In this document: one piece after another, positions 1 through 64,000 of the stretch
How the letters are laid out: the number at the start of each line of letters is the position of its first letter
How positions within the stretch are numbered: the first letter of the stretch is position 1
Assembly (NCBI GenBank): GCA_964618895.1
Contig: CAZUDO010000063.1
Span: forward strand, 3,279 to 67,278
Reading direction: 5' to 3'
DNA: 64,000 bases
From: an uncultured Candidatus Binatia bacterium
Lineage (GTDB): Bacteria; Desulfobacterota; Binatia; DP-6
The notes under the pieces: generated by a model
The model's input: the letters and a program-made list of their open reading frames with translations, nothing else
Database searches by the model: none
Told to the model about the DNA's origin: nothing
Position numbers and translations under genes: made by a program

Positions 1-891
1 CCTCTCGGCTCACGACATAGTCGGCATGCCGTTGCTCTACCAGGGCCACGTTTCGCGGGCGCTGCACCATTTCGAGCAGAGCATCCGATTGTACAATCCC
101 AGCGCGCACAGGATGACCATCGATCGTAACGTCTTCGCCCACTCGCATGCGGCCGAGTGTCACGTGTCCCGTGGCCATCCCGACCGGGCGCTGGCTGCGA
201 GCGAGGCGGCGGTAGCGTTGGCGAAGCGCGTGGAGCATCCGCTCACCTTGGCGCACGCGCTCACCATGGCCGGGGGTGTCCACGTCGATCGCGGCGAGTT
301 CGATCGGGGGCGGGAACGCGCCGAAGAAGTCGTGGGCCTCGCCGAGCAGCTCGGGTTTCCGGTATACCTGGAAATGGGAAGGCTTGTGCGAGGTTGGGCG
401 CGAGTCGAATTGGGAGAGGCCGAGGCGGGCCTCGCGGAGATGCAGCAGGCGCTTCTCGAGCTGGCTGCGATCGGGAGCGGGGGCGGAGCAACTGGGATCC
501 TCTGCATTCTCGCCCAGGGCCTCCGGAAGGTTGGGCGCCACGACGAGGCCCTGGGCACTCTCGGAGCCGGCATCGCGCAAGGCGAGCAACAGGGAGAGCA
601 CCACTACGACGCCGAGCTCCACCGGCTGCGGGCCGAGATTCTCCTCGACAGGGACGGCACTGCGGTCGAGGAGGCGGAGGCGCTCTTCGGCCAGTCCCTG
701 GAGATCGCCCGGCGGCAGGAGGCCAAGACGTTCGAGCTGCGCGCCGCCCCACCAGCCTGGCGCGGCTCTGGCAGCGCCAGGGCAAGCGCGCCGCCGCCCG
801 CGCCCTCCTCGCCCCGCTCTACGCCTGGTTCACCGAAGGCTTCACCACGCGCGATCTCAAAGACGCCAAGGCGCTGTTGGCGCAGATGTAG
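1..891 (+). pseudogene. 3' part of an adenylate/guanylate cyclase-AAA ATPase-TPR ('predicted ATPase') family gene, with a frameshift at 749-750
   Basis: The frame of ORF 26..919 gives TPR-like helices up to 'KTFELRAA'. Two extra C (749-750) then move the family tail '[43 protein letters not shown]' into the frame ending at 891. Open at the window start; may be a sequencing indel. Confidence 0.8.
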
Positions 892-1041
892 GCGCGTCCG
901 CCTGCGCGACCTGCGATAGAGATACGCCACACGGCGGCTTTCGCCACGGAGCTCAGCCGCAGCACTTCCGCTCGCGCGAGGTCAACTCGAGGCCGGCCGC
1001 CCCGGATGCGACGAGACGCCCTCGTTGAGACCTCGAAGATG

Positions 1042-1069
1042 GGGGCGCCACCGTGTATACGGTGGCCCC
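1042..1069. other. GC-rich hairpin (GGGGC GCCACCGT-gtat-ACGGTGGC CCC)
   Basis: Perfect 8-bp stem 1047-1054/1059-1066 with a 4-nt loop, extended by G/C runs. No U-tract. Confidence 0.55.
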
Positions 1070-1089
1070 GCCAGTTGAGGCTCACGAGA

Positions 1090-1221
1090 GGGCTGCTCGA
1101 CCACCAGGGCCACCGCGACGCGGCGCGCACGCTGCTCGCCGAGATCTACGGCTGGTTCACCGAGGGCGTCGACACGCGCGACCTGCAGGACGCCAAGGCG
1201 CTGCTCGACGACCTGGCGTAG
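1090..1221 (+). pseudogene. Orphan second copy of the cyclase-TPR C-terminal tail
   Basis: '[43 protein letters not shown]' parallels the tail ending at 891. No matching N-terminal part upstream. Confidence 0.7.
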
Positions 1222-1281
1222 ACGGTCGTCTTCCAACTGGCTCTCCCGCATACGCACGGGCTCCGCGCCCCAACCGCCCCC

Positions 1282-1995
1282 TCAGCTCGCCACCGCCCCC
1301 GCCAGCACGATCGGCCCCGTCGGCGCCGTCGACCCGCCCTCGGGCTCGATCGACACCGCGAACGCCGTGACCTCGCCGGGTCGCGGCACCGTGTCCGCGC
1401 GCGCCGCCACCGACGGCTCTGCGCCGCCGGGGAAGAGTCCCGCCGGCTCCGGCGGACGGTCGCCGCGGATGGCCCACAGCTCGTAGACCTTGCCGGCGGG
1501 CGCGGGGCCGAAGCCGGCGAGCACCACGGCGGTCTCGCCGCTGGCGGCGTCCACCAGGACACGGCCGCTGCCGCGCCCCTCGGCCGTCGGTGCCAGCGCT
1601 GCGGTGATCGTCCGCGGCCCGGAGAGGACGCGGACCACGTGCGCCTGCACTGCCAGCGCTTCGCGCAGGCCGGCGAGCGTGCGCTGCTGCTCCTCCAGGC
1701 GGACCACCAGTTGCTGACTCTGCTCCATCAGCGCGGCCAGCTCGGTTTCGCGGGTGCCCCCGCGCGTCACCTCGCGCGCCAGGAGCCCGCCCATGGCGAG
1801 CGCCACCGTCGCGGCGAGCGCGCCCGTGAGCCGCCAGCGCCGGACCGCGCCGCTACGGGCCCGCGCCGCGGCGTCGCGCCGCGCCTGCAGCAGGAGACGC
1901 GCGCGCAGCCCCGGCCGGGGCGACGTGGCGTACGCCTCGGCCAGCGCTTCCAGGGCCGCATCGTCGAGCGCACGCTCGTCGACGCCGATGGTCAC
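1282..1995 (-). CDS. rskA: Anti-sigma-K factor RskA family (short N-terminal domain, one TM helix, coiled coil, RskA C-terminal domain)
   Basis: 'GKVYELWAIRGDRPPEPAGLF' and 'FAVSIEPEGGSTAPTGPIVLAG' motifs; directly after the sigma gene. Start GTG 1995 (or 2007) is inferred. Confidence 0.85.
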   Translation of the reverse strand: MTIGVDERALDDAALEALAEAYATSPRPGLRARLLLQARRDAAARARSGAVRRWRLTGALAATVALAMGGLLAREVTRGGTRETELAALMEQSQQLVVRLEEQQRTLAGLREALAVQAHVVRVLSGPRTITAALAPTAEGRGSGRVLVDAASGETAVVLAGFGPAPAGKVYELWAIRGDRPPEPAGLFPGGAEPSVAARADTVPRPGEVTAFAVSIEPEGGSTAPTGPIVLAGAVAS

Positions 1996-1999
1996 GTCC

Positions 2000-2599
2000 T
2001 CACGCACGCGGGTCCTCTCCGGCGAACCACGCCCGCAAGCGCAGCACGCCGTCGCGAATTCTCGTCTTGACCGTCCCCAATGGCATCTGTTCCCGGGCCG
2101 CGATCTCGCTGTGCGACAGCCCCTCGAAGTACGCAATCTCGACCGCACGGCGCTGTTCGAGCGGCAGGGTCTCCAGCCCCTCCCGTACCCGCGCTGCGCG
2201 TCTCCTCTGGTCTACGGCGTCGTCGGGGGCCTCGGATGCGACCGCCGCGCTCACGTCCGTGGTGACAGTGGTTTCCGCCCGCCGGCGCGCGCCGCGCGCC
2301 CGCTGCTGGTCGAGGGTCACGTTGCGCACGATGCGGAGGAACCACGGCCGCACCGCGCCGCGGGCGGCGTCGTACCGGTCGGCGCGGTTCCACACCCGCA
2401 GGAACGCCTCCTGGACTGCGTCCTCGGCCGCCCCCGGGTCGCCGGCGATGCGGAGTGCCAGACCGTAGGCGAGCGCACCCAGGCGATCGTACAAGGCCGC
2501 GAGCGCCCCTTCGTCACCACCCGCGACGCGCGCCAGAAGCGCCGTCTCCGACTCCGCGCCCGCGACGCGCACCAGAAGCGCCGTCTCCGACTCCGCCAT
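2000..2599 (-). CDS. ECF RNA polymerase sigma factor (SigK-like) #1
   Basis: Region 2 '[13 protein letters not shown]...[15 protein letters not shown]'; region 4 '[12 protein letters not shown]...LGTVKTRIR'. Confidence 0.93.
2213..2237 (-). promoter_or_regulatory. ATCC-N16-CCGTA motif inside the sigma #1 CDS, oriented toward rskA
   Basis: Exact match to the motif at 7608-7632 and 7673-7697. It uses A-ending codons (GCA, GTA) in a GC3-rich gene. Confidence 0.4.
2521..2596. repeat. 39-bp-period tandem duplication (2 copies) in the sigma #1 N-terminus
   Basis: ccgcgacgcgc(g/a)ccagaagcgccgtctccgactccgc at 2521-2557 and 2560-2596; encodes AESETALL(V/A)RVAG twice. Confidence 0.95.
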
Positions 2600-2611
2600 C
2601 CCGGAGGCGAC

Positions 2612-3331
2612 CTACAGGACGGCGGCCTGCACCGTGATCTCCCACGCCAGCAGCACACCGACCACGACGCTCGCCACCGCCGCACAGGCGCGCACCGCCC
2701 CGTCGGCGCGCGTGAAGCGCTCGCCGATGAGCGCCAGCGGTGCTCCCAGAAGCACGCTCATGAGCGCCATGCCGCCGATGGAGCCGAGGCCGAACAGCGC
2801 CACGTAGGCGAGCGCCAGGGTGGGCGACGGAATGCTCGCCGCCACCACCAGCATGAGCCCGGCGCTGCCCGCAAGGCCGTGCACCAGGCCGATCAGAAAC
2901 GGCCGGCGCACGTGGTGGTGCCCGGTCGCCTCGTGCCGGCGGCCCGGGACGTGCACGTGCGGATGGACGTGCAGCCGCCCGCCGTGATCGTGCGTGTGGT
3001 AGTGCACCTGGCCGCCCCGCCACAGCGACCACAGCAGGTTGGTGCCGAGCCCGATCAGCATGGCCGCCACGCCGAGCTCCAGCGTCAGCGCCACACGCGC
3101 CGGAATCTGCGCGTGCAACGCAATCATCGCCACGGCCATCAGCAGGAGCGCGGTCGTGTGCCCGAGGCCCCACACCACCCCGACCAGCGACGAGCGCCAG
3201 AGCCCGCGCCGCTGACTCAAGATGGTCGAGATCGCGGCCAGGTGATCCGCATCGAGCGCGTGCCGGATACCCAGCACGAAGCCGAACCCGAGGAGCGCCA
3301 GCGGTGTGGTTGGCATCGTCGTACTCTCCAT
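2612..3331 (-). CDS. Ni/Co transporter, NiCoT/UreH(SodT)-like membrane protein
   Basis: 'GIRHALDADH' signature, 'HGLAGS' motif, His-rich loop HYHTHDH..HVHPHVH, about 6 TM helices. ATG 3331 overlaps the upstream TGA. Confidence 0.85.
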   Translation of the reverse strand: MESTTMPTTPLALLGFGFVLGIRHALDADHLAAISTILSQRRGLWRSSLVGVVWGLGHTTALLLMAVAMIALHAQIPARVALTLELGVAAMLIGLGTNLLWSLWRGGQVHYHTHDHGGRLHVHPHVHVPGRRHEATGHHHVRRPFLIGLVHGLAGSAGLMLVVAASIPSPTLALAYVALFGLGSIGGMALMSVLLGAPLALIGERFTRADGAVRACAAVASVVVGVLLAWEITVQAAVL

Positions 3332-4734
3332 CAAACGCCGATTTGTGCAAGCGCCTGCGCCACCATGGCGAGGCCCGCGACCGAGATGACCAGCGCGCTC
3401 GCCACCGGCACGTAGCGTGCGAAACGCCCGTCGAGCGGCAGGCGCTCGAAGAAGCGGCGCGCATAGACGAGCACCAGGCCGATCCCCGTCAGCACCGCCG
3501 CCAGGCCCGCGCTGAAGGCGACGATCAGGAGCAGGCCGAAGGCGACCCGTCCGAGCGCGATGGCGCCCAGCATCACCACCAGCGCCGACGGGCACGGCAG
3601 GAGCCCGCCCGACACCCCGAGCGCGACCAGGCCCCGCCAGCCGAGCGCCCCCTCGGGCGGCAGATGGGAATGGCCGTGGGGTCCATGGTCGTGTCCGTGG
3701 TGATGGTGATGGCCGTCGCCATGATCGTGTCCATGGCCCGCGCCCACGGCCCGCAGCCGGGACGACACCAGTGACGCCCCGATCGCCACCACCAGCATGC
3801 CGGACACGACGCCGAGCCACGGGAACAACCGCTCCGGCACCACGTAGTGCGACGCCATCAGGGTCACCAGGCCGAGCGCGTACACGCCGAGCGTGTGGGT
3901 GGCCGTGACCACCAGCCCGAGCACGAGCGCGTGCCGCGCCGTCCCGCGCGCCCCCACCAGGTAGGCGCCGACGACGGTCTTGCCATGCCCCGGACTGAGT
4001 CCGTGCAGGGCGCCCAGCGCCGCCGCGATGAGCAACGACGTGAGCACCACGCCCGCGCCGAGCGGCTCGCGTGTGGCGACGAGCTGGGTCAGTCGGTCGC
4101 TGAAGCGTTCGGCGCCCACGAGCGCCGCAGCCGGCGAGCGGGCGGGTGCGTCGCTCGCGCTGCCCGTCTCCACCCGGAGGCGCGCCTCGCGCACCTGCGG
4201 TGGATTCTGGAGCCGGTCGGCGGGGTACGCCCGCAGCGCCTGGCTCTGGTCCGTACGCGGCACGGTGGACTCCGCCAGCGCGACGCCCTCGCCACCGTCG
4301 GCCACCATCTCCTGCCATCCCGGCCGTCCGACGTAGTTCCGGTCCTGCAGCACGAGCGCGCCGGCGGCGCGTCCGGCCGCACGGTACGTCAGGTCGATGC
4401 GCAGCGTCGGCAGGCCTCCGGCACCGGCCACCTGCTCCATGACGCGGGTCACGGGCAGGAGTTCGACGCGCGTCCCGTCGACAGTGAGGACGAGATGGGT
4501 CGCCAGCTCGTCTGCAACCTGGGCGAGGTACGCCTCGCGCCCGCCCGCGGCGTCGACACGGCGCTGCTCCTGGTAGGCGGGTATCTCCGCCATGTCGACT
4601 ACGTATCGGACGCTGACCGTATCCGGCGCAACGCGCAACGCGGCGTAGCGATTGACAGTGAAGTTGCCGAGCGGGTGCGCTTCCACGGCCGCGGGCAACA
4701 CGAGCAGGCAGAGCGCCAGGACGCGGGCGATCAT
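3331..4734 (-). CDS. RcnA-like Ni/Co transporter with an N-terminal secreted 'HPLGNF' domain
   Basis: Signal peptide ending AVEA then HPLGNF; 'HGLSPGHGK' and 'GLLPCPSA' motifs; poly-His loop GHGHDHGDGHHHHHGHDHGPHGHSH; ATGA overlap at 4731-4734. Confidence 0.85.
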   Translation of the reverse strand: MIARVLALCLLVLPAAVEAHPLGNFTVNRYAALRVAPDTVSVRYVVDMAEIPAYQEQRRVDAAGGREAYLAQVADELATHLVLTVDGTRVELLPVTRVMEQVAGAGGLPTLRIDLTYRAAGRAAGALVLQDRNYVGRPGWQEMVADGGEGVALAESTVPRTDQSQALRAYPADRLQNPPQVREARLRVETGSASDAPARSPAAALVGAERFSDRLTQLVATREPLGAGVVLTSLLIAAALGALHGLSPGHGKTVVGAYLVGARGTARHALVLGLVVTATHTLGVYALGLVTLMASHYVVPERLFPWLGVVSGMLVVAIGASLVSSRLRAVGAGHGHDHGDGHHHHHGHDHGPHGHSHLPPEGALGWRGLVALGVSGGLLPCPSALVVMLGAIALGRVAFGLLLIVAFSAGLAAVLTGIGLVLVYARRFFERLPLDGRFARYVPVASALVISVAGLAMVAQALAQIGV

Positions 4735-6035
4735 CGGACCTCCTGTGCGAGCGCCAGACGAGGCTCGGGTGCGAGCGTCGCCAGCACAGTGCAGGCGACG
4801 GGCGCCTGGCGCAGGTCGAAGTACGGATTGATGGCGAGCGCGCGCGCCAGGTGCCGGGCGGCGCGCCGGTCGCGGCCGTGCCCCGCGGCGATCATGCCGG
4901 CGTGAAAGTGCAGCAGCGCGTCCTCGGTGCCGAGGCGAAGCGCCCGATGGGCCGCCCGCATGGCGGCGGCGTGCTGGCCGTTCTTGTAGAGCGCCCAGGC
5001 GAGCGCGTCGTCGGTGTAGATGTCGCCGCGGGTGGTCGCCTCCTGGCGGGCGAGGCGGAGCGCCTCGGGCAGGCGGCGGTCGTGGTCGGCGTAGAACAGC
5101 GCCAGCTGGCGGCCGTAGGTCGAGCCGGCGGCCTCGGCGACCCGGCCCATGTACTCGACCAGCGCGTACTGCGCTTCGGCGTCGGCCATCCGGCCGGCCG
5201 CGGCGTGCACGTCCCCCAGGGCCGCCACCATATCCGGAGCCGGCAGCTGCGCCACGGCGCGCGCGTACAGGGCCGCCGACTCGTCGAGCATGCCCTCGGC
5301 CGCACGCACACGCGCCAGGCCGGCCAGTGCCGGCGGATAGTCGGGGACGAGGTCGCGGGCGGCCGCGTACGCCTGCCCAGCCGGTGCGAGCGCGCCGGCG
5401 GCGAAGTGCTCGTGGCCGAGGTGGACGAGCGTCCAGGCGAGGCTCTCGGGATCGCGCGGGCTGCCGGCCCGGACGGCGGCCGCGAGCAGCTCGAGCGCCC
5501 CCTCGCGGTCGCCGAACAGCGAGCGCAGGAATGCGACCCGCGTGTACGCCGGCAGGCCCGGGCGCAGGTCGAGCAGACGCTGCGCCACGTCGACGGCGCG
5601 GTCGTAATCGCCGAGCTCGACGTAGGCGTCGGTGAGGGTGGCGTAGTTCCACCAATCGCGCGGCTCGCGCGCCCGCGCCGCCGCCGCCACCGCCTCTGCG
5701 CCGCGGAAGTCGTGCTGGCCGAGCAGCACCCACGCCCGCGTGCGCTCAGCCTCGTAGTGCGCCGGATCGAGCGCCAGCGCGTGCTCGACCGCCGCCATCG
5801 CCCGCCCGTAGTAGGCGGGATCCCCCGTTTCGCGCGCCTTCTGCATGAAGGCCGTGGCCAGGGTCACGTAGTGCTCGGGACGGTTCTCGCCCAGACGACG
5901 CTCGGCGGCCTCCAACGCCTGGTCGGCGCGCGACGGCGCCGCCGATGCGGGGGACCCGGGCACGAGGCCGGCGAGCGCCAGCACGAAGGCCAGCGCCCGG
6001 CCGGGTTTCCGTACGAGGTGCACGGACGCGGTCAC
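4731..6035 (-). CDS. Secreted tetratricopeptide repeat protein
   Basis: Signal peptide, 'KARETGDPAYYGRA', multiple TPR units; GTGA overlap with the DUF4331 stop. Confidence 0.85.
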   Translation of the reverse strand: MTASVHLVRKPGRALAFVLALAGLVPGSPASAAPSRADQALEAAERRLGENRPEHYVTLATAFMQKARETGDPAYYGRAMAAVEHALALDPAHYEAERTRAWVLLGQHDFRGAEAVAAAARAREPRDWWNYATLTDAYVELGDYDRAVDVAQRLLDLRPGLPAYTRVAFLRSLFGDREGALELLAAAVRAGSPRDPESLAWTLVHLGHEHFAAGALAPAGQAYAAARDLVPDYPPALAGLARVRAAEGMLDESAALYARAVAQLPAPDMVAALGDVHAAAGRMADAEAQYALVEYMGRVAEAAGSTYGRQLALFYADHDRRLPEALRLARQEATTRGDIYTDDALAWALYKNGQHAAAMRAAHRALRLGTEDALLHFHAGMIAAGHGRDRRAARHLARALAINPYFDLRQAPVACTVLATLAPEPRLALAQEVR

Positions 6036-7549
6036 TCGCCCGGATCTCGATGCCGGCGATCGCGCCCGTCGAACGGGGTGGGAAGGAACGGGAACTCGGC
6101 GGTGATGCCCTGCTCCTGAACACCGACACCGTCGCCGACGTAGTTCTGGAAATACGGCTCGCCGCCGGCGACGCGGACCACCAGGTCGGTCACGTCGTCG
6201 TTCGGCCGCCGGCCATTGGGGAAACCGGCCGGATCGGGGGTGGCGTTGCCGGCCGCATCGTGGGCGAAAGGCCCCAGGCGCTTGACGTTGGCGGCCAGAG
6301 TGGGTGGCGTCAGCAGGTTCAGGCGGAGCAGCTCGGAGTACCGCCCGTCGTTCACATCCTGATCCGCGTACTGGAGGAGCAGATGCACCACGTCGTTCCG
6401 GTCGCCCTTGGGGACCGGGACGCCGGACACCGCCTCGAGCGCGCCGGCCACGTCGAGGCGGCGGTAGAAGCGCAGGAACACGCTCTCGTCCTCCGGCTCG
6501 GTGGCGTTCCACAGGTCCTTGCTCCCGATCGCGATGATGAGCTCGTTCACCAACGGGTTCGCCATGCGCGACACCTGGATGAACTTCTTCTCGCCGCTCA
6601 GGAGCTCGCGCGGCGGCTTCCTCGGGTTGATCTTGGGCGCGCCGCGGCGGACGGTCTCCCGCTGTCGCATGGTGCTGGCGTACATGCCGATGGTGCCGGT
6701 GGCCTCGGTCGGCGCCTTGCCGTCGACGGTGAGGCGGGTCACCGGGATCTCGATCGCGATGGTGTTGATGTTGAAGCCACTGAAGTTGTTGACGCCGAAG
6801 GGGTTCGCGGTGTCGGCTGCGTCCTCGGCGGCGCTCTGCGCGGGCAGCCCGCGCCGGAGGTTCAGCGTATCGAAGACGGCGCCCAGGTCGATGGCGAAGG
6901 TCTCCGCGCGCTGGCCGGCGAAGACCCGGACGCCGGTCGCGTCGTCGGTGTAGATGCCCTGGCTGGCGAGTTGCGGGTAGTTCGGCATGGTGCGCGGGCC
7001 GATGTTGGAGGGGACGGTGAGCATCTTCTTGCCGCCGAACAGCTCGGTGCGGTCGCACTTCCGTCCGTCTTTCCGGCAGTTTCGGACTTCGGTCACGGTG
7101 AAGCGCTGCTTCCGGGCCAGGCCGGGGGCGTCGAGGCGGTCGATCGGCGGCAGCGGCCCGCCGCCGAGCGTGGCCAGGAACTGGTCGGGGTTCTCGGTCT
7201 CGGTCTGGAACGCGAACTCGTAGTTGATGTCGTCGGCCGCGCCGTCGCGGTTGTGGTCGACGTGGAGGACATAGAGGACGTGGTCGTCGAAGGCGAAGTA
7301 GTTGGGGCCGGAGCCCGGCTCCTGTCCGGGCACCACGTTCATGATGAAAGCTACGCGACGCTCGGCGAGCGGGCGCGCCACGTTGGCGGCGTCGTAGCTC
7401 ACGAAGGCGTACACGTCGGTGATGTCCGCGCCCGGGTCGAGGGTCATGAGGGGCGCTTCGCGATGACTGGCCGCGCCTGCCGGGGTCGTCCCGAGCGTGA
7501 GGGCCAGCCCGGCCGCGGCCAGGCCGCGGCAGAGTCTCGTCGTCTGCAT
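6032..7549 (-). CDS. DUF4331 family secreted protein
   Basis: 'ASHREAP', 'ADITDVYAF', 'QVSRMANPLVNE', 'GFPNGRRPNDDVTD'; SD AGGA upstream of ATG 7549. Confidence 0.9.
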   Translation of the reverse strand: MQTTRLCRGLAAAGLALTLGTTPAGAASHREAPLMTLDPGADITDVYAFVSYDAANVARPLAERRVAFIMNVVPGQEPGSGPNYFAFDDHVLYVLHVDHNRDGAADDINYEFAFQTETENPDQFLATLGGGPLPPIDRLDAPGLARKQRFTVTEVRNCRKDGRKCDRTELFGGKKMLTVPSNIGPRTMPNYPQLASQGIYTDDATGVRVFAGQRAETFAIDLGAVFDTLNLRRGLPAQSAAEDAADTANPFGVNNFSGFNINTIAIEIPVTRLTVDGKAPTEATGTIGMYASTMRQRETVRRGAPKINPRKPPRELLSGEKKFIQVSRMANPLVNELIIAIGSKDLWNATEPEDESVFLRFYRRLDVAGALEAVSGVPVPKGDRNDVVHLLLQYADQDVNDGRYSELLRLNLLTPPTLAANVKRLGPFAHDAAGNATPDPAGFPNGRRPNDDVTDLVVRVAGGEPYFQNYVGDGVGVQEQGITAEFPFLPTPFDGRDRRHRDPGE

Positions 7550-7607
7550 GGGTTCTCTTCCTTTCGTCCGTTGCCGGTTGCTGCGGGGCGCCCGCGTCAC
7601 AGGACCC

Positions 7608-7632
7608 TACGGAGGCAGAGGCGCCGGTGGAT
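7608..7632 (-). promoter_or_regulatory. Putative ECF promoter ATCC-N16-CCGTA for the DUF4331 operon
   Basis: Intergenic; reverse complement reads cATCCaccggcgcctctgcctCCGTAg. Confidence 0.65.
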
Positions 7633-7671
7633 GTCGCACCTGAGGGGGGTGCGTGCTACGAGCGCGCCAGA

Positions 7672-7697
7672 GATCCAGACGACGGGTCCCGCCCGTA
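7672..7697 (+). promoter_or_regulatory. Putative ECF promoter GATCC-N16-CCGTA for sigma #2
   Basis: gATCCagacgacgggtcccgcCCGTAc; followed by SD GAGGA (7708-7712) and GTG 7723. Confidence 0.65.
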
Positions 7698-7722
7698 CAT
7701 GCCTCCAGAGGAAGAGCATCCC

Positions 7723-8322
7723 GTGCCGTCGGCACACAGCCTGGCAGCCGTTCCACCCCGTCGGGAGGACCTCGGCGACCTGATCAGCCGCACGGCCCGG
7801 GGAGAGGAGTCCGCCCTGGCAGCCTTGTATGATCTCACCGCCGCACAGGTGAACGGCTTGGCGCTCCGCATCCTGAACGACCGGGGCGCGGCCGAGGAAG
7901 TGACCGGCGACGTGTACCTGCAGGTCTGGCGCCAGGCGGCACACTACGACGCCGACCGCGGCACGCCGCTCGCCTGGCTGCTCACGATCACGCGCAGCCG
8001 CGCCATCGACCGCCTGCGCAGTGGCGCCACGCAGCGCGCGCACACGGCACCGCTGCGGGCGGCCATCGCCTTGCCGTCGGCCGCGCCGGGGCCCGAGGAC
8101 GAGTCGCATCTCAGCCAGCGCCGGCGCTTCGTGCAGCAGGCGCTGGTGCAGCTGCCCGCCGAGCAGCGCCGCGCCATCGAGCTGGCCTACTTCGGCGGGC
8201 AGAGCCATAGTGAGATCGCGGCCACGCTCGGCGAGCCGCTCGGCACCGTGAAGACGCGCGTCCGCCTCGGCATGCGGCGGCTGCGCGACGCGCTCGGCGC
8301 CGCCGGGAAGGACGCCTTCTGA
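7723..8322 (+). CDS. ECF RNA polymerase sigma factor (SigK-like) #2
   Basis: 'AAEEVTGDVYLQVWRQAAHYDADRG..AWLLTITRSRAIDRLR', 'AYFGGQSHSEIA..LGTVKTRVR'. Start chosen from SD and promoter position; the ORF is open from 7627. Confidence 0.92.
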   Translation: MPSAHSLAAVPPRREDLGDLISRTARGEESALAALYDLTAAQVNGLALRILNDRGAAEEVTGDVYLQVWRQAAHYDADRGTPLAWLLTITRSRAIDRLRSGATQRAHTAPLRAAIALPSAAPGPEDESHLSQRRRFVQQALVQLPAEQRRAIELAYFGGQSHSEIAATLGEPLGTVKTRVRLGMRRLRDALGAAGKDAF

Positions 8323-8894
8323 TGCACACCACACTCACCGAACCCCTGCGCGAGCGCGCGGCCCTGTACGCCCTGGACGCCCTGGCGCCGGGCGAGCGTC
8401 ACGAATTCGAGCAGCATCTGGCCGGCGGGTGCGCGGTGTGTGCGTCCGAAGTGGACTCGCTCAGCGCGGTGGCGGGCAATCTCGCGCTGGCGGCCGAGCC
8501 GGTCGCACCCTCGCCCGCCGTGCGCGCCCGGGTGCTCGCCGAGGCCACGCGCCCGCAGCAGGCCACGGCCGATGCCTTCCCGCTCGTGCTGCAGGACGAG
8601 GGCACGTGGACCGAGATCGCCGCCGGCGCGCACCGCAAGATGCTCCTCGGCACGGAGACCCGGGGCGCCCTCAGCTACCTCATCCGCATGCAGCCGCGCG
8701 CGCGCGTGGGCCGGCACGTCCACGATTCGATCGAGCACTGCTACGTCGTCTCCGGCGACGCGTACATCAACGGGCGGCATCTGTTCGCCGGCGACTTCAC
8801 GGCGGCCCTCGTCGGCAGCACGCACGACGAGAGCACCACCGACGGCGGCTGCGTCCTCCTGCTCGTCGAGAGCCGGCCCGGGTTCTCGGCGTAG
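8322..8894 (+). CDS. Zinc-binding anti-sigma factor with a C-terminal ChrR-like cupin domain
   Basis: 'FEQHLAGGCAVC' ZAS-like motif; cupin 'HVHDSIEHCYVVSG' and 'GSTH'; TGATG coupling to sigma #2. Confidence 0.85.
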   Translation: MHTTLTEPLRERAALYALDALAPGERHEFEQHLAGGCAVCASEVDSLSAVAGNLALAAEPVAPSPAVRARVLAEATRPQQATADAFPLVLQDEGTWTEIAAGAHRKMLLGTETRGALSYLIRMQPRARVGRHVHDSIEHCYVVSGDAYINGRHLFAGDFTAALVGSTHDESTTDGGCVLLLVESRPGFSA

Positions 8895-8920
8895 GGGTTA
8901 CCGCCGCCGACTGCCGGCGA

Positions 8921-8945
8921 GATCCGGCGACGCCGGGCGTCCGTA
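8921..8945 (+). promoter_or_regulatory. Putative ECF promoter GATCC-N15-CCGTA for the ferritin-like gene
   Basis: Intergenic; ends 7 nt before GTG 8953, consistent with a leaderless transcript. Confidence 0.55.
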
Positions 8946-8952
8946 GTCGTCG

Positions 8953-9789
8953 GTGATGGACGGCTTCGATCTCGACAGCTACGTGGCGCGCTCCCGGGCA
9001 CTCGATCTGACCGGGATCCACTGGGAGGCGGTGCCGGACCATCCGCTGCCGCCGGAGGCACTGCGGACGCTCCGCTACATGCAGGACATCGAGAGCCACA
9101 CCGTCATCTACCTCCGTACGCTGCTGGCGACGCGCGCGGTGGACGATCCCGAGGTGGCGACGTTCTTCGCCTGCTGGCTGTACGAGGAGACTTCTCACGG
9201 CCGGGCGCTGGCGCGCTTCCTCGCCGCGGCGGGGGCGGCCATTGTCACGCGACCGCGGTCGCAGGTAAGCGTCGGGCAGCGGCTGGAAGCGGCCGCCACC
9301 GCGCTGCTCGCCAAGGCATGGCCCGACTTCGTGGCCGTGCACATGACCTGGGGCGCCATCAACGAGCTCACCACCTTGACCGGATACCGGAGGCTGGCCG
9401 CGGTGGCTGGCCATCCGGTGCTGACCGAGCTGCTGGGCCGCATCATGCGCGACGAGTCCCGGCATTTTCTCTTCTACTTCCACCAGGCCCGCGCCCGGCT
9501 GGCGCGGCCGCGCACCGCCCGGCTGGCGCGGCTGCTCGTCGATCGTTTCTGGGCGCCGGTCGGCAGTGGCGTGCAGCCGGCCGGGGAGACGCGCGCGCTG
9601 GCGCGCTACCTGTTCGACGGCACCGACGGCCGGGCGGCGGCGCGCAAGGTGGATGCGACCATTCGCGAGCTGCCGGGGTTCCAGGACGTACCGCTCCTCG
9701 ACGCCTGGATCGAGCGCGCGGTCCACGGCGGCCGCCCGCCGAGACCGCGGGCTCAGAACCGCCAGCTGAGCCCCGCCCGTACGCGATAG
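8953..9789 (+). CDS. Ferritin-like diiron-carboxylate protein (acyl-ACP desaturase-like)
   Basis: Four-helix ligand pattern: 'IESH', 'YEETSHG' (ExxH), 'INELTT', 'RDESRH' (ExxH). Confidence 0.8.
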   Translation: MMDGFDLDSYVARSRALDLTGIHWEAVPDHPLPPEALRTLRYMQDIESHTVIYLRTLLATRAVDDPEVATFFACWLYEETSHGRALARFLAAAGAAIVTRPRSQVSVGQRLEAAATALLAKAWPDFVAVHMTWGAINELTTLTGYRRLAAVAGHPVLTELLGRIMRDESRHFLFYFHQARARLARPRTARLARLLVDRFWAPVGSGVQPAGETRALARYLFDGTDGRAAARKVDATIRELPGFQDVPLLDAWIERAVHGGRPPRPRAQNRQLSPARTR

Positions 9790-10718
9790 TCCGGCATGAT
9801 CTGCAGCCCCGTGTCGTGCTGGAGCACGGGCAGATCCACCCCCGCCTCGGCGGCCAGGTTCGTTCGCCACGTGAACGCGATGCGCGGGCCGAGGAAGAGC
9901 GCCGTGATCGCCGTGTCGTCGAGCTGGCGGCCCTGCTGCTGGTCGTTGCCCTTGATTTCCCCGGAGAACACCGCCTGCAGACCGAGGGAGTACTCGTGCG
10001 TGGCGAGCGCGAACACGCCCGGCCCGGCGCTCCACATGAGGTCGTTGGCGTAACGGTAGTCGAAGGCGCCGACCGTCCGGATGGCGTACTGGCCGCTCGC
10101 CGTGACGTACAGCCGGTCCCAGCTCCAGAAGAGCTGCGCCCCCACGATGCCGTCGACGGATCCCGATCCGAGCGCCAGGTCGTGGCCGTGGACGCCACTG
10201 CCGCCGGACTCGGCGTGGTCGGCGTCCTCCTCCGCCAGCGGGCTCGGGTTCCCGCTCGGCAGCTCGAGGCCCCCGAGCACCGAGAAGCGGAACACGCTGT
10301 GCGCGGTCACGACGTGATGCACCAGGATCTGGCCGAGGAGCGACAGGTCCCCGAAGCCCGACACGGCGCCCTGGACGACACGGCCGCCCTCGAGCCGCCG
10401 GAAGTGCCGCGTGATCACCGGCAGATTCAGCTGTGCCGTCAGGCGCGGCGTGAAGGTGTAGCCGGCGACGAGCTGCGTGATCGAGCTGTTGATGCGCTCG
10501 CCGGCCGGATTGGGCACCTGGTCCCCGTCCCGTCGCAGGGTGCCGAAGTGCGTGAACTGCTCGGCCACGGCGACCCATGGCCCGGGCTGGCTCAGGCGCG
10601 CGTCGGTGGCGGTGTAGACGGCGCAGACGTCGCACGCAGATGCAGGCTCGCTCGCGGCCACGATGGCCGCCAGCATCAGGGCGATCCGGCGCCCCGACGC
10701 ACGATGTGGTCGTTCCAT
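9753..10718 (-). CDS. Outer-membrane beta-barrel 'transporter' (MetA-pathway/phenol degradation-like family) with N-terminal CxxC
   Basis: SD GGGGAG before ATG 10718; signal peptide then CDVC; 'GFGDLSL' motif; His loop DHAESGGSGVHGHD; C-terminal 'AGLSWRF'. Confidence 0.8.
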   Translation of the reverse strand: MERPHRASGRRIALMLAAIVAASEPASACDVCAVYTATDARLSQPGPWVAVAEQFTHFGTLRRDGDQVPNPAGERINSSITQLVAGYTFTPRLTAQLNLPVITRHFRRLEGGRVVQGAVSGFGDLSLLGQILVHHVVTAHSVFRFSVLGGLELPSGNPSPLAEEDADHAESGGSGVHGHDLALGSGSVDGIVGAQLFWSWDRLYVTASGQYAIRTVGAFDYRYANDLMWSAGPGVFALATHEYSLGLQAVFSGEIKGNDQQQGRQLDDTAITALFLGPRIAFTWRTNLAAEAGVDLPVLQHDTGLQIMPDYRVRAGLSWRF

Positions 10719-10740
10719 GAAGACACGTCTCCCCTGTAGA

Positions 10741-10793
10741 TGGCAGGCGCCGGACGGACGTCGTCCCTCCGGCGCGTTCCGATCGTCGTGCCA
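10741..10793. promoter_or_regulatory. Extended hairpin between the leader ORF and the barrel gene (attenuator candidate)
   Basis: Nested pairs: TGGCA 10741-45/TGCCA 10789-93; GCGCCGGA 10747-54/TCCGGCGC 10768-75; GGAC 10756-59/GTCC 10763-66. Confidence 0.5.
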
Positions 10794-10796
10794 GGA

Positions 10797-11174
10797 TCAG
10801 CCGCGAACGACTCGGGGGGGATCGGTGGGCGGCTCGGCTGCCCCGCGCGTGGGGCGGTGCCCGGCGGCCGGCGCGCCGCACAACTGCGCGAGCGCGGGGG
10901 GCAGCATGCGCTGCTCCTCGAGCGTCACACCCAGCGTGACCGGCGCATCGGTGACCGCGTCGTGACCGCAGGCGCTGCGCAGGCAGACGGTGTCGCTCGG
11001 CGTCACCGGCGCGCGGTGGCAGCCGAGCTTGCGGGCGCCGGGGGCCTCGTCCGCGCGCCGGGCGTGCATCGGGCAGCCGGGCGGGCACTCGACGCAGCCG
11101 CGCGGGAAGCTCGGCGAAATGCTGGCGAGCAACGCCAGCATCATCACCAGCGCACAAAGCCGGCGCGGTCGCAT
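10797..11174 (-). CDS. DUF2946-like small Cys/His-rich protein with a Pro-rich C-terminus (leader ORF)
   Basis: Hydrophobic N-terminus, 'CVECPPGCPMH', 'GCH', 'CLRSACGH', ends 'EPPTDPPRVVRG'; lies upstream of the barrel gene. Confidence 0.6.
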   Translation of the reverse strand: MRPRRLCALVMMLALLASISPSFPRGCVECPPGCPMHARRADEAPGARKLGCHRAPVTPSDTVCLRSACGHDAVTDAPVTLGVTLEEQRMLPPALAQLCGAPAAGHRPTRGAAEPPTDPPRVVRG

Positions 11175-11255
11175 GCCGGCGGGTTGGGTACCATCCGGGC
11201 GCCGGGGGGCGCAAGGCGGGATTCCGGAACTTCTGTGATAGGCACGCCAACCGTC

Positions 11256-12128
11256 ATGACCAGACTTTTGGCGTCCCTCGCCGTCCTGACATGCTTCGCC
11301 TGCCGCGATCCGCAGCCGCCCGCGTCCCCGACCGCGTCGCCCCCGCTCGCCAAGCCCGGTCTGCGCATCTCCATGGCCGCGTTGCACGACGCCGGCGGCG
11401 TCCCGCCCGGCTGGAAGCTGACGCCGCCCCCGGGCGACCCGGACGCGGGCCAGCGCGCCTTCGTCGACCTCGGCTGCGACTCGTGTCACCTGGTGCGCGC
11501 GGACCTCGCCGCCGCACCGCCCGACACCGAGCAGAAAGGCCCGGAGCTGACCACCATGGGTGGCCACCATCCGCCGGAGTATTTTCTGGAGTCGATCCTC
11601 ACCCCGGACGCCGTGCTGATAGAGGGTCCCGGGTACATCGGCGACGACGGGCGCTCCACCATGCCGTCGTATCCCGACCTGACGGTGACGCAGCTCGCCG
11701 ATCTGGTCGCCTACCTGCAGACGCTCACCGGCCCCGGCGGCGGGTCGGCGAAACGGCGCGGACCGATCGGCCTCGCGCAACGCCCTACCCCACCCAAGAC
11801 GAGAGCGGGCGTGTTCTACGTCCAGACCTACGATGCCAAGCCGGGCCGGCTCGCCGACCTGGAGGCCTGGTTCCACGACCCGGGCCGGGCCGCATTCCTC
11901 GCCGTCCCGGGCCTGGTGTCAATCGACACCTACGTCGACAACACGCGTCCGGGGCCGGGCATGATCGCGATGTTCGGCTTCGCCGACGACGCGGCGCTGT
12001 CGCGCTTCATGCAGGACCCCGCCGCCACGGCGCTCAAGGACAAGGTCGACGAGTTCTCCGGGGCGCACGGGCACCAGATCTTCCGCACGCCGCCGGTGTA
12101 CCGGGTGGAGAGCCTGTCGACGCCCTAG
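11256..12128 (+). CDS. Exported monoheme cytochrome c fused to a dimeric alpha+beta barrel (ABM-like) domain
   Basis: Signal/lipobox-like 'LTCFAC'; CDSCH at 11475-11489; distal Met in 'STMPSY'; C-domain 'FYVQTYDAKPGRLADLEAWF...FGFADDAALSRF'. Confidence 0.8.
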   Translation: MTRLLASLAVLTCFACRDPQPPASPTASPPLAKPGLRISMAALHDAGGVPPGWKLTPPPGDPDAGQRAFVDLGCDSCHLVRADLAAAPPDTEQKGPELTTMGGHHPPEYFLESILTPDAVLIEGPGYIGDDGRSTMPSYPDLTVTQLADLVAYLQTLTGPGGGSAKRRGPIGLAQRPTPPKTRAGVFYVQTYDAKPGRLADLEAWFHDPGRAAFLAVPGLVSIDTYVDNTRPGPGMIAMFGFADDAALSRFMQDPAATALKDKVDEFSGAHGHQIFRTPPVYRVESLSTP

Positions 12129-12694
12129 CGGATCCAGGGCCAGCCGCCGCCCACGTCGCAGTCGCTCGGAATGCGCACGCGGCGGGACGACACGCTCTTC
12201 CGGGTCAGCTTCACGCCGTTGAAGAAGTCGTCGTCGCCGACGATGAGCGCCAGCGGCCGGCACACCGGGTCGTTCACGAACATCGCCGACAGGTCGATTC
12301 CCTGCAGCACGAACCGCACGCCCCAGCTGCCGTCGGTGTGCCGCATGAGCCGGAGCATGCGGATGCCCCGCTCCGGCGCGGGCTTGGCGACGTACGAGTA
12401 CACCCGCTGGTTGCGGGTGGTGAGCTTCCCCGCTGCCAGGCGGAAGTTCTCCTCTCCAATGGACAGCAGCAGCGGCTCCTGGTCGGGGAAGATGCCGTTG
12501 GTGTCGGGGTAGAGATCGAACTGCCAGCGGGACGCCTTGAGGATGCCGTTCCCGGTCTCGAGATCGAGCTTGCCGCGGCCCGGGTTGACGGTGAGGATGC
12601 CGTGGAAGATGGGCTCCGTGATCGAAACCTGCGCGCCGACGGTGGACGCCACGAGCACGCACACGGCAAGCACGAGTCCATGCATCGTCGCCAT
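12125..12694 (-). CDS. Secreted hypothetical protein (beta-rich domain)
   Basis: Signal peptide ending VGA; GC3-biased codons; last gene of the 14936-12125 run. Confidence 0.7.
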   Translation of the reverse strand: MATMHGLVLAVCVLVASTVGAQVSITEPIFHGILTVNPGRGKLDLETGNGILKASRWQFDLYPDTNGIFPDQEPLLLSIGEENFRLAAGKLTTRNQRVYSYVAKPAPERGIRMLRLMRHTDGSWGVRFVLQGIDLSAMFVNDPVCRPLALIVGDDDFFNGVKLTRKSVSSRRVRIPSDCDVGGGWPWIR

Positions 12695-12729
12695 CCTAGC
12701 GGGTTCGCATTTCCCAGACCAGCCCCGAC

Positions 12730-13737
12730 TCAGCGCACGCTCAGGATGGTGCCGCGACGCCGGGCACGCAGCGTCTGCGTGGTGCGCGTCACCAGCCCGC
12801 CCACGTCCATCGCGAGGTCCAGGGTGGTGCCGTCGGCGGGCAGCGGGTTGATCACCCCGGAGAGCCGGATCCTGAGCCGGTAGACGGCGACCGGCCTCCG
12901 CTTCACGCGCCGGATTTCGACCGCGTTCTGCCCGTTCGTGCTCTGGCCGACGAAGGCGCTCCGCCCGCGCGGCACGAGCCCGTCGAGCGACAGGCCGCGG
13001 CTTCCGAACGTCCCGCGCGCCAGCACGCGCGCCGGGCGTGCGAAGTCGGCGGCGGCGTCCCCGGAGACGAGCTTCGCACGCAGCGTCAGGCCGGAGGCGG
13101 TCACGGTGCCTTTGAGCCTCACGATGCGCGGGGCAAGCGCGAACTGATCCAGGTCGGGGGCCGGCGCCGCCACACACGTGAAGCGCATGAACGCGGGCGC
13201 ATCGGTGTACGGGAACGGCAGGCCCGTCAGGCGAGTCGCGCCCACGATCGCCAGGCTGCCGTCGGGCGCGATCGGCTGGCCCGGGGCGTCGGAGATATCC
13301 TCGCCGACCCCGGCCGGTCCGCTGGTGAGCGTGGTCGGCACGGCATACGCGGTGCCGCCGACGGTGAGGACGAGCGGCACGTCCGTCGCCACCAGCTCGC
13401 CACTCGCCAGCAGGCGTGCCGAGAACACCGCCGGGAACGTGAGCGACGCGCCCGGCCCGAGGCCGGCCAGCACGCGCGGCGGCGGCGCGGCGGCACACTT
13501 CCCGCGCGGGTCGGCGGCGTCGGCAGGACAGAGCTGCGCCGTGCTCGTCCCCGTGTCGTACAGGATGCGCAGCTGGTCCGTCGGCCCCGCGGGCGCCGCG
13601 ACGATGCGGAGACCGATCGACGGCAGGGTGATCTCGAGCGGCTCCGGCGAGCACGCGCTCGGCAACACCGGCGCGCTATGCGCGCGGGCGGTGGACGACA
13701 CGAGGAGCACGGATACGATCAGCAGGGGGGTCTTCAT
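12730..13737 (-). CDS. Secreted hypothetical protein
   Basis: Signal 'MKTPLLIVSVLLVSSTARA' then H; ATGA overlap with the upstream gene. Confidence 0.7.
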   Translation of the reverse strand: MKTPLLIVSVLLVSSTARAHSAPVLPSACSPEPLEITLPSIGLRIVAAPAGPTDQLRILYDTGTSTAQLCPADAADPRGKCAAAPPPRVLAGLGPGASLTFPAVFSARLLASGELVATDVPLVLTVGGTAYAVPTTLTSGPAGVGEDISDAPGQPIAPDGSLAIVGATRLTGLPFPYTDAPAFMRFTCVAAPAPDLDQFALAPRIVRLKGTVTASGLTLRAKLVSGDAAADFARPARVLARGTFGSRGLSLDGLVPRGRSAFVGQSTNGQNAVEIRRVKRRPVAVYRLRIRLSGVINPLPADGTTLDLAMDVGGLVTRTTQTLRARRRGTILSVR

Positions 13738-14936
13738 CGGATGGGACACTCCTGGCCGGCTGGGGCATCGACGACCGCGTCGAAAGCAGCGCCAACGAGC
13801 GCGCAGGCCTCGTCGTCCGGCGTCACGCCCGCCACCAGCGTGGCCGGGACGCAGGCGCCGGTGAACGTCCGCCCCGGATACGACGCATCCGTTCCCGGGC
13901 ACTCGGCAGCTGCCGGCCGGGTCCCGGCGCACGGCTTCGCGGGGACGCCCGCCGTCCCCGGCGTGACGCCGGCCATCTCCTCGCACCCGAGACGCACGGG
14001 GGTGGTGACGCCGTTGTCGGTCCAGCAGGCGTAGCGCAACGCCTCGCCCGGGCGCACCAGCAGGGGCGCGAGCACCCGGTCGAGCGTGCCCAGGTCGGTG
14101 TAGTCGGCCGCGCCGAACAGATGCCGGCGGCCGGGCTCGAAGGGATTCTCGATCCCGTCAGCAGGATCGCGGGCGACGCCACTGCCATCGAGCAGGTCCA
14201 CACCGAGGAAGCGCGCACGCTTGTGCATGTGTCCGGAAAGGAAGAGGACGCAGGCCGCGGCCGGCGGGGTCCACACGTCGCCCGGGGGGGTGCCGGTCGA
14301 CGCTTCGGTGGAGCGCACCGTCCCGGGCGCGACTGCCAGCGCCTGTTCGGCGGTACGAACCGCGAACGGCCGTGCGAGACGGCGCTCTTCCTTCGCCGGG
14401 GCGCGACGCAGGATCACCTTGGTGGAGGCGCGGCGCGTGCGCGTGCCGGTGTTGACCCACTCGCCCGACAACACGAAGCCGAGCCCGTCGGGCAATCCGC
14501 CGGGGGTCGCGGGTACGGGATCGAGCCGGAGGGCCACCCCCGGCGGCAGGACCCGTCGCGTCGGGGAGAATGTGCCGCTGGCAACCACCAGCCGCTGGTC
14601 GCGGTCGACGGGGCCGAGGTCGAGGCAGCCACGGCTGGCGACGATCCGCCCCGCGTCGGCGGCCAGCTCGCCCAGGCGCTCGCCGTGATACTGATAGACC
14701 AGGAAGTGCTGCGGCGCGAAGTCGACGCGCACGCCGCGGTGGCGGATCTCGTACGAAGCCAGGTCGAAGGGCGTCCGCATCGGGACGCGCACCAGCACGC
14801 ACAGCTCGCTGTCACCGCCGGGCGGCAGGGTGAAGGCGGGGAAGCGGAGCTTCACGGCGCGGGGCTCGCGCGCCGCCACCGGCGCCGCCAGCAGGAGCGT
14901 CACGGCGACGAGGGGTATCCAGGCCAGGCGAGGCAT
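13734..14936 (-). CDS. Copper type II ascorbate-dependent monooxygenase-like (PHM-fold) secreted protein
   Basis: 'FPAFTLPPGGDSELC', 'QHFLVY', 'SGHMHKRA' (HxH), 'LRYACWTDN', 'DDEAC'. Confidence 0.7.
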   Translation of the reverse strand: MPRLAWIPLVAVTLLLAAPVAAREPRAVKLRFPAFTLPPGGDSELCVLVRVPMRTPFDLASYEIRHRGVRVDFAPQHFLVYQYHGERLGELAADAGRIVASRGCLDLGPVDRDQRLVVASGTFSPTRRVLPPGVALRLDPVPATPGGLPDGLGFVLSGEWVNTGTRTRRASTKVILRRAPAKEERRLARPFAVRTAEQALAVAPGTVRSTEASTGTPPGDVWTPPAAACVLFLSGHMHKRARFLGVDLLDGSGVARDPADGIENPFEPGRRHLFGAADYTDLGTLDRVLAPLLVRPGEALRYACWTDNGVTTPVRLGCEEMAGVTPGTAGVPAKPCAGTRPAAAECPGTDASYPGRTFTGACVPATLVAGVTPDDEACALVGAAFDAVVDAPAGQECPIR

Positions 14937-14995
14937 CGGGAAGAGGTCGTGCCGTCATGAAACCACGAGCAGGTGTTTCGGTCGAGCGCCGGCCG

Positions 14996-15610
14996 TCAGT
15001 GCACGGGCGGCACGGTCACCCGCTCGACGCCGCATCGGTCACGCCCCCGCCCGGGACAGGTGGTGGGACGGAGACGCTTGTCCAGGCAGACGTGCACCTC
15101 CTCGAGGAACCGCCCGTCGCAGACGACCCGCACCGCCCCGGCCGGCATGCCCGTGTTCGTGCGCAGGAACTCGCGCCGGACGTCGTGCACACGCACCACA
15201 CGGGCCGTCCGGGGACGTACGAACGTCGTGGGGATCGTGACCGCGTCGTAGGCCGCCCGCACCTGCGCGAAGTACGCCCGCGCCTCGAGCCCGCTGCAGG
15301 TGCCGTGCTTCTCCCATTCGTGCGTGATGAGCCGGTCGCTCGGCATGATGTCCCGCATCCGCGTGCGCACGTCGTCGGGGATGCGCTCGCCCGCCCCGCA
15401 CGAGACCGGCCCGGGCCCGCCGGCCCGGTCCGGCCAGAGGCCGTGGACGACGAACCCGTGGCGCGCCGCGCGCCCGCACTGCGGGCGGTCGCCAGGGTGG
15501 ACGGTGCAGTGCTGCGGGGACCAGGACAGGCTCAGGGTGTAGGAGTCGAACTCGGCCGCCGGCGTGCTGCCGATCCGCACGGCAAGGACGACCAGCGCGG
15601 CGAACACCAT
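14996..15610 (-). CDS. Secreted ribonuclease T2 family protein
   Basis: CAS I 'FVVHGLWPD' and CAS II 'HEWEKHGTCSG'; N-terminal signal. Confidence 0.93.
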   Translation of the reverse strand: MVFAALVVLAVRIGSTPAAEFDSYTLSLSWSPQHCTVHPGDRPQCGRAARHGFVVHGLWPDRAGGPGPVSCGAGERIPDDVRTRMRDIMPSDRLITHEWEKHGTCSGLEARAYFAQVRAAYDAVTIPTTFVRPRTARVVRVHDVRREFLRTNTGMPAGAVRVVCDGRFLEEVHVCLDKRLRPTTCPGRGRDRCGVERVTVPPVH

Positions 15611-15637
15611 GCGCGCTCACGAACCACCCTCGCGGGC

Positions 15638-16163
15638 GTGGCGCAAGAGGCGGCCACAATCAGGTCTTCCCTGATCCTACTCGTCGTCGCCGTGAGTCCG
15701 GCGTCGGCCGGGGCGGGGCGGATCTCGCCCAACGGCCGGCCGCTCGGTCACAGCCTGGTTCAGTGGCAGCGGATGTACCTCGACTGCCTCGCGACGTCTT
15801 CGACGAACCCGCTTTTCACGGGTGCCTGCGGTGAGATCGTGGCGGGGGCGTACTTCTTTTCCGCCTCCACGGGCCCGGACGTACGACTCGAGTGCGACGT
15901 CCCTGTCGGGGTGCCCGTGGTCGTCGTGCCGTCCGGCGTGCTCTCGGAGATCCCGTCGTTATGGTGCGAACGACGCGGCGGTGCTGGCGGACGCCCGGTC
16001 CAGCTACGACCAGCTGCTCTCGTCGTCCGTCACGGTCGACGGCGCGGACGTTTCGCTTGACGGCATCTTCCGTGAGGCGGGGGTCTACGACGTCGGCCCG
16101 GTCGAGACCGGGAGCTTCTACGACGTGATCTGTCTCCAACCCCTCGCGATGGTTGCCGCCTGA
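15638..16163 (+). pseudogene. Frameshifted secreted hypothetical protein
   Basis: '...VLSEIPS' continues as 'YGANDAAVLADARSSYDQLL...' only if the extra T at 15959 is removed; appears 3'-truncated. Confidence 0.6.
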
Positions 16164-16272
16164 CCGAGAGTATTCGGCGGGAAGGTAGTTCGGGGGCTGG
16201 TCGGCCGCACCGGCTTCCCGTATGAGCGACGCGTATGAAAGTCGGCCTGGCCCATGGTCGGACGACGTTGTC

Positions 16273-16290
16273 TTAGTCCACCCATTAGTC
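16273..16290 (+). promoter_or_regulatory. TTAGTC direct repeat upstream of the TA pair (autoregulatory operator candidate)
   Basis: TTAGTC at 16273-16278 and 16285-16290, ending 13 nt before GTG 16304. Confidence 0.4.
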
Positions 16291-16303
16291 TACTCTGGGG
16301 GGC

Positions 16304-16546
16304 GTGAAATCGGTCAACGTGCACGAGGCGAAGACACACTTCTCGCGGCTCCTGGCCCGGGTGGAGCGGGGTCACGAGGTGCTGATCTCGCGCGCGGGGA
16401 AGCCGGTGGCACGCCTGGTCCCCCATCAGCCCAAACTGCGCGCGCCGGTGTTCGGCGCCGATCGCGGCAAGTTCGTGGTGCCAGATGATTTCGACGCGCC
16501 CCTGCCCGACGAAGTGCTTGCGGCCTTCGAGGGCGGGGGCCGGTGA
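16304..16546 (+). CDS. Phd/YefM family antitoxin
   Basis: 'VNVHEAKTHFSRLLARVERGHEVLISRAGKPVARLVP'. Confidence 0.93.
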   Translation: MKSVNVHEAKTHFSRLLARVERGHEVLISRAGKPVARLVPHQPKLRAPVFGADRGKFVVPDDFDAPLPDEVLAAFEGGGR

Positions 16547-16932
16547 AGATTCTCATCGACACCCAGTGTTGGCTGTGGCTGTGCGCGAGCCCGGAGCGAT
16601 TCTCCGCGGCCACCCTTGCTCGGCTCGCGGATCCCCGCACGGAGAGATTGCTGTCGTCCGCGAGCGTGTGGGAGATGGTGATCAAACACCAGCTCGGGAA
16701 GCTCCCTCTCCCGCTTCACCCGCGGGATTTCGTTCCGTCGCGGCTCGAGGCCACGCAGGCGCAGGTTCTGGAGATCTCCGCCGCGCACGCGTTGCGGATC
16801 GCGGACCTCCCCGCGCACCACCGCGATCCGTTCGACCGGATGATCGTCGCCCAGGCGCTGGTCGAAGGCGCGCCACTGCTCACGGCGGACCGAGCGCTCG
16901 GCCAGTACGCCGTCGAGCTGCTCAGCCCCTGA
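16543..16932 (+). CDS. vapC: PIN-domain VapC toxin
   Basis: 'ILIDTQ', 'SVWEM', 'HHRDPFDRMIVAQA', 'LLTAD'; GTGA overlap with the antitoxin. Confidence 0.93.
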   Translation: MKILIDTQCWLWLCASPERFSAATLARLADPRTERLLSSASVWEMVIKHQLGKLPLPLHPRDFVPSRLEATQAQVLEISAAHALRIADLPAHHRDPFDRMIVAQALVEGAPLLTADRALGQYAVELLSP

Positions 16933-17089
16933 GCCCGTAGGCGGCGTGGGCGACGAGGAGGATCAGCACGAGAGCGCGCGTGGCGCACCTACTGCCGGTA
17001 CCATACCGGCGCGTCGCAAACCGCGTCAACGGTAATTCCGGCCGACCGAATGCTTTCGTCGATGATCGGACGAGGGCGTCCCGGCGTGG

Positions 17090-17200
17090 ATGCGTCCGCG
17101 GGATCCCGCGCTCGTAGAGTGGTCGAAAGGTGGCCGCGAACGCCCGATCGCGCAGGACGTCGATGTATACGCTCGTGTCGACGACGACGCGTCCCGTCAC
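17090..17200 (-). pseudogene. N-terminal fragment of a second PIN/VapC toxin
   Basis: 'VVVDTSVYIDVLR' PIN beta1 motif; similarity is lost after about 37 aa; GTGA overlap with an upstream frame ending 'YGDPWGAA*'. Confidence 0.6.
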
Positions 17201-17238
17201 GCGGCGCCCCAGGGATCGCCGTAGTTCCGAGCCCTGCC

Positions 17239-17997
17239 TGCGGCCCGGTGGCCACCGGCACGCCGTGCTACGACGATCTGAACCCGTGCACGACCGACGC
17301 GTGCGACGCCGCCGGCATCTGTGCCCATCCGCCGGCGGGGGCCGGCCTGCCCTGCCTCGACGACGCCAACGCCTGTACCACCGACGTGTGCGACGCAGCG
17401 GGCGTCTGCACCCACCCGGCCCTGCCCGACGCCGACGGCGACGGCCTGTGCGACGCGCTCGACGAATGCCCGCAGGGCGTCGCGCTAACGTCCGCGCGCG
17501 TCAAGATCGGCCGCTTCAGCACCGGGCCGGGAGACGACCGCCTCGCCGTCCGCGGCCAGCTGACGCTGCCCGTGCCGATCACGCCGCCGATCGATCCCGT
17601 GAGTCACGGCGTACGCCTGCTGATCCGCGACGCCGCCGGCGGCTCGGCCGGTGGCGCCTTTCTCGACGTGACCGTGCCCGCGGGCGCCTATTCGGAGAGC
17701 ACCGGAACCGGATGGGCGGTGAAGGGCGGCAGCCGGTTCCTGTTCCGCTCGCCGCAACCGGTGGGCGGGGCGGTACGGGCGGTACGCCTGCAGCTCCCGC
17801 CGACGATTCCGGGACGGGTGCGGGTGGCGATCACCGGCACGGAGGGGAGCTTCGTCTCCGGGGTGTTCGCTCTGCCCCCACGGGTCACCGTGCTGCTCGA
17901 CCCCCCGGCGACGCCGTCGGTACAGTGCGCCGAAGCCACCTCCGCCGCAGCGCAGCGCATCTATCAGGCGGGCGCGACCACCATCGTCTGTCGGTAA
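17239..17997 (+). pseudogene. 5'-truncated secreted protein: Cys-rich 'DxNxCTxDxC' repeats, a DxDGDG Ca-binding motif and a C-terminal beta domain
   Basis: 'CYDDLNPCTTDACDAAGICAH' and 'CLDDANACTTDVCDAAGVCTH'; 'DADGDGLCDALDEC'; no start or signal peptide in frame. Confidence 0.7.
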
Positions 17998-17999
17998 CG

Positions 18000-18590
18000 T
18001 CAGCGGCCCTCTGCCGCACCGACGTACCAGAGCGCGTTCGAGCCGTACTCCCGCAGCGTCGGAGCCACGTCGTCCGGGAACTCCTCCGCCCGTAGCAACC
18101 GGCGCGGCACGTGCAGCACCAGCCGCCCATCGGCCGCGAGCCGGTCGTGCACCAGTGCGCGCAGCGCCGCGAACACGGCGACACGCGCGCGCGCGTCTTC
18201 GACCAGCGCGTACGGCGGGTCCACGAACACGAGGTCGTAGCGCGCGTCGCGACCGATCAACGCCCCGCCCTGCCAGCTCGCCGGCGCCAGCGCATCGCCG
18301 CACACCACCTCCGCCTGCTCGCCCACGCCGAGCGCCGCCACGTTGGCGCGGAGATGGGTCAGCGCCGCCGGCTCACGCTCCACCAGGCGCGCGGCGCGGG
18401 CGCCGCGGGACAGTGCCTCCAGGCCGAGCGATCCCGAGCCGGCGAACAGATCCAGCACCACCGCATCGGCCGTCCAGGGCGCGAGGGTCGCGAACAGCGC
18501 CTCGCGCACGCGGTCGAGCATCGGGCGGGTGGCACGACCCGCGGGCGCGCCGATGCGCCGCCCGCGGTGGCGGCCGGCGACGATGCGCAT
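18000..18590 (-). CDS. rsmD: 16S rRNA (guanine966-N2)-methyltransferase
   Basis: 'MRIVAGRHRGR', 'VLDLFAGSGSLGLEALSRGA', 'VFVDPPY'. Confidence 0.93.
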   Translation of the reverse strand: MRIVAGRHRGRRIGAPAGRATRPMLDRVREALFATLAPWTADAVVLDLFAGSGSLGLEALSRGARAARLVEREPAALTHLRANVAALGVGEQAEVVCGDALAPASWQGGALIGRDARYDLVFVDPPYALVEDARARVAVFAALRALVHDRLAADGRLVLHVPRRLLRAEEFPDDVAPTLREYGSNALWYVGAAEGR

Positions 18591-18594
18591 CGAC

Positions 18595-19860
18595 TCAGCC
18601 GGCCTGCAGCTTCGCGAGCACGTCGGCCGACGCCTTCACCCGGAACACCGCGGCGTCGGCCTCGGCGCGCTCCTCGAGCACCTGGCAGGCGGCGAAGATG
18701 GCGCCGCGCAGCTGCTGGCGGTCCCAGGGCACGCGCAGCTCGGTCTCCACCAGGTCGCGCGTGAAGAACGCCGCCAGCGCCGTGTGCAGGCGCGCCACGT
18801 CGGCCGGGCGCTTGGCCGAGACCACCAGCGCATCCGGCCACTCGGCCCGCAGGCGCGCCGTGACCTCCGCCTGCGCGGCCTCGTCGCCGACGCGGTCGAT
18901 CTTGTTGAACACCAGCAGCCGCGGCACGTCGCCGGCGCCGATCTCGTCGAGCACCTCGGCGGTGACCGCCAGTTGGCGCGCGAAGCCGGGGTCGGAGGCG
19001 TCCACGAGGTGCGCCAGCAGCGACGCTTCCAGCGCCTCGGCCAGCGTGCTCTTGAACGACGTCACCAGGCCGTGCGGCAGCTTCTTGATGAAGCCGACGG
19101 TGTCCGACACCAGGATGCGCGGCCGCGTCTCGGGCACCAGCGTCCGCACCGTGGTCTCGAGCGTAGCGAAGAGCTTGTCGGCGACGTACACGTCGCTGCC
19201 GGTCAGGGCGCGCATGAGCGTCGACTTGCCAGCGTTGGTGTAGCCCACGAGCGCCACCCGGGCGAGTTCCTGGCGGCGCGCGCGCTGCGTGCGACGGTCG
19301 TCTTCCAGGGTCGCCAGCTCGGCGGTCAGCTCGGCGATGCGGTCGCGGATCTTCCGCCGGTCGAGCTCGACACCCGACTCGCCGGCGCCCTTGCCGCCGA
19401 TGCCGCCGCGCTGGCGGTCGCGGCCCTTGCCCTGCTCGCGGAGCCGCGGCGCCATGTACTGCAGGCGGACGATCTCTACCTGCACCCGGGCCGCGCGCGA
19501 GCGGGCGTGGCGGTGGAAGATCTCCAGGATGACGGCGGTGCGGTCCATCACCACCGCGCCGGTCTCGCGCTCGAGGTTCCGGGCCTGCGAGGGGGTGATC
19601 TCGTGGTCGACCAGGATGGTGTCCACCGTGCCCCCGGCGACCAGCGCCTTCAGCTCCCCGACCTTGCCCGAGCCGAGGTACGTGCCCGGGTCGAACGCCT
19701 GGCGTCGTTGGGTGTGCGTGCCGGCGACGGCGAGGCCGAGCGTCTTCGCCAGCCGGCGCAGCTCGGCCAGTGACTCGGCAAACTCGGCGTCGTCGACCTC
19801 GGGCCGCTGGACGGCGACCAGCACGGCGCTGTGGATGGGGGTGGGTTCGACGTCGTGCAT
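18595..19860 (-). CDS. hflX: GTPase HflX
   Basis: G1 'GYTNAGKS', 'DKLFATL', G3 'DTVG', G4 'NKID'. Confidence 0.95.
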   Translation of the reverse strand: MHDVEPTPIHSAVLVAVQRPEVDDAEFAESLAELRRLAKTLGLAVAGTHTQRRQAFDPGTYLGSGKVGELKALVAGGTVDTILVDHEITPSQARNLERETGAVVMDRTAVILEIFHRHARSRAARVQVEIVRLQYMAPRLREQGKGRDRQRGGIGGKGAGESGVELDRRKIRDRIAELTAELATLEDDRRTQRARRQELARVALVGYTNAGKSTLMRALTGSDVYVADKLFATLETTVRTLVPETRPRILVSDTVGFIKKLPHGLVTSFKSTLAEALEASLLAHLVDASDPGFARQLAVTAEVLDEIGAGDVPRLLVFNKIDRVGDEAAQAEVTARLRAEWPDALVVSAKRPADVARLHTALAAFFTRDLVETELRVPWDRQQLRGAIFAACQVLEERAEADAAVFRVKASADVLAKLQAG

Positions 19861-19935
19861 GGGCAACCGCGCTCCTGCGGGCCGGCACTATACTGGACCG
19901 TGCCGGGGAACGCTCACGGGGTGCTACAAGGGCAC

Positions 19936-20439
19936 GTGCACGATTGGCGACTGCCGCGCCAGCTCGAGGCCGACGCCCGCGCCGGTGCCATCCGGGCCGT
20001 CCTGGCGGAGCGCACGCGGACGCTCTGGCCGGGCGGCACCCTCCAGGTCCCCGTGCTGGCGCTGTCCGCACCGCTCGTGGCCGCGCTCCGCGCCGCTATG
20101 GGGCGCAGCCGGCTCCATCGTGGCCTCGAGGCGGCCGTCGCCGCCCTCGACGCCGAGCGCCGGGGACTCGCCGTCACGGCCCGGCGGTCGGGGCGCGTCG
20201 CCGGCGAGCGCATCTCGCGCCTCTGCCTGGTCGCCGACGACGGCGCGGAGCGCTTCTACCGGCAGGTGGAGCGCTGCCTCGCCGACAACGCCCCGCGGAT
20301 CGCGGGCTGCCTGCTCACGGTCGACAGCACCACGCTCGGGACCACGCTCTACGGCCGGGACGCGGCGGTGAAGCTGGTGCTCGTCGACCACAAGGACGCG
20401 GTGGTGGACGTGCTGCGGTCGCTGGCGGACACGGGGTGA
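19936..20439 (+). CDS. Hypothetical protein with a probable L7Ae/L30e-like RNA-binding fold
   Basis: 'GLEAAVAAL...RLCLVADDG.ERF...VDSTTLG..LYGRDAAVKLVLVDH'; TATACT at 19889-19894 upstream. Start uncertain (19900 or 19936). Confidence 0.65.
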   Translation: MHDWRLPRQLEADARAGAIRAVLAERTRTLWPGGTLQVPVLALSAPLVAALRAAMGRSRLHRGLEAAVAALDAERRGLAVTARRSGRVAGERISRLCLVADDGAERFYRQVERCLADNAPRIAGCLLTVDSTTLGTTLYGRDAAVKLVLVDHKDAVVDVLRSLADTG

Positions 20440-22348
20440 CCCGGCCCGCCGGGGCGCGTCGCAACGGCGCTCTGGCGCGCAGCGCGTCGAGGCGGCTGCG
20501 CAACGCGTCCTGGACGCCGGCCGTGGTCGGGTCGCTCGCCCGGTTGTCGAGTTCGTAGGGGTCGTTCACCAGATCGTAGAGCTCGACCACGCCGGCGGTG
20601 TTCGGGTACGTGATGTACTTCCACTGCTCGGTCCGCACGCCCGCGTAGCTGGTCACGTCGGGATAGGTGTGTTCGAGCAGCAGATCGGTCCGCCACGCGA
20701 CCGGCTCGTCCTGCAGGAGCGGCACCAGGCTGCGCCCCTGCACGGAGGTCGGGATGGGGAGCCCGGCCAGCTGGGCGATGGTGGGCGCCAGGTCGATGTT
20801 CATGGCGAGGGCCGGCTCGTCCCGTACCGTGCGCACGACCCGTGGCCAGCGCACGACGAGCGGGATGCGAATGCTCTCTTCGTAGGCGGGCCCCTTGCTC
20901 CAGAAGTACCGGTGCTCGCCCCAGAAGTGACCGTTGTCCGACAGGAAGATGACCACCGTGTCGTCGCTCACGCCGCTCACCTCGAGCGCCGACATGATGC
21001 TGTCGACCGCCTCGTCCACGGCCAGGAGGGTCGTGATCTGGCGGGTGCCGATGACGTCGGACCAGCCACCATAGGTGAGGAACCCCTGCAACACATCCCA
21101 CGCGCGCGGAAGCTCCTGGATCCAGGTGGGCTTGTCCGCCACGTCCGCCTCGTTCCAGCTGGGCGCCCGCACGGCCGGGGGTGGTCCCACCGCCGCCAGG
21201 TGACGGGGCGCCGGGATCGGCGGCCCACCGCCTTCCTGGTGCGGGCCCTGCAGTCCGACGAGCAGGAAGAACGGCTGGCCGCGAGCGGCCAAAATGAAGT
21301 CCACCGCCTTCGCAGCGAGCACGTCCGTCGAATAGTCCGTCGCCGCGGTGCCGTAGCTGACCAGCGTCCCCTGCTCGACCAGCTGGTAATCGTAGTAGCG
21401 GGGAAGGACGAAGCCGTGCCACTCGTCCCACCCGGGGGGTACGTAGCAGCCCGTGCCGGTCGGCGGGCACTGCGGCAGGTAGTGGTTGCCGTACTTGCCG
21501 TACATGCCGGTCCGGTATCCCGCGGCCCGCAACCCGGTGGCGAGCGTCGGCCGGGATCCCGCCACGAACGGGATGCCGCCGCCGTTCGGCAGGTTGTTCA
21601 GCACGCGGTGCCGGTGCGCGTACTGCCCGGTCAAGATGCTCGCCCGCGCCGGCGCGCACGTCGGCGTGGGCGCGAAGGCGTTCGAGAAGGTCACGCCCTG
21701 CGCGCCGAGCCGGTCGAGCACGTGCGGCATGCCGGACAACGTGTCCCAGCGTTGGTCGTCGCTCAGGATGATGACGACGTTCGGACGCCCGCTGTCCCGA
21801 CACGCCAACGCCACGAAAGGACTCGGCCGGCACTCGCTGATCACGTCGACCAACGCTCGCGTCGCCACCGTGAGCTGGACGGTCACCGGACCCTCCGGCG
21901 GGCCGTCGTCCGTCGCCGGAAACTCCAGCCGCCGCATCCGCACGCGCAGCCGGGCCGCCCCGGAGGCGCCGGCGGGGGCGAGCACGGCGAGCACGGTGCG
22001 CGCCGGATTCGCGCACACGATGCGGAGCCCGTTCCGAACGCAGCCCTCGAGCACGGCCTGCGCGCGGAACACCCCGGCATCGCGCACCTGGAGCGATACG
22101 CTACCCGCCAGCAGCGCCTGCTCCGCCCCGACCACCTCGTCGGCCCGCACCGTGGTGCTGAGCGAGACGTACCCCGTCGCAACGGCGGTGACGCCTGCCG
22201 GGCGCAGCAGGACGCGTATCACGTCGAACGGTCGGGCGGCCCCCGCGGGGGAGCCCGTCGCCCAGACGATCACGCCGGCGAGGGCCGGAAGCCCCCGCAC
22301 GACGCGCCAGCCCGCGCCGCGCGTCAGACCCCTGGCAATCGACGGCAT
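20315..22348 (-). CDS. Secreted formylglycine-dependent sulfatase with an extra N-terminal beta domain
   Basis: 'PNVVIILSDDQR', 'CAPARAS' (CxPxR), 'GMYGKY', 'FLSDNG', 'YEESIRIP', 'ELYDL..DPYE'. Confidence 0.9.
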   Translation of the reverse strand: MPSIARGLTRGAGWRVVRGLPALAGVIVWATGSPAGAARPFDVIRVLLRPAGVTAVATGYVSLSTTVRADEVVGAEQALLAGSVSLQVRDAGVFRAQAVLEGCVRNGLRIVCANPARTVLAVLAPAGASGAARLRVRMRRLEFPATDDGPPEGPVTVQLTVATRALVDVISECRPSPFVALACRDSGRPNVVIILSDDQRWDTLSGMPHVLDRLGAQGVTFSNAFAPTPTCAPARASILTGQYAHRHRVLNNLPNGGGIPFVAGSRPTLATGLRAAGYRTGMYGKYGNHYLPQCPPTGTGCYVPPGWDEWHGFVLPRYYDYQLVEQGTLVSYGTAATDYSTDVLAAKAVDFILAARGQPFFLLVGLQGPHQEGGGPPIPAPRHLAAVGPPPAVRAPSWNEADVADKPTWIQELPRAWDVLQGFLTYGGWSDVIGTRQITTLLAVDEAVDSIMSALEVSGVSDDTVVIFLSDNGHFWGEHRYFWSKGPAYEESIRIPLVVRWPRVVRTVRDEPALAMNIDLAPTIAQLAGLPIPTSVQGRSLVPLLQDEPVAWRTDLLLEHTYPDVTSYAGVRTEQWKYITYPNTAGVVELYDLVNDPYELDNRASDPTTAGVQDALRSRLDALRARAPLRRAPAGRVTPCPPATAARPPPRPCGRRAPASPPRPGRRAWSRAWCCRP

Positions 22349-22563
22349 CCCGCCTGTCCTGCGCGAGCACTATGCGAGAGGCGGGACCACGTCAAGTGCT
22401 TTCAAGCATGAGGGTGTAGAAAGCACACTTGTTTCCGCCGCGGCCCGCTAGCCGAGCACGCTCCGTACCAGCACGTCGCTCGACGTCCCCAGCGCCAGCG
22501 CCGCCCCGATGGGGCTTGCCTCCGGCCGCTCACCTCTGCCACAAGGCGCACGCACGCCTGCGG

Positions 22564-22659
22564 GGAGAAGGATGGGGCCCGGTGGCCCCACCGGTCTTCA
22601 AAACCGCGTTGTCCCTCCTTGCGGGGGACGGAAGGTTCGACTCCTTCCCTTCTCCGCCA
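22564..22659 (+). tRNA. selC: tRNA-Sec (UCA)
   Basis: 8-bp acceptor GGAGAAGG/CCTTCTCC, 6-bp D stem GGGGCC/GGCCCC, anticodon loop CTTCAAA, long variable arm, 5-bp T stem GAAGG/CCTTC with loop TTCGACT, encoded G-CCA. Confidence 0.97.
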
Positions 22660-22677
22660 AAACCCCATGTCCAGCCT

Positions 22678-22950
22678 GTGCAAGCATTTGACAGCCAGTT
22701 TCAGGCTGCGCTTGCGGATGGAACGTTCTCCTGGCTGGCTGACGATGTACGTACCGCGCTTGAGGAAGCCTGTATGGCGATGCGGAGAGGGAACGCTCTG
22801 CTGGACATAGTGCTGAACGCCCCCGACATTAACCAGCGACGCAGCGCCCAGCCGCGAGCCCACCAGGCGTTCAAAGAGGTCGGTGAGAAGATTCAGGCCG
22901 CACAGACCCTATTGCGAAGACTCCTTGATAGTGATGCGGCTCGCGGCTAG
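22678..22950 (+). CDS. Hypothetical helical protein
   Basis: Non-shadow amino-acid composition ('DDVRTALEEACMAMRRGNALLDIVL...EKIQAAQTLLRRLL'); start uncertain. Confidence 0.4.
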   Translation: MQAFDSQFQAALADGTFSWLADDVRTALEEACMAMRRGNALLDIVLNAPDINQRRSAQPRAHQAFKEVGEKIQAAQTLLRRLLDSDAARG

Positions 22951-22973
22951 CGGCTCCCCCGCGAAGGCCGTCA

Positions 22974-23105
22974 ATGCACGGGCATTGCCTACGGGGTGAC
23001 GGGTATTCTCCCCTCGCCGCCGAGGTCGAGGTGGACAGCATCCCTGAACTCCTGGATGAGATCGCGCGGCTGCGCGGCATGCTGATCGAGGCCGAGGCGC
23101 CTTGA
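22974..23105 (+). CDS. Small ORF or remnant with a phage-like 'IPELLDEIARLR' motif
   Basis: MHGHCLRGDGYSPLAAEVEVDSIPELLDEIARLRGMLIEAEAP*, translated by hand. Confidence 0.3.
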   Translation: MHGHCLRGDGYSPLAAEVEVDSIPELLDEIARLRGMLIEAEAP

Positions 23106-23157
23106 ACGACCTTCCCGGCGTGCGGTAGACGCCGTAGTACTCGTCGCGGATGGCTAC

Positions 23158-23790
23158 ATGAGTCCCATGCCGGAGCCTGAGACGATCCGGTTCAGCGGTG
23201 AAGTCCTGGCGGTCAAGGCGCGCATCCGCCTGATCCGCTCCTTCGATCAAGTCTCGCACCAGTATCAGGGCTACACCCTCGTCCTTCGAGACGACGAGGC
23301 GCCAGAGACCGTGCGGCGGATCGCCATCGGACCGGGCGCTCACGCGAAGCATCAGTTCCGCATCGGGGACCGGGTCTCGGGCAACGCGCATCGCGTGCCC
23401 GATCCCGCGACGGAGTGGGCCGAGTTCTATCGCGTCAGCGGGCTCCGACTGGAGCGACGGGGGCCGGAGGCTCAGCAGCGACCGCCCGACCCCGAGGGTG
23501 GAATCGCCGTACCCCTGGAGGTCTATCGCGCGAACGGGCATCGGCGCCTCGATGCCAAGACGTGCGCCGAGCAGTGTGCCCGGTGTCCGTGGGGGCTCAC
23601 GATGGCGACCGAGATCATCCTCGACCAGTGGAACCCGTCCAAGACGAAGTGGCGGTTCGAGACGCACTGCTACGGGCCACGCGGCTGTCCTCGCTACAAG
23701 GCCGGCCCACCCCGGAGAGTCCCAGGCCGGAAGCCAGGCATGGTCTGGATTGACGATGATGTCGAGCGCGAGGAGCGTGACTGCGGGTAG
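23158..23790 (+). CDS. Hypothetical protein (OB-like N-terminal half, Cys-motif C-terminal half)
   Basis: 'RIRLIRSFDQVSHQYQGY', 'HAKHQFRIGDRVSG', 'CARCPWG', 'CYGPRGC'. Confidence 0.75.
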   Translation: MSPMPEPETIRFSGEVLAVKARIRLIRSFDQVSHQYQGYTLVLRDDEAPETVRRIAIGPGAHAKHQFRIGDRVSGNAHRVPDPATEWAEFYRVSGLRLERRGPEAQQRPPDPEGGIAVPLEVYRANGHRRLDAKTCAEQCARCPWGLTMATEIILDQWNPSKTKWRFETHCYGPRGCPRYKAGPPRRVPGRKPGMVWIDDDVEREERDCG

Positions 23791-24064
23791 CGCTCGTCGC
23801 TCACCAGGCGACGGCTGACCGTCATGGCTTCTCCTAGCCTCGGTGCTTGCCTTCTGGGCTGTCCCCCGTCGCGCGCAGGTCGGCTCGGTGGACAAAGCCC
23901 GGCGGTCGCCAGCCGGCTGACAACACTCGGTGCAGGTCGGAATGCTCTTGCCGCAGTGGGCACACACCGTGCGGAGTACAGGATTACCTTCGGCTCGGAA
24001 CTTCGATCCCTTCTGGGCCATCGCCCTCACCAAGACTGGGCGCGGTCCAGCCAGTCGCTGTGAC

Positions 24065-24373
24065 CTACACCTCGACCTCTACGTCCGGTCCCTGCACGCG
24101 GACCGGGTAGCTCGCGACGCCGCGCGGCGCGGGTGCGCCCAGCACCGCGCCGGTCTTGATGTTGTAGACGGCCCCGTGCCACGGGCACGTGACCTCCTCG
24201 CCCGACACCTCGCCCTCAGAGAGCGGACCGCCACGGTGCGTGCAGGTGTCGTCGATGGCGTGGAAGCTCCCCTCCAGGTTGAAGAGGGCGATCTTTTTCC
24301 CCGCCACCTCGACGCACTTCGCCGCGCCTGGAGCGAGGTCGGCGGTGCTTGCGACCTTGATGAACTGCGCCAT
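24065..24373 (-). CDS. Rieske [2Fe-2S] ferredoxin (dioxygenase ferredoxin/NirD-like)
   Basis: 'CTH' and 'CPWH' ligands; SD GGAGG before ATG 24373. Confidence 0.93.
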   Translation of the reverse strand: MAQFIKVASTADLAPGAAKCVEVAGKKIALFNLEGSFHAIDDTCTHRGGPLSEGEVSGEEVTCPWHGAVYNIKTGAVLGAPAPRGVASYPVRVQGPDVEVEV

Positions 24374-24450
24374 GTGAACCTCCTCTGCGTACCGCGCGCG
24401 ATCTCTGGTACGCGACGTAAGCTCGCCCGTCCTCGCCCGGGAGCCCAGCC

Positions 24451-24804
24451 CTAGCCCGTCCAGCCCCACTTCTCCTTGTTCTGGCCGACCTGCTCCGCGC
24501 TCGGGTGCTCGATCTTCTTGTACGGGGGGACCTTGAAGTCGCTCATGTTCTCCATGACCTTGTAGTTGAGTGGCGTGTCGTCCTTGAACGCCTCGGGTAC
24601 GGCTATCTCCTCGAAGATCGCGCTCCACGGGCACTCGGGTTCGCAGGCACCGCAGTCGATGCATTCGTCGGGGTGGATGTAGAGCTGGTTCGGCCACTGG
24701 GCGCGGTCCGAACCCGTGTACTCGTAGATGCAATCCACCGGGCACACCGCCACGCAGCCCGTGTCCACGCAGTCTCTGCAGAGTCGCGTGATGATGTACG
24801 CCAT
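24451..24804 (-). CDS. fdxA: 7Fe ([3Fe-4S]/[4Fe-4S]) FdxA-type ferredoxin
   Basis: '[18 protein letters not shown]' and '[12 protein letters not shown]'. Confidence 0.9.
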
Positions 24805-24943
24805 GTCCCGATCCTACCCCCACCCCTCGGCGTCGCAACAGCCGTGCTCGCCGCACGCTCGGGCCCCATACCTTTGCGTTTGACTGCGTCGCGGCTACGG
24901 CAGGAGAATTGAAGCATCGTCCCAGCCGGGGCATGTCGCCTCT

Positions 24944-24969
24944 CTCCTCGGGCGCATCTCCCCGAGGAG
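24944..24969. other. 9-bp hairpin in the ferredoxin upstream region, with an alternative pairing partner
   Basis: CTCCTCGGG 24944-52/CCCGAGGAG 24961-69; GGGCGCATC 24950-58 can instead pair with GATGGCGCCC beginning about 24975. Confidence 0.4.
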
Positions 24970-25084
24970 GTTCGATGGCGCCCATCCCGTTCGGTCCGTC
25001 AGCCGGCCGGCGCCCGCGAGTTCGACCCCGTGCTGGCGGGCGGCAAGCGCGTGTTCGTCAATTGCCTCGGAAGGAGTAGAGGTC

Positions 25085-25312
25085 ATGGCAGCGCAACGCT
25101 ACAAGATCAAAATCACCACGACCTCGGGCTTGGTCGTCTACTGGGTCAAACGGGGTTGCGTCCATACCTTGAGCCGCGAACCGGCTGACATCTGGATCAA
25201 GAACTTCAAACCGGCGATTTTCCAGGTGACAAAGACCGGGGAACTTACGCCGCCGTCGCCGGGCGTGGAGACCTTCCCCATTGCGAGCGTGGAGATGGAG
25301 TCCGATACCTGA
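25085..25312 (+). CDS. Small hypothetical protein
   Basis: SD GGAG/GAGG before ATG; non-shadow composition. Confidence 0.55.
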   Translation: MAAQRYKIKITTTSGLVVYWVKRGCVHTLSREPADIWIKNFKPAIFQVTKTGELTPPSPGVETFPIASVEMESDT

Positions 25313-25359
25313 GGGCGATGCCGGCCGCGCTCTCGACGCGACGGGTCAGGAGGGAAGCG

Positions 25360-25602
25360 ATGACCACAGACATCGACGCAGCCCGACAGGGCTTGCTGAA
25401 ATTCATAGCCAAGAAGGGCGGCTCGATCCCGATGCGAGACCTCCACACCCATAGCCTGGTCTTTTACCAGGCTGGACATCAGGCGTTCTCGCAACTCATG
25501 GAAGGGCTCGTGGCGGACGAATACGTCACCGTCGACGACGGTGCCGGAGCGTTTCAGCTCACAGACAAGGGGCGCGCGTTTCTGGACAACCAAGGGTCCT
25601 AA
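25360..25602 (+). CDS. Small winged helix-turn-helix protein
   Basis: 'LLKFIAKKGG...FSQLMEGLVADEYV...FQLTDKGRAFL' wing motif; SD GGAGG. Confidence 0.7.
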   Translation: MTTDIDAARQGLLKFIAKKGGSIPMRDLHTHSLVFYQAGHQAFSQLMEGLVADEYVTVDDGAGAFQLTDKGRAFLDNQGS

Positions 25603-25678
25603 CCGCAGCGCGCCTCTCGGGCCGAACAGCTTCACGACCGGCAGCCGCCGTTGGTAGGCCCACTGGTAGAGGGCGGCC

Positions 25679-25716
25679 AACACCGATTGACACTCGGTGT
25701 TCTCCGCCCGTATCGT
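25679..25716 (+). promoter_or_regulatory. Sigma70 promoter TTGACA-N18-TATCGT with an 8-bp inverted repeat around the -35 box (operator candidate)
   Basis: AACACCGA (25679-86) ttgacac TCGGTGTT (25694-701); TTGACA 25687-92; TATCGT 25711-16. Confidence 0.7.
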
Positions 25717-25723
25717 TCCTGCT

Positions 25724-26122
25724 GTGACAAGGCGCAGTTCCCTTCCCGTCCTTGGCGAACTCGAGCGCGCGGTGATGGACTGTCTCTGGACGAACGGTCC
25801 AGCCGACGCGAAGGCCCTCTACCGTACGATCGGGCGGCCGCGACGGATCACGCTCAACACCGTGCAGTCCACAGTGGAGCGGCTGTACCGGAAGGGTCTG
25901 CTGGCGCGCGACAAGGTGAGCCACGCGTACGTCTATGCGCCGCGGCTCACACGTGAGGCGTTTGGTGCGCAGGTCATGCACGGACTCGTCCGGGACCTGC
26001 TCGGGGGCACACTCGAGCCCGTCCTTGCCGCGTTCGTCGACCTGACAGCACGCACCGGCGACGACGAACTCGCCCGCCTTGAACGCCTGGTGGCAGCCCG
26101 TCGGGAGCGAAGCACGCGATGA
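25724..26122 (+). CDS. BlaI/MecI/CopY family repressor
   Basis: 'LGELERAVMDCLW', 'TLNTVQSTVERLYRKGLL.R.K.SHAYVY'. Start GTG 25724 is inferred from the promoter. Confidence 0.9.
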   Translation: MTRRSSLPVLGELERAVMDCLWTNGPADAKALYRTIGRPRRITLNTVQSTVERLYRKGLLARDKVSHAYVYAPRLTREAFGAQVMHGLVRDLLGGTLEPVLAAFVDLTARTGDDELARLERLVAARRERSTR

Positions 26123-27111
26123 CACCGGCGGTCGGACTGCTTCAGCTGTCGCTGCTTGCTCTGGTGACCCTGACACTCCTCAGTTCCGTGGCGTCGGGAG
26201 CCCTCTACGTCGCTCTTCGCCGCCGCCTCGGCCGCTTGGCGCCAGGACCGCGCACGACGGCGCTCCTTCTGTGGACGGCGACCCCGGCGCTCCTCGGGCT
26301 CGTGCTGACCAGTCTCTGCTTCATCCCCTCGCTGCTCACAATTCTCGCGGGTAGCGGCGGGGACCACTGTGTTACCCACCCGGATCACCACATTCATCTC
26401 TGCCTGCTTCACCCTCCCCACGACGCCGGGAGCGTCCTCGGCTGGGCTCTGCTGGCCGCGATCGCTTCCGTTGCCGCCCTGATCTTCGGGCGCCACGCGT
26501 CGCTGCTGCAACGCGCCCGTCGCGCCCTTCGACCTCTTCTCTCGGGTGCCGAGCTCGATGGCACACGCACGGTCGCGTGGGTTCGCTCGCCGGCGCCGCT
26601 CGCGCTCACGGTCGGGGTCTTGAGGCCGCGCGTCGTCGTCTCGGACACCCTTCGACAACGACTCCCGCAGCCGTTGCTGAGGGCAGTCCTGGAACACGAA
26701 GCGGCCCACCAGCGCCGAGGGGACGTCCTTCGCAAGGCTGTCGCTTCGGTCTTTGCACTTCTGCACTGGCCGACAGTCAGAAGGCGTCTTCTGGACGACC
26801 TGAGCCTGGCCTGTGAACAGGCGGCCGACGCTGAGGCAGCCGGAAGACTCCAAGACCCGCTTCTCGTCGCCGATGCGATCCTCGCCGTCGAGCGCCTCAC
26901 GGCGAGTCATGGCCCTGAGGCATTCAGGTTCGCCGCCGCCTTCGGTGGCCCCCACCTCACCGCCCGCGTCGAGGAACTCCTCCACCCGAGTGATCCCGTT
27001 GCCGCCATCAAGTTTCGCCGCTGGATCGCTGCGGCCGCCGGTGCAGCCTTCCTCCTCGCCGAGCCGATCCATCACGTCGTAGAGACGTTTCTCACGCCGC
27101 TCGCGCGATAG
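26119..27111 (+). CDS. M56 family (BlaR1-like) membrane metallopeptidase sensor
   Basis: 'HEAAH' (HExxH), 'CEQAAD'; His/Cys loop DHCVTHPDHHIHLCLLHPPH. Confidence 0.9.
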   Translation: MTPAVGLLQLSLLALVTLTLLSSVASGALYVALRRRLGRLAPGPRTTALLLWTATPALLGLVLTSLCFIPSLLTILAGSGGDHCVTHPDHHIHLCLLHPPHDAGSVLGWALLAAIASVAALIFGRHASLLQRARRALRPLLSGAELDGTRTVAWVRSPAPLALTVGVLRPRVVVSDTLRQRLPQPLLRAVLEHEAAHQRRGDVLRKAVASVFALLHWPTVRRRLLDDLSLACEQAADAEAAGRLQDPLLVADAILAVERLTASHGPEAFRFAAAFGGPHLTARVEELLHPSDPVAAIKFRRWIAAAAGAAFLLAEPIHHVVETFLTPLAR

Positions 27112-27123
27112 GAGACCCCGGTC

Positions 27124-28410
27124 ATGCACCCGCAGCATGCTAGCATCCGGCCCGAAACACCGACCCGCTGTCGGTGTTTTGTCCTGATCGCCTCACTTGC
27201 ATGCGCCGTCCTGGCGCTATCCGTCACGGCCCGCGCAGAGGCACCGCGCCTGACCGAGGCGGCCGCGGTCGCGCGGGCGCTCTCCCGGCCGGCCCTTGCC
27301 GACGTCACGGAGGGCCGCACCGCCTTGGCGACTGCCGAGCGAGAGCGCATCCGTCGATGGCCGAACCCCGTCGCCTCCTTTCAGCACGAAGCGACCGATG
27401 GCCGGGCGGGCTCGACGGAGGACTACGCGTGGCTCTCCCAAACGTTCGACCTCGCTGGCCGTCGCTACACCCGGGCGAAAGCCGCCCAGCACCGGGTAGC
27501 CGCCGCACGTGCTGAAGGGGAGCGGATGCTCGTAAGCCGGCGCGCGGCGGTCCGGGAGCGCTTCTATGAGGCCCTCCTTGCGCAGGAGCGCGCGGCCGCG
27601 TTCGCGGCATGGCTCGCGCAGGGGACGCGCGTCGCGGGCATCATCGCGAAGCGGGCACACGCCGGGGAGGCGTCCGGATACGACCGTCGCCGCTTCCAAC
27701 GAGAAGAGACGACGGTTCGCGCCCGGTCCGCTACCGCTGACGCGGAACTCGGTCGTGCGCGATCCCAGCTCGCCGGCCTCATTGGTGAGCGCGACGCTTC
27801 CGGCGAGCCCTGGACGCGGCTTGCCGGAGCCCTTCGCCCGAGCACCGACGTGCCGCCGCTCGCCGAGTTCCTCGCGCGCCTCCCCGACCGCGCCGATCTG
27901 CAGGTCCTGTCGGAGGCGCAGCGGGCAGCGGAGCTCGACCGTGGCGCGGCGGGCCGATGGTGGCTTCCCGACCTCACCGTCGGAGCAGGGGTGAAGACCG
28001 TGGAGGCTGGCCGCGACCGGCTCACCGGCCCCTTCATCACCGCCTCGCTCCCACTTCCGCTTCTCAACCAGGACCAGGGCGACGCCGGGGAGGCCACGGC
28101 GCGTCTTCGCGTGAGCCGCGGCGAGTACACCCTCGCTCTCGAAGCGGCGGAAGCGGACGTTCGTGGACTCTGGAGCCAGACCGCCGCCCTCACCCGGGCC
28201 GCCGCAGAGTTTCGCACCGACGCCGTGCAGCCATCGACGGCCCTCGTGCGTACCGCGGAGCAGGCCTACCAGGCCGGCGAGATGGAGCTCCTGGGACTCA
28301 TCGACGCGCATCGTGGTGCCCTCGACGCCGAGCTGCAGGCACTCGAGCTCGAGATGAACGCCCGACGGACCTGGATCGAGCTCGCTCGCACTACGGGAGG
28401 AGACCGATGA
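27124..28410 (+). CDS. TolC/CzcC-like outer-membrane efflux protein
   Basis: Signal peptide; 'PNP', 'PLPLLNQDQG', 'YQAGEMELLGLIDA'. Confidence 0.9.
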   Translation: MHPQHASIRPETPTRCRCFVLIASLACAVLALSVTARAEAPRLTEAAAVARALSRPALADVTEGRTALATAERERIRRWPNPVASFQHEATDGRAGSTEDYAWLSQTFDLAGRRYTRAKAAQHRVAAARAEGERMLVSRRAAVRERFYEALLAQERAAAFAAWLAQGTRVAGIIAKRAHAGEASGYDRRRFQREETTVRARSATADAELGRARSQLAGLIGERDASGEPWTRLAGALRPSTDVPPLAEFLARLPDRADLQVLSEAQRAAELDRGAAGRWWLPDLTVGAGVKTVEAGRDRLTGPFITASLPLPLLNQDQGDAGEATARLRVSRGEYTLALEAAEADVRGLWSQTAALTRAAAEFRTDAVQPSTALVRTAEQAYQAGEMELLGLIDAHRGALDAELQALELEMNARRTWIELARTTGGDR

Positions 28411-29957
28411 GCAGCACAGTTCGAGCAGGCCTGGCGGCCTTCCTCCTCCTCGTTCTCGGCTGCCACCGCGACGACGGTGCGGCCGAAGATTCGCGCCCCG
28501 CGGAGAGTGTGACCCATTTCGCCGAGCACACCGAGCTCTTCGCCGAGTTCCGGGCACTCGTCGTGAGCCGCGAGTCCCCCGTTGCCGCACATGTCACCCG
28601 GCTCGATACCTTCAAGCCGCTCAGCGCCGGGCGGGTGACGGTGGTGCTCTCCGGCGGGGGAGGGCCCGAGGAGCGCTTTACGACCGATGCCCCGAGCGTC
28701 CCGGGCATCTTTCGGCCGGTGGCAGTTCCAGAGCAGGCGGGCCGACGTGACATCGCCGTCCTTGTCGACGGCGAGGGTCTGAGCGACCGCCACGAGCTCG
28801 GACGCTTCCAGGTCTTTCCAGACCTCGCGGCGGCAGCGGCGGCCAAGGGCGAGGGGCAACCTGAAGCGCCCGCCATCACCTTCTTGAAGGAGCAGCAGTG
28901 GCGCATCCCGTTTGCCACCGCGGCGGTCGCCGAACGGTCACTGCGCCCATCCTTTCGGGCGCACGGCGTGCTGCGCGCCCGCGCAGATGGCGAAGCCCGT
29001 CTCGCCGCCCCGGTCACTGGACGGCTGGTCACGGACCCGGCGGCGGGACCAACCATAGGCATGACGGTGACGCCCGAGACCGTGCTCGCAACGATCGCCC
29101 CGCGGCTGTCCGCGGACGCGGACCCTGCGGAGCTCGATCGCGCCGTGTCGCGCGCCCGACGCGACCTCGATCTCGCGCGCAAGGAACGCGCGCGGCTCGA
29201 GGAACTCTACCGAGGCGAGGCCGTCCCCGAGCGGCGTCTCCTCGAAACGCGCCACGCCGAGAAGGACGCCGAGGCTGACCTCGAGACGGCGCTCCACCGC
29301 CAGCAGCAATACCAAGGCGTCCATCGCACGGGCGGCAGTGAGCCGGCGGGGCGCATCACCCTGCGCTCCCCGATCCCGGGCACGCTGGTGCAGGTACGCG
29401 TCGCGCCGGGGGAATTCGTGGCGGAAGGAAGGCCGCTCTTCGACGTCGTCGACCTCGACCGCTTGTGGCTCGAGGCACACATCCCCGAGGCAAGCGTCTC
29501 GCAGGCGCGCGCGGCCACGGGGGCCTGGTTCGAGGTGGATGGTTTCCCGACACCCTTTGAGATCGACCCGCAGCGCGGCGGGCGGGTCGTCTCCCGAGGC
29601 GGCGTGGTCGACCCCGACAGCCGGACCACCACCCTCATTCTCGAAGTCCCGAACGCCGACCATGCCCTGGCCGTCGGCATGTTCGCCCACGTACACGTCC
29701 TCACCGGCGAGCGCGTCACCGCGCCCGCGATTCCCACCTCGGCGCTCGTCGACGACGCCGGGCAGAGTGTGGCCTACGTCGAGCGCGGCGGGGAGAGCTT
29801 CGAACGCCGGCCGCTCACGCTCGGCATTCGCGACGGTGACCTCGTCCAGGTCCTCGAAGGCCTCGAGCCGGGCGAGCGCGTGGTGACGCGAGGCGCGTAC
29901 TACATCCGGCTCGCCTCCGCGTCGGGCGCCGTGCCGGCACACGGCCATGCCCACTAG
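28407..29957 (+). CDS. CzcB/CusB-like RND periplasmic adaptor lipoprotein
   Basis: Lipobox 'VLGC'; 'ITFLKEQQW'; 'LRSPIPG'; C-terminal 'HGHAH'; ATGA overlap. Confidence 0.9.
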   Translation: MSSTVRAGLAAFLLLVLGCHRDDGAAEDSRPAESVTHFAEHTELFAEFRALVVSRESPVAAHVTRLDTFKPLSAGRVTVVLSGGGGPEERFTTDAPSVPGIFRPVAVPEQAGRRDIAVLVDGEGLSDRHELGRFQVFPDLAAAAAAKGEGQPEAPAITFLKEQQWRIPFATAAVAERSLRPSFRAHGVLRARADGEARLAAPVTGRLVTDPAAGPTIGMTVTPETVLATIAPRLSADADPAELDRAVSRARRDLDLARKERARLEELYRGEAVPERRLLETRHAEKDAEADLETALHRQQQYQGVHRTGGSEPAGRITLRSPIPGTLVQVRVAPGEFVAEGRPLFDVVDLDRLWLEAHIPEASVSQARAATGAWFEVDGFPTPFEIDPQRGGRVVSRGGVVDPDSRTTTLILEVPNADHALAVGMFAHVHVLTGERVTAPAIPTSALVDDAGQSVAYVERGGESFERRPLTLGIRDGDLVQVLEGLEPGERVVTRGAYYIRLASASGAVPAHGHAH

Positions 29958-29968
29958 GAGCGCCCGCG

Positions 29969-32900
29969 ATGATTGACCGCATCATTCAGTGGTCGCTGGC
30001 GAATCGCGCACTGGTACTCGCCGCTGCGGCGCTGCTGCTCGTCTGGGGAGGCTATGCGGCACTGCGGATGCCTGTCGATGTCTTCCCGGACCTCACGGCG
30101 CCGTCGGTGACGGTCATCGCGGAAGCGCACGGGATGGCCCCGCAGGAGGTGGAGTCGCTCGTGACCTTCCCCATCGAGACCGCGCTCAACGGCGCCGCCG
30201 GTGTGCGACGGATCCGCTCCGCCACCGGGGTGGGCATCGCGGTGGTCTGGGTCGAGTTTGCGTGGGGCACCGACATCTACCAGGCACGGCAGATCGTCGC
30301 CGAGAAGCTGCAGCTCGCCGAGGGCTCGCTCCCGCCCGACCTCGAGCGACCGGTCCTGGCGCCCGTCTCGTCCATTATGGGCGAGATCATGTTCATCGCG
30401 CTCACCTCCGACCACCACTCCTCGCTGGAGATCAAAACCACCGCCGATTGGGTCCTTCGGCGCCGCCTCCTTGCCGTCCCCGGCGTGTCGCAGGTCGTGC
30501 CCATCGGCGGCGACACGAAGCAGTATCAGGTGATCGCAGACCCGGAGCGCCTTGCTGCCTACCACCTCGGCGTCAACGACGTCGTCGACGCACTCCGTGC
30601 AACCAACGAGAACACCTCGGCCGGCTTCTATCAGGACGGCGGCCAGGAATACCTCATCCATGGCGTCGGCCGCGTCATCTCGCTGGACGACATCGCCGAC
30701 ACCTTCGTCGCCAGTCGAGGCGGCCAGTCCGTGCTCGTTCGTCACGTCGCCACCGTCGCGATCGGGCCCGCGCTCAAGCGCGGCGACGGCTCCCACAACG
30801 GCAAGCCTGCGGTCATCCTCGGCATCCAGAAGCAGCCCGGCGCCAACACGCTGGAGCTCACCGCACGCCTCGACGCCGTCCTCGACCAGCTTCAAGGGAC
30901 CCTGCCGGCCGGAATGACGATCAACCGCCACATCTTCCGCCAGGCAGACTTCATCGCCGTCGCGGTCCACAACGTCACGGCGGCCCTCCGCGACGGCGCC
31001 CTCCTGGTGGTCGTCGTCGTCTTCGCCTTCCTCGTCAGCTGGCGCGCGACCGCGATCACCGTACTCGCCATCCCCCTGTCGCTTCTGACCGCGGTCCTCG
31101 CGCTCGACGCGCTCGGCGCGACGGTCAACACGATGACGCTCGGCGGCATGGCCATCGCCGTCGGCGCACTCGTCGACGACGCGATCATCGACGTCGAGAA
31201 CGTCCTTCGCCGTTTGCGCGAGAATGCCGCCCTGCCCCCCGGGGCCAGGGCTGGACAGTTGAGCGTCGTATTCAAAGCGAGCAAGGAGATTCGGGGGTCG
31301 ATCGTCTTTGCCACCCTCATCATCCTGCTGGTGTTCCTGCCGCTCTTTTTTCTCGCGGGTGTCGAAGGTCGCCTCCTTCGGCCCCTTGGATTTGCCTACG
31401 TCGTCTCCCTCGCCGCCTCGCTGGCGGTCGCGCTCACTGTCACGCCGGCCCTCTGCGGCGTGCTCTTTCGCTCGACTGCTTCCTATGGACGCCACGAGGG
31501 GTCGCTCGTGCAGTGGCTGAAGACACGCTACGCGCCGATTCTCGCGTACACCCTCCCCCGCTGGCGCGCAGTGAGCGCGGTGGCGCTCGGCGGCCTCGCG
31601 GTCGCGGTCCTGGCCCTCACCACAGCCGGCCGCACATTTCTCCCGAACTTCAACGAAGGCACCCTCACCATCAGCGTCGTCACCCTCCCCGGCACGTCGC
31701 TGCGCGACTCGGGTACGCTGGGAAGGCTCGTCGAGGAGATACTTCTCGAGCACCCCGAGGTGGTGGCCACGGCACGCCGCACGGGACGCGCGGAGCTCGA
31801 CGAGCATGCGCAGGACGTGAACGCGTCCGAGATCGACGTCGGCCTGCAGATGAAGGAGCGCCCGAAGGAGGAGTTTCTGACCGCCCTCCGCCGTGCCCTC
31901 TCGGTCGTACCAGGGACGAACATCACGATCGGCCAGCCCATCTCCCACCGCATTGACCACATGCTCTCCGGCACCCGGGCCAACATCGCCGTAAAGGTGT
32001 TCGGCGAGCATCTCTTCGAGCTCAGGCGTCTGGCCGAGCAGGTGCGGCAAGCCATTCAGGGCGTCGCCGGCGTGGTCGACCTCTCGACCGAGCAACAGAC
32101 GGACATTCCGTTCCTCACCGTCACGTTCAACCGTCCCGCCATCGCACGACACGGGCTGCGCATCCGCGACGTCGCCGAAGCGATCGAAACCGCCTTTGCC
32201 GGCCAGGTGGTCTCCCGCGTTCGGGAAGGCGATGCCGCGTTCGACCTCATCGTTCGCTACCCGGAGAGCGCCCGCGGAAACCTCGAGAGCATCCGCGAGC
32301 TGCGCCTCACCACCCCGACCGGCGCGGAGCTCCCCCTGCACGCCCTGGCCGACGTACGCAAAGACCAGGGGCCCAACAGTGTCAGCCGCGAGAACGTGCA
32401 GCGGAAGATCGTGGTGATGTGTAACGTGGCCGGCCGGGACCTCGGGGGCGTCGTCGCCGACATCCAGACGGCCATCGGGCGCACCGTGACGCTCCCGCCC
32501 GGGTACCACATCGAGTACGGTGGCCAGTTCGAGAGCGCCGCCGAAGCCTCGCGCACGCTCCTCGTCCTGGGAGCCCTGGTCACGGTCGGCATCTTCGGTC
32601 TGCTGGTGCTGGCGCTCGGCTCGAGCCGGGACGCGGTCGTGGTCCTCGTGAATCTCCCCCTGGCGCTCATCGGGGGGGTCGTCGGCATCTTTCTCTCGGG
32701 CGGCATTCTCTCGGTTGCCTCGCTCATCGGCTTCATCACGCTCTTTGGCATCGCGACCCGAAACGGCCTCATGCTCGTCTCACACATCCGCCACCTGCTC
32801 CAAGTCGAGGAGGTCCGCGACTTCGCCGAGGCGGTCACGCGCGGAGCCCTCGAGCGCTTGGCACCAATTCTGATGACCGCGCTTGCCGCGGGCCTCGCCC

Positions 32901-33103
32901 TGGTACCGCTGGCCTTGGAGGCTGGCGAGCCGGGTAGCGAGATTCAGGCGCCGATGGCGATCGTCATTCTCTGCGGGCTACTGTCGTCGACGGCGCTCAA
33001 CATGCTCGTCGTCCCCGCGCTCTACTTCCGCTTTGGAGCGTTTGCGTCTCGAGCAATGGTTGCGCCTGAAGCCCCGCTTGCCAAGCACGTCGTGCCAGCC
33101 TGA
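29969..33103 (+). CDS. CusA/CzcA family heavy-metal efflux RND permease
   Basis: 'PVDVFPDL', TM4 'GALVDDAIIDVEN', 'RLAPILMTA'; 1044 aa. Confidence 0.95.
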   Translation: MIDRIIQWSLANRALVLAAAALLLVWGGYAALRMPVDVFPDLTAPSVTVIAEAHGMAPQEVESLVTFPIETALNGAAGVRRIRSATGVGIAVVWVEFAWGTDIYQARQIVAEKLQLAEGSLPPDLERPVLAPVSSIMGEIMFIALTSDHHSSLEIKTTADWVLRRRLLAVPGVSQVVPIGGDTKQYQVIADPERLAAYHLGVNDVVDALRATNENTSAGFYQDGGQEYLIHGVGRVISLDDIADTFVASRGGQSVLVRHVATVAIGPALKRGDGSHNGKPAVILGIQKQPGANTLELTARLDAVLDQLQGTLPAGMTINRHIFRQADFIAVAVHNVTAALRDGALLVVVVVFAFLVSWRATAITVLAIPLSLLTAVLALDALGATVNTMTLGGMAIAVGALVDDAIIDVENVLRRLRENAALPPGARAGQLSVVFKASKEIRGSIVFATLIILLVFLPLFFLAGVEGRLLRPLGFAYVVSLAASLAVALTVTPALCGVLFRSTASYGRHEGSLVQWLKTRYAPILAYTLPRWRAVSAVALGGLAVAVLALTTAGRTFLPNFNEGTLTISVVTLPGTSLRDSGTLGRLVEEILLEHPEVVATARRTGRAELDEHAQDVNASEIDVGLQMKERPKEEFLTALRRALSVVPGTNITIGQPISHRIDHMLSGTRANIAVKVFGEHLFELRRLAEQVRQAIQGVAGVVDLSTEQQTDIPFLTVTFNRPAIARHGLRIRDVAEAIETAFAGQVVSRVREGDAAFDLIVRYPESARGNLESIRELRLTTPTGAELPLHALADVRKDQGPNSVSRENVQRKIVVMCNVAGRDLGGVVADIQTAIGRTVTLPPGYHIEYGGQFESAAEASRTLLVLGALVTVGIFGLLVLALGSSRDAVVVLVNLPLALIGGVVGIFLSGGILSVASLIGFITLFGIATRNGLMLVSHIRHLLQVEEVRDFAEAVTRGALERLAPILMTALAAGLALVPLALEAGEPGSEIQAPMAIVILCGLLSSTALNMLVVPALYFRFGAFASRAMVAPEAPLAKHVVPA

Positions 33104-33616
33104 GCGCCGCGGGGCCTGGGTGACCGAAGCAGCTTGGAGCCGCGGTTCGCCGCGACACCCGCTGCAGCCACGATGCAGCTGTTCTAGTCTCCCGCCATGG
33201 GCGCGCCGCCGAGCAGTCTGTCATGAACAAAACAGGATCGCCCGGTCGTAGACGGCGATCTCGGTGACGCCCTGCTCGTGCCGGATGAGGACGTTAGTAG
33301 CGCGCGGGAATCCCACCCCCACGCTCTCCCGGAACCGTAACGGATCACGCCCATGACGGCGGGCTCGGCTCCTTCCGCGAATATCAGAGTGATCATCCGT
33401 CGAGACGTCCGCTTCGACCGCCGCCTGCCCTGCTCCAGCAGGAGAGGACCCGAAGGTGAAGGACATTCCTGACGGGCCATTCCACATCAGGAGCCTGTCG
33501 GCGTAGCGAAGCGCAAACGCCGCAACACGCCGCCTTTCCTACTCATGTATCACGATCGTGCAGCGTGCACTTTCAAACACTTGGCGATTACTCCGACAGG
33601 CTTTCTAGAGTCTAGC

Positions 33617-34111
33617 CTAGAGGTTCTCCTTCTGGATGAAGATACCCTTATCCACCTTCGAGAAAAAGTTCTGGTAGAAGGTCGGATCATCGATCTGCTT
33701 GACGTCGACGACCTCGCCCTTGTTGTTCATCACCTTTGCCTGGAAGTTCACGCGCACCCGGGTTTCTTTCCCAAACTCGCTGATGTTTCCCGAGCATTCG
33801 ACGATTGAGTTTTTGTTGTACCGTGCGTTCTCTCCGCCGAGCAACGTCAAGAGCACCGCGGCGCCCTTGTTCTCGACGTCGATCTCCTTAGTAGCAGTGA
33901 GAAGCCCTAAGTCGACGTTGGCATTTTTCACGATGTAGCCGTCGTCCTGCAGAACATTCAGCAGTGCCTTCATCACCATCTTGACGTCGTCGGTCTCGTA
34001 TGAACGGGTCTGGAATTCACGCACCTGCAGCTGCGTCTGCTGCGGCTGAACCCTCGGCGCGCAGCCGCCACAGAGGAGCAGAGACGCCAGGACGAGTCCT
34101 CTCTTCTTCAT
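33617..34111 (-). CDS. Lipoprotein with a probable helix-grip (BamC-like) fold
   Basis: Lipobox 'CGGC'; 'VMKALLNVLQDDGYIVKNANVDLGLLTA'; low GC. Confidence 0.8.
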   Translation of the reverse strand: MKKRGLVLASLLLCGGCAPRVQPQQTQLQVREFQTRSYETDDVKMVMKALLNVLQDDGYIVKNANVDLGLLTATKEIDVENKGAAVLLTLLGGENARYNKNSIVECSGNISEFGKETRVRVNFQAKVMNNKGEVVDVKQIDDPTFYQNFFSKVDKGIFIQKENL

Positions 34112-34122
34112 GATGGTCCTCC

Positions 34123-34533
34123 TTAGAATTTGCTAGTGTGGTACGTGAACGAGGCGACGTTATTGTTTGAGTCGAACTTGATGACGACAGTGAGCGTCTT
34201 TTGCGTGCTGGACGCCGCACCCGAGGCACTGGTCATGCCAAGAATTAAAATGCTGCCGTAGGTGCTGCTCGCCGAGTATGAAGCTTCACTGGCGATCTTG
34301 TCATAGATCCAAGTTTCCTTGCCCGTCCCATCCTTGGTGACGATGTTCGGGCTTCCGAGAGCTTCGGCCACGTCTGCCTGAGAAAGGCCAACACGGATTT
34401 CTTTTTGCACTGTACCGACGGTCATTTCCCGCTCGGCGGTGGAACCGAGGCTGCGCTGGTGTTGTGCGGCGGTGCAACCGGTGAGAGTGACTGTAACCAA
34501 TAGAGCACAGGCGAAACATCGCAGGTTCCTCAC
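34123..34533 (-). CDS. SmpA/OmlA (BamE-like) lipoprotein
   Basis: Lipobox 'LTGC'; 'IRVGLSQADVAEALGSPN...ETWIY'; low GC. Start GTG 34533 is inferred. Confidence 0.8.
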   Translation of the reverse strand: MRNLRCFACALLVTVTLTGCTAAQHQRSLGSTAEREMTVGTVQKEIRVGLSQADVAEALGSPNIVTKDGTGKETWIYDKIASEASYSASSTYGSILILGMTSASGAASSTQKTLTVVIKFDSNNNVASFTYHTSKF

Positions 34534-35036
34534 GGCTATCCCCCTTTTCTGTAACCGCGCCAAATAGGACACGAACCCGCTTTATCAAGTGATGTGCTGG
34601 TTTCCCAGAGGGCGCGTCGCGGCGTACGCACCGTCAACCCGAGCCGCCACTCACCCGAGGATCAACAGCGGGCGGGACATCACCCTTGACCGCCCCTCGT
34701 CACAGGGGTATCCGAAAGCACGCCGATCATTTAAAAGTTTCGTGGGCGCGTGAACAGCAAAGGGTAGGTACGCTCAAGCTGAAGCTCAACCGGGTCGGGA
34801 AGTGTCTACTGCGCGCCGCCTTCGAGAGAGGCAACGGACTGGAGGTGACGGTCCGAGCGGCGATTCGCCGGCCGAGAGAGCCCCCCCCCGCGGCTGCCGT
34901 TCCTCGTCCCGCTGGTGAAGAAGAATCGCGCGTAGGTGCGAGCGCGATGCTGAGGTGCTGTCACTGTCGGATCGGGCGGCGCGTCGCTACTATGTAGGCG
35001 TGTGGCGGCCGGTAGTCCGGATAACCCGCGAAAAGG

Positions 35037-36206
35037 ATGACGACGCCCCCAAACGCTGGATCGACCACGGCGCCCTACACGCTGCGACACCTCGTCGAGT
35101 ACTTCCTCCGACTCGGAACCACCGGGTTTGGCGGGCCCATCGCCCTGGTCGGCTACATGCAGCGCGACCTGGTCGAGGCGCGACGCTGGATCTCGCTCAA
35201 GGACTACAAGGAGGGGCTGGCGCTCGCGCAGCTCGCGCCCGGCCCCCTCGCGGCCCAGCTGGCGATCTACCTCGGCTGGCTCGACCACGGCGTGCTCGGC
35301 GCCACCCTGGTGGCCGTCGCCTTCGTGCTCCCCTCGTTTCTGATGGTCCTGGTGCTGGCCGCGTTCTACCTCGCCTACGGCGGGCTCTCCTGGATGCAGG
35401 GCGCCTTCTACGGCATCGGGGCGGCCGTCATCGCCATCATCGCGCGCAGCGCCTACAAGCTCACCAAGAGCACGCTCGGGACGGACCGACTCCTGTGGGC
35501 ACTCTTCCTGGTGAGCGCGCTGGTGACCGCGTGGACCGAGTCCGAGCTGGTGTGGCTCTTCGTCCTCTGTGGCGTGGTGGCGTTTCTTGCCAAGCGGAGC
35601 GCAGGCACGGCGTCCGCGCTCGCCGTCGTCCCGTGGCCCTGGCTCGTCACCGGCCTGCATGGCCCCGCATCGGATGCGACCCTCTGGCGCATCGGCACCT
35701 GCTTCGCGGAGGCTGGGGCCTTCGTCTTCGGCAGTGGCCTCGCCATCGTCCCGTTCCTGCACGGAGCCGTCGTGAACCAGCTGCAGTGGCTCACCGAGCG
35801 CCAGTTTCTCGACGCCGTCGCGGTCGCGATGATCACGCCCGGCCCGGTCGTCATCACGGTCGCCTTCATCGGCTACCTCGTCGCCGGCCCGCTCGGCGGC
35901 ACCGTGGCCGCGGTCGGCGTCTTCCTTCCGTGCTACCTGCTCGTGGTCATTCCCGCCCGGTACTTCCGGCGCTCCGTGCACGACCCACGCGTGAAAGCGT
36001 TCGTGGATGGCGTGACCGCCGCCGCCGCGGGCGCCATCGCCGGCGCGGCTGTCGTGCTCGGTCGGCGCGCGATCTTCGACATCCCGACCGCCATCATCGG
36101 CCTCGCCGCGCTCGCGGCGCTGACGCGGCTGAAGGGTGTCTCGGAGCCGGTGCTCATTCTCGCCGCCGGCGTCGTTGGCATCGTCGTGACCGCGATGGGT
36201 TCGTGA
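35037..36206 (+). CDS. chrA: Chromate efflux transporter (long-chain CHR)
   Basis: 'GFGGP', 'QLAPGP', 'FGSG', 'MITPGP'; two homologous halves. Confidence 0.93.
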   Translation: MTTPPNAGSTTAPYTLRHLVEYFLRLGTTGFGGPIALVGYMQRDLVEARRWISLKDYKEGLALAQLAPGPLAAQLAIYLGWLDHGVLGATLVAVAFVLPSFLMVLVLAAFYLAYGGLSWMQGAFYGIGAAVIAIIARSAYKLTKSTLGTDRLLWALFLVSALVTAWTESELVWLFVLCGVVAFLAKRSAGTASALAVVPWPWLVTGLHGPASDATLWRIGTCFAEAGAFVFGSGLAIVPFLHGAVVNQLQWLTERQFLDAVAVAMITPGPVVITVAFIGYLVAGPLGGTVAAVGVFLPCYLLVVIPARYFRRSVHDPRVKAFVDGVTAAAAGAIAGAAVVLGRRAIFDIPTAIIGLAALAALTRLKGVSEPVLILAAGVVGIVVTAMGS

Positions 36207-36218
36207 AGGGAGGCGGCA

Positions 36219-36977
36219 ATGCCCACATCGTACGACGGGCCCGTCCTCACACGCCGCGCGCTGCTTCGGCTCATCGGCGTCACGCCATTCGTCCCCATCG
36301 CACTCCAAGGAGGAACGACCATGGCAGCAGAACCATCAGGCCGGCCGCTCGCCTACCGCGGCGAGCACCAGGTGAAACCGCTTCCCTTCAACCCCGCGCA
36401 GCTCACCGGGCTCTCCGAGAAGCTCCTCACGTCGCACCACCAGAACAACTACACCGGAGCCGTGAAGCGGCTGAATCTCATCGAGCAGCAGCTCGGCGCG
36501 CTCCCGAAGGATGCCCTGCCCTACCAGATGGGCTCGCTCAAGCGCGAAGAACTCATCGCCACCAACTCGATGCTCCTGCACGAGGCCTACTTCGCGAACC
36601 TCGGCGGCAGCGGCGCCGCCGACGGCAGCTTCGCCGCGCTGGTCAAGACGGCCTACGGCTCGCTCGCCACCTGGGAACACGACTTCCGCCTGACCGGGAT
36701 GTCCCTCGCCGGCGGCTCCGGCTGGGTCGTCACGAGCTACGACCCCTACGCGCACGAGCTGCACAACTGGTGGGCGTTCGACCACACCCACGGCATCGCC
36801 GGCGGCACCCCCGTCCTGGTCATGGACATGTACGAACACAGCTACCACATGGACTACGGGGCCAACGCCAAGGGCTACATCGACGCCTTCTTCCAGAACG
36901 TCAACTGGGACGAGGTCAACCGACGCCTCGACGAGGCGCGGAAGGGAACGCGCACGACCTCGGGCACGACGCCATGA
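36219..36977 (+). CDS. Fe/Mn superoxide dismutase (ChrC-like) with a Tat-like N-terminal extension
   Basis: 'SHHQNNY', 'LLHEAYF', 'GGSGW', 'DMYEHSY'; 'TRRALLR'; second SD plus ATG at 36321. Confidence 0.88.
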   Translation: MPTSYDGPVLTRRALLRLIGVTPFVPIALQGGTTMAAEPSGRPLAYRGEHQVKPLPFNPAQLTGLSEKLLTSHHQNNYTGAVKRLNLIEQQLGALPKDALPYQMGSLKREELIATNSMLLHEAYFANLGGSGAADGSFAALVKTAYGSLATWEHDFRLTGMSLAGGSGWVVTSYDPYAHELHNWWAFDHTHGIAGGTPVLVMDMYEHSYHMDYGANAKGYIDAFFQNVNWDEVNRRLDEARKGTRTTSGTTP

Positions 36978-37645
36978 CACGCACGGCGCTCATTACGCTC
37001 GCCTCCGTGGTGCTCAGCGCAGAAGCATCCATGCCGCCAACACCGATCACGTTCGACGACGCGGAGGTGGGACACACGCCCGCGGGATTCACGACGGCGC
37101 TCACCGGGGCGGGCGGACCGGTCTCCTGGGTCGTCCAGGAAGACCCCACCGCGCCAAGCGGGACGAGAGTACTCGTGCAGACGAGCGCAGACACGACGGA
37201 CGCACGGTTCCCCCTGTGCATCTACGACGGGGTCTCGACCGCCGACGTGACCCTGAGCGTCAAGTTCAAAGCGGTGAGCGGCACGATCGACCAGGCGGCG
37301 GGGCTCGTCTGGCGCTACCAGAGCCCGGCCAACTACTACCTCGTACGCGCCAACGCCCTGGAAGGAAACGTCGTCCTCTACAAGGTCGAGAACGGCACAC
37401 GCTCGGACTTGAAACCCGTCGGCAGTGGCGGGTTCCTCACCTACGGCAAGAAGGTTCCCGTGGCGCAGGGCCGCTGGCAGACGCTCGCGGTGGACGTCCG
37501 CGGTCCGCGGTTCAGTGTCGCCCTGAACGGCGAACACCTCTTCGATGTCGAAGATGGAACGTTCAGCGCGCCGGGGAAGGTCGGGCTATGGACGAAGGCC
37601 GATAGTGTGACCGCCTTCGATGACCTCACCGTGGGGGTCCGGTGA
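36974..37645 (+). CDS. DUF1080/GH16-like lectin-fold exported protein
   Basis: 'AGLVWRYQSPANYYLVRANALE', 'GKVGLWTKADSVTAFDDL'; ATGA overlap. Confidence 0.8.
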   Translation: MTRTALITLASVVLSAEASMPPTPITFDDAEVGHTPAGFTTALTGAGGPVSWVVQEDPTAPSGTRVLVQTSADTTDARFPLCIYDGVSTADVTLSVKFKAVSGTIDQAAGLVWRYQSPANYYLVRANALEGNVVLYKVENGTRSDLKPVGSGGFLTYGKKVPVAQGRWQTLAVDVRGPRFSVALNGEHLFDVEDGTFSAPGKVGLWTKADSVTAFDDLTVGVR

Positions 37646-38673
37646 CCTCCCGCGCAGCGCTCCTCGTGTCCGCGTGCGTCGCCGCCCTCGGCGCCTGCCA
37701 CACGACGAGCGAAGTCGTGGTCTACACCTCCGTCGATGACGTCTTTGCGCGGCCCATCGCGGAGCAGTTTCAGCGCGAAACCGGCATCGCCGTCCGGCTC
37801 GTCCCCGATACGGAAGAGACCAAGAGTACCGGACTGGTCAATCGCCTGATCGCAGAGAAGGCCCGGCCACAGGCCGACGTGTTCTGGAGTGGAGATCCCG
37901 TCCGGGCCGCCATCTTGAAGACGCAGGGCGTCTCGGCGGCCTACCGTTCGCCGGCTGCGGTCGGTCTTCCCGCGCGGTTCTCCGACCCCGACGGGCACTG
38001 GACCGGCTTCTCTGCCCGGGCCCGTGTTCTCGTCTACAACACGACGCTGGTGACCCCCGAGCAGGCACCCACGTCGATCCTCCAACTCACAGAGGACCGC
38101 TTCCGTGGCCGGGCCTGTCTTGCGAACCCGCTCTTCGGCACCACGTCGATGCATGCGGCCGCGCTCTTTGCCGTCCTCGGGGACGAGAAGGCGCGCGTGT
38201 TCTTCCAGGCCTTCGCGCACAACGCCGGCCGCCTGGTGTCCTCGAACGGCGAGGTGCGCCGCCGCGTGGCCAGCGGCGACTGCGCCGTCGGTGTGACCGA
38301 CACGGACGACGCCGCCGTGGCCCGCCAGGAAGGAAAGCCGCTGGGCGTCGTCTACCCCGACGCCGACGGCATGGGCACCCTCATCGTGCCCAACTGCACC
38401 GTGCTCATCGCCGGCGCCCCTCATCCAGAGGCTGCGCGGCACTTCATCGACTACCTGTTGCGACCCGCCACCGAGCAGCGCCTGGCCGAAAGTGACGCGG
38501 CCCAGATGCCGCTCCGCCCCGGCGTCCCGGTGCCTCGCGGCGTCTGGCCCATCGTGCAGTTGAAGCCGCTCGCCGTCGACTACGCCACGCTCGGCGCAAG
38601 ACTCGAGGAACTGTCCCAAGGCTACTTGAGGACCTGGGTCGAGGCGCAGCTCACGGGACCGCACCCGACATGA
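37642..38673 (+). CDS. ABC transporter substrate-binding lipoprotein (Fe3+/thiamine-type)
   Basis: Lipobox 'LGAC'; 'VVVYTS', 'ADVFWS', 'ARHFIDYLL'. Confidence 0.9.
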   Translation: MTSRAALLVSACVAALGACHTTSEVVVYTSVDDVFARPIAEQFQRETGIAVRLVPDTEETKSTGLVNRLIAEKARPQADVFWSGDPVRAAILKTQGVSAAYRSPAAVGLPARFSDPDGHWTGFSARARVLVYNTTLVTPEQAPTSILQLTEDRFRGRACLANPLFGTTSMHAAALFAVLGDEKARVFFQAFAHNAGRLVSSNGEVRRRVASGDCAVGVTDTDDAAVARQEGKPLGVVYPDADGMGTLIVPNCTVLIAGAPHPEAARHFIDYLLRPATEQRLAESDAAQMPLRPGVPVPRGVWPIVQLKPLAVDYATLGARLEELSQGYLRTWVEAQLTGPHPT

Positions 38674-40208
38674 GGTCCGTCCTCTTCCTGGAGCAACCGG
38701 GCCGCTGGCGCACCGCAAGCGTCGCCGCGTTGCTGCTCCTCGGGGCCTTGCCCGTCTTCCCGCTCCTCTCGCGCGCGCTCCGACCCGACGCGCCGGCGCT
38801 GGGCGACGCGTTCTGCTCGAGCCTCCGACTGAGTGCCGTGGTCGCGGGTGGCGCGTCACTGCTCGGCGGCGTGGTCGGCCTGCCCCTCGGGATCCTCGCT
38901 GCTTTGTACGACTTCCCGGGTCGCAGAGCCCTCCTCGTGATCACAACCCTCCCGCTCGTTGTGCCGCCGTTTCTCTGGGCCATCGGCTGGTCGGCGCTTG
39001 CCATCCGGCTTCCGCCATCTCTCGGCTGCGTCGTCGTCTTTGCCGCCGCCACCACACCCTTGGTCCTGCTCGCGACCTACGCAGCGACACGCGAACTTTC
39101 CCGCTCCCAGGTAGAGGCTGCGCGCCTCGCGGGAGGAGAGGCGAGAGTCCTTTGTCGCGCCGCCCAGCATACACGTCTGCCGGCGCTCCTCGCCGCCGCG
39201 CTGGGCGGCGTCCTCACGCTTGCCGACCCGGGTACCGGACAGATTCTCGGGGCACACAGCGCCGCCGCGGAGGTGCTGACCAGCTTTGCCGCCCGTTACG
39301 ACGTCACGCTTGCCGCCCGGCAGGGGCTGGCGCTCGCCGCGCTGGTCCTTGCGCTGTCCGTACCACTGGCGGCGCTCGCCGGGCCACAGCTCGCGCATGC
39401 CGTGCTCGGTCGTCAAACGACACACGGCGTGACGAGACACCGGGGCGGGGCCACTGCGGCGACCATCGGCTTCGTCATCGTGACCGCCGTGAACGTCGGC
39501 CTTCCCCTCGGCGGCTTGCTCCTCCCACTCGTCTCCGGCCCCGACCAACACAACCATTTCGGGCTCGTCCTCTTTGCTGCCCTCGCGACGGCGGCCCGAA
39601 CCGCGACCAACACGCTGCTCTATTCAGGCGGGGCGGCGCTCGTGGCGACCACGCTGGGCTTTGCCGTCGCGCTCGCGGTCGGTCGGAGCGGGCGTCTCCG
39701 CAGCGTCGCCCTCGCGGTCGCACTCGCGCTGTTCGCGTGGCCACCAGCGGCGAGCGCGCTCGGCGTCGTCGCAACCGCCGCGGCGTCTCCGCCGTGGCTG
39801 GATCCGCTCCTTCGCAGTCGTCTCACCGTGTGCGTCGTGCTCGGCCTGCGTCTCTTCCCCATCAGCACCGTGCTGGCCCTCCGGGCCTGGGGAGCGATGT
39901 CGCCCTCCTGGGTTCACGCCGCGGCCCTCCACGGCGTTTCGCCCTGGACGTATCTCCGCCGTGTCGCCTGGCCAGCCCTTCGTCCGAGCGCCGCGGGCTC
40001 GCTCGCCCTGGTCAGCCTCCTCGCCTCTGCCGACGTCGGCACGGTGCTCATGCTGCATCCCCCGGGGCAGGACTCACTTCCCCTTGCGATCTTCACGGTG
40101 ATGGCGAATGCGCCGGAGAGCACTGTCAGCGGGCTCTGCCTCGTCTATCTCCTGGCCGCGTTCACGATGCTGTCGACGGCGTTCCGCTTCGCCCCGGAAG
40201 AGCCATGA
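38670..40208 (+). CDS. ABC transporter permease (duplicated, FbpB-like)
   Basis: Two EAA-like loops 'VEAARLAG' and 'VHAAALHG'; multiple TM helices. Confidence 0.85.
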   Translation: MRSVLFLEQPGRWRTASVAALLLLGALPVFPLLSRALRPDAPALGDAFCSSLRLSAVVAGGASLLGGVVGLPLGILAALYDFPGRRALLVITTLPLVVPPFLWAIGWSALAIRLPPSLGCVVVFAAATTPLVLLATYAATRELSRSQVEAARLAGGEARVLCRAAQHTRLPALLAAALGGVLTLADPGTGQILGAHSAAAEVLTSFAARYDVTLAARQGLALAALVLALSVPLAALAGPQLAHAVLGRQTTHGVTRHRGGATAATIGFVIVTAVNVGLPLGGLLLPLVSGPDQHNHFGLVLFAALATAARTATNTLLYSGGAALVATTLGFAVALAVGRSGRLRSVALAVALALFAWPPAASALGVVATAAASPPWLDPLLRSRLTVCVVLGLRLFPISTVLALRAWGAMSPSWVHAAALHGVSPWTYLRRVAWPALRPSAAGSLALVSLLASADVGTVLMLHPPGQDSLPLAIFTVMANAPESTVSGLCLVYLLAAFTMLSTAFRFAPEEP

Positions 40209-40957
40209 TCGGCCGCGCCTCACTCGAGCTGCGCGGTGTTTCCAAGCGCCACGGGACAGCGACGCTGCTCGCCGAGTGCGACTTGACCATCCGCGAAGGT
40301 GAGCACACGGCCATTCTCGGGCGCTCGGGGGCAGGCAAGTCCACGACACTGCGCCTCCTCGCGGGACTCGAGCCGCCGACGAGCGGGCAGGTTCTCGTAG
40401 ACACGACGCCGGCCTCAGGGCCGGGGCGTATCGCTCTTCCGGCACATCAACGTCGCGTCGCCATGGTGTTCCAGGACCTCGGGCTGTGGCCTTCGCTGAG
40501 CGTCGTCGACAACATCTTGCTGGGGACCGGGGCGACCACCCGTGGGCAGCGGCACCTGCGGGAACGGGCGCTCGCGGCGATGCGCCTCTGTCGCATCGAC
40601 ACGCTGGCTGACCGGCGTCCCGGCTCGCTCTCTGGCGGCGAGCAGCAGCGCGTGGCGCTTGCGAGGGCCGTCGCGGCCGAACCGCGCTTCCTGTTCCTCG
40701 ACGAGCCGTTTGCCGGGCTCGATCTGTGCACCAAACGGGAACTCCTCACGGACATCTCGCACCTCGCGGCCATGGCACGCACCACGCTCGTGCTCGTCAC
40801 CCACGACCCGACCGAGGCGCTCTCCCTCTGTAGCCGCGCCGTGGTGCTCGACGGCGGACGAGTGCAGGCGGACGGTCCCTGGGCAGAGCTGCTGCACGAA
40901 CCACGATCGGACGTGTTGCGTGCCTTCGGAGACCGTGGATTCAGATCGCGATCTTGA
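40205..40957 (+). CDS. ABC transporter ATP-binding protein
   Basis: 'GRSGAGKST', 'LSGGEQQRVALARA', 'FLDEPF', 'VTHD'. Confidence 0.92.
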   Translation: MIGRASLELRGVSKRHGTATLLAECDLTIREGEHTAILGRSGAGKSTTLRLLAGLEPPTSGQVLVDTTPASGPGRIALPAHQRRVAMVFQDLGLWPSLSVVDNILLGTGATTRGQRHLRERALAAMRLCRIDTLADRRPGSLSGGEQQRVALARAVAAEPRFLFLDEPFAGLDLCTKRELLTDISHLAAMARTTLVLVTHDPTEALSLCSRAVVLDGGRVQADGPWAELLHEPRSDVLRAFGDRGFRSRS

Positions 40958-41030
40958 GCGCGATCTGATCAAACATCGCCCTGGGGGCCTTCCGGTTACG
41001 TCCCGCCCTGCCACGGCCGCGCTCACCTAC

Positions 41031-41165
41031 CGAGAAGAAGACCTCGTCGCGCTGCCGGGGTCGCGGACGCGCGCCACCGGTCCGGGCCAGGGTACGAAAC
41101 GACTTTCGAAACGTCTCCATCGCCTCGGTGACGGGCTTGATCTTGATCGTCAGCACCTTGGTCAT
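41031..41165 (-). pseudogene. N-terminal fragment of an HVO_A0114-like predicted transcriptional regulator/antitoxin
   Basis: 'MTKVLTIKIKPVTEAMETFRKSF...DEVFFS'; the expected wHTH half is absent. Confidence 0.5.
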
Positions 41166-41223
41166 GGCTCTTCCGGATTTCGGGTGGGTCCGTCGCGTCG
41201 ACCGGCGGCCGACCGCGCGTCCG

Positions 41224-41898
41224 TCACGGACCGCTCGCAGCGCGTGCACCGCGAGGGGCCTCGTCGACCCGGAGCCGGCCGTGCCGGAGCCAGCCCACCC
41301 GCGCCAACCAGGTATGTGCGGCCCGGACCGGCGACGGGCCGGGCGGCCGCGCCAGGGGCGTCCGCCAGCCGAGGAACCACGCCGCGGACGAGCACGGATC
41401 CGTCCCGCGTACGCCGGGGCTGTGTTTCGCAAAGTTCTGGAGCACGTATACCAGCGCGGCCCGGACCTCGCGCGGCGACGCGAGCCGCCGTGCGTGATAG
41501 CGGTCGCCCCACACCTGGCCGTGGCGCCCGCACGTCCGGTTCACCGCCTTAGCGACGCGAATCATGAGGCCCTGCACGCCGCGGACGAAGCGCGCCGGCG
41601 CGTCGGCTTCCACCACGAGGTGGACGTGGTCCCGTTGTGCGCTGAACTGCAACACGCGAAACCGGGTGGACGAGGATGCGCCCAGGGCCGCCCGCAGCGC
41701 GCCAAATACCCGCGCGCCCCGGAGGGACGGCACGCCCGCGACCGCGCGCAGGGTGACGTGCACCGGGCAGTGCCGATCGTGCGGCGGGCGCATCCGATGG
41801 GGGACGCGACGCCGGCCGGGCGTGGGCGGGCGACCCGCGCCGCGGCGGGCGCCGCCCCAGGAGCGGAAGGTGAAGAGGGTTTGCATCGGGCGCGCCAT
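41224..41898 (-). mobile_element. REP-associated tyrosine (Y1 HUH) transposase, RAYT
   Basis: 'PVHVTLR', HUH 'DHVHLVVEA', 'WGDRYHAR', 'VYVLQN'. Confidence 0.88.
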
Positions 41899-41912
41899 CT
41901 TGAAACGGGCAC

Positions 41913-41941
41913 ATATTATAGCAAGCTTGCTCCCATGTCAA
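41913..41941 (-). promoter_or_regulatory. Near-consensus sigma70 promoter of the RAYT with a 12-bp palindrome in the spacer
   Basis: Minus strand: TTGACA (41941-36), 15 nt, TATAAT (41920-15), or TAATAT at 17 nt; AGCAAGCTTGCT at 41920-41931. Confidence 0.75.
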
Positions 41942-42212
41942 GCGCGGCACATCGTCACGGCGATCCATGCGGCCTCACCCCCGAGCGCCGCGCGGGGGCT
42001 CGCGTCGGCGCCGCATGCCCCGGCCCGAGTCGCCGTCGGCGGTCCACCTGGCCACGGGCGCTCGGCCACCCGCGCCCGGCGGTGGGCGCGTCCCTCCCGT
42101 CCACCGGCGCTCCCCGGCCACACAACCGGACCCGGAAGCGCCTTGGCCATTTGGGTCTCCAGTCACCCGCCGGACGTCGACAGTGAAGTCCGCCAGGAGA
42201 GGTTCAGACCCT

Positions 42213-42385
42213 TCAATGGAGCCGTTCGATGGCGACTACGTTGACAACGTGTTGATCCGGGATGAGGTCGAGGAAGACGAGGTAGTATTGCCGCCTATCG
42301 CATAGACCTCATGGCAGCAAAGAGCCGGTCAGCTTCGACGCGCGGGAACCTTGTGACGGCGACTTTGAGCGTGGGCCTCAGCCTC
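42213..42385 (-). pseudogene. Degraded RelE/ParE-like toxin
   Basis: 'PTLKVAVTRFPRVEADRLFAAMRSMR*' (TAG 42297-95), then in another frame 'YYLVFLDLIPDQHVVNVVAIERLH*'; no start codon, middle part missing. Confidence 0.5.
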
Positions 42386-42544
42386 CTCGAGCGTGACGTA
42401 GTCACCACGACGGATGGCGGCGCGCCCCGCCTCGATGGCACGCAGCTGCGCCGGAGTCAGGGACCGAGGTGTCCAAGGCACATCCTTGGAGGTCGCATGG
42501 ACTCGCTGGGGCATGGGGCGCGCCCTGCGGGGATTCGGCGGCAT
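42329..42544 (-). CDS. Small antitoxin-like protein
   Basis: 'LTPAQLRAIEAGRAAIRRGDYVTLEE'; upstream TTGACG (42586-81) and GATGG-N7-CCATC inverted repeat (42565-81). Confidence 0.55.
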   Translation of the reverse strand: MPPNPRRARPMPQRVHATSKDVPWTPRSLTPAQLRAIEAGRAAIRRGDYVTLEEAEAHAQSRRHKVPARRS

Positions 42545-42654
42545 GGCTCCGGACACATAGTGCCGATGGATGTAGACCATCGTCAAGCCGAGGCCTTCCG
42601 GACTGCGGCCGTGTTGCGGCCGATCCCCCCCGTTGCTACCTCTGCCCGCGGGTC

Positions 42655-43896
42655 ATGGTGTGGATCGTCGGCGTGGTGGTCGGGCTGGTCGTGCTGGGCT
42701 CCGTGCTGGCGGTGGCGGAATCGTCGATCAGCCGCATGACGCGGGTGCGGGCCGGGGCGCTCCGCCAGGAGGGCCGCCGGAACGCCGTGCTCCTCGAGCA
42801 CATCGAGCGCGACCCGCCGCCGTATCTGAACTCCGTCTACCTGGCGGTCATGTTCGCGCAGAACGGGTCGGCGATCCTGGTGGCGATCCTGGCCGCGCGC
42901 CACTTCGACGACCTGGGCATCACCCTCGTCTCCCTCGGCTTCACCCTCGCGTACTTCGTGGTCGTCGAGGCCATGGCGAAGACGTTCGGCATCCTGCACA
43001 GCGACCGGGCCGCGTTGGCGGTGGCGCCCGTCGTCTGGCTGCTCGGGCGCCTGCTCGCCGTGCCGGCGCGCGCCCTCATCGGCCTCGCCAACGTGCTGCT
43101 TCCCGGCAAGGGGCTGAAGCAGGGTCCGTTCGTCTCCGAGGAGGATATCCGCTCGATGGCGGACGTGGGACACCAGGAGGGCGTCATCGAGGAGTCGGAG
43201 AAGGACATGATCCACTCCCTCTTCCACTTCGGCGATCTACTCGTGCGCCAGCTCATGATCCCGCGACCCGACATCGTCGCCATCGACGTGGCGGGCTCGC
43301 TGCACGACGCCCACACGTTGATCGTGCAGCACGGGTTCACGCGCGTCCCCGCCTATCGCGACGACCTCGATCGGACCGAAGGGATCGTGCACGCCAAGGA
43401 CATCCTGCAGGCGCTGCTCGAGGGCCGGCAGGACACCCCGCTCGCGGCACTCCTCCGGCCCGTCCACTTCGCGCCGGAGTCGAAACGCGCCGCCGCGCTC
43501 CTGCGCGAGATGCAGCGCGAGCGGTTCCACCTCGCCATGGTGACCGACGAGTACGGCTCCGTCTCCGGTCTGGTCACGCTCGAGAACCTGCTCGAAGAGC
43601 TGGTCGGCGCGATCGGCGAGGAGCACGAGTGGGAGGCGCCCGACGTCGAGCCACTGGGCGACGGGCACTATCGCGTCGACGCGAGCCTCCCCGTCCGCGA
43701 GCTGAACGAGCTGCTCGGCACCGACCTGCCGCACGAGCAGTGGAACACCGTGGGCGGGCTCATGTTCGGGCTGCTCGGGACGATTCCCGTCCAGGGGCAG
43801 GCGGTGACGCTCAAGGGGTTCCAGTTCGTGGCCGAGAAGGTCCACGGCCGCCGCGTCGCGACCGTGCTCGTCACGCGGCAGCCGGTACCGGGTTGA
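42655..43896 (+). CDS. CNNM/DUF21-CBS-CorC (hemolysin C/TlyC family) membrane protein
   Basis: TM DUF21 region, 'HGFTRVPAY', 'VTDEYGSVSGLVTLENLLEELVG', CorC tail 'WNTVGGLM'. Confidence 0.93.
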   Translation: MVWIVGVVVGLVVLGSVLAVAESSISRMTRVRAGALRQEGRRNAVLLEHIERDPPPYLNSVYLAVMFAQNGSAILVAILAARHFDDLGITLVSLGFTLAYFVVVEAMAKTFGILHSDRAALAVAPVVWLLGRLLAVPARALIGLANVLLPGKGLKQGPFVSEEDIRSMADVGHQEGVIEESEKDMIHSLFHFGDLLVRQLMIPRPDIVAIDVAGSLHDAHTLIVQHGFTRVPAYRDDLDRTEGIVHAKDILQALLEGRQDTPLAALLRPVHFAPESKRAAALLREMQRERFHLAMVTDEYGSVSGLVTLENLLEELVGAIGEEHEWEAPDVEPLGDGHYRVDASLPVRELNELLGTDLPHEQWNTVGGLMFGLLGTIPVQGQAVTLKGFQFVAEKVHGRRVATVLVTRQPVPG

Positions 43897-45479
43897 TGCC
43901 TCCCATACGCCGCGTGGCGATCGTCATCCTACTGGCCGGGCTCGCAGCCCTCGCCCGCGCCGCCGACGCTCCCGAACACATCATTCAAGAGCAGGTCGAG
44001 CTGCTCCGCAGCGGCGGCATGGTGCAGATCGGCGACGCCACCATCGCCTCCGCCGTCGTCCTGCCGGCGTTCTACGAACACCGTGGCTTCCAGCCGGCGT
44101 GGACCGATGCCACCGCCGACGATCTCCTGCACGCCATCGGGGACAGCGCCCGGCACGGGCTCGATCCAGCCAACTACCATCTGGCCGCGCTCGAACGCCT
44201 GCGCGCCGCCGCGCCCGGCCCGGCGCAACGCGCCGAGCGCGACCTGCTCCAGACCGATGCCCTCATCCGCCTCGCCTATCATCTTCTGTTCGGCAAGGTG
44301 GACCCCGAGCGTCTCGACGCCAACTGGAACTTCACCCGCGACCTGGCGAACCTCGAGCCGGAGGCGACGCTCCAGCAGGCGCTGGTCGAAGGACACGTGT
44401 CCGACTGGCTGACCGGCCTCGCCCCCCACCATCCCTTCTACCGCTCGCTGATAGACGCGTTGGCCGAGCACCGCCGCCTCGAGGCCGCCGGCGGCTGGCC
44501 GGCGGTTCCCGAGGGCCCGACGCTCAAGCCCGGCATGACCGACCCGCGCGTGCCCGCGCTGCGGCGGCGGCTCGTGGTCACCAGGGACCTAGCCACCGAC
44601 GACGCCTCGCCGCTCTACGACGCCACCCTGGCCGCCGCCGTGCGCACGTTCCAGGAGCGCCACGGCCTCACTCCCGACGGGGTCGCCGGCGCCGCCACGG
44701 TGCAGGAGATGAACCTGCCGGTGGGGCACCGCATCGACCAGCTGCGCGCCACCCTGGAGCGCTGCCGCTGGGTGATGCGCGACCTCCCCGGCCGCTTCGT
44801 GCTGGTCAACGTCGCCGGCTTCCAGGTGTACTACATGAAGGACGGCGCGCCGGTCTGGGAATCACCGGTGGTGGTGGGGACCACCTTCAACCGCACGCCG
44901 ATATTCCGCGCCAACATGACGTACGTGGTCCTCAACCCCACCTGGACCGTGCCCCCCGGCATGCTGCGCAACGAGATCCTGCCGGCGATGCGCCGTGACC
45001 CCAAGTACCTCGAGCGTAAGGGCCTGCAGATGGTGGACGGCCGCGTCGTCCAGCCCCCCGGGCCCGGCAACGCGCTCGGGCGCATCAAGCTCATGTTCCC
45101 GAACCCGCACGCCGTCTACCTGCACGACACCCCGTCGCGCGCCGCCTTCCGCGAGACCAGTCGCACCTTCAGCCACGGCTGCGTGCGGGTCGAGAAGCCC
45201 TTCGAGCTGGCCGCCCTGGTGCTCGACGACCCGCAGTGGACCCTGCCGGCGCTGCACGCCGCGGTCGACACCGGGAAGACGCGCACGCTGCTCCTCGCCC
45301 AGCCCCTGCCCGTCCTCATCCTCTATTGGACGGCGGCGGTCGGCCGCGACGGGCGCACGTATTTCCTGCCCGACGTCTACGGGCGCGACCCGGCGATCGT
45401 GCGCGGGCTGGCGGGGCCGTTCGTGTTCTGGAAGCGCCCCGGCTCCGGCGCGGTCACATCGCCCGTGGACGCGCCGTGA
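43896..45479 (+). CDS. L,D-transpeptidase (YcbB/LdtD type) with a PG-binding domain
   Basis: 'FQERHGLTPDG', 'NPTWTVP', 'YLHDTP', 'SHGCVRV'; TGATG coupling. Confidence 0.93.
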   Translation: MPPIRRVAIVILLAGLAALARAADAPEHIIQEQVELLRSGGMVQIGDATIASAVVLPAFYEHRGFQPAWTDATADDLLHAIGDSARHGLDPANYHLAALERLRAAAPGPAQRAERDLLQTDALIRLAYHLLFGKVDPERLDANWNFTRDLANLEPEATLQQALVEGHVSDWLTGLAPHHPFYRSLIDALAEHRRLEAAGGWPAVPEGPTLKPGMTDPRVPALRRRLVVTRDLATDDASPLYDATLAAAVRTFQERHGLTPDGVAGAATVQEMNLPVGHRIDQLRATLERCRWVMRDLPGRFVLVNVAGFQVYYMKDGAPVWESPVVVGTTFNRTPIFRANMTYVVLNPTWTVPPGMLRNEILPAMRRDPKYLERKGLQMVDGRVVQPPGPGNALGRIKLMFPNPHAVYLHDTPSRAAFRETSRTFSHGCVRVEKPFELAALVLDDPQWTLPALHAAVDTGKTRTLLLAQPLPVLILYWTAAVGRDGRTYFLPDVYGRDPAIVRGLAGPFVFWKRPGSGAVTSPVDAP

Positions 45480-46653
45480 ACACGATCGGCAGCCGATCGG
45501 GGCCGTGGATGCCGACCGGGGGCTTCCACACCGCCCCCGCGGCCACCGTCGGGCAGCCGAGACGCGCCGTCAGCGCGGCCAGCGCCTCCTGCAGCTCGGC
45601 GCGCGCGAGCGCCGCCCCCAGGCAGAAGTGCGCCCCGTGCCCGAACGCCAGGTGCGGCACCTGTGCGTTCTCCTGCGGCGCGACCTGATCGGGACGGGGA
45701 TAGGCGCCCGGGTCGTGCGCGGCGCTCCACAGGGAGAGGAGCACCTGGGTGGCGGGCTCGATACGCTCGCCGCCGATCTCGATCGGCGCGACCGCGCGGC
45801 GCCCGACGGCCGTCACCGCCGAGCGATGCCGGAGCACCTCCTCGACCACGTCCGCCACCGCGAGCGCGCCGGTGGCGACGGCGTCCCACACATCGGGCCG
45901 CTCGGCCAGCACCGCCACCGTCCACCCGAGCTGGTTCTTGGTGGTTTCGTGACCAGCGAACACCAGGCCGGCGATGAACCCCCGCACCTGGAAGTCGTCC
46001 CAGCCGTCGGCCGCGGCCGCCTGCGCGATGCGACTGACGAGGTCGTCGCGCGGCGCCGCCCGGCGCGTGGCAGCCAGCTCGCCGGTGTAGGCGAGCAGCT
46101 GGGTGAGGGCGGCGTCGACCTCGCCGATGCGTGCGACCAGCGCGACCGGGCTGAAGCCGAGGCCGATGGTGTTGGCCCAGCCGCGGAAGCGATCGCGGTC
46201 CGCGCTCGGTACGCCGATCAGCTCGCACAAGCCGAGCGACGGATAGGCATCGGCGAACTCGTCCATGAACTCGCACTGCCCCCGCGCCGCGAAGGCGTCG
46301 ATCAGCTCGTGCGCTGCCGTGCGCAGGAAGGGCCGCAGGCGCTCGACGCTCCGCGGGGTGAAGGTGCGCGACATGAGCGCCCGGAAGCGCAGGTGCTCGC
46401 TGCCGTCGTGGTTCAGGGGCGAGATCGCCATCCAGTCGTAGAACGGCCCGGAGGTGATGCCGAACGTATGCAGGAACTCGGTGAAGTTGGCGTGCAGCCG
46501 GCCGTCGCTCAGGAGCTCGCGCACGCGCTCGTGGGTGAGGACGCACACCGGGCCGGCGTCGGTGTCGGCCAGCCAGCCCTGCTGGCGCGCCCGCCCGAGG
46601 GTGCCGAGCGGGTCGGTGAGCAGGGACGCGAAGTCGAGATGCGGTCTGGTCAT
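45454..46653 (-). CDS. Cytochrome P450
   Basis: 'AGHETT', 'EEVLRH' (ExxR), 'FGHGAHFCLG'. Confidence 0.95.
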   Translation of the reverse strand: MTRPHLDFASLLTDPLGTLGRARQQGWLADTDAGPVCVLTHERVRELLSDGRLHANFTEFLHTFGITSGPFYDWMAISPLNHDGSEHLRFRALMSRTFTPRSVERLRPFLRTAAHELIDAFAARGQCEFMDEFADAYPSLGLCELIGVPSADRDRFRGWANTIGLGFSPVALVARIGEVDAALTQLLAYTGELAATRRAAPRDDLVSRIAQAAAADGWDDFQVRGFIAGLVFAGHETTKNQLGWTVAVLAERPDVWDAVATGALAVADVVEEVLRHRSAVTAVGRRAVAPIEIGGERIEPATQVLLSLWSAAHDPGAYPRPDQVAPQENAQVPHLAFGHGAHFCLGAALARAELQEALAALTARLGCPTVAAGAVWKPPVGIHGPDRLPIVFTARPRAM

Positions 46654-46660
46654 GGCGATC

Positions 46661-47302
46661 CTATCGGGCGCCCGGAAAGAGCGGCGCGCCGTAGCGGTCG
46701 GCGAAGCACAGCTCGGCGAGCGGCCGCCGCGCCAGGCGCTTCGGGAACCCCTTGGCGGGATACCCGAGCGTCAGCAGGGCTGCCGTCGCCACCTCGTCGG
46801 GAATCTCGAGCAGCGCCTTCACCTGCGGCTCGACCGCGCACAGGAGCGTCGTGAGCGCCGTCCCGAGCCCCTCGGCGCGCGCCGCCAGCAACAGGTTCTG
46901 GACCGACGGGTACACCGACGCGCCGCCGACGATGCTCAGGCGACCCAGGTGACGGTCGGTGGCGAGCAGATCGCCGAGCTGGGCGCAGACCACGATCAGG
47001 ACCGGAACCTCGTCCAGGTGGCGCGCCATGTGGTCGGCGTTCTCGAGCAGCCGCGGCAGCGGCGCCTCCGGGCGCGCCCGCGCCCGACCGACGTACTGCT
47101 CCCACGGCGGCAGGTACCAGTCGCGCAGCTGCCGGCGCCGGGTCGGGTCGCGCACGACGACGAAGCGTACGCCCTGGCGGTTGCCCCCGGTGGGCGCGAA
47201 GCGCGCCCCGTCGAGCACGCGGGCGAGCACGGCGTCCGGAATCGGGTCGGGGCGATAGAAGCGGCACGTCCCGGTGGTCTCGAGCACCTCGCGGAAGTCC
47301 AT
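46661..47302 (-). CDS. Nitroreductase family protein
   Basis: 'APTGGNRQGVRFVVV', 'SVQNLLLAARAEGLGT', 'LTLGYP'. Confidence 0.92.
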   Translation of the reverse strand: MDFREVLETTGTCRFYRPDPIPDAVLARVLDGARFAPTGGNRQGVRFVVVRDPTRRRQLRDWYLPPWEQYVGRARARPEAPLPRLLENADHMARHLDEVPVLIVVCAQLGDLLATDRHLGRLSIVGGASVYPSVQNLLLAARAEGLGTALTTLLCAVEPQVKALLEIPDEVATAALLTLGYPAKGFPKRLARRPLAELCFADRYGAPLFPGAR

Positions 47303-47574
47303 GGCAGGTGTCGTACGCCGGGGTGGCGGCTCTTGCCAAGGGGGCGTCGTCGGGCCGGTCAGGGCCCGGAATGCAGCTCGGGCGCACGATAGTCGATCAA
47401 CCCGAGGAGCGCCGATAACGTGCGATGGTACGCCGCAACCAACGCAAGGGCGACGAGGAGTCTTCCCGCCATCAACGCGACCGACCCGAATCCCCGGTTC
47501 GGCGCCCGCATCGGCACGAGGTTTGACTCCCCGACCGTGGCTCAGGATGCTATCCGCGAGAGTCCCTCGCGACG

Positions 47575-50163
47575 TTGCGTACCACCTCCGGGCAGGCGAT
47601 CGACACCCGTCCCTTCGGGCTCGCGCTCGTGCTCGCGGCCGCGAGCGGCTGCGCGGCGCTTGCGCACGAGCTGCTGTGGACCCGGCGCCTGGTCGATCTG
47701 CTCGGTGCCAGCAGCGCGTCCAGCACCCGGGTGTTCGGCTGCTTCTTCCTCGGGCTGTCGTTGGGGGCGGCGTGGTCGGCGCGCATGGTGCCACGCCTGC
47801 GGCGCCCGTTCCGGGCGGTGGCGATGGCGGAGGCGGGCATCGCGCTCCTCACCGTGCCGATCTGGCTGTTGCCGCACTGGACCGGGTGGATCTGGCCGGC
47901 GCTCGGGCCGGAGCGACTCGCCGGGTGGCAGGGGGGTGCCGTCAAGCTCGTCCTGTCGATCGCGACAGTGACGGCGCCGGCGACCCTGATGGGCGCGGTC
48001 CTGCCGTTTCTCGGTGCCGCCGTGCTGCGGGACGCCCGTGGCCTCGCCCGTCACGGCGTGTGGCTGTACGCGGTCAACACGCTCGGCGGCGTGCTCGGCC
48101 TGGCCCTGGTGATCGGGGTCGCGCTCGACGCGCTCGGCGCCTCCGGCGCGATGGCCGGCGCCATCGCGCTGAACGCCGTCGTCGCCACGCTGGCCCTGCT
48201 GCTCGACCGGAAGACCGGCGCGGAGCCCGGCGAGGACGCGCCCGCGGCAGCGCCGCGACAGCGCGCGGGACGCACCACGACCCCGGAGCGCGCACGGCGC
48301 GTCCGGCGCGCCGCGTTGATCGTCAGCTTCGCGTCGGGGGCCGGAGTGCTGGCGCTGGAGGTGCTGGCGCTCGAAATGGTGATGCTGCGCACGCCGCTCT
48401 CCTTCCATGCCACCGCGGCGGTCCTTATCCCCGTGATCCTGCTGCTCGCCGTGGCGAGCCTGGTGGTCCCCGTGCTGACGCCGCGGCGGGCGCCGCCGCC
48501 CAGGCTGCTGATCGGCGCGCTGGCGTTGACCGCCATGGCGATCGTCGTCACGCCGCCGGCGTTCTGGTACGTCGCCATCGACCCGTCCTGGGACGCGCCG
48601 GCCCCGAGCGTGCTGCGCTTCGCGCTCCGGCTCACGGCGCTGGTCCTGTTCACGTTCGGTCCGGCGATGGTGCTGGCGGGCCTGGTGTTCCCCACGGCGC
48701 TCGCCTGGTCGGCGGCGGAAGGGAACGATCCGCACGGGCGGCGCTGGGGCGCGCTCCTCGCCGTCAACGGCGTCGGCGCCGTGGTCGGAGCCGAAGCAAC
48801 CTACCGGCTCCTCATGCCGGGGCTCGGCGTCGACCAGAGCGCCAGCGCGCTGGCGGTCGTCTACGCGCTGGTCGCGGTCTGGCTGCTGCTCGAGTCCCGG
48901 CGCATCGGGGCCGGACCGCCTGGCCGGCCGGTCGCCACGGTGCTCGTGGTGATGGCGATGCTGGCGGTCCTGGGTGGCTATCGCGTGCGTCCACGTGCGC
49001 AACCGGGGGTCCTCGACGAGCGCTCGGGCCGGGAGGGGACGGTGCGGGTGGTCGAGCATCCACGGTTCGGGCGCGCGCTCCTGGTGAACAACCACTACCT
49101 GCTCGGCACCACCGGTGGGCGGTGGGACGAGGAGCGGCAGACCCACCTGGCACTCGCCCTGCACCCGGCGCCGCGCACCGTGGCGCACGTCGGGTTCGGG
49201 ACCGGCATCACCCCGGGCGCCGCCCTGCACCACCCGGAGGTGGAGTCGGTGACCTCGCTCGAGCTGTCCGCGCTGGTGCGCGACGCCGCCGCCCGGCACT
49301 TCGCCGAGTTCAACCACCGCATCACCGACACGGCACGGGCGACGGTGGTGGTCGAGGACGGCCGGACCTACATCGCGTCGACGGTGAACGCCTTCGACGT
49401 CGTCATCGGGGACGTCTTCCTTCCCTGGGGACGCGGCGACGGCCGCCTGTACAGCCTCGAGCACTTCCGCGCCGTCCGCACGGCGCTCCGTCCCGGCGGC
49501 GTGTTCTGCCAGTGGCTGCCGATGCACCAACTGACGCGCGAGCAGTTCGCGCTCATCGCCGCCACCTTCGCGCGCGTGTTTCCGGACGTGCATCTGTTCC
49601 AGCTCACCTACTACCTGCGCGCCCCGGGGCTGGCCCTGATCGGGTTCCGGGACGCGGACCTCGACTGGCGGGTTGTCCGCGACCGCAGCGCGGCGGCGCG
49701 GGCCGACGGCATTCTCGACCCGGTCGCGCGCCATCGCGACGCGATCGCGATGCTCTACCTGGGGCGGTACCACCCGCCGGCCGACGGATCCGTCCCGGTG
49801 AACACGCTGAACAACGTCGCGCTCGAGCTGAGCGCCGCACGCGAGCGCGTCACCGGCGACATCCCGGCGAAGTACCTGCTCGGCCCGGCGTGGCTACAGT
49901 TCGTGCAGGGCACGGTCCTCGGGTCCGACGGCTTGCGGACGGCGCCGCCACGGGTCCGGCGTCTCGCCCGGCTCGGCGTCCTGGCCTCCGAGTATCACCA
50001 CGCCCGCGACGGTAAGGGCGCGCAGGCGGAACGCCTCGGGCGCGCGTTGCGGGCGCAGCTCCCGGCGGCACTCACCCGCGATCGTGGCGCCGACTGGAGC
50101 CGCTGGCCGGGGGACCGGGCGCTCTTCGCCGAGCCCGCGCCGAGCCCTCACAGGCTCCAGTAG
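47575..50163 (+). CDS. Fused MFS-like membrane/spermidine synthase-like SAM-binding protein
   Basis: Repeated 'LYAVNTLGG'/'LLAVNGVGA' TM units; 'VGFGTGIT', 'VVEDGRTY', 'FDVVIGD', 'QWLP'. Confidence 0.88.
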   Translation: MRTTSGQAIDTRPFGLALVLAAASGCAALAHELLWTRRLVDLLGASSASSTRVFGCFFLGLSLGAAWSARMVPRLRRPFRAVAMAEAGIALLTVPIWLLPHWTGWIWPALGPERLAGWQGGAVKLVLSIATVTAPATLMGAVLPFLGAAVLRDARGLARHGVWLYAVNTLGGVLGLALVIGVALDALGASGAMAGAIALNAVVATLALLLDRKTGAEPGEDAPAAAPRQRAGRTTTPERARRVRRAALIVSFASGAGVLALEVLALEMVMLRTPLSFHATAAVLIPVILLLAVASLVVPVLTPRRAPPPRLLIGALALTAMAIVVTPPAFWYVAIDPSWDAPAPSVLRFALRLTALVLFTFGPAMVLAGLVFPTALAWSAAEGNDPHGRRWGALLAVNGVGAVVGAEATYRLLMPGLGVDQSASALAVVYALVAVWLLLESRRIGAGPPGRPVATVLVVMAMLAVLGGYRVRPRAQPGVLDERSGREGTVRVVEHPRFGRALLVNNHYLLGTTGGRWDEERQTHLALALHPAPRTVAHVGFGTGITPGAALHHPEVESVTSLELSALVRDAAARHFAEFNHRITDTARATVVVEDGRTYIASTVNAFDVVIGDVFLPWGRGDGRLYSLEHFRAVRTALRPGGVFCQWLPMHQLTREQFALIAATFARVFPDVHLFQLTYYLRAPGLALIGFRDADLDWRVVRDRSAAARADGILDPVARHRDAIAMLYLGRYHPPADGSVPVNTLNNVALELSAARERVTGDIPAKYLLGPAWLQFVQGTVLGSDGLRTAPPRVRRLARLGVLASEYHHARDGKGAQAERLGRALRAQLPAALTRDRGADWSRWPGDRALFAEPAPSPHRLQ

Positions 50164-51425
50164 CGGATGCCGCGCTCCATCGCGGTCGCCTCGAACGCGC
50201 TCTTGACGTCGACGAACACCCCGCCGTCCTTCAGCGACGCGAGAATGCTCCGGGGGCCCATCTCGAGGTACTTCGTGTGGCTCACCGCGAAGATGAGCGC
50301 ATCGAGCGTCGCGAACTCCTCGAGCGGCGACAGCGTGATCCCGTATTCGTGGGCGGCCTCGGCGTTCGCAAGCGGATCGTGGATGAGGGCGTCGATGCCG
50401 AAGGTCTTGAGTTCGCCGAGGATATCCAGCACCTTGCTGTTCCGGAGATCGGCGCAGTCCTCCTTGAACGTCAGCCCGAGCACGCCCACCCGCGCGCCCT
50501 TGACGGGCATGCCGCCGTTGATGAGCAGTTTCACCGTCCGCTGCGCCACGTACGGGCCCATGTTGTTGTTGATGCGACGGCCGGCGAGGATGACCTCGGG
50601 CTGATACCCGAGCTGTTGCGCTTTCATCGTCAGATAGTACGGATCCACGCCGATGCAGTGGCCTCCGACGAGGCCCGGCTTGAATTTGAGAAAGTTCCAC
50701 TTCGTCCCTGCGGCGGCGAGTACGTCGGCCGTCCGAATGCCCAGCCGGTCGAAGATGATCGCCAGCTCGTTCATGAGCGCGATGTTGAGGTCGCGCTGTA
50801 CGTTCTCGATGACCTTCGCGGCCTCGGCCACCTTGATGCTCGAGGCCTTGTATATCCCCGCATCGATGATCCCCGCGTAGGCCGCGGCGACGCGCTCGAG
50901 TGTCGGCGCGTCCCCGCCCGAGACGACCTTCGTGATCTTCTCGAGCGCGTGCTCTTTGTCGCCCGGGTTGATGCGCTCGGGAGAGTACCCGAGCGTGAAG
51001 TCGACGCCTTGCGTGAGCCCACTGCCGGTGGCGAGGATGGGGCCGCAGATGTCTTCCGTGACGCCCGGGTAGACCGTCGACTCGTAGACCACGACACCGC
51101 CCGGTCTCAGGTGTCGGCTGACGGTTTCGGACGCTTTTACGACCGGCGTGAGGTCAGGCACGTTGTTGCGATCGACGGGCGTCGGGACCGCCACGACGAA
51201 GAAGGTGCAGCCGTCCAGATCGGCCTCGTCGTACGTCACCCTGAGCGACGTCGTCTGCAGGACCGATTCGGGCAGCTCGCGGTTGCGATCGTAGCCGCGC
51301 CCGAGCTCGCCGACCTTCTCCGTGTCGATGTCGAAGCCGACGGTGCCCGGATACTTCCGCGCGAACGCCAGCGCCACCGGCAAGCCGACGTACCCCAGGC
51401 CGATGCATGCAATCCGTTCAGTCAT
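50148..51425 (-). CDS. UDP-N-acetylhexosamine 6-dehydrogenase (TviB/WbpO/WecC family)
   Basis: 'GLGYVG', 'YESTVYPG', 'GGHCIGVDPYYL', 'TFKEDCADLRNS'. Confidence 0.93.
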   Translation of the reverse strand: MTERIACIGLGYVGLPVALAFARKYPGTVGFDIDTEKVGELGRGYDRNRELPESVLQTTSLRVTYDEADLDGCTFFVVAVPTPVDRNNVPDLTPVVKASETVSRHLRPGGVVVYESTVYPGVTEDICGPILATGSGLTQGVDFTLGYSPERINPGDKEHALEKITKVVSGGDAPTLERVAAAYAGIIDAGIYKASSIKVAEAAKVIENVQRDLNIALMNELAIIFDRLGIRTADVLAAAGTKWNFLKFKPGLVGGHCIGVDPYYLTMKAQQLGYQPEVILAGRRINNNMGPYVAQRTVKLLINGGMPVKGARVGVLGLTFKEDCADLRNSKVLDILGELKTFGIDALIHDPLANAEAAHEYGITLSPLEEFATLDALIFAVSHTKYLEMGPRSILASLKDGGVFVDVKSAFEATAMERGIRYWSL

Positions 51426-53322
51426 TACCCGCTCTGGCGACGATCCGTCCGCCGCCGGCGTCCGGCTCACCTCCCGCCACGTCGCTCGGGGTGTACTCCG
51501 GCACGACCGTACACAGCAAACGCAGGGCCTCGCGCACGTCGCCGTCACCGATGGCGCGTTCGAGACGCGCGTGCCAGCCCGCCGACCAGGCCGTCGTCCG
51601 CTCCGCGCGCACGATGCTCAGGCGATCGTGGTGTGTGGCCGCCTGGCGCTCGCGTTCGGTCATCAGCTCTTCGTACAGTTTCTCGCCCGGCCGGAGGCCG
51701 GTGAACGTGATCGCGATGTCCTCGTCGGGGCGAAGACCCGACAGCCGGATCATCTGCCGTGCCAGGTCGACGATGCGCACCGGCTCGCCCATGTCGAGGA
51801 TGAAGATCTCGCCGCCGCTGCCGAGCGCGGCCGCCTGCAGGATGAGCTGCGTAGCCTCGGGGATGGTCATGAAGTAGCGCGTCACGTCGGGGTGGGTCAC
51901 GGTGACCGGCCCGCCGCGCGCGATCTGCTCGCGGAAGAGCGGCACCACGCTGCCGCTCGAATCGAGCACATTGCCGAAGCGCACGGCGACGGCGCGGCAG
52001 CCACCGTCGCGCGCTTCCTGCACCAATAGCTCCGCTGCCCGTTTCGTCGCGCCCATGAGGCTGGTCGGAGCGACGGCCTTGTCCGTGGAGACGAGCACGA
52101 ACTCGCGCGCGCGGTGGGCGATCGCCGCCGCCAGCACGTTCCGGGTGCCGAGAATGTTGTTACGCACGGCTTCCAGCACGTTCCGCTCGGTGAGTGGCAC
52201 GTGCTTGTAGGCGGCGGCGTGGAAGACGATCTCGGGGCCGTGCGCGGTGAAGACCGCGCGCAGTTGATCGGGGAGGAGCACGTCGCCGAGCACCGGAATG
52301 ACCGTCAGCTCCGGGTGGCGTCGGCGGAGCTCCATCTCCAGGGTGTACACGCCGTTCTCGTAGCGATCGTACAGCACCAGAGTCGCCGGCCCGTGGAGCG
52401 CGATCTGCCGGCAGAGCTCCGAGCCGATCGAGCCGGCGGCGCCCGTGACCAGCACGGGCTTGCCGCCGAGCAGCGCGCGCACGCGCACCAGATCCAGGCG
52501 CACCGGCTCGCGGGCCAGGATGTCCTGCACGCGCACTTCACGCATCTGGCTGTACATGACCGTGCCCTCGATCAGCTCGGCGAGCGTCGGCAGCACGCGA
52601 TGCTTGACGCGCGCCTCCTCGCAGCGTTCGACGATGCGCCGCAGCCGCGCGCCCGAGGCCGAGGGGATCGCGATCAGCACTTCGCCCACGTCGTGGCGCG
52701 CGACCAGCGCGGGCAGGTCGTCCACGGTCCCGAGGACGGGCGTGCCGCACACGCGCAGGCCCACCTTGGCGCGGTCATCGTCGACGAAGCCCACCACGCC
52801 GAGCCGGACGCGCCGCCGAGCTTCGATCTCCTGCAGGAGCCCGATGCCCGCCGAGCCTGCGCCCACGATCAGGGCGACCGTTTCCACCCGGCGCACCCCC
52901 GTCCTGGCACGCCGCTCCTGCACCAGCCGCACGCCGAGGCGCGACCCGGTCATGGCCCCGGTGCACACCAGCAGGTCGAGCAGGAAGACCGAGCGCGGAA
53001 AGCCCCCCACCCCGTGCGCGAACACCACCGCCGCCAGGAAGAGCGTCGAGCCGAGCAGATTGCCGCGCACGATGTCTTCCAGGTCGCGCAGCGACACGTG
53101 ACTCCACGAGCCGCGCAGCGCGCCCGTGATCCAGAACGCGATCAGCTTGCAGGCGAGGAGCAGAGGCAGGAGCGCCAGCAGCACCGGGCGGTGCTTCGCC
53201 GGCAGCGCAAGATCGAACCGCAGCGCGTACGCCACCACGAACGCCACGCTTATGAGCGCGAGCGTGCCGGCGATCGTGACCGCGTCCCGATGCCGCACCC
53301 AGAACGAGAGCCGCTGCTTCAT
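51418..53322 (-). CDS. Membrane-anchored UDP-GlcNAc 4,6-dehydratase (PglF/CapD/WbpM family)
   Basis: N-terminal TM helices; 'GAAGSIGSEL', 'HAAAYKHVP', 'STDKAV', 'MGATKR'. Confidence 0.93.
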   Translation of the reverse strand: MKQRLSFWVRHRDAVTIAGTLALISVAFVVAYALRFDLALPAKHRPVLLALLPLLLACKLIAFWITGALRGSWSHVSLRDLEDIVRGNLLGSTLFLAAVVFAHGVGGFPRSVFLLDLLVCTGAMTGSRLGVRLVQERRARTGVRRVETVALIVGAGSAGIGLLQEIEARRRVRLGVVGFVDDDRAKVGLRVCGTPVLGTVDDLPALVARHDVGEVLIAIPSASGARLRRIVERCEEARVKHRVLPTLAELIEGTVMYSQMREVRVQDILAREPVRLDLVRVRALLGGKPVLVTGAAGSIGSELCRQIALHGPATLVLYDRYENGVYTLEMELRRRHPELTVIPVLGDVLLPDQLRAVFTAHGPEIVFHAAAYKHVPLTERNVLEAVRNNILGTRNVLAAAIAHRAREFVLVSTDKAVAPTSLMGATKRAAELLVQEARDGGCRAVAVRFGNVLDSSGSVVPLFREQIARGGPVTVTHPDVTRYFMTIPEATQLILQAAALGSGGEIFILDMGEPVRIVDLARQMIRLSGLRPDEDIAITFTGLRPGEKLYEELMTERERQAATHHDRLSIVRAERTTAWSAGWHARLERAIGDGDVREALRLLCTVVPEYTPSDVAGGEPDAGGGRIVARAGND

Positions 53323-54500
53323 GACCACGCCTCCACCTCCGGGGCTCCGTTCCGGCGGATCCCCGTCTCGTGCCGCATCTCGAGCAACACCTCGGCGAGC
53401 GCACCGCACACCGTGTCCACCTCGTCCTCGCCGAGCGTGCCGGCGAAGGGCAGTGCCAGGCACGACGCGCCCGCCGCTTCCGCGATCGGGAAGTCGCCCG
53501 GCTTGAAGCCGAACGTCTGGCGGTAGAACGGCTGCAGGTGGATGGGCGGGAAGTACGGCCGCGACGGCACGCCGCGGCGCTCGAGGTCGCGGATCACCCG
53601 GTCGCGGTCGAGCCCGGCGGCGAGCCGGACGACGTACACGAACCAGCTCGGCCGGGTCGTCCACGGCGCCTGCGCCGGACGCGTCACCCCGGGAAGACCG
53701 GCGAGGCGGGCGTCGTACCAGGCCGCCACGCGCGCACGCTTGGCGAGCAGCTCGGGCAGGCGTTGCACCTGCACCAGACCGAGCGCGGCGCTCAGCTCGT
53801 CGAGGCGGTAGTTGTAGCCGAGCCGGCTGTGGCTCAGCCAGCCGTCGAACACGTCCCGCCCTTGATTGCGCAGGCTGCGGAAGAGCGCATCCCATTCCGG
53901 GCGGTTGGTCACGATCATGCCGCCCTCGCCGGTGGTCATCTGCTTGTTCGGATAGAACGCGAACACGCCGGCGTCGCCGAGCGTGCCGGCCTGACGACCC
54001 TTGTACTCGGCCCCGATCGCCTCGCAGGCGTCCTCGATCACGGCCAGCCCGTGGTGCGCCGCCACCTCCAGGATCGGGTCCAGGTCGGCCGGCTGGCCGA
54101 AGACGTGCACCGGAAGCACCGCCTTCACGCGGCGACCGAACGCCCGCACGGCGTCGGCGACGCGTTCCGGGTCGATCGTCAGGGTGTGCGGCTCCACGTC
54201 GACGAACAGCGGGCGCGCGCGCTCGTAGAGGATGCAGTTGGCCGACGCCACGAAGCTGAACGGCGTGGTGACCACCAGGTCGCCGTCGCCGACGCCGGCC
54301 GCCAGCATGCAGAGATGGAGCCCCGCCGTGCCACTGCTCACGCCGGCGGCGTGCGCGGCGCCGATGGTGTCGGCGAACGTGTCCTCGAACCGCGTCAGAC
54401 GCGGCCCGAGGGCCAGGGTCGGCGACTCGAGCACCTCCAGCACCGCGGCCCGCTCCGCGGCCGTGATGTCGCATCCGGACATGGGGATCGTCATCTCCAT
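53319..54500 (-). CDS. DegT/DnrJ/EryC1/StrS sugar aminotransferase (PglE-like)
   Basis: 'SSGTAGLH', 'IEDACEA', 'FYPNKQMTTGEGG'. Confidence 0.93.
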   Translation of the reverse strand: MEMTIPMSGCDITAAERAAVLEVLESPTLALGPRLTRFEDTFADTIGAAHAAGVSSGTAGLHLCMLAAGVGDGDLVVTTPFSFVASANCILYERARPLFVDVEPHTLTIDPERVADAVRAFGRRVKAVLPVHVFGQPADLDPILEVAAHHGLAVIEDACEAIGAEYKGRQAGTLGDAGVFAFYPNKQMTTGEGGMIVTNRPEWDALFRSLRNQGRDVFDGWLSHSRLGYNYRLDELSAALGLVQVQRLPELLAKRARVAAWYDARLAGLPGVTRPAQAPWTTRPSWFVYVVRLAAGLDRDRVIRDLERRGVPSRPYFPPIHLQPFYRQTFGFKPGDFPIAEAAGASCLALPFAGTLGEDEVDTVCGALAEVLLEMRHETGIRRNGAPEVEAWS

Positions 54501-54630
54501 ACCTCCACCTTGCATTCGGTCTGTGCGTCGCTAGACATGCGGCGGTGTTCTCCCTGCTGCTCGGCGCCGTCCTGTGGCGCGCCCCCGAACCGATCACGCT
54601 CCCGGCGGGCAAGGCGCACGCCGTCGAGCG

Positions 54631-55290
54631 TCACGACGCCTCCTGACGGCGGCGCGGGCGCGCCGGCATGCCGACGTACGTCGCCGGGTGCGGCAGCGTG
54701 CGCACCACGACCGCACCGGCGCCGAGCACCGTCCCGGCCGGGACCGACAGGCCGGGAATGACGACGGCGCCGGTCCCCAGCTCGCACCGATCGCCGATGG
54801 TCACCGCGCCGGCGAGGTGCACGTCCGGATGCAGGGTGACGAAGTCACCGAGGACGTCGTCGTGCGCCACCTGACAGTGCATGTTGATGGTGGCGAAGCG
54901 GCCGATCCGGATGTTGACGGTGAGGACGGCACCCGCGCCGACGTAGCTGCCCGGGCCGATGTGCACGTTGGGGCCGACGGTGGCACGCGGGTGGACGACC
55001 GTCGTCCAGGGCAGCGCCACGTCGGCCAGCCGGCGGGCGACCGCCTCCTTGGTCGCGGGCAGACCGACGCCCATCACCAGCGCCGTGTCGTGGCTGGCGT
55101 GCGCGCGCACGTCGTCGAGGCCGCCCACCACCGCACCCAACCCGGACGCCACTGGGCCACGCGGCACCTGATCGTCGAAGAACAGGAGCCCGCCGGCTGC
55201 GCCCTGCGCGTCCAGCGCCTCGCGCAGCGACCAGGCAATCTCCTGCGCGTGGCCAGCCGCGCCGGCGACGAGGTAGCGCATGGCGCTCAT
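54631..55290 (-). CDS. Sugar O/N-acetyltransferase (PglD/NeuD family)
   Basis: 'GAAGHA', 'VVHPRA', hexapeptide repeats, 'HDDVLGDF', 'YVGMPAR'. Confidence 0.9.
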   Translation of the reverse strand: MSAMRYLVAGAAGHAQEIAWSLREALDAQGAAGGLLFFDDQVPRGPVASGLGAVVGGLDDVRAHASHDTALVMGVGLPATKEAVARRLADVALPWTTVVHPRATVGPNVHIGPGSYVGAGAVLTVNIRIGRFATINMHCQVAHDDVLGDFVTLHPDVHLAGAVTIGDRCELGTGAVVIPGLSVPAGTVLGAGAVVVRTLPHPATYVGMPARPRRRQEAS

Positions 55291-55871
55291 CCCAGGAACT
55301 CCGGCATGGTCGCCTGCCCCGGCGCACTCACGCCGCGGCCGGCCAGCACGCACCCGACCGTCTCCCAGAGGATGCGGAGATCGAGCGTCAGGGTGTGGGT
55401 GTCCACGTAGCGCACATCGAGCGCGAACTTCTCCTCCCAGCTGAGACCGTTGCGCCCGCGCACCTGAGCGAGCCCCGTGATCCCGGGGCGCACCAGGTGG
55501 CGGCGGGCCTGCTCGGCGCTGTAGCGCGGCAGGTACTCGGGCAGGAGCGGCCGCGGCCCGACCAGCGACATGTCGCCGCGGAGCACGTTCCAGAGCTGCG
55601 GCAGCTCGTCCAGGCTGGTGGCGCGGAGCCAGCGACCGAGGCCGGTGAGCCGCCCGGCGTCGCTCGCCAGTGTCTCACCGGCCGCCGCGGGGCGCATGGT
55701 GCGAAGCTTGAGCAGGGTAAACGTCCGCCCGGAGCGGCCGGCTCGCACCTGGCGATAGAGCACGGGCGATCCCATCGTGACGCCCACGAGCACGCCCAGA
55801 ACGAGCAGGACCGGCGCGGCCACGACCAGCAACGTACCGGCGCCGACACAATCGAAGAGCCGCTTCACCAT
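55287..55871 (-). CDS. Initiating phosphoglycosyl transferase (PglC-like)
   Basis: 'KLRTM', 'SLDELPQLWNVLRGDMSLVGPRP', 'PGITGLAQV'. Confidence 0.95.
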   Translation of the reverse strand: MVKRLFDCVGAGTLLVVAAPVLLVLGVLVGVTMGSPVLYRQVRAGRSGRTFTLLKLRTMRPAAAGETLASDAGRLTGLGRWLRATSLDELPQLWNVLRGDMSLVGPRPLLPEYLPRYSAEQARRHLVRPGITGLAQVRGRNGLSWEEKFALDVRYVDTHTLTLDLRILWETVGCVLAGRGVSAPGQATMPEFLG

Positions 55872-57046
55872 ACAACCGCACTCCGTGCGGCGGGCAGGGC
55901 CGCGGCACCTGCCGCCAGCACGCGCTGGTAGATGGTCGCCACCTCGGCACCCGTCCGGCGCACGTCGAACAGGTCACGCACCAGCTCGCGGCCGCGCAAG
56001 GCCCGCCGGCGTGCCTCGTCAGGATGTGTGAGGGCCTCGGTCACGGCGGCGGCGAGCGCCTGCGGATCGCGTGGCGGCACCAGCCAGCCTGTGTCGCCGT
56101 CGATCACGACGTCGGGAAGCCCACCCACAGCCGTGGCCACCGTCGGACAGCCGGCTGCCAGCGATTCGACCGCACCGCCGCAGTTCTCGGAGAGCGAGGG
56201 ATGGACGGCCACGTTCAGATCAGCATACACCGCCGGCACATCGTCGCGCCGGCCGAGGAGATGAATGACGCCACCGGACATGTCCGCGAGCCGCCGCAAC
56301 CGCTCCGCGTAGCGCTGCGCCCCACCCCACGCGCCTCCGACGATGACTCCCCGCGGGGCCGGTTGTCGTCCGCGCAGGCGTGCGACCGCAGCGATGAAGT
56401 CCTCATGTCCCTTCACCCCGCGGCGATGGCCGAGAAACCGTTTCGGGGCGTAGATCCAGGCCACCATGCCAACCAGCGGGGTATCGGCGTCCGCCCCGAG
56501 CACGTGCCGCAACCGCCCGGTCTGCGGCGCGCACAACCTAGAGAGGTCGGTCCCGTAGTACGAGAGAAAGAGGCGCGCCGGCGGAACACCGAGCTGCCGA
56601 TAGCAGTCGACCGTCCAGCGGCAACTGCCGATCCAGTGATCCGCCCCGCCGGCGGATGCCAGATCGAGACGGCGGAAGAACGGATGCTCCAAGTGGAGTG
56701 GCCCAGGTACCTGGAAGAATCGCGGGCGCGGATCGCGATGCCCTAGCGCGAGGCGAGCCACCAGCGTGGTGCTGACGAAATGGCTGTGGATCAGGTCGGG
56801 GTTCACCTGCGCGACGATCTCACGGCAGCGGCGCAGCGCCCGAATCAGGCGCCACGGCTCGGCGGGCGTGAAGTCGAGATCGGCGGCAATCACCTGCGCG
56901 CCAGCGGCCGCGTAGGCCGGCGCCAACCCGGCGGTCGTCGACGGGAGCACGACGGTCACGTCGACGCCGGATTGGCGCAGAACACCGACTTGGCGCAGGG
57001 CCCAGGTCGCGCCCTCGACCGTCTTGATCAGGTGCAGGGCCCTCAT
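55865..57046 (-). CDS. GT4 glycosyltransferase
   Basis: 'HPSLSENCGGAVESLAAGCPTVAT..GG..D'. Confidence 0.9.
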   Translation of the reverse strand: MRALHLIKTVEGATWALRQVGVLRQSGVDVTVVLPSTTAGLAPAYAAAGAQVIAADLDFTPAEPWRLIRALRRCREIVAQVNPDLIHSHFVSTTLVARLALGHRDPRPRFFQVPGPLHLEHPFFRRLDLASAGGADHWIGSCRWTVDCYRQLGVPPARLFLSYYGTDLSRLCAPQTGRLRHVLGADADTPLVGMVAWIYAPKRFLGHRRGVKGHEDFIAAVARLRGRQPAPRGVIVGGAWGGAQRYAERLRRLADMSGGVIHLLGRRDDVPAVYADLNVAVHPSLSENCGGAVESLAAGCPTVATAVGGLPDVVIDGDTGWLVPPRDPQALAAAVTEALTHPDEARRRALRGRELVRDLFDVRRTGAEVATIYQRVLAAGAAALPAARSAVVW

Positions 57047-57294
57047 GCCGCTCTCTCCGACGGCGCGAAGGCGCGCGGCACGGACCGCGGACACCGCACG
57101 GGCCGACGCACCCCGTGGACGCGCTCGATGAAAAACAAGACCGCGATACTCCACAGCGCGGAGTGGCCGACGTTGTGGAAGTCGTTGTGCACCGTAATGA
57201 CCAACGGAAACAAGGCGGCGACGACCACTGTGGCCAGTGTCACCTGCATTCCGAACGTCCGCATCGAGGCGGTGGCTGACTTCATTGGTAACAC
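57043..57294 (-). CDS. Small 2-TM ORF, possibly a wzy/polymerase C-terminal remnant
   Basis: Overlaps both neighbours (13 nt upstream, ATGA downstream); two hydrophobic stretches around 'VHNDFHNVGH'. Confidence 0.45.
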   Translation of the reverse strand: MLPMKSATASMRTFGMQVTLATVVVAALFPLVITVHNDFHNVGHSALWSIAVLFFIERVHGVRRPVRCPRSVPRAFAPSERAA

Positions 57295-58391
57295 CCCACG
57301 ACCTGCTCAAGGGCCCGCGCGATCGAGAAGGCATTCGGCAGGCCGATGGGGTGCTGCACGGCTCCTCCCTCCAACAGGGCGGCGATCTTTCCCGCGAACG
57401 CCTCGGCGTCTCCCGGGTCGGCGGTCGCTAGGGCAGCACCGTGTGCGGCGATTTCGGCGATTCCCGGGAGGGGGCTTGCCACTACGGGCAGCCCAGCGGC
57501 CAGCGCCTCGAGCACGGCCCCGGGGACACCCTCCCAGAGCGAGGGGAGAATGAACAGGTCCGATGCCCGCAACAGCCGCGGCACGTCGTCGCGCGCCCCG
57601 GCAAAACGGAAGACGTGCGTTAGCCCACGCGCGGCGACGGTGCGCTCGATCGTATCGCGCAGCGGGCCTTCCCCCACAAGCAGGAAGACCGCGTCGCGCC
57701 TACGTCCGACGAGAGCAGCAGCAATGTCAACCAGGCCGAGATGGTTCTTCTGGGGATCGAAGCGGGCCACATGGATCAAGAGTCGGGTCCCCGACGGGAG
57801 CCCGAACTCCTGCCGGACTGTGGTGAGCTCTGCGACCCCCGCGTCGCCCACGTCTACGCCGTCGTAGACGACCATCCGGCGTACGTCGGCACGCCACCCT
57901 GGGCCCCAGAACGCCTCCATCACGGCCCCAGCGTTGCCGATCACGCGCGTGGCGAAGCAGTCGATTGCGTGCCGCATCGTCCAGCGATAGGTCCGGCGCA
58001 GCCTCGACGACGGGCACCCGTCATTCGTGTTCCAGAGATGTGCGACCCGCACTGGGACACGAGCCAGTGCGCTCAGCGCGAGGATGACGCCCGAGAACTG
58101 GTGCACGTGGCTGTGAACCACGTCGTAGCGGCCGGCGTGCAGTAGTCGCAGGAAGTGCATCGGGAACACCGTCAGCGGGCGGAGTCCGCACGGCAGAACG
58201 TGCCCGCCTCGCGTTTCGATCACTCCTGCCAGCGGCCCCGGGCGTCCACTGAGGACGCATACGTCGACGGCATACCGGGCCGGGTCGAGCCGCCGCACGA
58301 TCTCAAGCGTCCGGCGTTCGGCCCCCCCCCGGGCGAGGGAGCCGAAGACGTGCAGAACGCGGCGCGGCGAATGCATCGTGACGTTCGTCAT
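57282..58391 (-). CDS. GT4 glycosyltransferase (EpsF-like)
   Basis: 'GGAERRT', 'VVHSH', 'QKNH', 'PSLWEGVPGAVLEALAAGLP'. Confidence 0.92.
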   Translation of the reverse strand: MTNVTMHSPRRVLHVFGSLARGGAERRTLEIVRRLDPARYAVDVCVLSGRPGPLAGVIETRGGHVLPCGLRPLTVFPMHFLRLLHAGRYDVVHSHVHQFSGVILALSALARVPVRVAHLWNTNDGCPSSRLRRTYRWTMRHAIDCFATRVIGNAGAVMEAFWGPGWRADVRRMVVYDGVDVGDAGVAELTTVRQEFGLPSGTRLLIHVARFDPQKNHLGLVDIAAALVGRRRDAVFLLVGEGPLRDTIERTVAARGLTHVFRFAGARDDVPRLLRASDLFILPSLWEGVPGAVLEALAAGLPVVASPLPGIAEIAAHGAALATADPGDAEAFAGKIAALLEGGAVQHPIGLPNAFSIARALEQVVGCYQ

Positions 58392-59686
58392 CGGGCACCG
58401 AGTTCGATCCGAACGCGCCCACCGGCCGGCAGCGAAGGGGCCCCCCAGGCCAGCGCTCCAACGTGTTGGACTCGCACGTAGACGAACGCCAACCCGATCA
58501 TGCGGGCCGCTTCGGTGGTGAGCACCGCCCAGGCAGCGCCGACGATCCCATAGAGTGGGACGAGAAGGGTCGCGCTCGCGAACGCCGCCCCGAGGGCCAA
58601 CACGGCCACCGCGAGCTGCCCGTGGAACCGACGGGCCGCCGTGATCGCGAACCCGAGCACGCTGGCAACGAAACCCACCGCACTCGCGAGTGCCATCCAC
58701 ACGAACGCGCCCGCGCTGACCGCATACTCGGGCGCGTACAGCGTGGCGAGGATGGTCGCCCCGAAGGTACTGACGCCGGCCAGCAGTACCAGCCCGAGCG
58801 CAATTGCCACCCCGAGGCAGCGGTGCACCAGGGCCCGATATGCATGCCTGTCAGCCGTGTATTCGCGTGCCAGGCGTGGCGTCGCAGCGGCCCCGAGCGC
58901 GATCACCACCTGGCTCGCGGCCGCCAAGAGATACCCCATCGCCGCGAAGTGCCCGAGCCCCGCGGGTCCAAGCGAGGTCTGCACGGCATAGCGCGGCACA
59001 TTGACCGTCAGGCTGGTGAGCGCCATGACCCCTCCGAGCGGAAGAGCGAGCCACGCGAGCCGGGGAGTTCGATGCCAATCGAGCCGCGGACGGACCGCGG
59101 TCAGCCCAGCTACTCCGGGCAGATCGATGGCCAGTAGCGTCCCCGCCCACACCACAGCCAATGCGAAGGACGCGGCCGCGACGCTGCCGGTAGCCCATAG
59201 AACCGCCCCGACGGCGGCTACGCTGCCAACCCCTTTTGCAAGCATCGAGAGCGCGATACGCCGCATGCGCTCGGCGTACTGAAGCCGGCCGAAGATCACG
59301 TCGCTCACCGCTTCGACGCCCTTGGCCAGGGCTAGCGCCAGGATCGTCCTGAGTCCGTTGCCATCGTATCCGAACGCGATCGCCGTCGCCGCGATAGCGG
59401 CAAACATTGCCGCGGTCGTGAGCAGCCGGAGTCCGAGATACACGCCGAACGGGAACGCTTCGGCAGCGTCGGTCGCCTGCACCGCGCGGAGGTGGAGATT
59501 TGCAAGCACCATCGCAGGTGCGGAGAAGGCTAGTCCGAAGGCAAACAGGCCGAGCGCCTCGGCACTGCCGACCTTCGCCATCACAGCGAGCAGGCCCCAC
59601 TGGCAGAACGCGTAGCCGGCATTGCCCGCAAAGGCCCATGCGACGTTGCGACCGATGCTGGCACCCACCGTCCCCGGCGACTTCAT
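58388..59686 (-). CDS. wzx: Wzx-type polysaccharide flippase
   Basis: About 12 TM helices; 'YGIVGAAWA'; ATGA overlaps on both sides. Confidence 0.85.
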   Translation of the reverse strand: MKSPGTVGASIGRNVAWAFAGNAGYAFCQWGLLAVMAKVGSAEALGLFAFGLAFSAPAMVLANLHLRAVQATDAAEAFPFGVYLGLRLLTTAAMFAAIAATAIAFGYDGNGLRTILALALAKGVEAVSDVIFGRLQYAERMRRIALSMLAKGVGSVAAVGAVLWATGSVAAASFALAVVWAGTLLAIDLPGVAGLTAVRPRLDWHRTPRLAWLALPLGGVMALTSLTVNVPRYAVQTSLGPAGLGHFAAMGYLLAAASQVVIALGAAATPRLAREYTADRHAYRALVHRCLGVAIALGLVLLAGVSTFGATILATLYAPEYAVSAGAFVWMALASAVGFVASVLGFAITAARRFHGQLAVAVLALGAAFASATLLVPLYGIVGAAWAVLTTEAARMIGLAFVYVRVQHVGALAWGAPSLPAGGRVRIELGAR

Positions 59687-60900
59687 GCCGACAGTCGCTC
59701 GAGCCCACGGCGATCGGCAGCTGCGGCCAGCCGCGCGTAACAGGCCAGTCGGCGCGGCGCGAGGACGCGCGCGTGATAGCCGCGGGCTACCACGAGGTCC
59801 CTGAGCCCGAGGGCACTCCGGTCGCACGCCGGGGCACAGAGCCGACCGATCGCCGCCGCCAACGCCGGCGCATTGCCCGGGGGCACGAGCCGGTCGCCGG
59901 GCAGCAGCTCCGGGATACCGCCCACACGGGTCCCCAAGGCGGGAACGCCACGAGCCATCGCCTCCATCATTGCCCGCGGCAGCCCTTCGGTTAGCGAGGG
60001 CAGCACGAAGAGATCGGCACCGTCCACGACGGCGCGAACGGCGGGCCCCGCGGCCACCTGGCCGTGCCAACGGATCGCTTCGGCAACACCTTTCGCGTGC
60101 GCACGCGCTTCCAGCGACGATCGGTAGACACCATCACCCACAACGGCGAGGGTGATGTCGAGTCCGTGCGCGCGGCACATGGCAAGCGCGTCGACGAGGA
60201 CCTCCTGGCCCTTGTAGAGCTGACTGAGTGTGCCGACGAACACGAGATTCGCGGTCGTCGCCGTGCGCGCCGTTGCCCGCCGCCGGACGACGGTTTCGTC
60301 GACGAACGCGTCGTCGTTCAGTTCGATGCTCGAGTACGACGTAGACCACCCACGCGCAGGATAGCGGGCCTGGAGCGCCGCCGCGGTCACGTACGCAACG
60401 GCATGTGCCTTCCGGCACATGACGCGTAGCTCGCGGGCCAGCATCCACCGGGCTGCCCGAGCCGCGCCGCCAGGAATCGTATTCAACGCATCGAGAGGAT
60501 CGCCGATCACTTCCACCGCCGCCGGCCGCCGCCCCCGCATCCGCCACGCGCCGCCCGCAATCGGCCCGGGTGCGCGCAGCACGAGCGCGTCCGCACGCGC
60601 GGTAGCGGCGGCTGTGCACCGCCATACGCGGCCACACTGGCGGACGTAGTCCGCGGAACCACGATAGTCCGGCAGGGGGACGACCTCGACGCCCGGCCCC
60701 TCGACCGTGTGTGCGCTCTGGGGCATGGGGCCCGCCGCGGTGCGCGCCAGCACGAGGACGTGCGCGAACGCCTCGAGGTAGCGGCGCCAGAAGGCATACC
60801 CATCCACCCCCGTCTGCGAGTAGAGACACCCGTCCGATGCACGCGTGAAGCGATTCTCGACCGCGACCAGCACGGTCGGGCCCGCGGAGCGTCGCGTCAC
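59683..60900 (-). CDS. GT4 glycosyltransferase
   Basis: 'KGQEVL', 'PSLTEGLPRAMMEAMARG...GGIPE'. Confidence 0.92.
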   Translation of the reverse strand: MTRRSAGPTVLVAVENRFTRASDGCLYSQTGVDGYAFWRRYLEAFAHVLVLARTAAGPMPQSAHTVEGPGVEVVPLPDYRGSADYVRQCGRVWRCTAAATARADALVLRAPGPIAGGAWRMRGRRPAAVEVIGDPLDALNTIPGGAARAARWMLARELRVMCRKAHAVAYVTAAALQARYPARGWSTSYSSIELNDDAFVDETVVRRRATARTATTANLVFVGTLSQLYKGQEVLVDALAMCRAHGLDITLAVVGDGVYRSSLEARAHAKGVAEAIRWHGQVAAGPAVRAVVDGADLFVLPSLTEGLPRAMMEAMARGVPALGTRVGGIPELLPGDRLVPPGNAPALAAAIGRLCAPACDRSALGLRDLVVARGYHARVLAPRRLACYARLAAAADRRGLERLSA

Positions 60901-63443
60901 GGCGCCGACCCCTCCGCCTGCGGTGCGACGGCGACCTGCGTCGTGTCACCCCGCAGCGCGGCTTCGCGCCGGCGCAGCACCTCGACGTGCCCGTCGTACA
61001 CCGGCAGGAGATCGGTCGCGTTGCGCTCACCCGCCACCAGCACCTCGGCCGCCATCGGAAAGTCCCCGCGCGCCGCGTAGATGTCGACCGCCAGGTCGCG
61101 GTAGAGCGCGCCGTCCTCGGGCTCGCGCACGACCGCGCCCAGCAACGCGGCCTCGGCGGCCGCGCCGTCGCCGGCCTTCAGGAAGTTCCGCGCCGCGCGC
61201 ACCAGGGTGCCGCCGTCATCCGGCTCGTGTTCGGCGGCTTCCTGCAGGACCGCGGCCGCATCCTGCCAGCGCCCGCGGGCCTCCAGCAGCGCGGCCTGGT
61301 CGTACACGATGGCGCGTCGTTCCTCGCCCGCCGCTGCGCCCTCGAGCGCGCGGTCGAGCCCGCGCTCGATCGCGCCCGCCACCGCCGGCTCGAGCGACGC
61401 GAGCCGTACCGCCAGCGGATCGCCCTCGGCGAGGGCGTGCACGATCTGCTTCGGGTCTTCGCTGTCGAGCGCGAGATCGGGGCTCAGATACGCGTGCGAG
61501 GTGAGTGCCGGCAGCCGGTACATCGATTCCTCGAGCTCGGCCGCGCCGGCCGCCGCATCGCCGCGCGCGAGCAGGGCCAGCGCCAGCCGATCGCGCAGCT
61601 CCGGCGACCACGGGTAGAGGACCAGGGCGCGCCGGAGCGCCTGCTCCCCCTCGGGGCCCGGACCGCTCGCATCGGCGAGGGCCTGGTGCGCTTCCACGCT
61701 GGCCGGCGAACGCTCGAGCGCACGCCGGACGAGCGCCAGGGCGACGGGACGTTCCACGTCGCCGCCTTCGGCGGTGGCCAGGTCGGCGGCCTCGAGACAG
61801 TCGCGGGGGGCGAGCGGCGGGGCGCCCACCACCGCCAGGACGCCGTTGGCGAGCTGCGGCAGGAGCGGCACGGCGAGGAGCACGGTCAGCACGGCGAGCG
61901 CGGGCACGCGTCGGACCGGGCCGAGCGGGCCGCTCAGCACGAGCAGCCCGATCACGAACAGGAGGAGCGTCGAGTTGCCCGGCAGGCGCAGGCTGAAGTC
62001 GACCGCGCTGTGTACCAGGATCGCGGCCACGCCACCCGCCAGCCCCCAGCGGACGCGCACGTCGCCCAGCGCCGCCGCCCAGTCCGCGGGGCGGAACAGT
62101 GCCGGGCGCTCGATCCGGAGATCGTTCGTGCCCTCGTCGTCCGCCCGACGGCGGAGCGCGCGCACGACGGCGAGCGCAAACAACGCCACCAGGAGGCACC
62201 CGACCAGCCCGGTCTCGGCCGCCAGCTCCAGGAAATCGTTGTGGGCATGGTCCCACACACCGCCCGGCACGGGCGGCTCGAGATACGGCCGGTAGGCGTG
62301 CAGCCACGTCCCGAGGCCGGTGCCGAGCACCGGGAAATCCCGCACGATGCGCCACCCGGTGGTGGCGAGCCCGACGCGGCTGGAGAGGCTGATGTCGACC
62401 CCGTCGAGCGCCGCGGCGTCGGTCGGCTCGCTCATCCCCGCCCAGCGCACGACGCTCGCCCCCGCCACCAGCAGGAAGGTCGCAGCGACGCCCAAGACCA
62501 GCACGGCCCGCACGCGGGTGGTGACGCGCCGGTGGCTGCTCTGCCAGAGCACGCCCGCGACCACCACGCCGAGCCCGACGCACAGGGCCGCCGTGCCGCC
62601 CCGCGAGCCGCTCGCCACATGTGCCGCCAGCATGACGAACACCGCCCCGGTGGCGACCAGCGGCGCCCACAGGGCCTGCTGGTGCGCCACCAACGCCGCC
62701 ACACGCGCGCGCCGGGCGCTCACCCCGATGCCGACGCCCGACGCGGCCGACGCCACCAGACGGCGTCCGACCCGCCGGCCGAGCGCGATGGCGTAGGCAA
62801 CGGCGACCGGCAGCAGCATCTCGAGCCAGGCCGCGAAGTGGTTCGGGTTGACGAATGGTCCGGCGGCGCGCCCGGTGCCCGGCGGCACGTCCGCGGGCGA
62901 GAAGAAGCGGCCATCGCCGATCCCCTGCGCGACCAGGGCGAGCGCCGCTACGACCACGCCCCCGCCGACGAGGGTCAGCACCAGGCGGCCAAAGACGCGC
63001 GCGCGCGCTTCCTCGTCCCCCCACGGGTAGCCGGCCACGACCGCGAACACGCCGAAGGCGATCGACAGGCGCGTCAGCTCGGTCCACACCGCGTACGGCT
63101 CGAGGGCGAGCGCGCGCCATGGGCTCCAGTCGCCGCCGCCCGGCCAGCCGGGCAACACGCTCGCGTACAGCCGATGCGCCGCCGGCGCGATCGCGTCGAG
63201 CAGTGCCGGCGGCACCGGCGCGGTGGTGGCGAGCGCGAGCCCCACGAACCCGACCAGCGCCAGCGCGCCCGGCACCGCCGGCCCGCCCAGCTCCCGGCGC
63301 GCGCGCAGCGTGACGGCGAGCAGTCCGAGCACCGCCACCGCGGCCAGGACGACGGCCGCACCCTGCCGGCCGCCGAGCGCGAGCGGCAGCCCGAGGACGA
63401 CCGCCTGCACGCCGAGCAGCACCCACCGATCGCGCCTCAGCAT
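60897..63443 (-). CDS. O-antigen ligase/polymerase family protein with a C-terminal TPR region
   Basis: 'GPFVNPNHFA', 'SGSRGG', 'GTGLGT', 'HAHNDFLE'; helical repeat tail. Confidence 0.88.
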   Translation of the reverse strand: MLRRDRWVLLGVQAVVLGLPLALGGRQGAAVVLAAVAVLGLLAVTLRARRELGGPAVPGALALVGFVGLALATTAPVPPALLDAIAPAAHRLYASVLPGWPGGGDWSPWRALALEPYAVWTELTRLSIAFGVFAVVAGYPWGDEEARARVFGRLVLTLVGGGVVVAALALVAQGIGDGRFFSPADVPPGTGRAAGPFVNPNHFAAWLEMLLPVAVAYAIALGRRVGRRLVASAASGVGIGVSARRARVAALVAHQQALWAPLVATGAVFVMLAAHVASGSRGGTAALCVGLGVVVAGVLWQSSHRRVTTRVRAVLVLGVAATFLLVAGASVVRWAGMSEPTDAAALDGVDISLSSRVGLATTGWRIVRDFPVLGTGLGTWLHAYRPYLEPPVPGGVWDHAHNDFLELAAETGLVGCLLVALFALAVVRALRRRADDEGTNDLRIERPALFRPADWAAALGDVRVRWGLAGGVAAILVHSAVDFSLRLPGNSTLLLFVIGLLVLSGPLGPVRRVPALAVLTVLLAVPLLPQLANGVLAVVGAPPLAPRDCLEAADLATAEGGDVERPVALALVRRALERSPASVEAHQALADASGPGPEGEQALRRALVLYPWSPELRDRLALALLARGDAAAGAAELEESMYRLPALTSHAYLSPDLALDSEDPKQIVHALAEGDPLAVRLASLEPAVAGAIERGLDRALEGAAAGEERRAIVYDQAALLEARGRWQDAAAVLQEAAEHEPDDGGTLVRAARNFLKAGDGAAAEAALLGAVVREPEDGALYRDLAVDIYAARGDFPMAAEVLVAGERNATDLLPVYDGHVEVLRRREAALRGDTTQVAVAPQAEGSAP

Positions 63444-63446
63444 GGC

Positions 63447-64000
63447 TTACGCCTCCTCGAGGGCGGCCGGCTCGCTCGGGCCGTAGCCGTAGTAGCGCCC
63501 GTAGAAGTAGTGGTCGCCCCAGCGCAGATCGACGTTGTTCACCACCGCGCCGAGGATGTGGACGTTGGCCTGCAGGAGCTGATCGCGCGCCCGGCGCACC
63601 AGCTCGCGCGGCGTCTCATGGCCACGCACGACCAGCACCACCCCGTCCGCCTCGCGCCCGAGGACGACGGCGTCGGTCACCGGCAGCACCGGCGGCGAAT
63701 CCAGGATCACGAAATCGTACTCGCCGCGCAGGCGCTCGAGGGTTTCCCGCATGCGCGTCGAGCCGACCATCTCGGCCGGGTTCGGCGGCGGCGGTCCGGC
63801 GGCCACGAACGACAGCCGGGGCGCGTCGAGCACCTGCACCACCGCGTCGAACTCCGCCTGCCCGGAGAGGAAGCTCGACAGGCCGCGCTCGTTGGCGAGG
63901 CCGAGGGTGCGGTGACACGCCGGACGGCGGAGGTCCAGGTCGAGCAGCAGGACACGCGCCCCCGACTCCGCCAGGCAGGCGGCCAGGTTTACGCTGCTCA
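63447..64000 (-). CDS. wzc: Wzc/CpsD-CapB tyrosine kinase domain (partial, 5' end outside the window)
   Basis: 'LLLDLDLRRP', 'PPPNPAEMVGS', 'VILDSPP', Tyr-rich tail 'HYFYGRYYGYG'. Confidence 0.9.
   Translation of the reverse strand, partial: SSVNLAACLAESGARVLLLDLDLRRPACHRTLGLANERGLSSFLSGQAEFDAVVQVLDAPRLSFVAAGPPPPNPAEMVGSTRMRETLERLRGEYDFVILDSPPVLPVTDAVVLGREADGVVLVVRGHETPRELVRRARDQLLQANVHILGAVVNNVDLRWGDHYFYGRYYGYGPSEPAALEEA

Follow-up and report, generated by a model that had tools for sequence, protein, structure and literature searches.

The 64-kb stretch of DNA analyzed here (the window) carries six tightly coupled minus-strand genes forming one operon (1282-7549; Table 1). On balance we believe this operon to be an ECF-controlled envelope module that captures, and probably imports, a trace metal of the Cu(II)/Ni(II) class, pointing to a so far undescribed system for extracellular trace-metal capture. 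Its coordinates were checked on the window and its junctions re-read from the sequence. The DUF4331 and TPR genes share a GTGA overlap (translational coupling), the TPR gene and gene 3 an ATGA overlap with AGGAGG upstream, and genes 3 and 4 a TGATG overlap; a gap of 12 nt separates gene 4 from the sigma factor gene, which overlaps rskA by 8 nt if the latter starts at the GTG at 2007, or is followed by a short gap if it starts at the GTG at 1995. The linkage of six genes on one strand by short overlaps and gaps, as given in a preliminary description of this DNA, was thus borne out, as were the motifs quoted there (HPLGNF, HGLSPGHGK, GGLLPCP and RHALDADH), the His-rich loops in both membrane proteins and the secretion of the two upstream proteins, DUF4331 and TPR, each of which has a signal peptide. 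By its families and junctions, the ECF-controlled operon joining DUF4331 and TPR proteins to membrane proteins of the NicO superfamily is real. Identical gene order was found on an independently gene-called 384-kb metagenome contig and the operon core was found again in dozens of species, so the arrangement is not due to chance.

Table 1 Features of the operon and its divergent neighbours in the 64-kb window
Feature	Position	Strand	Match or remark
DUF4331 protein, 505 aa, secreted	6032..7549	-	Pfam PF14224, 316 bits
TPR protein, 434 aa, secreted	4731..6035	-	Pfam TPR matches
Gene 3, HPLGNF head and RcnA-like permease, 467 aa	3331..4734	-	Pfam NicO, 29 bits (cutoff 27.7)
Gene 4, small NicO-type membrane protein, 239 aa	2612..3331	-	Pfam NicO, 35 bits (cutoff 27.7)
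ECF sigma factor, SigK-like, 199 aa	2000..2599	-	Sigma70_r2/r4; SigK subfamily model 148 bits (cutoff 226)
RskA-like membrane anti-sigma factor, extracytoplasmic RskA_C domain	1282..2007	-	PF10099, 74 bits; NF052375, 94 bits (cutoff 100)
ECF-type promoter motif, ATCCA-N15-CCGTA(G)	7608..7632	-	About 58 nt upstream of DUF4331 start codon
Promoter motif copy inside sigma factor gene	2213..2237	-	About 205 nt upstream of rskA; equivalent place in L024
Divergent promoter motif, ATCCAG-N14-CCGTA	7673..7697	+	Ends just before ATG of divergent sigma factor gene
Second ECF sigma factor, divergent	7699..8322	+	47% identical to operon sigma factor
ChrR-type anti-sigma factor, soluble, zf-HC2/RskA_N N-terminus and Cupin_7 domain	8322..8894	+	
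Fourth promoter motif copy	8922..8945	+	Directly upstream of ORF 8953-9789
Diiron/FA_desaturase_2-like ORF	8953..9789	+	Pfam, 23.6 bits

Genomic co-occurrence of DUF4331 with such transporters, the lack of which the preliminary description had named as refuting it, is borne out across species-level loci. A permease with a head beginning at a mature N-terminal His (His1) lies within 3 kb of the DUF4331 gene in 38 of the 41 loci with enough flank, and in 43 of 55 loci the TPR gene directly neighbours that for DUF4331. The permease body is either of the HupE/UreJ-2 type (24 loci) or of the RcnA/NicO type with an HPLGNF head (14 loci). The trio of DUF4331, TPR and His1-headed permease spans many bacterial phyla and is deeply conserved. 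It also occurs in a divergent branch (40-50% identity), where the TPR gene again adjoins DUF4331 and a recognisable permease is present in only 5 of 13 loci.

Gene 3 encodes a signal peptide, a mature His1 (VEA/HPLGNF), an Ig-like beta-sandwich head of approximately residues 20-190 and six RcnA/NicO-type transmembrane helices, with the His-rich loop predicted to be cytoplasmic. The mature His1 is invariant in headed permeases, as are the motifs H-P-x-G-N and D-x-A-E-x-P in gene-3 heads. The AF2 model of the head (pLDDT above 90) has its top Foldseek match, a moderate one, in Cu-bound Ang-1 (9GCE; E 2.9e-4, probability 1.00, TM 0.42, 14% identity), followed by ZrgA (8EZW; probability 0.98, TM 0.48), while sequence profiles revealed no detectable similarity of the head to Ang-1. 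From this modelled fold, the HPLGNF domain appears to be an anglerase-type metal-capture head, and so not new in kind. Homology of HPLGNF and HupE2-type heads is weakly supported by profile alignment (hhalign E 0.005, probability 7%); in one locus, L051, an HPLGNF-type head sits on a HupE/UreJ-2 body. Anglerase heads (Ang-1, Ang-2), published in 2025, were previously known only on HupE/UreJ-2 permeases (Nat Commun 2025, PMC12537917). The two heads tested bind Cu2+ best (62-74 nM), with Ni2+ second for Ang-1 (220 nM), and the tethered head has been proposed to feed the permease from outside (PMC12537917).

The DUF4331 protein itself offers a second putative metal site. Its signal peptide ends in AGA, giving a predicted mature N-terminus of Ala-Ser-His-Arg-Glu-Ala-Pro, and ASHREAP is invariant in the alignment. 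Positions -5, -3 and -2, counted from the His, fit A-x-A cleavage (-3/-1 rule) in 84 copies, leaving X-X-His, and His3 is kept in representatives at 34-46% identity. With the cleavage site so predicted, the mature N-terminus looks like an ATCUN-type Cu(II)/Ni(II) motif with a family-wide His3. A DUF4331-cupredoxin fusion exists, and in 7 of 80 loci the ECF-driven operon also encodes an amicyanin-like cupredoxin. Because of the ATCUN-type DUF4331 end, the cupredoxin partners and fusion and the Ang data, Cu(II) is at least as likely a substrate as Ni/Co. Other DUF4331 members bear cell-surface anchors (SLH, RTX, FlgD-Ig), which fits a capture role. No PDB relative of DUF4331 was found by sequence or by fold, and its structure model is mediocre (pLDDT 60), the most conserved segments having the lowest model confidence; its role is therefore deduced from context and one N-terminal motif. 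Our literature search found no experiment or expression data for any DUF4331 protein.

The preliminary description had likened gene 3 to the RcnA exporter and gene 4 to NiCoT importers. Both labels turned out to express resemblance and not membership: RcnA (NF007454) is the best NCBIfam match of gene 3, at 101 bits against a cutoff of 195, and gene 4, with its RHALDADH (HX4DH) signature and His-rich loop, reaches 35 bits against a cutoff of 333 for the HoxN/NixA NiCoT model (TIGR00802). In locus L101 one polypeptide, an in-frame fusion, combines the homologs of genes 3 and 4, which argues that the two act as one permease and not in opposite directions, gene 4 being a probable partner subunit of gene 3. 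About half of the HPLGNF-type loci have gene 4, and none of the HupE2-type loci do. Some relatives have TonB-dependent receptors, either in the operon or behind the same promoter motif; these could not be assigned to a metal class.

These results bear on the reading put forward earlier, a Ni/Co metallation machine in which the RcnA-like protein exports Ni/Co, head and TPR protein load a secreted DUF4331 metalloprotein and the NiCoT-like protein imports. We regard it as unlikely, even though the membrane domains match only Ni/Co transporter families (RcnA, NicO, HX4DH), both carry His-rich loops and the alternative architecture has HupE/UreJ relatives. Ni(II) is also bound by ATCUN motifs and by Ang-1, and the very high conservation of DUF4331 would suit a metalloenzyme client. 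However, the RcnA and NiCoT cutoffs are both missed widely, the L101 fusion fits one permease better than an exporter opposed to an importer, and the machine would lack gene 4 in many loci. The cupredoxin partners and fusion point to copper, Co(II) is a poor ATCUN ligand, and neither a B12 or NiCo riboswitch nor a metal-specific regulator that would identify the metal was found. TonB-dependent receptors within the operon or under shared regulation speak for uptake rather than for an export route that would metallate DUF4331.

Regulation of the module involves more than the operon's own sigma factor and anti-sigma factor. The preliminary description had overlooked the divergent sigma factor/ChrR-type pair (7699-8894, plus strand), the promoter motifs and the N-terminal His features. 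Where it had a single envelope-sensing ECF pair, there are two paralogous sigma factors, each with its own kind of anti-sigma factor, and a common promoter motif, of which the window holds four copies between 2213 and 8945, compared to 0.56 expected for the whole 64 kb. Of 80 loci, 25 have the motif upstream of DUF4331 or of the operon's first gene, and its density there is 1.11/kb vs. 0.013/kb elsewhere. The copy inside the operon sigma factor gene is a possible internal promoter, and the one in front of the divergent sigma factor gene, with counterparts in three other loci (L002, L006 and L042), suggests autoregulation. Relatives of the divergent sigma factor adjoin DUF4331 in 38 of 80 loci, including Nitrospirales, which makes it the regulator with the wider conservation in this module; those of the ChrR-type anti-sigma factor, in which a simple hydropathy scan found no transmembrane segment, occur in 25-28 loci. 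The diiron-type ORF behind the fourth motif copy is a possible member of a local regulon.

ECF control is also a feature of metal-stress systems, and one alternative is a resistance module resembling CnrYXH, in which the ECF pair senses periplasmic excess, an RcnA-type permease performs efflux, and DUF4331, TPR and head sequester or buffer the metal. RcnA is an exporter whose motifs gene 3 shares, probably together with the cytoplasmic His-rich loop, and RcnB, a periplasmic accessory protein, is likewise encoded in the rcnA operon of E. coli. A link to heavy-metal stress has been drawn for ECF groups with RskA-like anti-sigma factors, and Ni/Co efflux is under the control of CnrH (PMC7826278). 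We nevertheless consider this alternative quite improbable, since TonB-dependent receptors, which serve import only, have the same operon or promoter, the tethered capture head has been described as feeding its permease from outside, and the surface display of DUF4331 in other lineages suits capture. Moreover, many of the sampled carriers belong to environmental lineages (methane, ammonia and nitrite oxidisers, Binatia) that to our knowledge are not metal-resistance specialists.

Another alternative is suggested by the conservation of DUF4331, about 50% identical across phyla with many invariant polar residues. Judged from the alignment, such a pattern would be expected of an enzyme more than of a protein that simply shuttles metal, and it counts against the capture reading. 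DUF4331 might then be an extracytoplasmic redox enzyme with a cupredoxin as electron partner, as part of a regulon for oxidative or envelope stress in which the headed permease would do no more than supply or recycle the enzyme's cofactor metal. We think this rather improbable. There are cupredoxin partners within operons as well as a cupredoxin fusion, and of the regulators one pair is ChrR-type, known from the singlet-oxygen response in Rhodobacter, and the other SigK/RskA-type, which in M. tuberculosis is redox-sensitive via a Cys pair in the sigma factor. The diiron-protein ORF, too, carries the same promoter motif. On the other hand, the operon sigma factor contains no cysteines and thus lacks such a redox-sensing pair, no catalytic motif or fold relative of DUF4331 was found, the cupredoxin is present in only the few loci mentioned above, and neither the diiron nor the cytochrome c genes show conservation with the module, the diiron ORF recurring only as a fragment in L024.

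Capture and probable uptake thus remain our preferred reading, and the following model can be proposed. DUF4331 would be exported and cut by signal peptidase, its free Ala-Ser-His N-terminus providing ATCUN-type chelation of Cu(II) or Ni(II), with the co-translated periplasmic TPR protein as its partner, maybe a scaffold or chaperone. In some relatives a TonB-dependent receptor would provide the outer-membrane step. The metal would then pass, in a presumed hand-over, to the anglerase-like beta-sandwich head that begins with His1 and is tethered to the RcnA/NicO-type permease, and the gene 3 permease with its gene 4 subunit would move it across the inner membrane, presumably inward. Expression would start from the dedicated ECF promoter (ATCCR-N14-18-CCGTA), probably read by the two paralogous sigma factors, one held by the soluble ChrR-type (cupin) anti-sigma factor and the other by the membrane RskA-type, so that input may come from the cytoplasm as well as the envelope. 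The membrane domains resemble Ni/Co families that include the exporter RcnA, an observation against this model, and direction and metal could both differ. From the earlier interpretation this model keeps the operon, the co-occurrence and the ECF control; the exporter and importer labels fall with the scores and the L101 fusion, and the single ECF pair with the second one.

Several known systems share parts of this design. CopC is a periplasmic beta-sandwich whose N-terminal His binds Cu(II) and which is paired with or fused to the inner-membrane importer CopD. The operon resembles CopC/CopD in combining such a sandwich with an inner-membrane partner. However, the two are unrelated in sequence, their membrane partners come from different superfamilies, and CopCD has neither DUF4331 nor TPR. 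CopC was cited as an N-terminal-His copper protein in the anglerase paper (PMC12537917). Of the zinc-binding periplasmic proteins ZrgA (V. cholerae) and PA4063 (P. aeruginosa), ZrgA (8EZW) is similar to the head in fold, and the A2 profile gave a non-significant sequence match to PA4063 (E 6.8), but both proteins are free-standing, belong to Zur-regulated ABC-type zinc uptake and lack both a permease tether and His1. RcnA/RcnB of E. coli shares the HxxxPGHGK and PC(P/S) motifs, the central His-rich loop in the membrane domain and a periplasmic accessory protein encoded alongside, whereas RcnA has no N-terminal capture head, the window protein scores below the RcnA cutoff, and the window operon is under ECF sigma factors instead of RcnR in a context suggesting uptake. 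As in CnrYXH and FecIR, a dedicated ECF sigma factor and an envelope-spanning anti-sigma factor preside over a metal transport operon, with TonB-dependent receptors in some relatives, although here RskA-type and ChrR-type anti-sigma factors take the place of CnrY/CnrX or FecR, and the sigma factors are two paralogs. In the anglerase-HupE/UreJ-2 proteins (Ang-1, Ang-2; 9GCE; PMC12537917), as in gene 3, the signal peptide is followed directly by His1 and an Ig-like beta-sandwich head with helices inserted after strand 2, linked to a multi-helix metal permease, and a headed HupE/UreJ-2 protein is itself the partner of DUF4331 in 24 related loci. The window permease differs in its RcnA/NicO-type body and in a head without detectable sequence similarity to Ang-1. 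The anglerase paper describes neither obligatory partners of the DUF4331 and TPR kinds nor an ECF regulon, and its neighbour table lists DUF4331 only twice (PMC12537917).

The six minus-strand genes at 1282-7549 form a tightly coupled operon within DNA of high GC content (~72%), and we lean towards reading them as a module for metal capture and uptake under ECF control: a DUF4331 protein with a predicted N-terminal ATCUN motif would, together with a TPR protein, deliver a metal of the Cu(II)/Ni(II) class to a His1-headed permease of the RcnA/NicO type. The first three gene junctions, in order, are overlaps of GTGA, ATGA (with AGGAGG before it) and TGATG; 12 nt separate gene 4 from the sigma gene, which in turn overlaps rskA by 8 nt. 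All six gene families are borne out by Pfam and NCBIfam. The preliminary description had reported the six genes and their couplings correctly as written, and every motif quoted there (HPLGNF, HGLSPGHGK, GGLLPCP, RHALDADH and the His-rich loops) was found. A simple scan detected no terminator 3' of rskA. The remaining genes of the window are housekeeping genes unrelated to the module. The window also contains a tRNA-Sec (73.7 bits), so the host organism probably makes selenoproteins, and the ORF neighbouring it encodes a sulfatase-family protein.

Features of the operon and its surroundings in the window
Feature	Position	Strand	Length
DUF4331	7549-6032	-	505 aa
TPR protein	6035-4731	-	434 aa
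Head-bearing RcnA-like membrane protein (gene 3)	4734-3331	-	467 aa
Small NicO-like membrane protein (gene 4)	3331-2612	-	239 aa
ECF sigma factor	2599-2000	-	199 aa
RskA-like anti-sigma	2007-1282	-	241 aa
Intragenic ECF motif copy	2213-2237	-	
Divergent ECF sigma factor	7699-8322	+	
ChrR-type anti-sigma	8322-8894	+	
Diiron/FA_desaturase_2-like ORF	8953-9789	+	
Sulfatase-family ORF	20315-22369	-	
tRNA-Sec	22564-22655	+	

The arrangement recurs widely. In 80 loci from species-representative genomes, containing DUF4331 relatives at 48-69% identity and ranked by similarity to the query, all ORFs neighbouring DUF4331 were clustered without prior family assumption. Two architectures predominate: the one found here, with DUF4331 followed by a TPR protein and an HPLGNF-headed RcnA-like protein, and an alternative one, with DUF4331 followed by a TPR protein of a second subfamily and a ~390-aa protein whose C-terminal half is HupE/UreJ-2 (PF13795). 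A TPR gene adjoins DUF4331 in 43 of the 55 loci that have sufficient flanking DNA, and a headed permease lies within 3 kb of it in 38 of 41 well-flanked loci (24 of the HupE/UreJ-2 type, 14 of the RcnA type). A 384-kb metagenome contig with independently called genes reproduces the gene order of the window exactly, including both sigma/anti-sigma pairs. In a divergent DUF4331 branch from soil metagenomes (40-50% identity to the branch's own query) the TPR gene is the commonest neighbour (33 loci) and HPLGNF-RcnA proteins were found again; a permease is recognisable in only five of 13 well-flanked loci, and some loci consist of DUF4331 and a sigma/anti-sigma pair only. The absence of genomic co-occurrence, which had been named as grounds for abandoning the earlier interpretation, is clearly not the case. 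That interpretation is borne out in part: DUF4331 is at the centre of a conserved extracytoplasmic metal system. Its exporter and importer roles, its Ni/Co specificity and its single ECF switch find no support in the form proposed. Six Nitrospirales loci (L037 13892-14542 and L057 13916-14569 among them) have a further conserved ORF of ~218 aa (neighbour cluster c26) 3' of the HupE2 gene; it matches only the FAD-SLDH small-subunit family, and that weakly (E 0.003).

The DUF4331 protein of the window matches PF14224 over profile positions 2-421 of 421 (315.8 bits; cutoff 27), and the family comprises 3,917 representatives at 50% clustering (E ≤ 1e-3). A literature search found no mention of DUF4331, PF14224 or IPR025566 in paper texts, the sole occurrence being a count of 2 in the neighbour supplement of the anglerase paper (PMC12537917). 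No PDB relative was found by sequence, and the AF2 model (pLDDT 60, pTM 0.69) gave no meaningful Foldseek match and was not used to assign a fold. For this large cross-phylum family, which has neither literature nor a solved relative, the locus supplies a testable context.

The protein is unusually conserved, with more than 150 invariant positions among 26 sequences that are 63-79% identical to the window protein, and its N-terminal ASHREAP is invariant. In 84 copies, counting back from the His, the fifth residue is a small one (A/V/S/T/G) in 79 and the third is A, G or S in 82, with a bulky and variable residue as the fourth. This signal-peptidase -3/-1 pattern places cleavage such that the mature protein would start with Ala-Ser-His; in relatives at 34-46% identity the usual sequence is A-x-A↓[AS]-S-H-R-E-A-P (the arrow marks predicted cleavage). 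An ATCUN motif, defined by a free N-terminal amine and a His at position 3, is a tight chelator of Cu(II) and Ni(II). By this definition, with a non-Pro residue at position 2 as an additional requirement, the mature N-terminus (A-x-A↓A-S-H) is a predicted ATCUN motif. Other members of the family bear C-terminal surface-display domains (SLH, RTX or FlgD-Ig), and a cupredoxin domain, an alpha-carbonic anhydrase and a CHRD domain also occur as C-terminal additions, all of which is consistent with an extracytoplasmic and often surface-exposed protein. The carbonic anhydrase and CHRD fusions were seen in the representatives P0284 and P0278, one each.

The putative recipient of the metal, gene 3, also has a distinctive N-terminus, since its signal peptide runs straight into a His at the predicted cleavage site (VEA↓HPLGNF) and this His1 is invariant in 61 homologs and in 16 locus copies. 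The HupE2-type partners of other loci likewise have a His1 after the signal peptide (...A↓HKPSDSYL or ...A↓HPISQG). [quoted passage not shown] In an AF2 model of gene 3 built from a 61-sequence alignment, the head (~residues 20-190) is a beta-sandwich with helices after strand 2 (pLDDT >90), the membrane part being poorer. Its top PDB fold match among 350,542 chains is 9GCE (Foldseek E 2.9e-4, probability 1.00, TM(target) 0.42, 156 columns), in line with an Ig-like beta-sandwich resembling RbAng-1a; the Zn-binding ZrgA of Vibrio cholerae is also among the matches (probability 0.98). The sequence profiles of the headed permease classes (A2 and A3) did not retrieve 9GCE at E up to 10, so that homology to Ang-1 or Ang-2 is not detectable by sequence, and the HPLGNF head aligns with the HupE2-type head weakly, if in register (hhalign E 0.005, probability 7%), which is suggestive at most. 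We therefore regard the gene-3 head as anglerase-like by predicted fold and His1, yet as a separate sequence family. The secreted HPLGNF domain noticed earlier belongs to this class of head, which is not new, the anglerases having been published in 2025. Literature searches on later anglerase studies, and on HupE-type genes in papers about nitrifiers or methanotrophs, yielded nothing usable.

Behind this head, the membrane body of gene 3 is of the NicO/RcnA type. It reaches 101.2 bits against the RcnA model NF007454 (cutoff 195), the best stretch covering residues 237-357 only, and marginally passes NicO PF03824 (29.2 bits; cutoff 27.7), so the name RcnA expresses a resemblance only. HupE/UreJ-2 bodies do occur in related DUF4331 loci, and one hybrid, at L051 3182-4330 (+), has an HPLGN-type head on a HupE/UreJ-2-type membrane body, showing that head and body are modular and swap between the two permease classes. 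Both head types also show an EF-hand-like acidic loop at a similar position after strand 2 (GLDxNxDGxITWGEL, DxDGDGxxDxxE), for example in HupE2-type heads such as L005 5073-6140 and in the HPLGNF heads of L001, L002 and L007; this loop might serve as an additional site for a cation, perhaps Ca2+.

Gene 4 had been described as NiCoT-like. It does carry the HX4DH signature (RHALDADH, conserved as KHATEIDH in L101), while its score against the NiCoT family HoxN/HupN/NixA (TIGR00802) is 34.8 bits for a cutoff of 333, over profile positions 4-69 of 281, and the protein is short compared with the full-length eight-helix NiCoT architecture. NicO PF03824 is passed marginally (35.2 bits; cutoff 27.7). 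Only about one in two loci of the HPLGNF type has gene 4. In L101, a single ORF of 785 aa (10950-13304, +) fuses the homologs of both membrane proteins in frame, residues 25-517 matching gene 3 and residues 546-750 matching gene 4 at 45% identity each. This Rosetta-stone fusion argues that genes 3 and 4 form one permease, and the proposed pairing of an exporter (gene 3) with an importer (gene 4) does not fit it.

Several observations bear on the identity of the metal. Nickel or cobalt is indicated by the membrane domains of the module, which resemble only Ni/Co transporter families, and nickel in particular by analogy, given that ATCUN motifs and Ang-1 bind Ni(II) too. On this side of the evidence the operon could be a machine for Ni/Co metallation, an explanation we consider unlikely. 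Copper has indications of its own. Cu(II) is the best ATCUN ligand. An amicyanin-like cupredoxin (C-x2-H-x2-M) and a c23 protein precede DUF4331 in seven loci behind a shared ECF motif, one DUF4331-cupredoxin fusion exists in the family, and L127 holds extra copies of cupredoxin and c23. Both characterised Ang heads, moreover, prefer Cu2+ (PMC12537917). Methane-, ammonia- and nitrite-oxidising lineages account for 25 of the 80 best loci, which is only a hint of copper and carries little weight because the list is ranked by similarity. The ZrgA fold match leaves zinc conceivable as the metal. No riboswitch was found with Rfam in the window or in eight loci, and the TonB-dependent receptors of related loci fitted no one subfamily among those for copper, B12 or siderophores. 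On this evidence we place the metal in the Cu(II)/Ni(II) class. Copper is no less likely than nickel, and cobalt ranks last of these three; the Ni/Co specificity of the preliminary description is unsupported as stated.

The c23 family itself is secreted or a lipoprotein family, has no Pfam or NCBIfam match and is built of one or two ~170-aa helical repeats (LWRKHIGF.VDYT...DPLA..I.KQFP). It was seen upstream of DUF4331 in L030, L042, L047 and L070-L073, and in L127, always after the amicyanin-like cupredoxin, in which a His at the mature N-terminus is frequent. One Methylomagnum MAG has a P1B-type heavy-metal ATPase with TPCP in its metal-binding helix, presumably P1B-5-like, just upstream of the sigma-ChrR-DUF4331 genes (L082/L025 5489-7453, +); this ATPase is confined to that one contig and was dismissed as a metal clue.

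The direction of transport is somewhat more probably inward than outward. In alphaproteobacterial loci, TonB-dependent receptors follow the module on the same strand, and those of L006 and L007 carry the ECF motif; uptake is favoured because such receptors only import. Uptake would also be in keeping with a capture head and with a partner displayed on the surface, and the His-rich loop, predicted to be cytoplasmic, would be compatible with either direction. There is precedent for a link between ECF groups with RskA-like anti-sigmas and heavy-metal stress (PMC7826278), as a metal resistance module would have it; set beside the import-only receptors, this explanation appears quite unlikely.

Regulation appears to centre on a motif, ATCCA-N15-CCGTAG, located at 7608-7632, ~58 nt upstream of the DUF4331 start. 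The pattern searched for, ATCCR-N14-18-CCGTA, was derived in this analysis and is not tied to one sigma factor or a published consensus. The window contains four copies where 0.56 would be expected, all of them within 2213-8945. In the 80 genome loci the stretches upstream of the operon's first gene have 1.11 copies per kb, versus 0.013 per kb elsewhere. A copy on the opposite strand ends just before the ATG of the divergent ECF sigma gene. Another lies inside the coding region of the operon sigma, in the sigma2-sigma4 linker ~205 nt upstream of rskA, and has an equivalent in L024 (11399-11424); as a possible internal promoter, it might let rskA be expressed independently of the sigma gene. 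The fourth, at 8922 (+), ends 7 nt before the GTG start of the diiron/FA_desaturase_2-like ORF (23.6 bits), which directly follows the ChrR-type anti-sigma gene, and its position suggests a leaderless regulon member. One possible explanation is that the locus is a redox-enzyme regulon. We think this quite unlikely; neither the diiron-like ORF nor a cytochrome c is conserved alongside the module elsewhere.

The two sigma factors are 47% identical and their anti-sigma partners are unrelated. The operon sigma (Sigma70_r2/r4) adjoins a membrane anti-sigma with RskA_C (PF10099, 74 bits), as in SigK/RskA pairs of the ECF18/19 clade, scores 148 bits against the SigK model NF007228 (cutoff 226) and contains no cysteine, hence lacks the conserved SigK redox Cys pair. 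The partner of the divergent sigma is of the ChrR type (Cupin_7 PF12973, 51.5 bits), with sub-threshold N-terminal zinc-finger matches (PF22618, 26.4 bits, cutoff 27; zf-HC2, 18.4 bits, cutoff 22.2); no TM segment was found in it and it is taken as soluble. In 25-38 loci, Nitrospirales included, the module comes with the sigma/ChrR-type pair, which is the more general regulator, the sigma/RskA pair being specific to the subgroup of the window. With two paralogous sigma factors, different anti-sigma partners and motif copies at both, a single ECF switch, as previously supposed, is unsupported.

Beyond this locus, DUF4331 might represent a large unrecognised class of secreted or surface-displayed "protein metallophores" that capture Cu(II)/Ni(II) in the ATCUN manner and hand it over, with the TPR protein, to His1-headed permeases, a generalisation that we put forward tentatively. 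If true, it would describe a widespread trace-metal acquisition pathway with its own ECF regulon, possibly a main copper route in methane-, ammonia- and nitrite-oxidisers and in Binatia. Should the metal be copper, the module would bear on the copper supply to key enzymes of methane- and ammonia-oxidisers and of Binatia; should it be nickel, the module would be a new high-affinity nickel route. Culturable carriers of the module are Methyloglobulus morosus KoM1 and Nitrosomonas sp. Nm51 and Nm166.

The closest known system is the anglerases, which differ from gene 3 in their HupE/UreJ-2 (PF13795) body; a head on an RcnA/NicO-type body is a combination absent from that work (PMC12537917). New here are the pairing of DUF4331 with a TPR protein, the predicted ATCUN feature, the permease body of the RcnA type and the regulon. 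They extend the anglerase idea of 2025 to a second permease superfamily (RcnA/NicO), to two further obligatory extracytoplasmic partners, DUF4331 and TPR, and to a system driven by a recognisable ECF promoter.

Follow-up and report, generated by a model that had tools for sequence, protein, structure and literature searches.

Introduction

Several extracytoplasmic proteins bind metal through their N-terminus. A free N-terminal Xaa-Xaa-His sequence binds Cu(II) and Ni(II) tightly (the ATCUN motif). Residues 2 and 3 of the motif contribute their backbone amide nitrogens, so that residue 2 must not be proline, and the square-planar four-nitrogen (4N) site needs one side chain only, with the tripeptide exposed and able to fold around the metal. 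ATCUN sites release Cu(II) and Ni(II) slowly, and bind Co(II) poorly. Known examples are found on serum albumin (DAH), histatin-5 (DSH) and the extracellular N-terminus of human Ctr1 (MDH), in the last case at the entrance of a metal permease. These sites are flexible tails with variable residues 1 and 2 and without a conserved continuation. In copper import of the CopC/CopD and YcnJ type, a mature N-terminal His (the histidine brace of CopC) binds the metal, and the protein passes it to a permease or is fused with one. The RcnA/RcnB pair of E. coli is a nickel-cobalt efflux system in which RcnB is the periplasmic accessory protein. Finally, in Tat "hitch-hiker" export the large subunit of [NiFe]-hydrogenase is carried by the small subunit, which possesses the twin-arginine signal.

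Our literature searches found no mention of DUF4331, PF14224, IPR025566 or SHREAP. In those on ATCUN and the periplasm, the matches were confined to designed peptides and to PcoB with its internal His-rich motifs, and no bacterial exported family with a conserved ATCUN site was found; nothing relevant came from the search that combined HupE with copper, ECF sigma and TPR. Here, we analyze a DUF4331 gene located in a 64-kb stretch of DNA from an uncultured Candidatus Binatia bacterium (the whole stretch, to which all positions refer, is called the window), together with its family. Judged from sequence, DUF4331 is a strong candidate for a novel protein of periplasmic metal handling.

Results

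The features of the DUF4331 gene are as follows.

6032..7549, minus strand: DUF4331 coding sequence (open reading frame and translation); precursor of 505 aa, predicted mature protein of 479 aa
7472..7549, minus strand: predicted Sec signal peptide of 26 aa ending in A-G-A (from the sequence; A-x-A signal peptidase I site)
7463..7471, minus strand: Ala-Ser-His, predicted mature residues 1-3 (codons gcc-agt-cat)
7451..7462, minus strand: Arg-Glu-Ala-Pro, continuation of the motif, conserved in the family

The gene extends from an ATG at 7549-7547 to a stop codon at 6034-6032, and a Shine-Dalgarno-like sequence, AAGGAAGAG, is located 6-14 nt upstream of the ATG. The encoded protein matches PF14224 (DUF4331) with E = 7.2e-94 and a score of 315.8 bits (cut-off 27), and residues 28-492 are aligned with profile positions 2-421 of 421. 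The alignment starts at residue 28 and profile position 2, which means that the family model itself begins at the ASHREAP motif. PF14224 was the sole match in the Pfam and NCBIfam scans of this protein, which revealed no similarity to the RcnB family, and no second DUF4331 copy was found in the 64-kb window. The N-terminus of the precursor reads MQTTRLCRGLAAAGLALTLGTTPAGA followed by ASHREAP. The first-pass annotation of this DNA had described a leader of 26 residues ending in A-G-A and followed by A-S-H-R-E-A-P, and both the translation and a base-by-base check bear this out: Ala27 is encoded by 7471-7469, Ser28 by 7468-7466 and His29 by 7465-7463, and the interval 7451-7549 spans Met1 to Pro33 of the precursor. 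The leader has the characteristics of a Sec/signal peptidase I substrate, with a basic n-region, a hydrophobic core, small residues at positions -3 and -1, and no Cys at +1. A lipoprotein was ruled out, as the +1 residue is not Cys, and so was Tat export of the window protein, whose leader is without a twin arginine.

The gene is flanked by the following genes and features.

4731..6035, minus strand: TPR protein (Pfam TPR_2, TPR_19 and TPR_14); start at 6035 or 6023
3331..4734, minus strand: NicO/RcnA-like permease containing a His-rich loop (Pfam NicO score 29.5 bits, cut-off 27.7)
4675..4677, minus strand: His20 of this permease precursor, predicted mature residue 1 (AVEA followed by HPLGNF; from the sequence)
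2612..3331, minus strand: second NicO-family permease, HoxN/HupN/NixA-like (Pfam NicO, E = 1e-8; TIGR00802 weak)
2599-2000, minus strand: ECF sigma factor (Sigma-70 r2/r4-type homology), in the terminal part of this gene string
~2003-1282, minus strand: membrane anti-sigma factor (homology), ending the gene string (1282..2599)
7627/7699-8322, plus strand: SigK-like ECF sigma factor (Pfam, NCBIfam), divergent from DUF4331
8322-8894, plus strand: ChrR-type anti-sigma factor, zf-HC2 and cupin (Pfam, NCBIfam)

The GTG start of the TPR gene overlaps the DUF4331 stop codon (GTGA), the ATG of the first permease gene at 4734 overlaps the TPR stop codon (ATGA), and the ATG of the second NicO gene overlaps the stop codon upstream of it (TGATG). 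The TPR protein has its own signal peptide (…LVPGSPASA followed by APSRADQ). The first permease is fused to a periplasmic N-terminal domain of ~190 aa that has no Pfam match. It matches NCBIfam PRK10019 with E = 4e-29 and 101.6 bits, under the cut-off of 195, and its sequence places it in the broader NicO family, not in the RcnA subfamily. Its N-terminus reads MIARVLALCLLVLPAAVEA followed by HPLGNF. The earlier suggestion that this RcnA-like neighbour exposes a His1 holds as a prediction, since A-x-A followed by HP[LM]GN is present in 10/11 orthologous loci; the coordinates were corrected to 4734 for the gene start and 4677-4675 for the His1 codon. Orthologues of the second NicO permease are present at loci L001, L017, L022, L028, L036 and L062, and homologues of the minus-strand ECF sigma/anti-sigma pair at L001, L018, L022, L043 and L052.

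The DUF4331 family comprises 3,917 representatives of 50%-identity clusters (E≤1e-3), distributed over Proteobacteria, Acidobacteriota, Nitrospirota, Myxococcota, Actinomycetota, Chloroflexota and others. The closest homologues of the window protein are those of methanotrophs, nitrifiers, Methylomirabilota and Binatia. In ~500 homologues from many phyla, [A/S]-S-H-R-E-A-P is located directly after the signal peptide or, in a large leaderless clade, directly after the initiator Met. Inspection of 172 non-redundant leader-bearing homologues confirmed the annotation's view of S/A-S-H-R-E-A-P as the conserved start of the family: the motif His and the Pro are present in 172/172, and the intervening Arg, Glu and Ala in 159, 163 and 169, respectively. 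Directly ahead of the His, 168 of these sequences have Ser, 4 have Asn and none has Pro; one residue further upstream, 116 have Ser, 55 have Ala and 1 has Thr. Tripeptide counts were SSH 198, ASH 145, TSH 3, ANH 2, SNH 2 and GGH 1, and SSH 114 and ASH 3 in a further set. According to the alignments, His29 is the sole invariant His of the family and conserved Cys residues are absent. Ser2, Arg4, Glu5, Ala6, Pro7, Asp12, Pro13, Asp16 and Asp19 (mature numbering) are invariant in alignment A3, and invariant Asp, Glu, Asn and Arg residues occur in large number throughout the 480-residue fold.

The position of the motif is equally constrained. A hydrophobic core is present at most 28 residues ahead of it in 335/335 leader-bearing sequences, and internal copies were never seen among the homologues, in which the motif occurs only after a signal peptide or an initiator Met. 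It is missing altogether from DUF4331 paralogues that start differently or carry some other N-terminal domain. Divergent members in which R-E-A-P is altered keep the Xaa-Xaa-His (SGH-GDSV, GGH-RDGQ, ANH-RSGP and SNH-RSAP). This N-terminal pattern is far beyond chance.

The leader-bearing homologues (n = 172) share the pattern A/V/G/T/S/L, a variable residue and A/G, followed by A/S-S-H. The -3/-1 rule is obeyed by a cut before A/S-S-H in 164/172 and by a cut after the Ser in 163/172; with these counts, the rule was dropped as the only means of fixing the cleavage site. The leaderless clade, however, bears on the question. Its members start with M-S/T-S-H (119/119 matches to P0170, 8/150 representatives and 9/80 loci), and at five high-GC leaderless loci no alternative start codon was found within ~58 codons upstream. 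Methionine aminopeptidase removes a Met that precedes Ser or Thr, and these proteins would therefore arrive at an Xaa-Ser-His end by an independent route. Together with the A-x-A pattern two residues upstream, this leads us to favour His as residue 3 and, hence, Xaa-Ser-His as the mature N-terminus of DUF4331. A distance between cleavage site and His that varies across homologues, which the first-pass annotation had named as the result that would speak against it, was not seen; judged by the residue pattern, the spacing is constant across phyla. As the motif is never internal, and two maturation routes preserve the two-residue spacing, it can be argued that the free amino group itself matters. 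Immediately upstream of the leaderless DUF4331 genes lies a small gene encoding a twin-arginine signal.

The genomic context was compared at 80 loci. A TPR homologue adjoins DUF4331 in 45/80, almost always just downstream and on the same strand. A permease or partner of the Ni/Co-type families is present in ~40/80 loci (NicO in 10, a HupE_UreJ_2 permease in 23, and HupE/UreJ with DUF4198 in 6), and in about half of the 80 no transporter was seen within 4.5 kb. The link with Ni/Co-type permeases thus recurs across three unrelated transporter families. ECF sigma genes lie beside DUF4331 in 28/80 loci and a ChrR-like protein is encoded in 11. Most Ni/Co-type partners have a predicted mature His1 directly after A-x-A (HPLGNF in 10/11, HKPSDSYL in 19/20, and also HDGTG and HDxWIQP), and the DUF4331 proteins of the same operons have two extra residues before the His. 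The HupE_UreJ_2 proteins contain an uncharacterised N-terminal domain of 175 aa; homology between the periplasmic N-domains of the HPLGNF and HKPSDSYL types was rejected (hhalign probability 1%). With Rfam, neither a nickel/cobalt nor a cobalamin riboswitch was detected in the window or at 23 loci. No regulator of the NikR type was found either; the regulators present are ECF sigma factors.

An AlphaFold model of DUF4331 based on a 104-sequence alignment has a pLDDT of 91.7 and a pTM of 0.93. It replaced an earlier run with 34 close homologues (pLDDT 60, poor N-terminus), for which Foldseek returned no match. When the confident model was compared with the PDB by Foldseek, the lowest E-value was 0.029 and no TM-score exceeded 0.12, so that no PDB relative emerged, and sequence and profile searches of the PDB gave no match; the structure therefore offers no functional lead. 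The first ten residues, with a mean pLDDT of 68, form the least confident N-terminal block, followed by values of 93-98, and residues 3-5 and 7-10 are modelled as short helical turns. The low N-terminal pLDDT of the model would be compatible with an end that is mobile while no metal is bound.

Discussion

The sequence data suggest a way in which DUF4331 could handle metal. The predicted mature protein has a free amine, a His at position 3 and a residue other than Pro at position 2, and because residue 1 is never Gln, pyroglutamate cannot form at this N-terminus. Signal peptidase I would cut the precursor after A-G-A, which would generate NH2-Ala-Ser-His, and the amino group, two backbone amides and the His3 imidazole would then form an ATCUN-type Cu(II)/Ni(II) site; Ser2, Arg4, Glu5 and invariant aspartates close by may modulate or enlarge this site. 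In the periplasm, DUF4331 would capture or buffer metal, in uptake or efflux, with the co-translated TPR protein and the inner-membrane NicO/RcnA-like permeases. The periplasmic domain of the first permease has itself a predicted His1 start. That the exported protein carries such a site at its Ala-Ser-His end, and captures or buffers metal as a partner of the TPR protein and the permeases, has in our judgment an even chance of being correct. The first-pass annotation had proposed that cleavage creates a Ni/Cu site, and part of this proposal stands: the constant spacing, the leaderless M-S-S-H, the sole invariant His and the three transporter families speak for it. On the other hand, a cut after the Ser is equally allowed by the -3/-1 rule, and Ser2 and R-E-A-P are conserved like the His. 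The negative searches for nickel or cobalt riboswitches (24 loci) and for NikR-type regulators, and the loci at which no transporter was seen, also speak against it.

The metal could be Cu instead of Ni or Co. The closest homologues occur in methanotrophs, nitrifiers, Methylomirabilota and Binatia, for which copper would fit as well as nickel. The poor Co(II) binding of ATCUN sites contrasts with the Ni/Co partner families, and their tight binding and slow release would be awkward for a transfer protein.

Compared with the described systems, DUF4331 resembles albumin, histatin-5 and Ctr1 in its predicted free amine, His3, non-proline residue 2 and extracytoplasmic location. A basic residue 4 is often shared as well (DAHK in albumin, ASHR/SSHR in DUF4331). 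Unlike those tails, however, the DUF4331 motif has a near-invariant Ser2 and R-E-A-P, and heads a folded bacterial protein of 480 residues. With their predicted mature starts HPLGNF… and HKPSDSYL…, respectively, the window NicO-like protein and the HupE_UreJ_2 proteins recall the CopC/CopD/YcnJ layout, but the Pfam scans show no similarity to CopC/CopD, the His of DUF4331 is His3 and not His1, and the permeases are of the NicO and HupE/UreJ types. As with RcnA/RcnB, an RcnA-like permease with a His-rich loop is encoded with a secreted accessory protein; in this case, however, there is no RcnB match, the permease has an extra periplasmic domain, and the operon also encodes a TPR protein and a second NicO permease. 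Permeases of the HupE/UreJ families, which transport nickel (and cobalt), lie beside DUF4331 in 29/80 loci and have a predicted mature N-terminal His, whereas the window permeases are of the NicO type and the N-domain of the first is not homologous to that of HupE_UreJ_2.

A classical ATCUN site needs neither Ser2 (98% conserved) nor R-E-A-P (92-100%), and a larger structured site or a different chemistry is therefore possible. His3 may then not belong to a planar ATCUN site but act with Glu5, Asp12, Asp16, Asp19 and perhaps the amino group, either in an octahedral Ni/Co/Fe/Mn/Zn site or in an enzyme centre, and DUF4331 may be an enzyme or receptor and not a simple metal carrier. This explanation, which we consider unlikely though worth serious attention, would account for the 92-100% conservation of S, R, E, A and P (n = 172), for the invariance of Ser2, Arg4-Pro7, Asp12, Pro13, Asp16 and Asp19 in alignment A3, and for the large number of Asp, Glu, Asn and Arg positions that are invariant in a 480-residue fold without a solved relative. 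The modelled helical turns at residues 3-5 and 7-10, in the place of a free tail, agree with it, and with Ni/Co partner families six-coordinate binding would be a better match than planar binding. However, the family has a single invariant His and no conserved Cys, and no similarity to an enzyme family was found in the Pfam, NCBIfam and PDB searches. In addition, the motif is never internal and its two-residue spacing is kept by two maturation routes, which speaks for a role of the free amino group itself.

It is also conceivable, but improbable, that the conserved N-terminus has no role in metal binding and serves folding, TPR docking, export or quality control, the link with transporters reflecting some other shared process. 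TPR domains typically bind peptide termini, the TPR protein is the most constant neighbour (45/80 loci), and about half of the loci have no permease nearby. Against this, three unrelated Ni/Co-type permease families recur beside the gene, each with a predicted N-terminal His, and the single invariant His of DUF4331 is located exactly at predicted mature position 3.

A cut after the Ser would convert the same His into a mature His1, and the N-terminus into a histidine-brace-like site, formed by the amino group and the His1 imidazole, of the kind known from CopC and LPMOs and predicted for the neighbouring permease domains. Although A-[A/S]-S followed by H fits the -3/-1 rule in 163/172, and the partner proteins in DUF4331 operons are mostly predicted to start with His1, we regard this as very improbable. 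Methionine aminopeptidase cannot expose the His of the leaderless M-S-S-H proteins, and the small residue at His-5 with a variable His-4 (A-x-A) would be left unexplained. Furthermore, the His1 partners of the same operons use A-x-A directly followed by H, without a spacer, and an invariant Ser would be unusual at -1, where signal peptidase I sites prefer Ala. The mature His1 on which a histidine brace depends is not what is predicted for DUF4331. Two further candidates were set aside: an N-terminal nucleophile hydrolase, because residue 1 is Ala in one third of the members, and Ni(II)-assisted self-cleavage at S/T-X-H, which is a misfit with the A-S-H members.

Returning to the ATCUN-type reading, we tentatively extend it to a widespread and hitherto undescribed envelope pathway consisting of DUF4331, the TPR protein and a permease, in which metal would pass from the Xaa-Ser-His site of a protein with a new fold to the His1 of the periplasmic permease domain and the permease families (NicO, HupE_UreJ_2, and HupE/UreJ with DUF4198) would be interchangeable; on balance, this extended scheme is not the probable outcome. 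In its Actinobacteria/Chloroflexi variant, DUF4331 would be exported folded on a small partner with a twin-arginine signal. The order of genes at the leaderless loci, with DUF4331 after the small twin-arginine gene, resembles that of Tat hitch-hiking and is the layout expected for the co-export of a folded, possibly metal-loaded protein; it is from gene order that we infer Tat co-export in this clade. The window protein differs from these in having an ordinary Sec-type leader.

Conclusions

With this analysis, the very large and uncharacterised DUF4331 family gains a concrete hypothesis that can be tested cheaply. That predicted signal peptidase cleavage and expected removal of Met converge on one three-residue end is also of general use as an argument, showing how sequence by itself can reveal functional N-termini. 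If the proposal is true, DUF4331 would be the first family of exported bacterial proteins in which an ATCUN site is conserved, and a role could be given to its uncharacterised TPR partner as well as to the N-domains of numerous NicO and HupE/UreJ permeases. Models of nickel, cobalt or copper supply in methanotrophs, nitrifiers and soil bacteria would likewise gain a component.

The DUF4331 gene and its operon

The DUF4331 product matches Pfam PF14224 (E=7.2e-94) with residues 28-492 aligned to profile positions 2-421 of 421, so that the family model begins exactly at the ASHREAP motif; an NCBIfam scan of the protein returned no model for it. The precursor reads MQTTRLCRGLAAAGLALTLGTTPAGA|ASHREAP, with a basic start, a hydrophobic core and a terminal A-G-A. 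The first-pass annotation had placed here a signal peptide ending in A-G-A, followed by ASHREAP with Ala-Ser-His at 7463-7471, and direct reading of the sequence bears out every detail. The gene is the first of four minus-strand genes joined by overlapping start and stop codons, and the overlaps imply that DUF4331, the TPR protein and both permeases would be translationally coupled.

The operon and its regulators in the window (families from Pfam and NCBIfam scans)
7549-6032, minus: DUF4331 gene, ATG at 7549, preceded by AAGGAAGAG, 505 codons
7471-7463, minus: Ala-Ser-His codons, read directly from the sequence
about 6035-4731, minus: secreted TPR protein; GTGA overlap at 6032-6035
4734-3331, minus: NicO/RcnA-like permease; His-rich loop, additional periplasmic N-domain (~190 residues); ATGA overlap at 4731-4734
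3331-2612, minus: second NicO-family permease; TGATG overlap at 3329-3333
2599-1282, minus: ECF sigma/anti-sigma pair after the second NicO gene; sigma at 2000-2599, anti-sigma of membrane type
from 7627, plus, divergent: paralogous ECF sigma (7627-8322) and soluble ChrR-type anti-sigma (zf-HC2 plus cupin)

The two flanking ECF sigma factors are 47-49% identical to each other. The start of the first permease gene was corrected to 4734. Its N-terminus, MIARVLALCLLVLPAAVEA|HPLGNF, has the predicted cut that would expose His1 (codon 4677-4675), as had been proposed for this RcnA-like neighbour. The remaining window looks like an ordinary high-GC Gram-negative chromosome.

Other features of the window
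8953-9789, plus: ferritin-like or desaturase-like di-iron protein (weak Pfam hits), beside the regulators
9753-10718, minus: 321-aa secreted protein of no family, N-terminus …ASEPASA|CDVCAVY, beside the regulators
10740-12128, plus: cytochrome c domain protein
20315-22348, minus: sulfatase
22564-22655, plus: selenocysteine tRNA gene (Rfam tRNA-Sec, 73.7 bits)
29969-33103, plus: AcrB-type RND pump
42633-45479, plus: L,D-transpeptidase
51418-54612, minus: polysaccharide biosynthesis protein
60897-63443, minus: O-antigen ligase with TPR repeats

The histidine stands in a constant register

The homologues comprised 120 close relatives, 150 sequences each representing a 50%-identity cluster, 80 genome loci spread over many phyla (31-69% identity) and two further sets of ~120 sequences each. 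A hydrophobic core lies within the 28 residues ahead of the motif in all 335 leader-bearing sequences, whose leaders are mostly 20-35 residues long.

Residues around the histidine in 172 non-redundant leader-bearing sequences, numbered relative to His
-5: A 85, V 30, G 16, T 13, S 13, L 12
-4: near-random (L, G, F, R, S, Q, W…)
-3: Ala 145, Gly 16
-2: Ser 116, Ala 55, Thr 1
-1: Ser 168, Asn 4
+1 to +4: R-E-A-P, 92-100%

The pattern at -5 and -3 is that of a textbook A-x-A signal-peptidase site, predicted to lie two residues ahead of His. The alternative is a cut after the Ser, giving a mature chain that starts with His1. Since the -3/-1 rule is satisfied by the His3 cut in 164/172 sequences and by the post-Ser cut in 163/172, this rule alone cannot choose between them. 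Several other lines of evidence support the His3 register. Firstly, a leaderless clade from Actinomycetota, Chloroflexota, Dormibacterota and some Acidobacteriota begins directly M-S-S-H-R-E-A-P, rarely M-T-S-H (all 119 hits to the homologue P0170, 8/150 representatives and 9/80 loci). In five high-GC loci (L039, L040, L042, L044, L061), no ATG, GTG or TTG was found in the ~58 open codons upstream, showing that the start is not mis-called there. Methionine aminopeptidase removes Met when Ser or Thr comes next; these proteins should therefore mature to Ser-Ser-His and cannot mature to His1. Thus, two unrelated maturation routes would reach one three-residue end, Xaa-Ser-His. Secondly, the xSHREAP motif was never found internally among the homologues. 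Thirdly, divergent members without R-E-A-P retain Xaa-Xaa-His after the predicted cut (SGH-GDSV, GGH-RDGQ, ANH-RSGP, SNH-RSAP). Finally, the His1 proteins of the same operons have A-x-A|H with zero spacer. The constant register expected from the first-pass annotation thus holds in the A-x-A site of the leader-bearing proteins and in the leaderless start alike. We take Xaa-Ser-His as the very probable mature end of DUF4331, and a His1 product as improbable.

A few paralogues lack the xSHREAP start altogether and constitute natural motif-less controls: P0208 and P0193 start differently, and in P0262 the start is replaced by a Cys-rich N-terminal domain with a Thr/Ser linker.

A small gene (85-105 aa) precedes all leaderless DUF4331 genes, either overlapping them or stopping at most about 130 nt short of them. 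The encoded protein combines a twin-arginine export signal (S/T-R-R-x-F/L-L…) with a conserved stretch of ~40 residues at its C-terminus (LVVHVRDAxTGEV…RDRxLxxRL), a layout which suggests that folded DUF4331 may be co-exported with it as a Tat 'hitch-hiker'. Directly downstream of DUF4331, the leaderless clade encodes a ~105-aa protein of no Pfam family that is rich in His at its start (MSHTHH…, MHNHH…, MNGHRH…) and could be another metal-binding partner.

Neighbours of leaderless DUF4331 genes, by genome locus
L037-L042, L044, L046, L061, just upstream of the match at about 8001: small gene (85-105 aa)
L082:858-1178; L083:6682-6996: small twin-arginine gene
L037:9486-9824, L038:9344-9655, L040:9410-9730, equivalents in L042 and L044: ~105-aa protein

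Permeases of three families accompany DUF4331

In the tblastn neighbour counts, which depend on the queries chosen, the TPR protein adjoins DUF4331 in 45/80 loci, and its gene is nearly always the next one downstream, in the same orientation. In 10/80 loci a NicO/RcnA-like permease comes after it, carrying the HPLGNF-type N-domain (Binatia, Methylomirabilota/Rokubacteria, Acidobacteriota, Actinomycetes, Rubrobacteraceae). In 23/80 loci there is instead a HupE_UreJ_2 permease (Pfam E about 1e-46; Methylococcaceae, Nitrospirales, Nitrosomonas, Burkholderiales, Myxococcota) with its own, undescribed periplasmic N-domain.

HupE_UreJ_2 permeases with the N-domain of ~175 aa
L007:10865-11986, L008:10749-11891, L051:6548-7819 and 20 other loci

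This 175-residue domain contains an EF-hand-like DxNxDGxITWxE loop and starts A-x-A|HKPSDSYL, with a predicted mature His1, in 19/20. In six sphingomonad loci the neighbours are HupE/UreJ (predicted mature HDGTG…) and DUF4198 (predicted mature HDxWIQP…). Thus, the permeases found repeatedly beside DUF4331 and the TPR protein belong to three unrelated Ni/Co-type families, and most permease or partner proteins are predicted to expose an N-terminal His; the proposed link to Ni/Co transporters is confirmed and widened. Homology between the HPLGNF-type and HKPSDSYL-type N-domains was undetectable by hhalign (probability 1%). One ORF (L014:10825-11997) seems to fuse an HPLGN-type N-domain to a HupE_UreJ_2-like membrane part, suggesting that the His1 domains may be exchangeable modules. 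An ECF sigma factor is adjacent in 28/80 loci and a ChrR-type anti-sigma in 11/80. About half of the 80 loci, several of them short contigs, have no permease within 4.5 kb.

Metal and nature of the site

Judged by the permease families, the metal would be Ni or Co. ATCUN and His1 sites typically bind Cu(II) and Ni(II), and bind Co(II) poorly. The nearest DUF4331 homologues belong to methanotrophs, nitrifiers, Methylomirabilota and Binatia, organisms of high copper demand. An Rfam scan of the window and 23 loci found no cobalamin or NiCo riboswitch. At one locus, a Methylomagnum MAG inspected by eye (L007:3988-5952), a P-type ATPase lies just upstream of ECF/anti-sigma/DUF4331; its membrane motif …ATPCPLL… is TPCP-like, as in the Ni/Fe-transporting P1B-5 group. 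In three Chloroflexi loci (L083-L085), a nickel superoxide dismutase (Sod_Ni), its S26-type maturation peptidase and also a cupredoxin (Copper-bind) are encoded within 4 kb of leaderless DUF4331, which may be coincidence.

The predicted N-terminus has all the sequence features of an ATCUN site, namely a free amine, His3 and a non-Pro residue 2, and like albumin (DAHK) it is basic at residue 4. In alignments at 31-81% identity, a single histidine is invariant, namely His29 (mature His3), and there is no conserved Cys; the other invariant positions hold Asp, Glu, Asn, Arg, Gly or Pro. Because a four-nitrogen ATCUN site requires a single side chain, a lone invariant His fits it. On the other hand, Ser2, Arg4-Glu5-Ala6-Pro7, Asp12, Asp16 and Asp19 are conserved as strongly as His3, which counts against a minimal ATCUN tail and suggests that the segment may dock on the protein or form a larger site. 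The main rival, in which the same N-terminus places His3 within a larger structured or catalytic site, is therefore a real if lesser possibility; a non-metal role of the N-terminus seems unlikely. An AlphaFold run on the mature sequence with 104 diverse homologues gave a confident model (pLDDT 91.7, pTM 0.93), in which the first ten residues are modelled with less certainty (mean pLDDT 68) and include short helical turns. Neither Foldseek of this model against the PDB (best E 0.029, TM <=0.12) nor a sequence-profile search of the PDB found a relative.

A possible periplasmic metal system

We propose that exported DUF4331 would mature to NH2-Ala-Ser-His, that this end would bind Ni(II) or Cu(II) with the amine, two amides and the imidazole as ligands, and that the conserved residues following it would assist. 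The protein would capture or buffer metal in the periplasm, acting with the TPR protein and with a permease that would present a His1 site on its periplasmic domain. As a whole, we consider this mechanism about as likely to be right as wrong. The site would function as those at the N-termini of albumin, histatin and human Ctr1 do; the layout of the permeases is similar to that of CopC-CopD/YcnJ, and the gene pairing to RcnA-RcnB, all without sequence kinship. A literature search on DUF4331, PF14224 and the motif found no mention, and one on natural periplasmic ATCUN proteins of bacteria yielded nothing but designed peptides and PcoB with its internal His-rich motifs. The finding would thus place a known type of site on an uncharacterised family and fold, within an undescribed three-part system.

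Follow-up and report, generated by a model that had tools for sequence, protein, structure and literature searches.

Two Paralogous ECF Sigma Factors and a Shared Candidate Promoter Motif at a DUF4331 Locus of an Uncultured Binatia Bacterium

Gene Content of the Locus

The locus lies within a 64-kb stretch of DNA, which was analysed as a whole and is called the window below. It consists of a six-gene operon on the minus strand (DUF4331-TPR-NicO-NicO-sigma#1-RskA) and, on the plus strand, of a second ECF sigma factor gene with its anti-sigma gene and a gene for a ferritin-like diiron protein. Pfam searches returned DUF4331, two ECF sigma factors, RskA_C, a zinc finger with a ChrR-type cupin and a diiron protein resembling FA_desaturase_2, in agreement with the gene assignments of a first-pass annotation of this DNA.

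The first gene of the operon (6032..7549, minus strand) codes for a DUF4331 protein with a signal peptide (PF14224, E = 7e-94), whose homologues across Binatia share 60–80% identity. The predicted structure of the protein (pLDDT 51) was too poor for a fold search, a profile search recovered no sequence relatives from the PDB, and no mention of DUF4331 was found in the searchable literature. Because the start of the following gene for a TPR protein (4731..6035, minus strand; Pfam TPR families, conserved synteny) overlaps the DUF4331 stop codon, both were assigned to one operon. The next two genes code for a NicO/RcnA-like membrane protein with a Ni/Co transporter domain (3331..4734, minus strand; Pfam NicO, NCBIfam NF007454), which carries an N-terminal periplasmic domain and a His-rich loop in the transporter domain, and for a second NicO-family membrane protein (2612..3331, minus strand), recognised by family and profile matches. 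In nitrifiers and methanotrophs, a HupE_UreJ_2 domain is found at the position of the first NicO protein.

The fifth gene of the operon (2000..2599, minus strand) codes for an ECF sigma factor according to Pfam, designated sigma#1, with a SigK-like family as its best match. A gap of 12 nt separates it from the gene before. The 300 nt upstream contain no copy of the promoter motif, and the same holds for the orthologues of loci L002, L003, L006, L021 and L066, suggesting that sigma#1 is transcribed from the DUF4331 promoter. Given the overlapping stops and starts of the operon and the 12-nt gap, there is also no space for an internal promoter ahead of sigma#1. Its stop codon overlaps the start of the last gene, which codes for a membrane anti-sigma factor of the RskA type with one transmembrane helix (1282..2007, minus strand; Pfam RskA_C, E = 1.7e-20).

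The second ECF sigma factor, sigma#2 (7723..8322, plus strand; Pfam), has M. tuberculosis SigK (4nqw, E = 5e-35) as its closest solved relative, followed by R. sphaeroides RpoE (2q1z, E = 1e-23). The adjoining gene (8322..8894, plus strand) codes for a cytoplasmic anti-sigma factor of 190 aa (Pfam Cupin_7, E = 1e-13; RskA_N; zf-HC2), which combines an N-terminal HxxxxCxxC anti-sigma domain with a C-terminal ChrR-type cupin (HxHxxxE...H). With 47% identity, the two sigma factors are indeed paralogues, as had been proposed, and the Pfam assignments also bear out the claim that their sensors differ, with a membrane-bound RskA partner for sigma#1 and a cytoplasmic zinc-finger/cupin partner for sigma#2.

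The ferritin-like diiron protein with its ExxH motifs is encoded at 8956..9789 (plus strand) and shows a weak Pfam match to PF03405. The conserved start codon is the ATG at 8956, with a GTG at 8953 as an alternative. Its AlphaFold2 model (pLDDT 79) gave desaturases and R2lox as best Foldseek matches (TM 0.56); judged by this model, the protein is related to acyl-ACP desaturases and R2lox and would be oxidase- or desaturase-like.

Three Candidate ECF Promoters

An ECF-type motif precedes every transcription unit of the locus, as the first-pass annotation had stated, and all three sites are intergenic, correctly oriented and located 7–60 nt upstream of start codons. The DUF4331-operon promoter (7632-7608, minus strand) consists of a −35 element ATCC(A) at 7632-7629, an N17 spacer and a −10 element CGTA at 7611-7608, which direct reading of the sequence extends to CCGTA at 7612-7608. 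Transcription is predicted to start around 7601, leaving a leader of about 50 nt before the ATG at 7549, which contains AGGAAGAG as a ribosome-binding site. The promoter of the sigma#2/anti-sigma pair (7673-7697, plus strand) shows a −35 element (GAG)ATCC(A) at 7673-7676, an N17 spacer and CGTA at 7694-7697 (CCGTA at 7693-7697 by direct reading). Because the predicted transcription start lies around 7704, the GTG at 7723, served by GAGGAAGAG as its ribosome-binding site, is the likely start codon of sigma#2 rather than the ATG at 7699. This promoter is predicted to be autoregulatory for sigma#2 and its anti-sigma factor.

The third promoter, ahead of the ferritin-like gene (8922-8945, plus strand), comprises (GAG)ATCC(G) at 8922-8925, an N16 spacer and CGTA at 8942-8945, embedded in GATCC at 8921-8925 and CCGTA at 8941-8945. 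Its spacer of 16 nt is exactly that of ECF11 promoters, and the start codon follows only 7–10 nt past CGTA, so the mRNA is predicted to be leaderless or nearly so, with transcription expected to begin at about 8952-8955. ATCC is preceded by G in the sigma#2 and ferritin-like promoters and by C in the DUF4331 promoter. Among the orthologous sites, the extra C of CCGTA occurs in only about 40%, and the core motif was refined to ATCC(R)-N16/17-CGTA. No sigma-70-type promoters, terminators or Rfam elements were found in the locus. The sequence data support the three sites as genuine ECF sigma-factor promoters, probably of the type used by the RpoE(ECF11)/SigK superclade.

Motif Copies in the Window

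A pattern search with ATCC-N15/16-CCGTA yielded four matches in the 64 kb against 0.42 expected, and four or more were reached in none of 100 dinucleotide shuffles, confirming that the motif stands above background in the window. From the window rate, about 0.009 matches would be expected in a span of 1.34 kb, and the three found there correspond to a Poisson probability of about 1e-7. The fourth exact match (2237-2213, minus strand) falls within the sigma#1 coding sequence, and the claim that there is no further exact intergenic copy therefore holds. We rejected this match as a promoter within the sigma#1 linker, as only three of ten orthologues have it in exact form and the codons otherwise account for the aligned sequence. 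Relaxing the −10 element to CGTA added a fifth match (25848-25825, minus strand) with a perfect TGATCC-N16-CGTA, which was likewise discarded because it lies antisense within a gene for a BlaI-family repressor and is compatible with background. Both intragenic matches agree with the number expected by chance for the relaxed motif (about 1.4). The one-mismatch site noted earlier at 23112-23136 is present, but its class is not enriched (12 versus 8.35 expected); it was dismissed as a promoter, since TTCC is not followed by a purine and no family match was obtained for the ORF downstream.

Conservation of the Motif across Other Loci

DUF4331 genes have the motif upstream in 46 of 65 loci, covering at least eight phyla, compared to 0.8 expected, the exact form being absent from about 30% of these loci. 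Among 79 homologous metagenome loci, 68 have it within 200 nt upstream of the ferritin-like gene, and in 27 of these 68 the start codon lies at most 14 nt after CGTA. An unbiased enumeration of dyads ranked the motif first in both upstream sets, and it is conserved from AT-rich genomes (Nitrospira, Nitrosomonas) through to Binatia genomes with 70% GC. Flanking positions are conserved as well, and every site of the window fits them; the sole flank rule across loci is that T never precedes ATCC and a purine follows it. A discrimination of promoters by whether G or C precedes ATCC was considered and abandoned, the pattern being inconsistent across loci.

Genes of both sigma lineages are preceded by the motif. 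About 25 loci have it ahead of sigma#2-type genes with a ChrR-like partner, placed back to back with the promoter of DUF4331; this divergent arrangement is found in Binatia and in Nitrospirales, the latter without sigma#1. Sigma#1-type genes that head their own operon together with an RskA gene carry the motif in seven independent contexts (L071, L076, L107, L148, L150, L152 and L153), in most cases back to back with a ferritin-like promoter. Depending on the genome, ferritin-like or DUF4331 targets adjoin either sigma lineage. The combined architecture with sigma#1 and sigma#2 is kept in three diverged genomes (the window, L002 and L006), and L069 also has all three promoters.

Proposed Regulatory Circuit and Alternatives

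From these comparisons, we consider it fairly probable that the three sites are genuine ECF promoters and that both sigma factors recognise all of them, forming one common regulon. Convergent control is the best-supported reading because the motif stands before the operons of both lineages, their sigma-4 helices are identical and the ferritin-like gene is a neighbour of both. The promoters would drive the six-gene DUF4331 operon, the sigma#2 gene with that of its cupin anti-sigma factor, and the leaderless or near-leaderless diiron mRNA. Release of sigma#2 from the cytoplasmic zinc/cupin anti-sigma factor would turn on the common regulon, as would release of sigma#1 from the membrane-bound RskA anti-sigma factor, and either event would also amplify both sigma/anti-sigma pairs, resulting in convergent inputs with cross- and auto-feedback. 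In the first-pass annotation, the two sigma factors were taken to feed one regulon as an OR gate. The comparative data favour the shared regulon, but a plain OR gate is wrong in that sigma#1 is not a separate unit: standing fifth in the DUF4331 operon, it would add feed-forward or positive feedback to the circuit. We infer from the sequences that both sigma factors may act on the three promoters in this organism, and likewise infer the transcription start positions and what the signals are; the proposal of envelope and cytoplasmic redox/metal cues as inputs is conjecture.

It is conceivable, if unlikely, that the pairs instead form a hierarchical circuit, in which only sigma#2 with its ChrR-like input reads the three promoters and the sigma#1-RskA pair is simply an output of the DUF4331 operon, with other promoters as its own targets in turn, or else a subset, e.g., only the N16 promoter of the ferritin-like gene. 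In the window, sigma#1 indeed lacks its own promoter, but its relatives elsewhere possess promoters with the same core. The window spacers, N17 for sigma#2 and DUF4331 versus N16 for the ferritin-like gene, would fit a partition, and the first three sigma#1-type promoters (N16 in L071, L076 and L107) suggested one with N16 for sigma#1 and N17 for sigma#2. Four N17 cases (L148, L150, L152 and L153) removed it, and because both lengths occur before sigma#1-type operons, spacer length does not separate the lineages. The linkage of DUF4331 to sigma#2-type pairs in phyla without sigma#1 also speaks for such a hierarchy, but in L003 and L021 the operon running from DUF4331 to sigma#1 has an N17 promoter, with sigma#2 absent nearby. 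Finally, the sigma-2 region reading the −10 element differs between the lineages (FLRVWRRA...RPWFLRLVRN vs. YLQVWRQA...RSRAIDRLR), which makes quantitative and even qualitative promoter selectivity possible, whereas the −35 recognition helix of sigma-4 (PLGTVKTR[IV]R) is the same in both and close to PLGTIKSRIR of R. sphaeroides RpoE, and a second motif family was not found in the locus.

Less probable still is that these promoters are mainly served by a third ECF sigma factor of the same clade, whose gene lies elsewhere in the genome, and that the local sigma factors are minor or condition-specific. Many DUF4331 and ferritin-like loci have the motif with no sigma gene within 6–10 kb, so adjacency is only circumstantial, and L002 and L006 contain three sigma/anti-sigma pairs of the clade each. 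A further paralogue is, however, absent from the 64-kb window, and the tight, divergent pairing of sigma and target promoters back to back recurs in many lineages. That the motif copies are chance or compositional coincidences in GC-rich intergenic DNA is exceedingly improbable, since the two intragenic copies of the window, themselves probably meaningless, weigh little against the dinucleotide shuffles, the conservation across phyla in AT-rich as well as GC-rich genomes, and the unbiased dyad ranking.

Implications of a Common Regulon

Returning to convergent control by both sigma factors, we tentatively propose, at somewhat less than even confidence, an undescribed stress or metal regulon extending over many phyla, in which a periplasmic DUF4331 protein, a TPR protein, a Ni/Co-type transporter (NicO or HupE/UreJ) and a leaderless diiron oxidase are controlled by one ECF clade via the invariant ATCCR-N16/17-CGTA. 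The anti-sigma module would have been swapped repeatedly between RskA and a ChrR-like cupin, and two or three modules would be stacked at one Binatia locus, integrating periplasmic and cytoplasmic signals. The spread over nitrifiers, methanotrophs, Methylomirabilota/Rokubacteria and Binatia, with Nitrosomonas and Methyloglobulus among the cultured carriers, hints that the regulon may serve metal-dependent oxidative metabolism by way of metal supply or protection. The DUF4331 family and an uncharacterised diiron protein thereby become a defined, testable regulon with a precise promoter signature. As a natural case in which anti-sigma sensors of different structure are connected to a single set of output promoters, it is useful for studying the recombination of ECF signalling modules and for annotating uncultured soil lineages.

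Comparison with Known ECF Systems

Systems of the ECF11 (RpoE-ChrR) type are exemplified by Rhodobacter sphaeroides sigmaE and Pseudomonas syringae PSPTO_1043. Their core regulon contains photolyase and cyclopropane/furan fatty-acid genes; the DUF4331 operon and the diiron protein fall outside it, and no photolyase or cyclopropane/furan fatty-acid genes with the motif were found in the 64-kb window. The published promoter consensus of ECF11 is TGATCC-N16-CGTA (PMC5507510), compared to GATCC-N16-CGTA for the ferritin-like gene, GATCC-N17-CGTA for sigma#2 and CATCC-N17-CGTA for the DUF4331 operon. The core elements ATCC and CGTA are invariant, and flank and spacer are off by one position: conservation here does not extend to the initial TG of TGATCC, and two of the three spacers measure 17 nt. 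The first-pass annotation had likened the motif to a SigK-type promoter with a CCGAA-like −10 element; the −10 element in the window is CGTA, and the ECF11 consensus fits better (PMC5507510). The autoregulated sigma/anti-sigma operon of ECF11 is matched by the prediction for the sigma#2 pair, and the sigma-4 helix of R. sphaeroides RpoE is nearly identical to that of the window sigma factors, both of which, however, score higher against SigK-type models.

In the ChrR anti-sigma factor, the N-terminal domain binds zinc and the C-terminal one is a cupin with HxHxxxE...H ligands (PMC6852236). The cytoplasmic anti-sigma factor of the window resembles it in layout and has the cupin metal ligands. 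It is shorter, its zinc motif reads H-x4-C-x2-C instead of H-x3-C-x2-C, and its scores stay far below the cut-off for TIGR02451 (29 bits, cut-off 124.5) and below that for zf-HC2. As in the SigK-RskA system of Mycobacterium tuberculosis (ECF18/ECF19), the gene after sigma#1 codes for a membrane anti-sigma factor that has RskA_C and crosses the membrane once; an adjacent downstream RskA-type anti-sigma gene is present for sigma#1 and absent for sigma#2. A small, locally encoded regulon is common to both systems. In the NF007228 model of the SigK family, sigma#2 reaches 184 and sigma#1 148 bits, both under the cut-off of 226, and the conserved redox-switch cysteine pair of SigK (PMC7509140, PMC7826278) is absent from both, which contain no cysteine at all.

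Related ECF sigma factors with their own anti-sigma factor and signal each and with overlapping promoter sets are represented by sigmaM/W/X/V of Bacillus subtilis (PMC5758882), and Azospirillum brasilense contains two oxidative-stress-responsive pairs in one organism, RpoE1-ChrR1 and RpoE2-ChrR2 (PMC8226930). An overlap is likewise predicted for the window. In contrast to those paralogues, the two sigma factors here have structurally different sensors (periplasmic RskA_C vs. cytoplasmic cupin) and lie in one locus, one of them embedded in a target operon. Our search found no literature tying RskA or ECF sigma factors to ferritin-like proteins or DUF4331. Autoregulated ECF promoters and overlapping regulons of paralogues are well known, and the locus does not reveal a new regulatory principle: the promoter type and the paralogue overlap are of a known kind, and it is the regulon itself that appears to be undescribed.

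Promoter motif copies within the window

Direct reading of the sequence confirmed the three motif copies at the coordinates reported in the first-pass annotation. The DUF4331 operon is preceded on the minus strand by ATCC (7632–7629), 16 nt and CCGTA (7612–7608), the sigma#2 gene on the plus strand by ATCC (7673–7676), 16 nt and CCGTA (7693–7697), and the ferritin-like gene on the plus strand by GATCC (8921–8925), 15 nt and CCGTA (8941–8945). A pattern search for ATCC-N15/16-CCGTA returned four matches in 64 kb versus 0.42 expected, and none of 100 dinucleotide shuffles reached four. By our own arithmetic from the shuffle background rate, three matches inside 1.34 kb have a Poisson probability of about 1e-7. 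One-mismatch matches in the window, including the site at 23112–23136 pointed out earlier, were not enriched (12 vs. 8.35 expected).

The fourth exact copy (2237–2213, minus strand) lies within the sigma#1 reading frame, and relaxing the −10 element to CGTA added a fifth match (25848–25825, minus strand); these two intragenic matches agree with about 1.4 expected by chance. The copy in sigma#1 falls into the inter-domain linker, about 205 nt upstream of the RskA start codon, and the exact motif recurs at the aligned position in two of nine orthologues (L021 and L147 among the homologous loci compared), the other seven showing GCCC...GCGG or similar. The codons for S-E-x-P-D-[DE]-A-V probably produce this copy by coincidence, though it might conceivably act as a weak internal promoter for rskA. 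The fifth match fits the ECF11 consensus perfectly (TGATCC-N16-CGTA) and lies in antisense orientation within a gene for a BlaI/Penicillinase_R repressor (25697–26122, plus strand); next to that gene comes one for a BlaR1-like M56 peptidase (26119–27111). Its occurrence is compatible with chance.

Organization of the locus

Genes were called from Pfam and NCBIfam matches together with ORF coordinates. The minus strand contains an operon of six genes, coding for a DUF4331 protein with signal peptide (7549–6032), a TPR protein (6035–4731), a membrane protein that joins an N-terminal periplasmic domain to a His-rich, NicO/RcnA-like transporter domain (4734–3331), a second NicO-family protein (3331–2612), the ECF sigma factor sigma#1 (2599–2000) and a single-pass RskA_C anti-sigma factor (2007–1282). 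Because neighbouring genes overlap or are at most 12 nt apart and no motif precedes sigma#1 in the window or in operon-embedded orthologues, sigma#1 and RskA are predicted to be transcribed from the DUF4331 promoter, as part of that operon and not as a separate transcription unit.

Three genes run divergently on the plus strand. Sigma#2 probably starts at GTG 7723, which we favour because ATG 7699 directly abuts the −10 element. It is followed by an anti-sigma factor (8322–8894) that combines an N-terminal HxxxxCxxC domain with a cupin of the ChrR type (Cupin_7, E = 1e-13) and, after a 58-nt gap containing the third promoter, by the diiron "ferritin-like" protein (ATG 8956). The AlphaFold2 model of the latter (pLDDT 79) shows weak similarity to acyl-ACP desaturases and to R2-like ligand-binding oxidases (TM 0.56, E ~0.015). 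The two sigma factors are 47% identical, and no further sigma paralogue was found within the 64-kb window. A search of the locus for sigma-70-like promoters, terminators and Rfam elements returned none. Convergent to the ferritin-like gene at its 3' side is a gene for a 321-aa secreted protein (9753–10718, minus strand) without family match, which has a 55% identical relative in the homologous locus L066, followed by an ORF whose product contains the haem-binding motif CxxCH (10740–12128, plus strand); neither carries the promoter motif.

Conservation of the motif

Homologues of the DUF4331 protein indicate that the DNA comes from a Binatia-like organism. Scanning one genome per species for DUF4331 yielded 67 loci, 65 of them usable, from Binatia, Methylococcales, Nitrospirales, Nitrosomonas, Rokubacteria/Methylomirabilota, Myxococcota, Acidobacteriota, Burkholderiales and Verrucomicrobiota. 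In 46 of the 65 loci the motif ATCC-N16/17-CGTA was present in the sense orientation no more than 300 nt upstream of DUF4331, versus 0.8 predicted from the locus-wide background. Searching metagenomes with the ferritin-like protein yielded 80 loci (79 usable), 68 of which contained the motif within 200 nt upstream of the gene. The start codon follows within 14 nt of CGTA in 27 of these 68, so the near-leaderless layout seen in the window is conserved as well. An assumption-free enumeration of all 4-mer/gap/4-mer dyads ranked ATCC-N16/17-CGTA first in both upstream sets. Position frequencies showed that T never precedes ATCC and that a purine always follows it, rules obeyed by all three window sites, and a close relative (L069) has the same three promoters at matching places. 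Of the −10 element proposed initially, CCGTA, the core CGTA was retained as the −10 of the window sites, while the additional C is only about 40% conserved. The three sites are very probably true ECF promoters of a known type, with deep conservation.

Candidate sigma factors for the motif

Synteny analysis revealed that in about 25 loci the divergent neighbour of DUF4331 is a sigma#2-type gene paired with a ChrR-like anti-sigma factor, with the motif on both strands; all Nitrospirales loci have this pair and lack sigma#1. This arrangement could also be read as a cascade, with the three promoters fired by sigma#2 alone, but we consider it unlikely. The motif also stands before sigma#1-type genes which head their own operons (61–70% identical, paired with RskA), in seven loci (L071, L076, L107, L148, L150, L152, L153), where the ferritin-like gene is the divergent or co-transcribed neighbour. 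In the window, L069, L070 and L083, the ferritin-like gene instead comes after sigma#2 and the ChrR-like anti-sigma factor. An alignment of 46 sigma factors showed that the two lineages share the same −35 recognition helix, PLGTVKTR[IV]R, and that the sigma-2 region contains lineage-specific substitutions. Neither spacer length (N16 vs. N17) nor the base 5' of ATCC separates the sigma#1 from the sigma#2 types.

We therefore favour, as the model with the best support, the reading that both local sigma factors use the three promoters, and the comparative data make this fairly probable. Signals from the membrane sensor and the cytoplasmic cupin sensor would then meet at one promoter set and converge on one regulon, and the two sigma/anti-sigma inputs would amplify each other via the shared promoters.

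The operon from DUF4331 to sigma#1-RskA is specific for Binatia (L002, L003, L006, L021, L066). Two of these loci (L002, 7663–9790; L006, 7623–9739) contain two sigma#2-type/ChrR-like pairs in tandem, both preceded by a motif of their own, which together with the operon-end sigma#1-RskA amount to three input modules per locus. In L021, the ferritin-like gene next to DUF4331 (5587–5889, minus strand) is an internally deleted 100-aa remnant retaining motif and leaderless start, with no sigma#2 pair in between; it may be a pseudogene or stem from an artefact of assembly. A variant operon in L153/L154 (9201–11853) comprises genes for the ferritin-like protein, a sigma#1-type factor, RskA and a bacterial globin behind a single motif 12 nt upstream of the first start codon; through the globin, the regulon is connected with a protein that binds O2 or NO.

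Possible functions of the target genes

Outside Binatia, the operon consists of DUF4331, the TPR protein and a membrane protein in which a DUF6702-like periplasmic domain is combined with HupE_UreJ_2, and in Binatia NicO-type domains replace HupE. The three-gene form with the DUF6702-like/HupE_UreJ_2 fusion (L034, 11586–13915; L005, 3829–6143; L039, 11681–13998) occurs in the nitrifiers and methanotrophs Nitrospirales, Methyloglobulus and Nitrosomonas, and we found no literature on this conserved module. As the HupE/UreJ and NicO families both comprise Ni/Co transporters, a role of the regulon targets in periplasm-to-membrane metal handling may reasonably be proposed. The structure model of DUF4331 (pLDDT 51) was too poor for interpretation.

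Comparison with known systems

The ECF11 consensus TGATCC-N16-CGTA is derived from a ChIP and qRT-PCR table for P. syringae PSPTO_1043 (PMC5507510). The ferritin-like promoter has exactly this spacing, whereas those of sigma#2 and DUF4331 contain one more spacer base. The recognition helix of R. sphaeroides RpoE, PLGTIKSRIR, is nearly the same as that of both lineages, and the cupin anti-sigma factor shares the architecture of ChrR (PMC6852236), but scores below the curated ChrR family threshold. Both sigma factors score best against SigK-type models, yet under the cut-off; the best solved relative is M. tuberculosis SigK (4nqw), whose redox cysteine pair both lack, because neither protein contains any cysteine. 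The first reading had likened the motif to a SigK-type promoter with a CCGAA-like −10; at the window sites the −10 reads CGTA. Our literature search retrieved no mention of DUF4331 and no link of RskA or ECF sigma factors to the ferritin-like family of the locus. The regulon and the stacking of differing anti-sigma inputs on it appear to be undescribed. The kind of mechanism is already known: paralogous ECF sigma factors with overlapping promoter recognition are established in B. subtilis (PMC5758882), and paired RpoE-ChrR paralogues are present in Azospirillum (PMC8226930).
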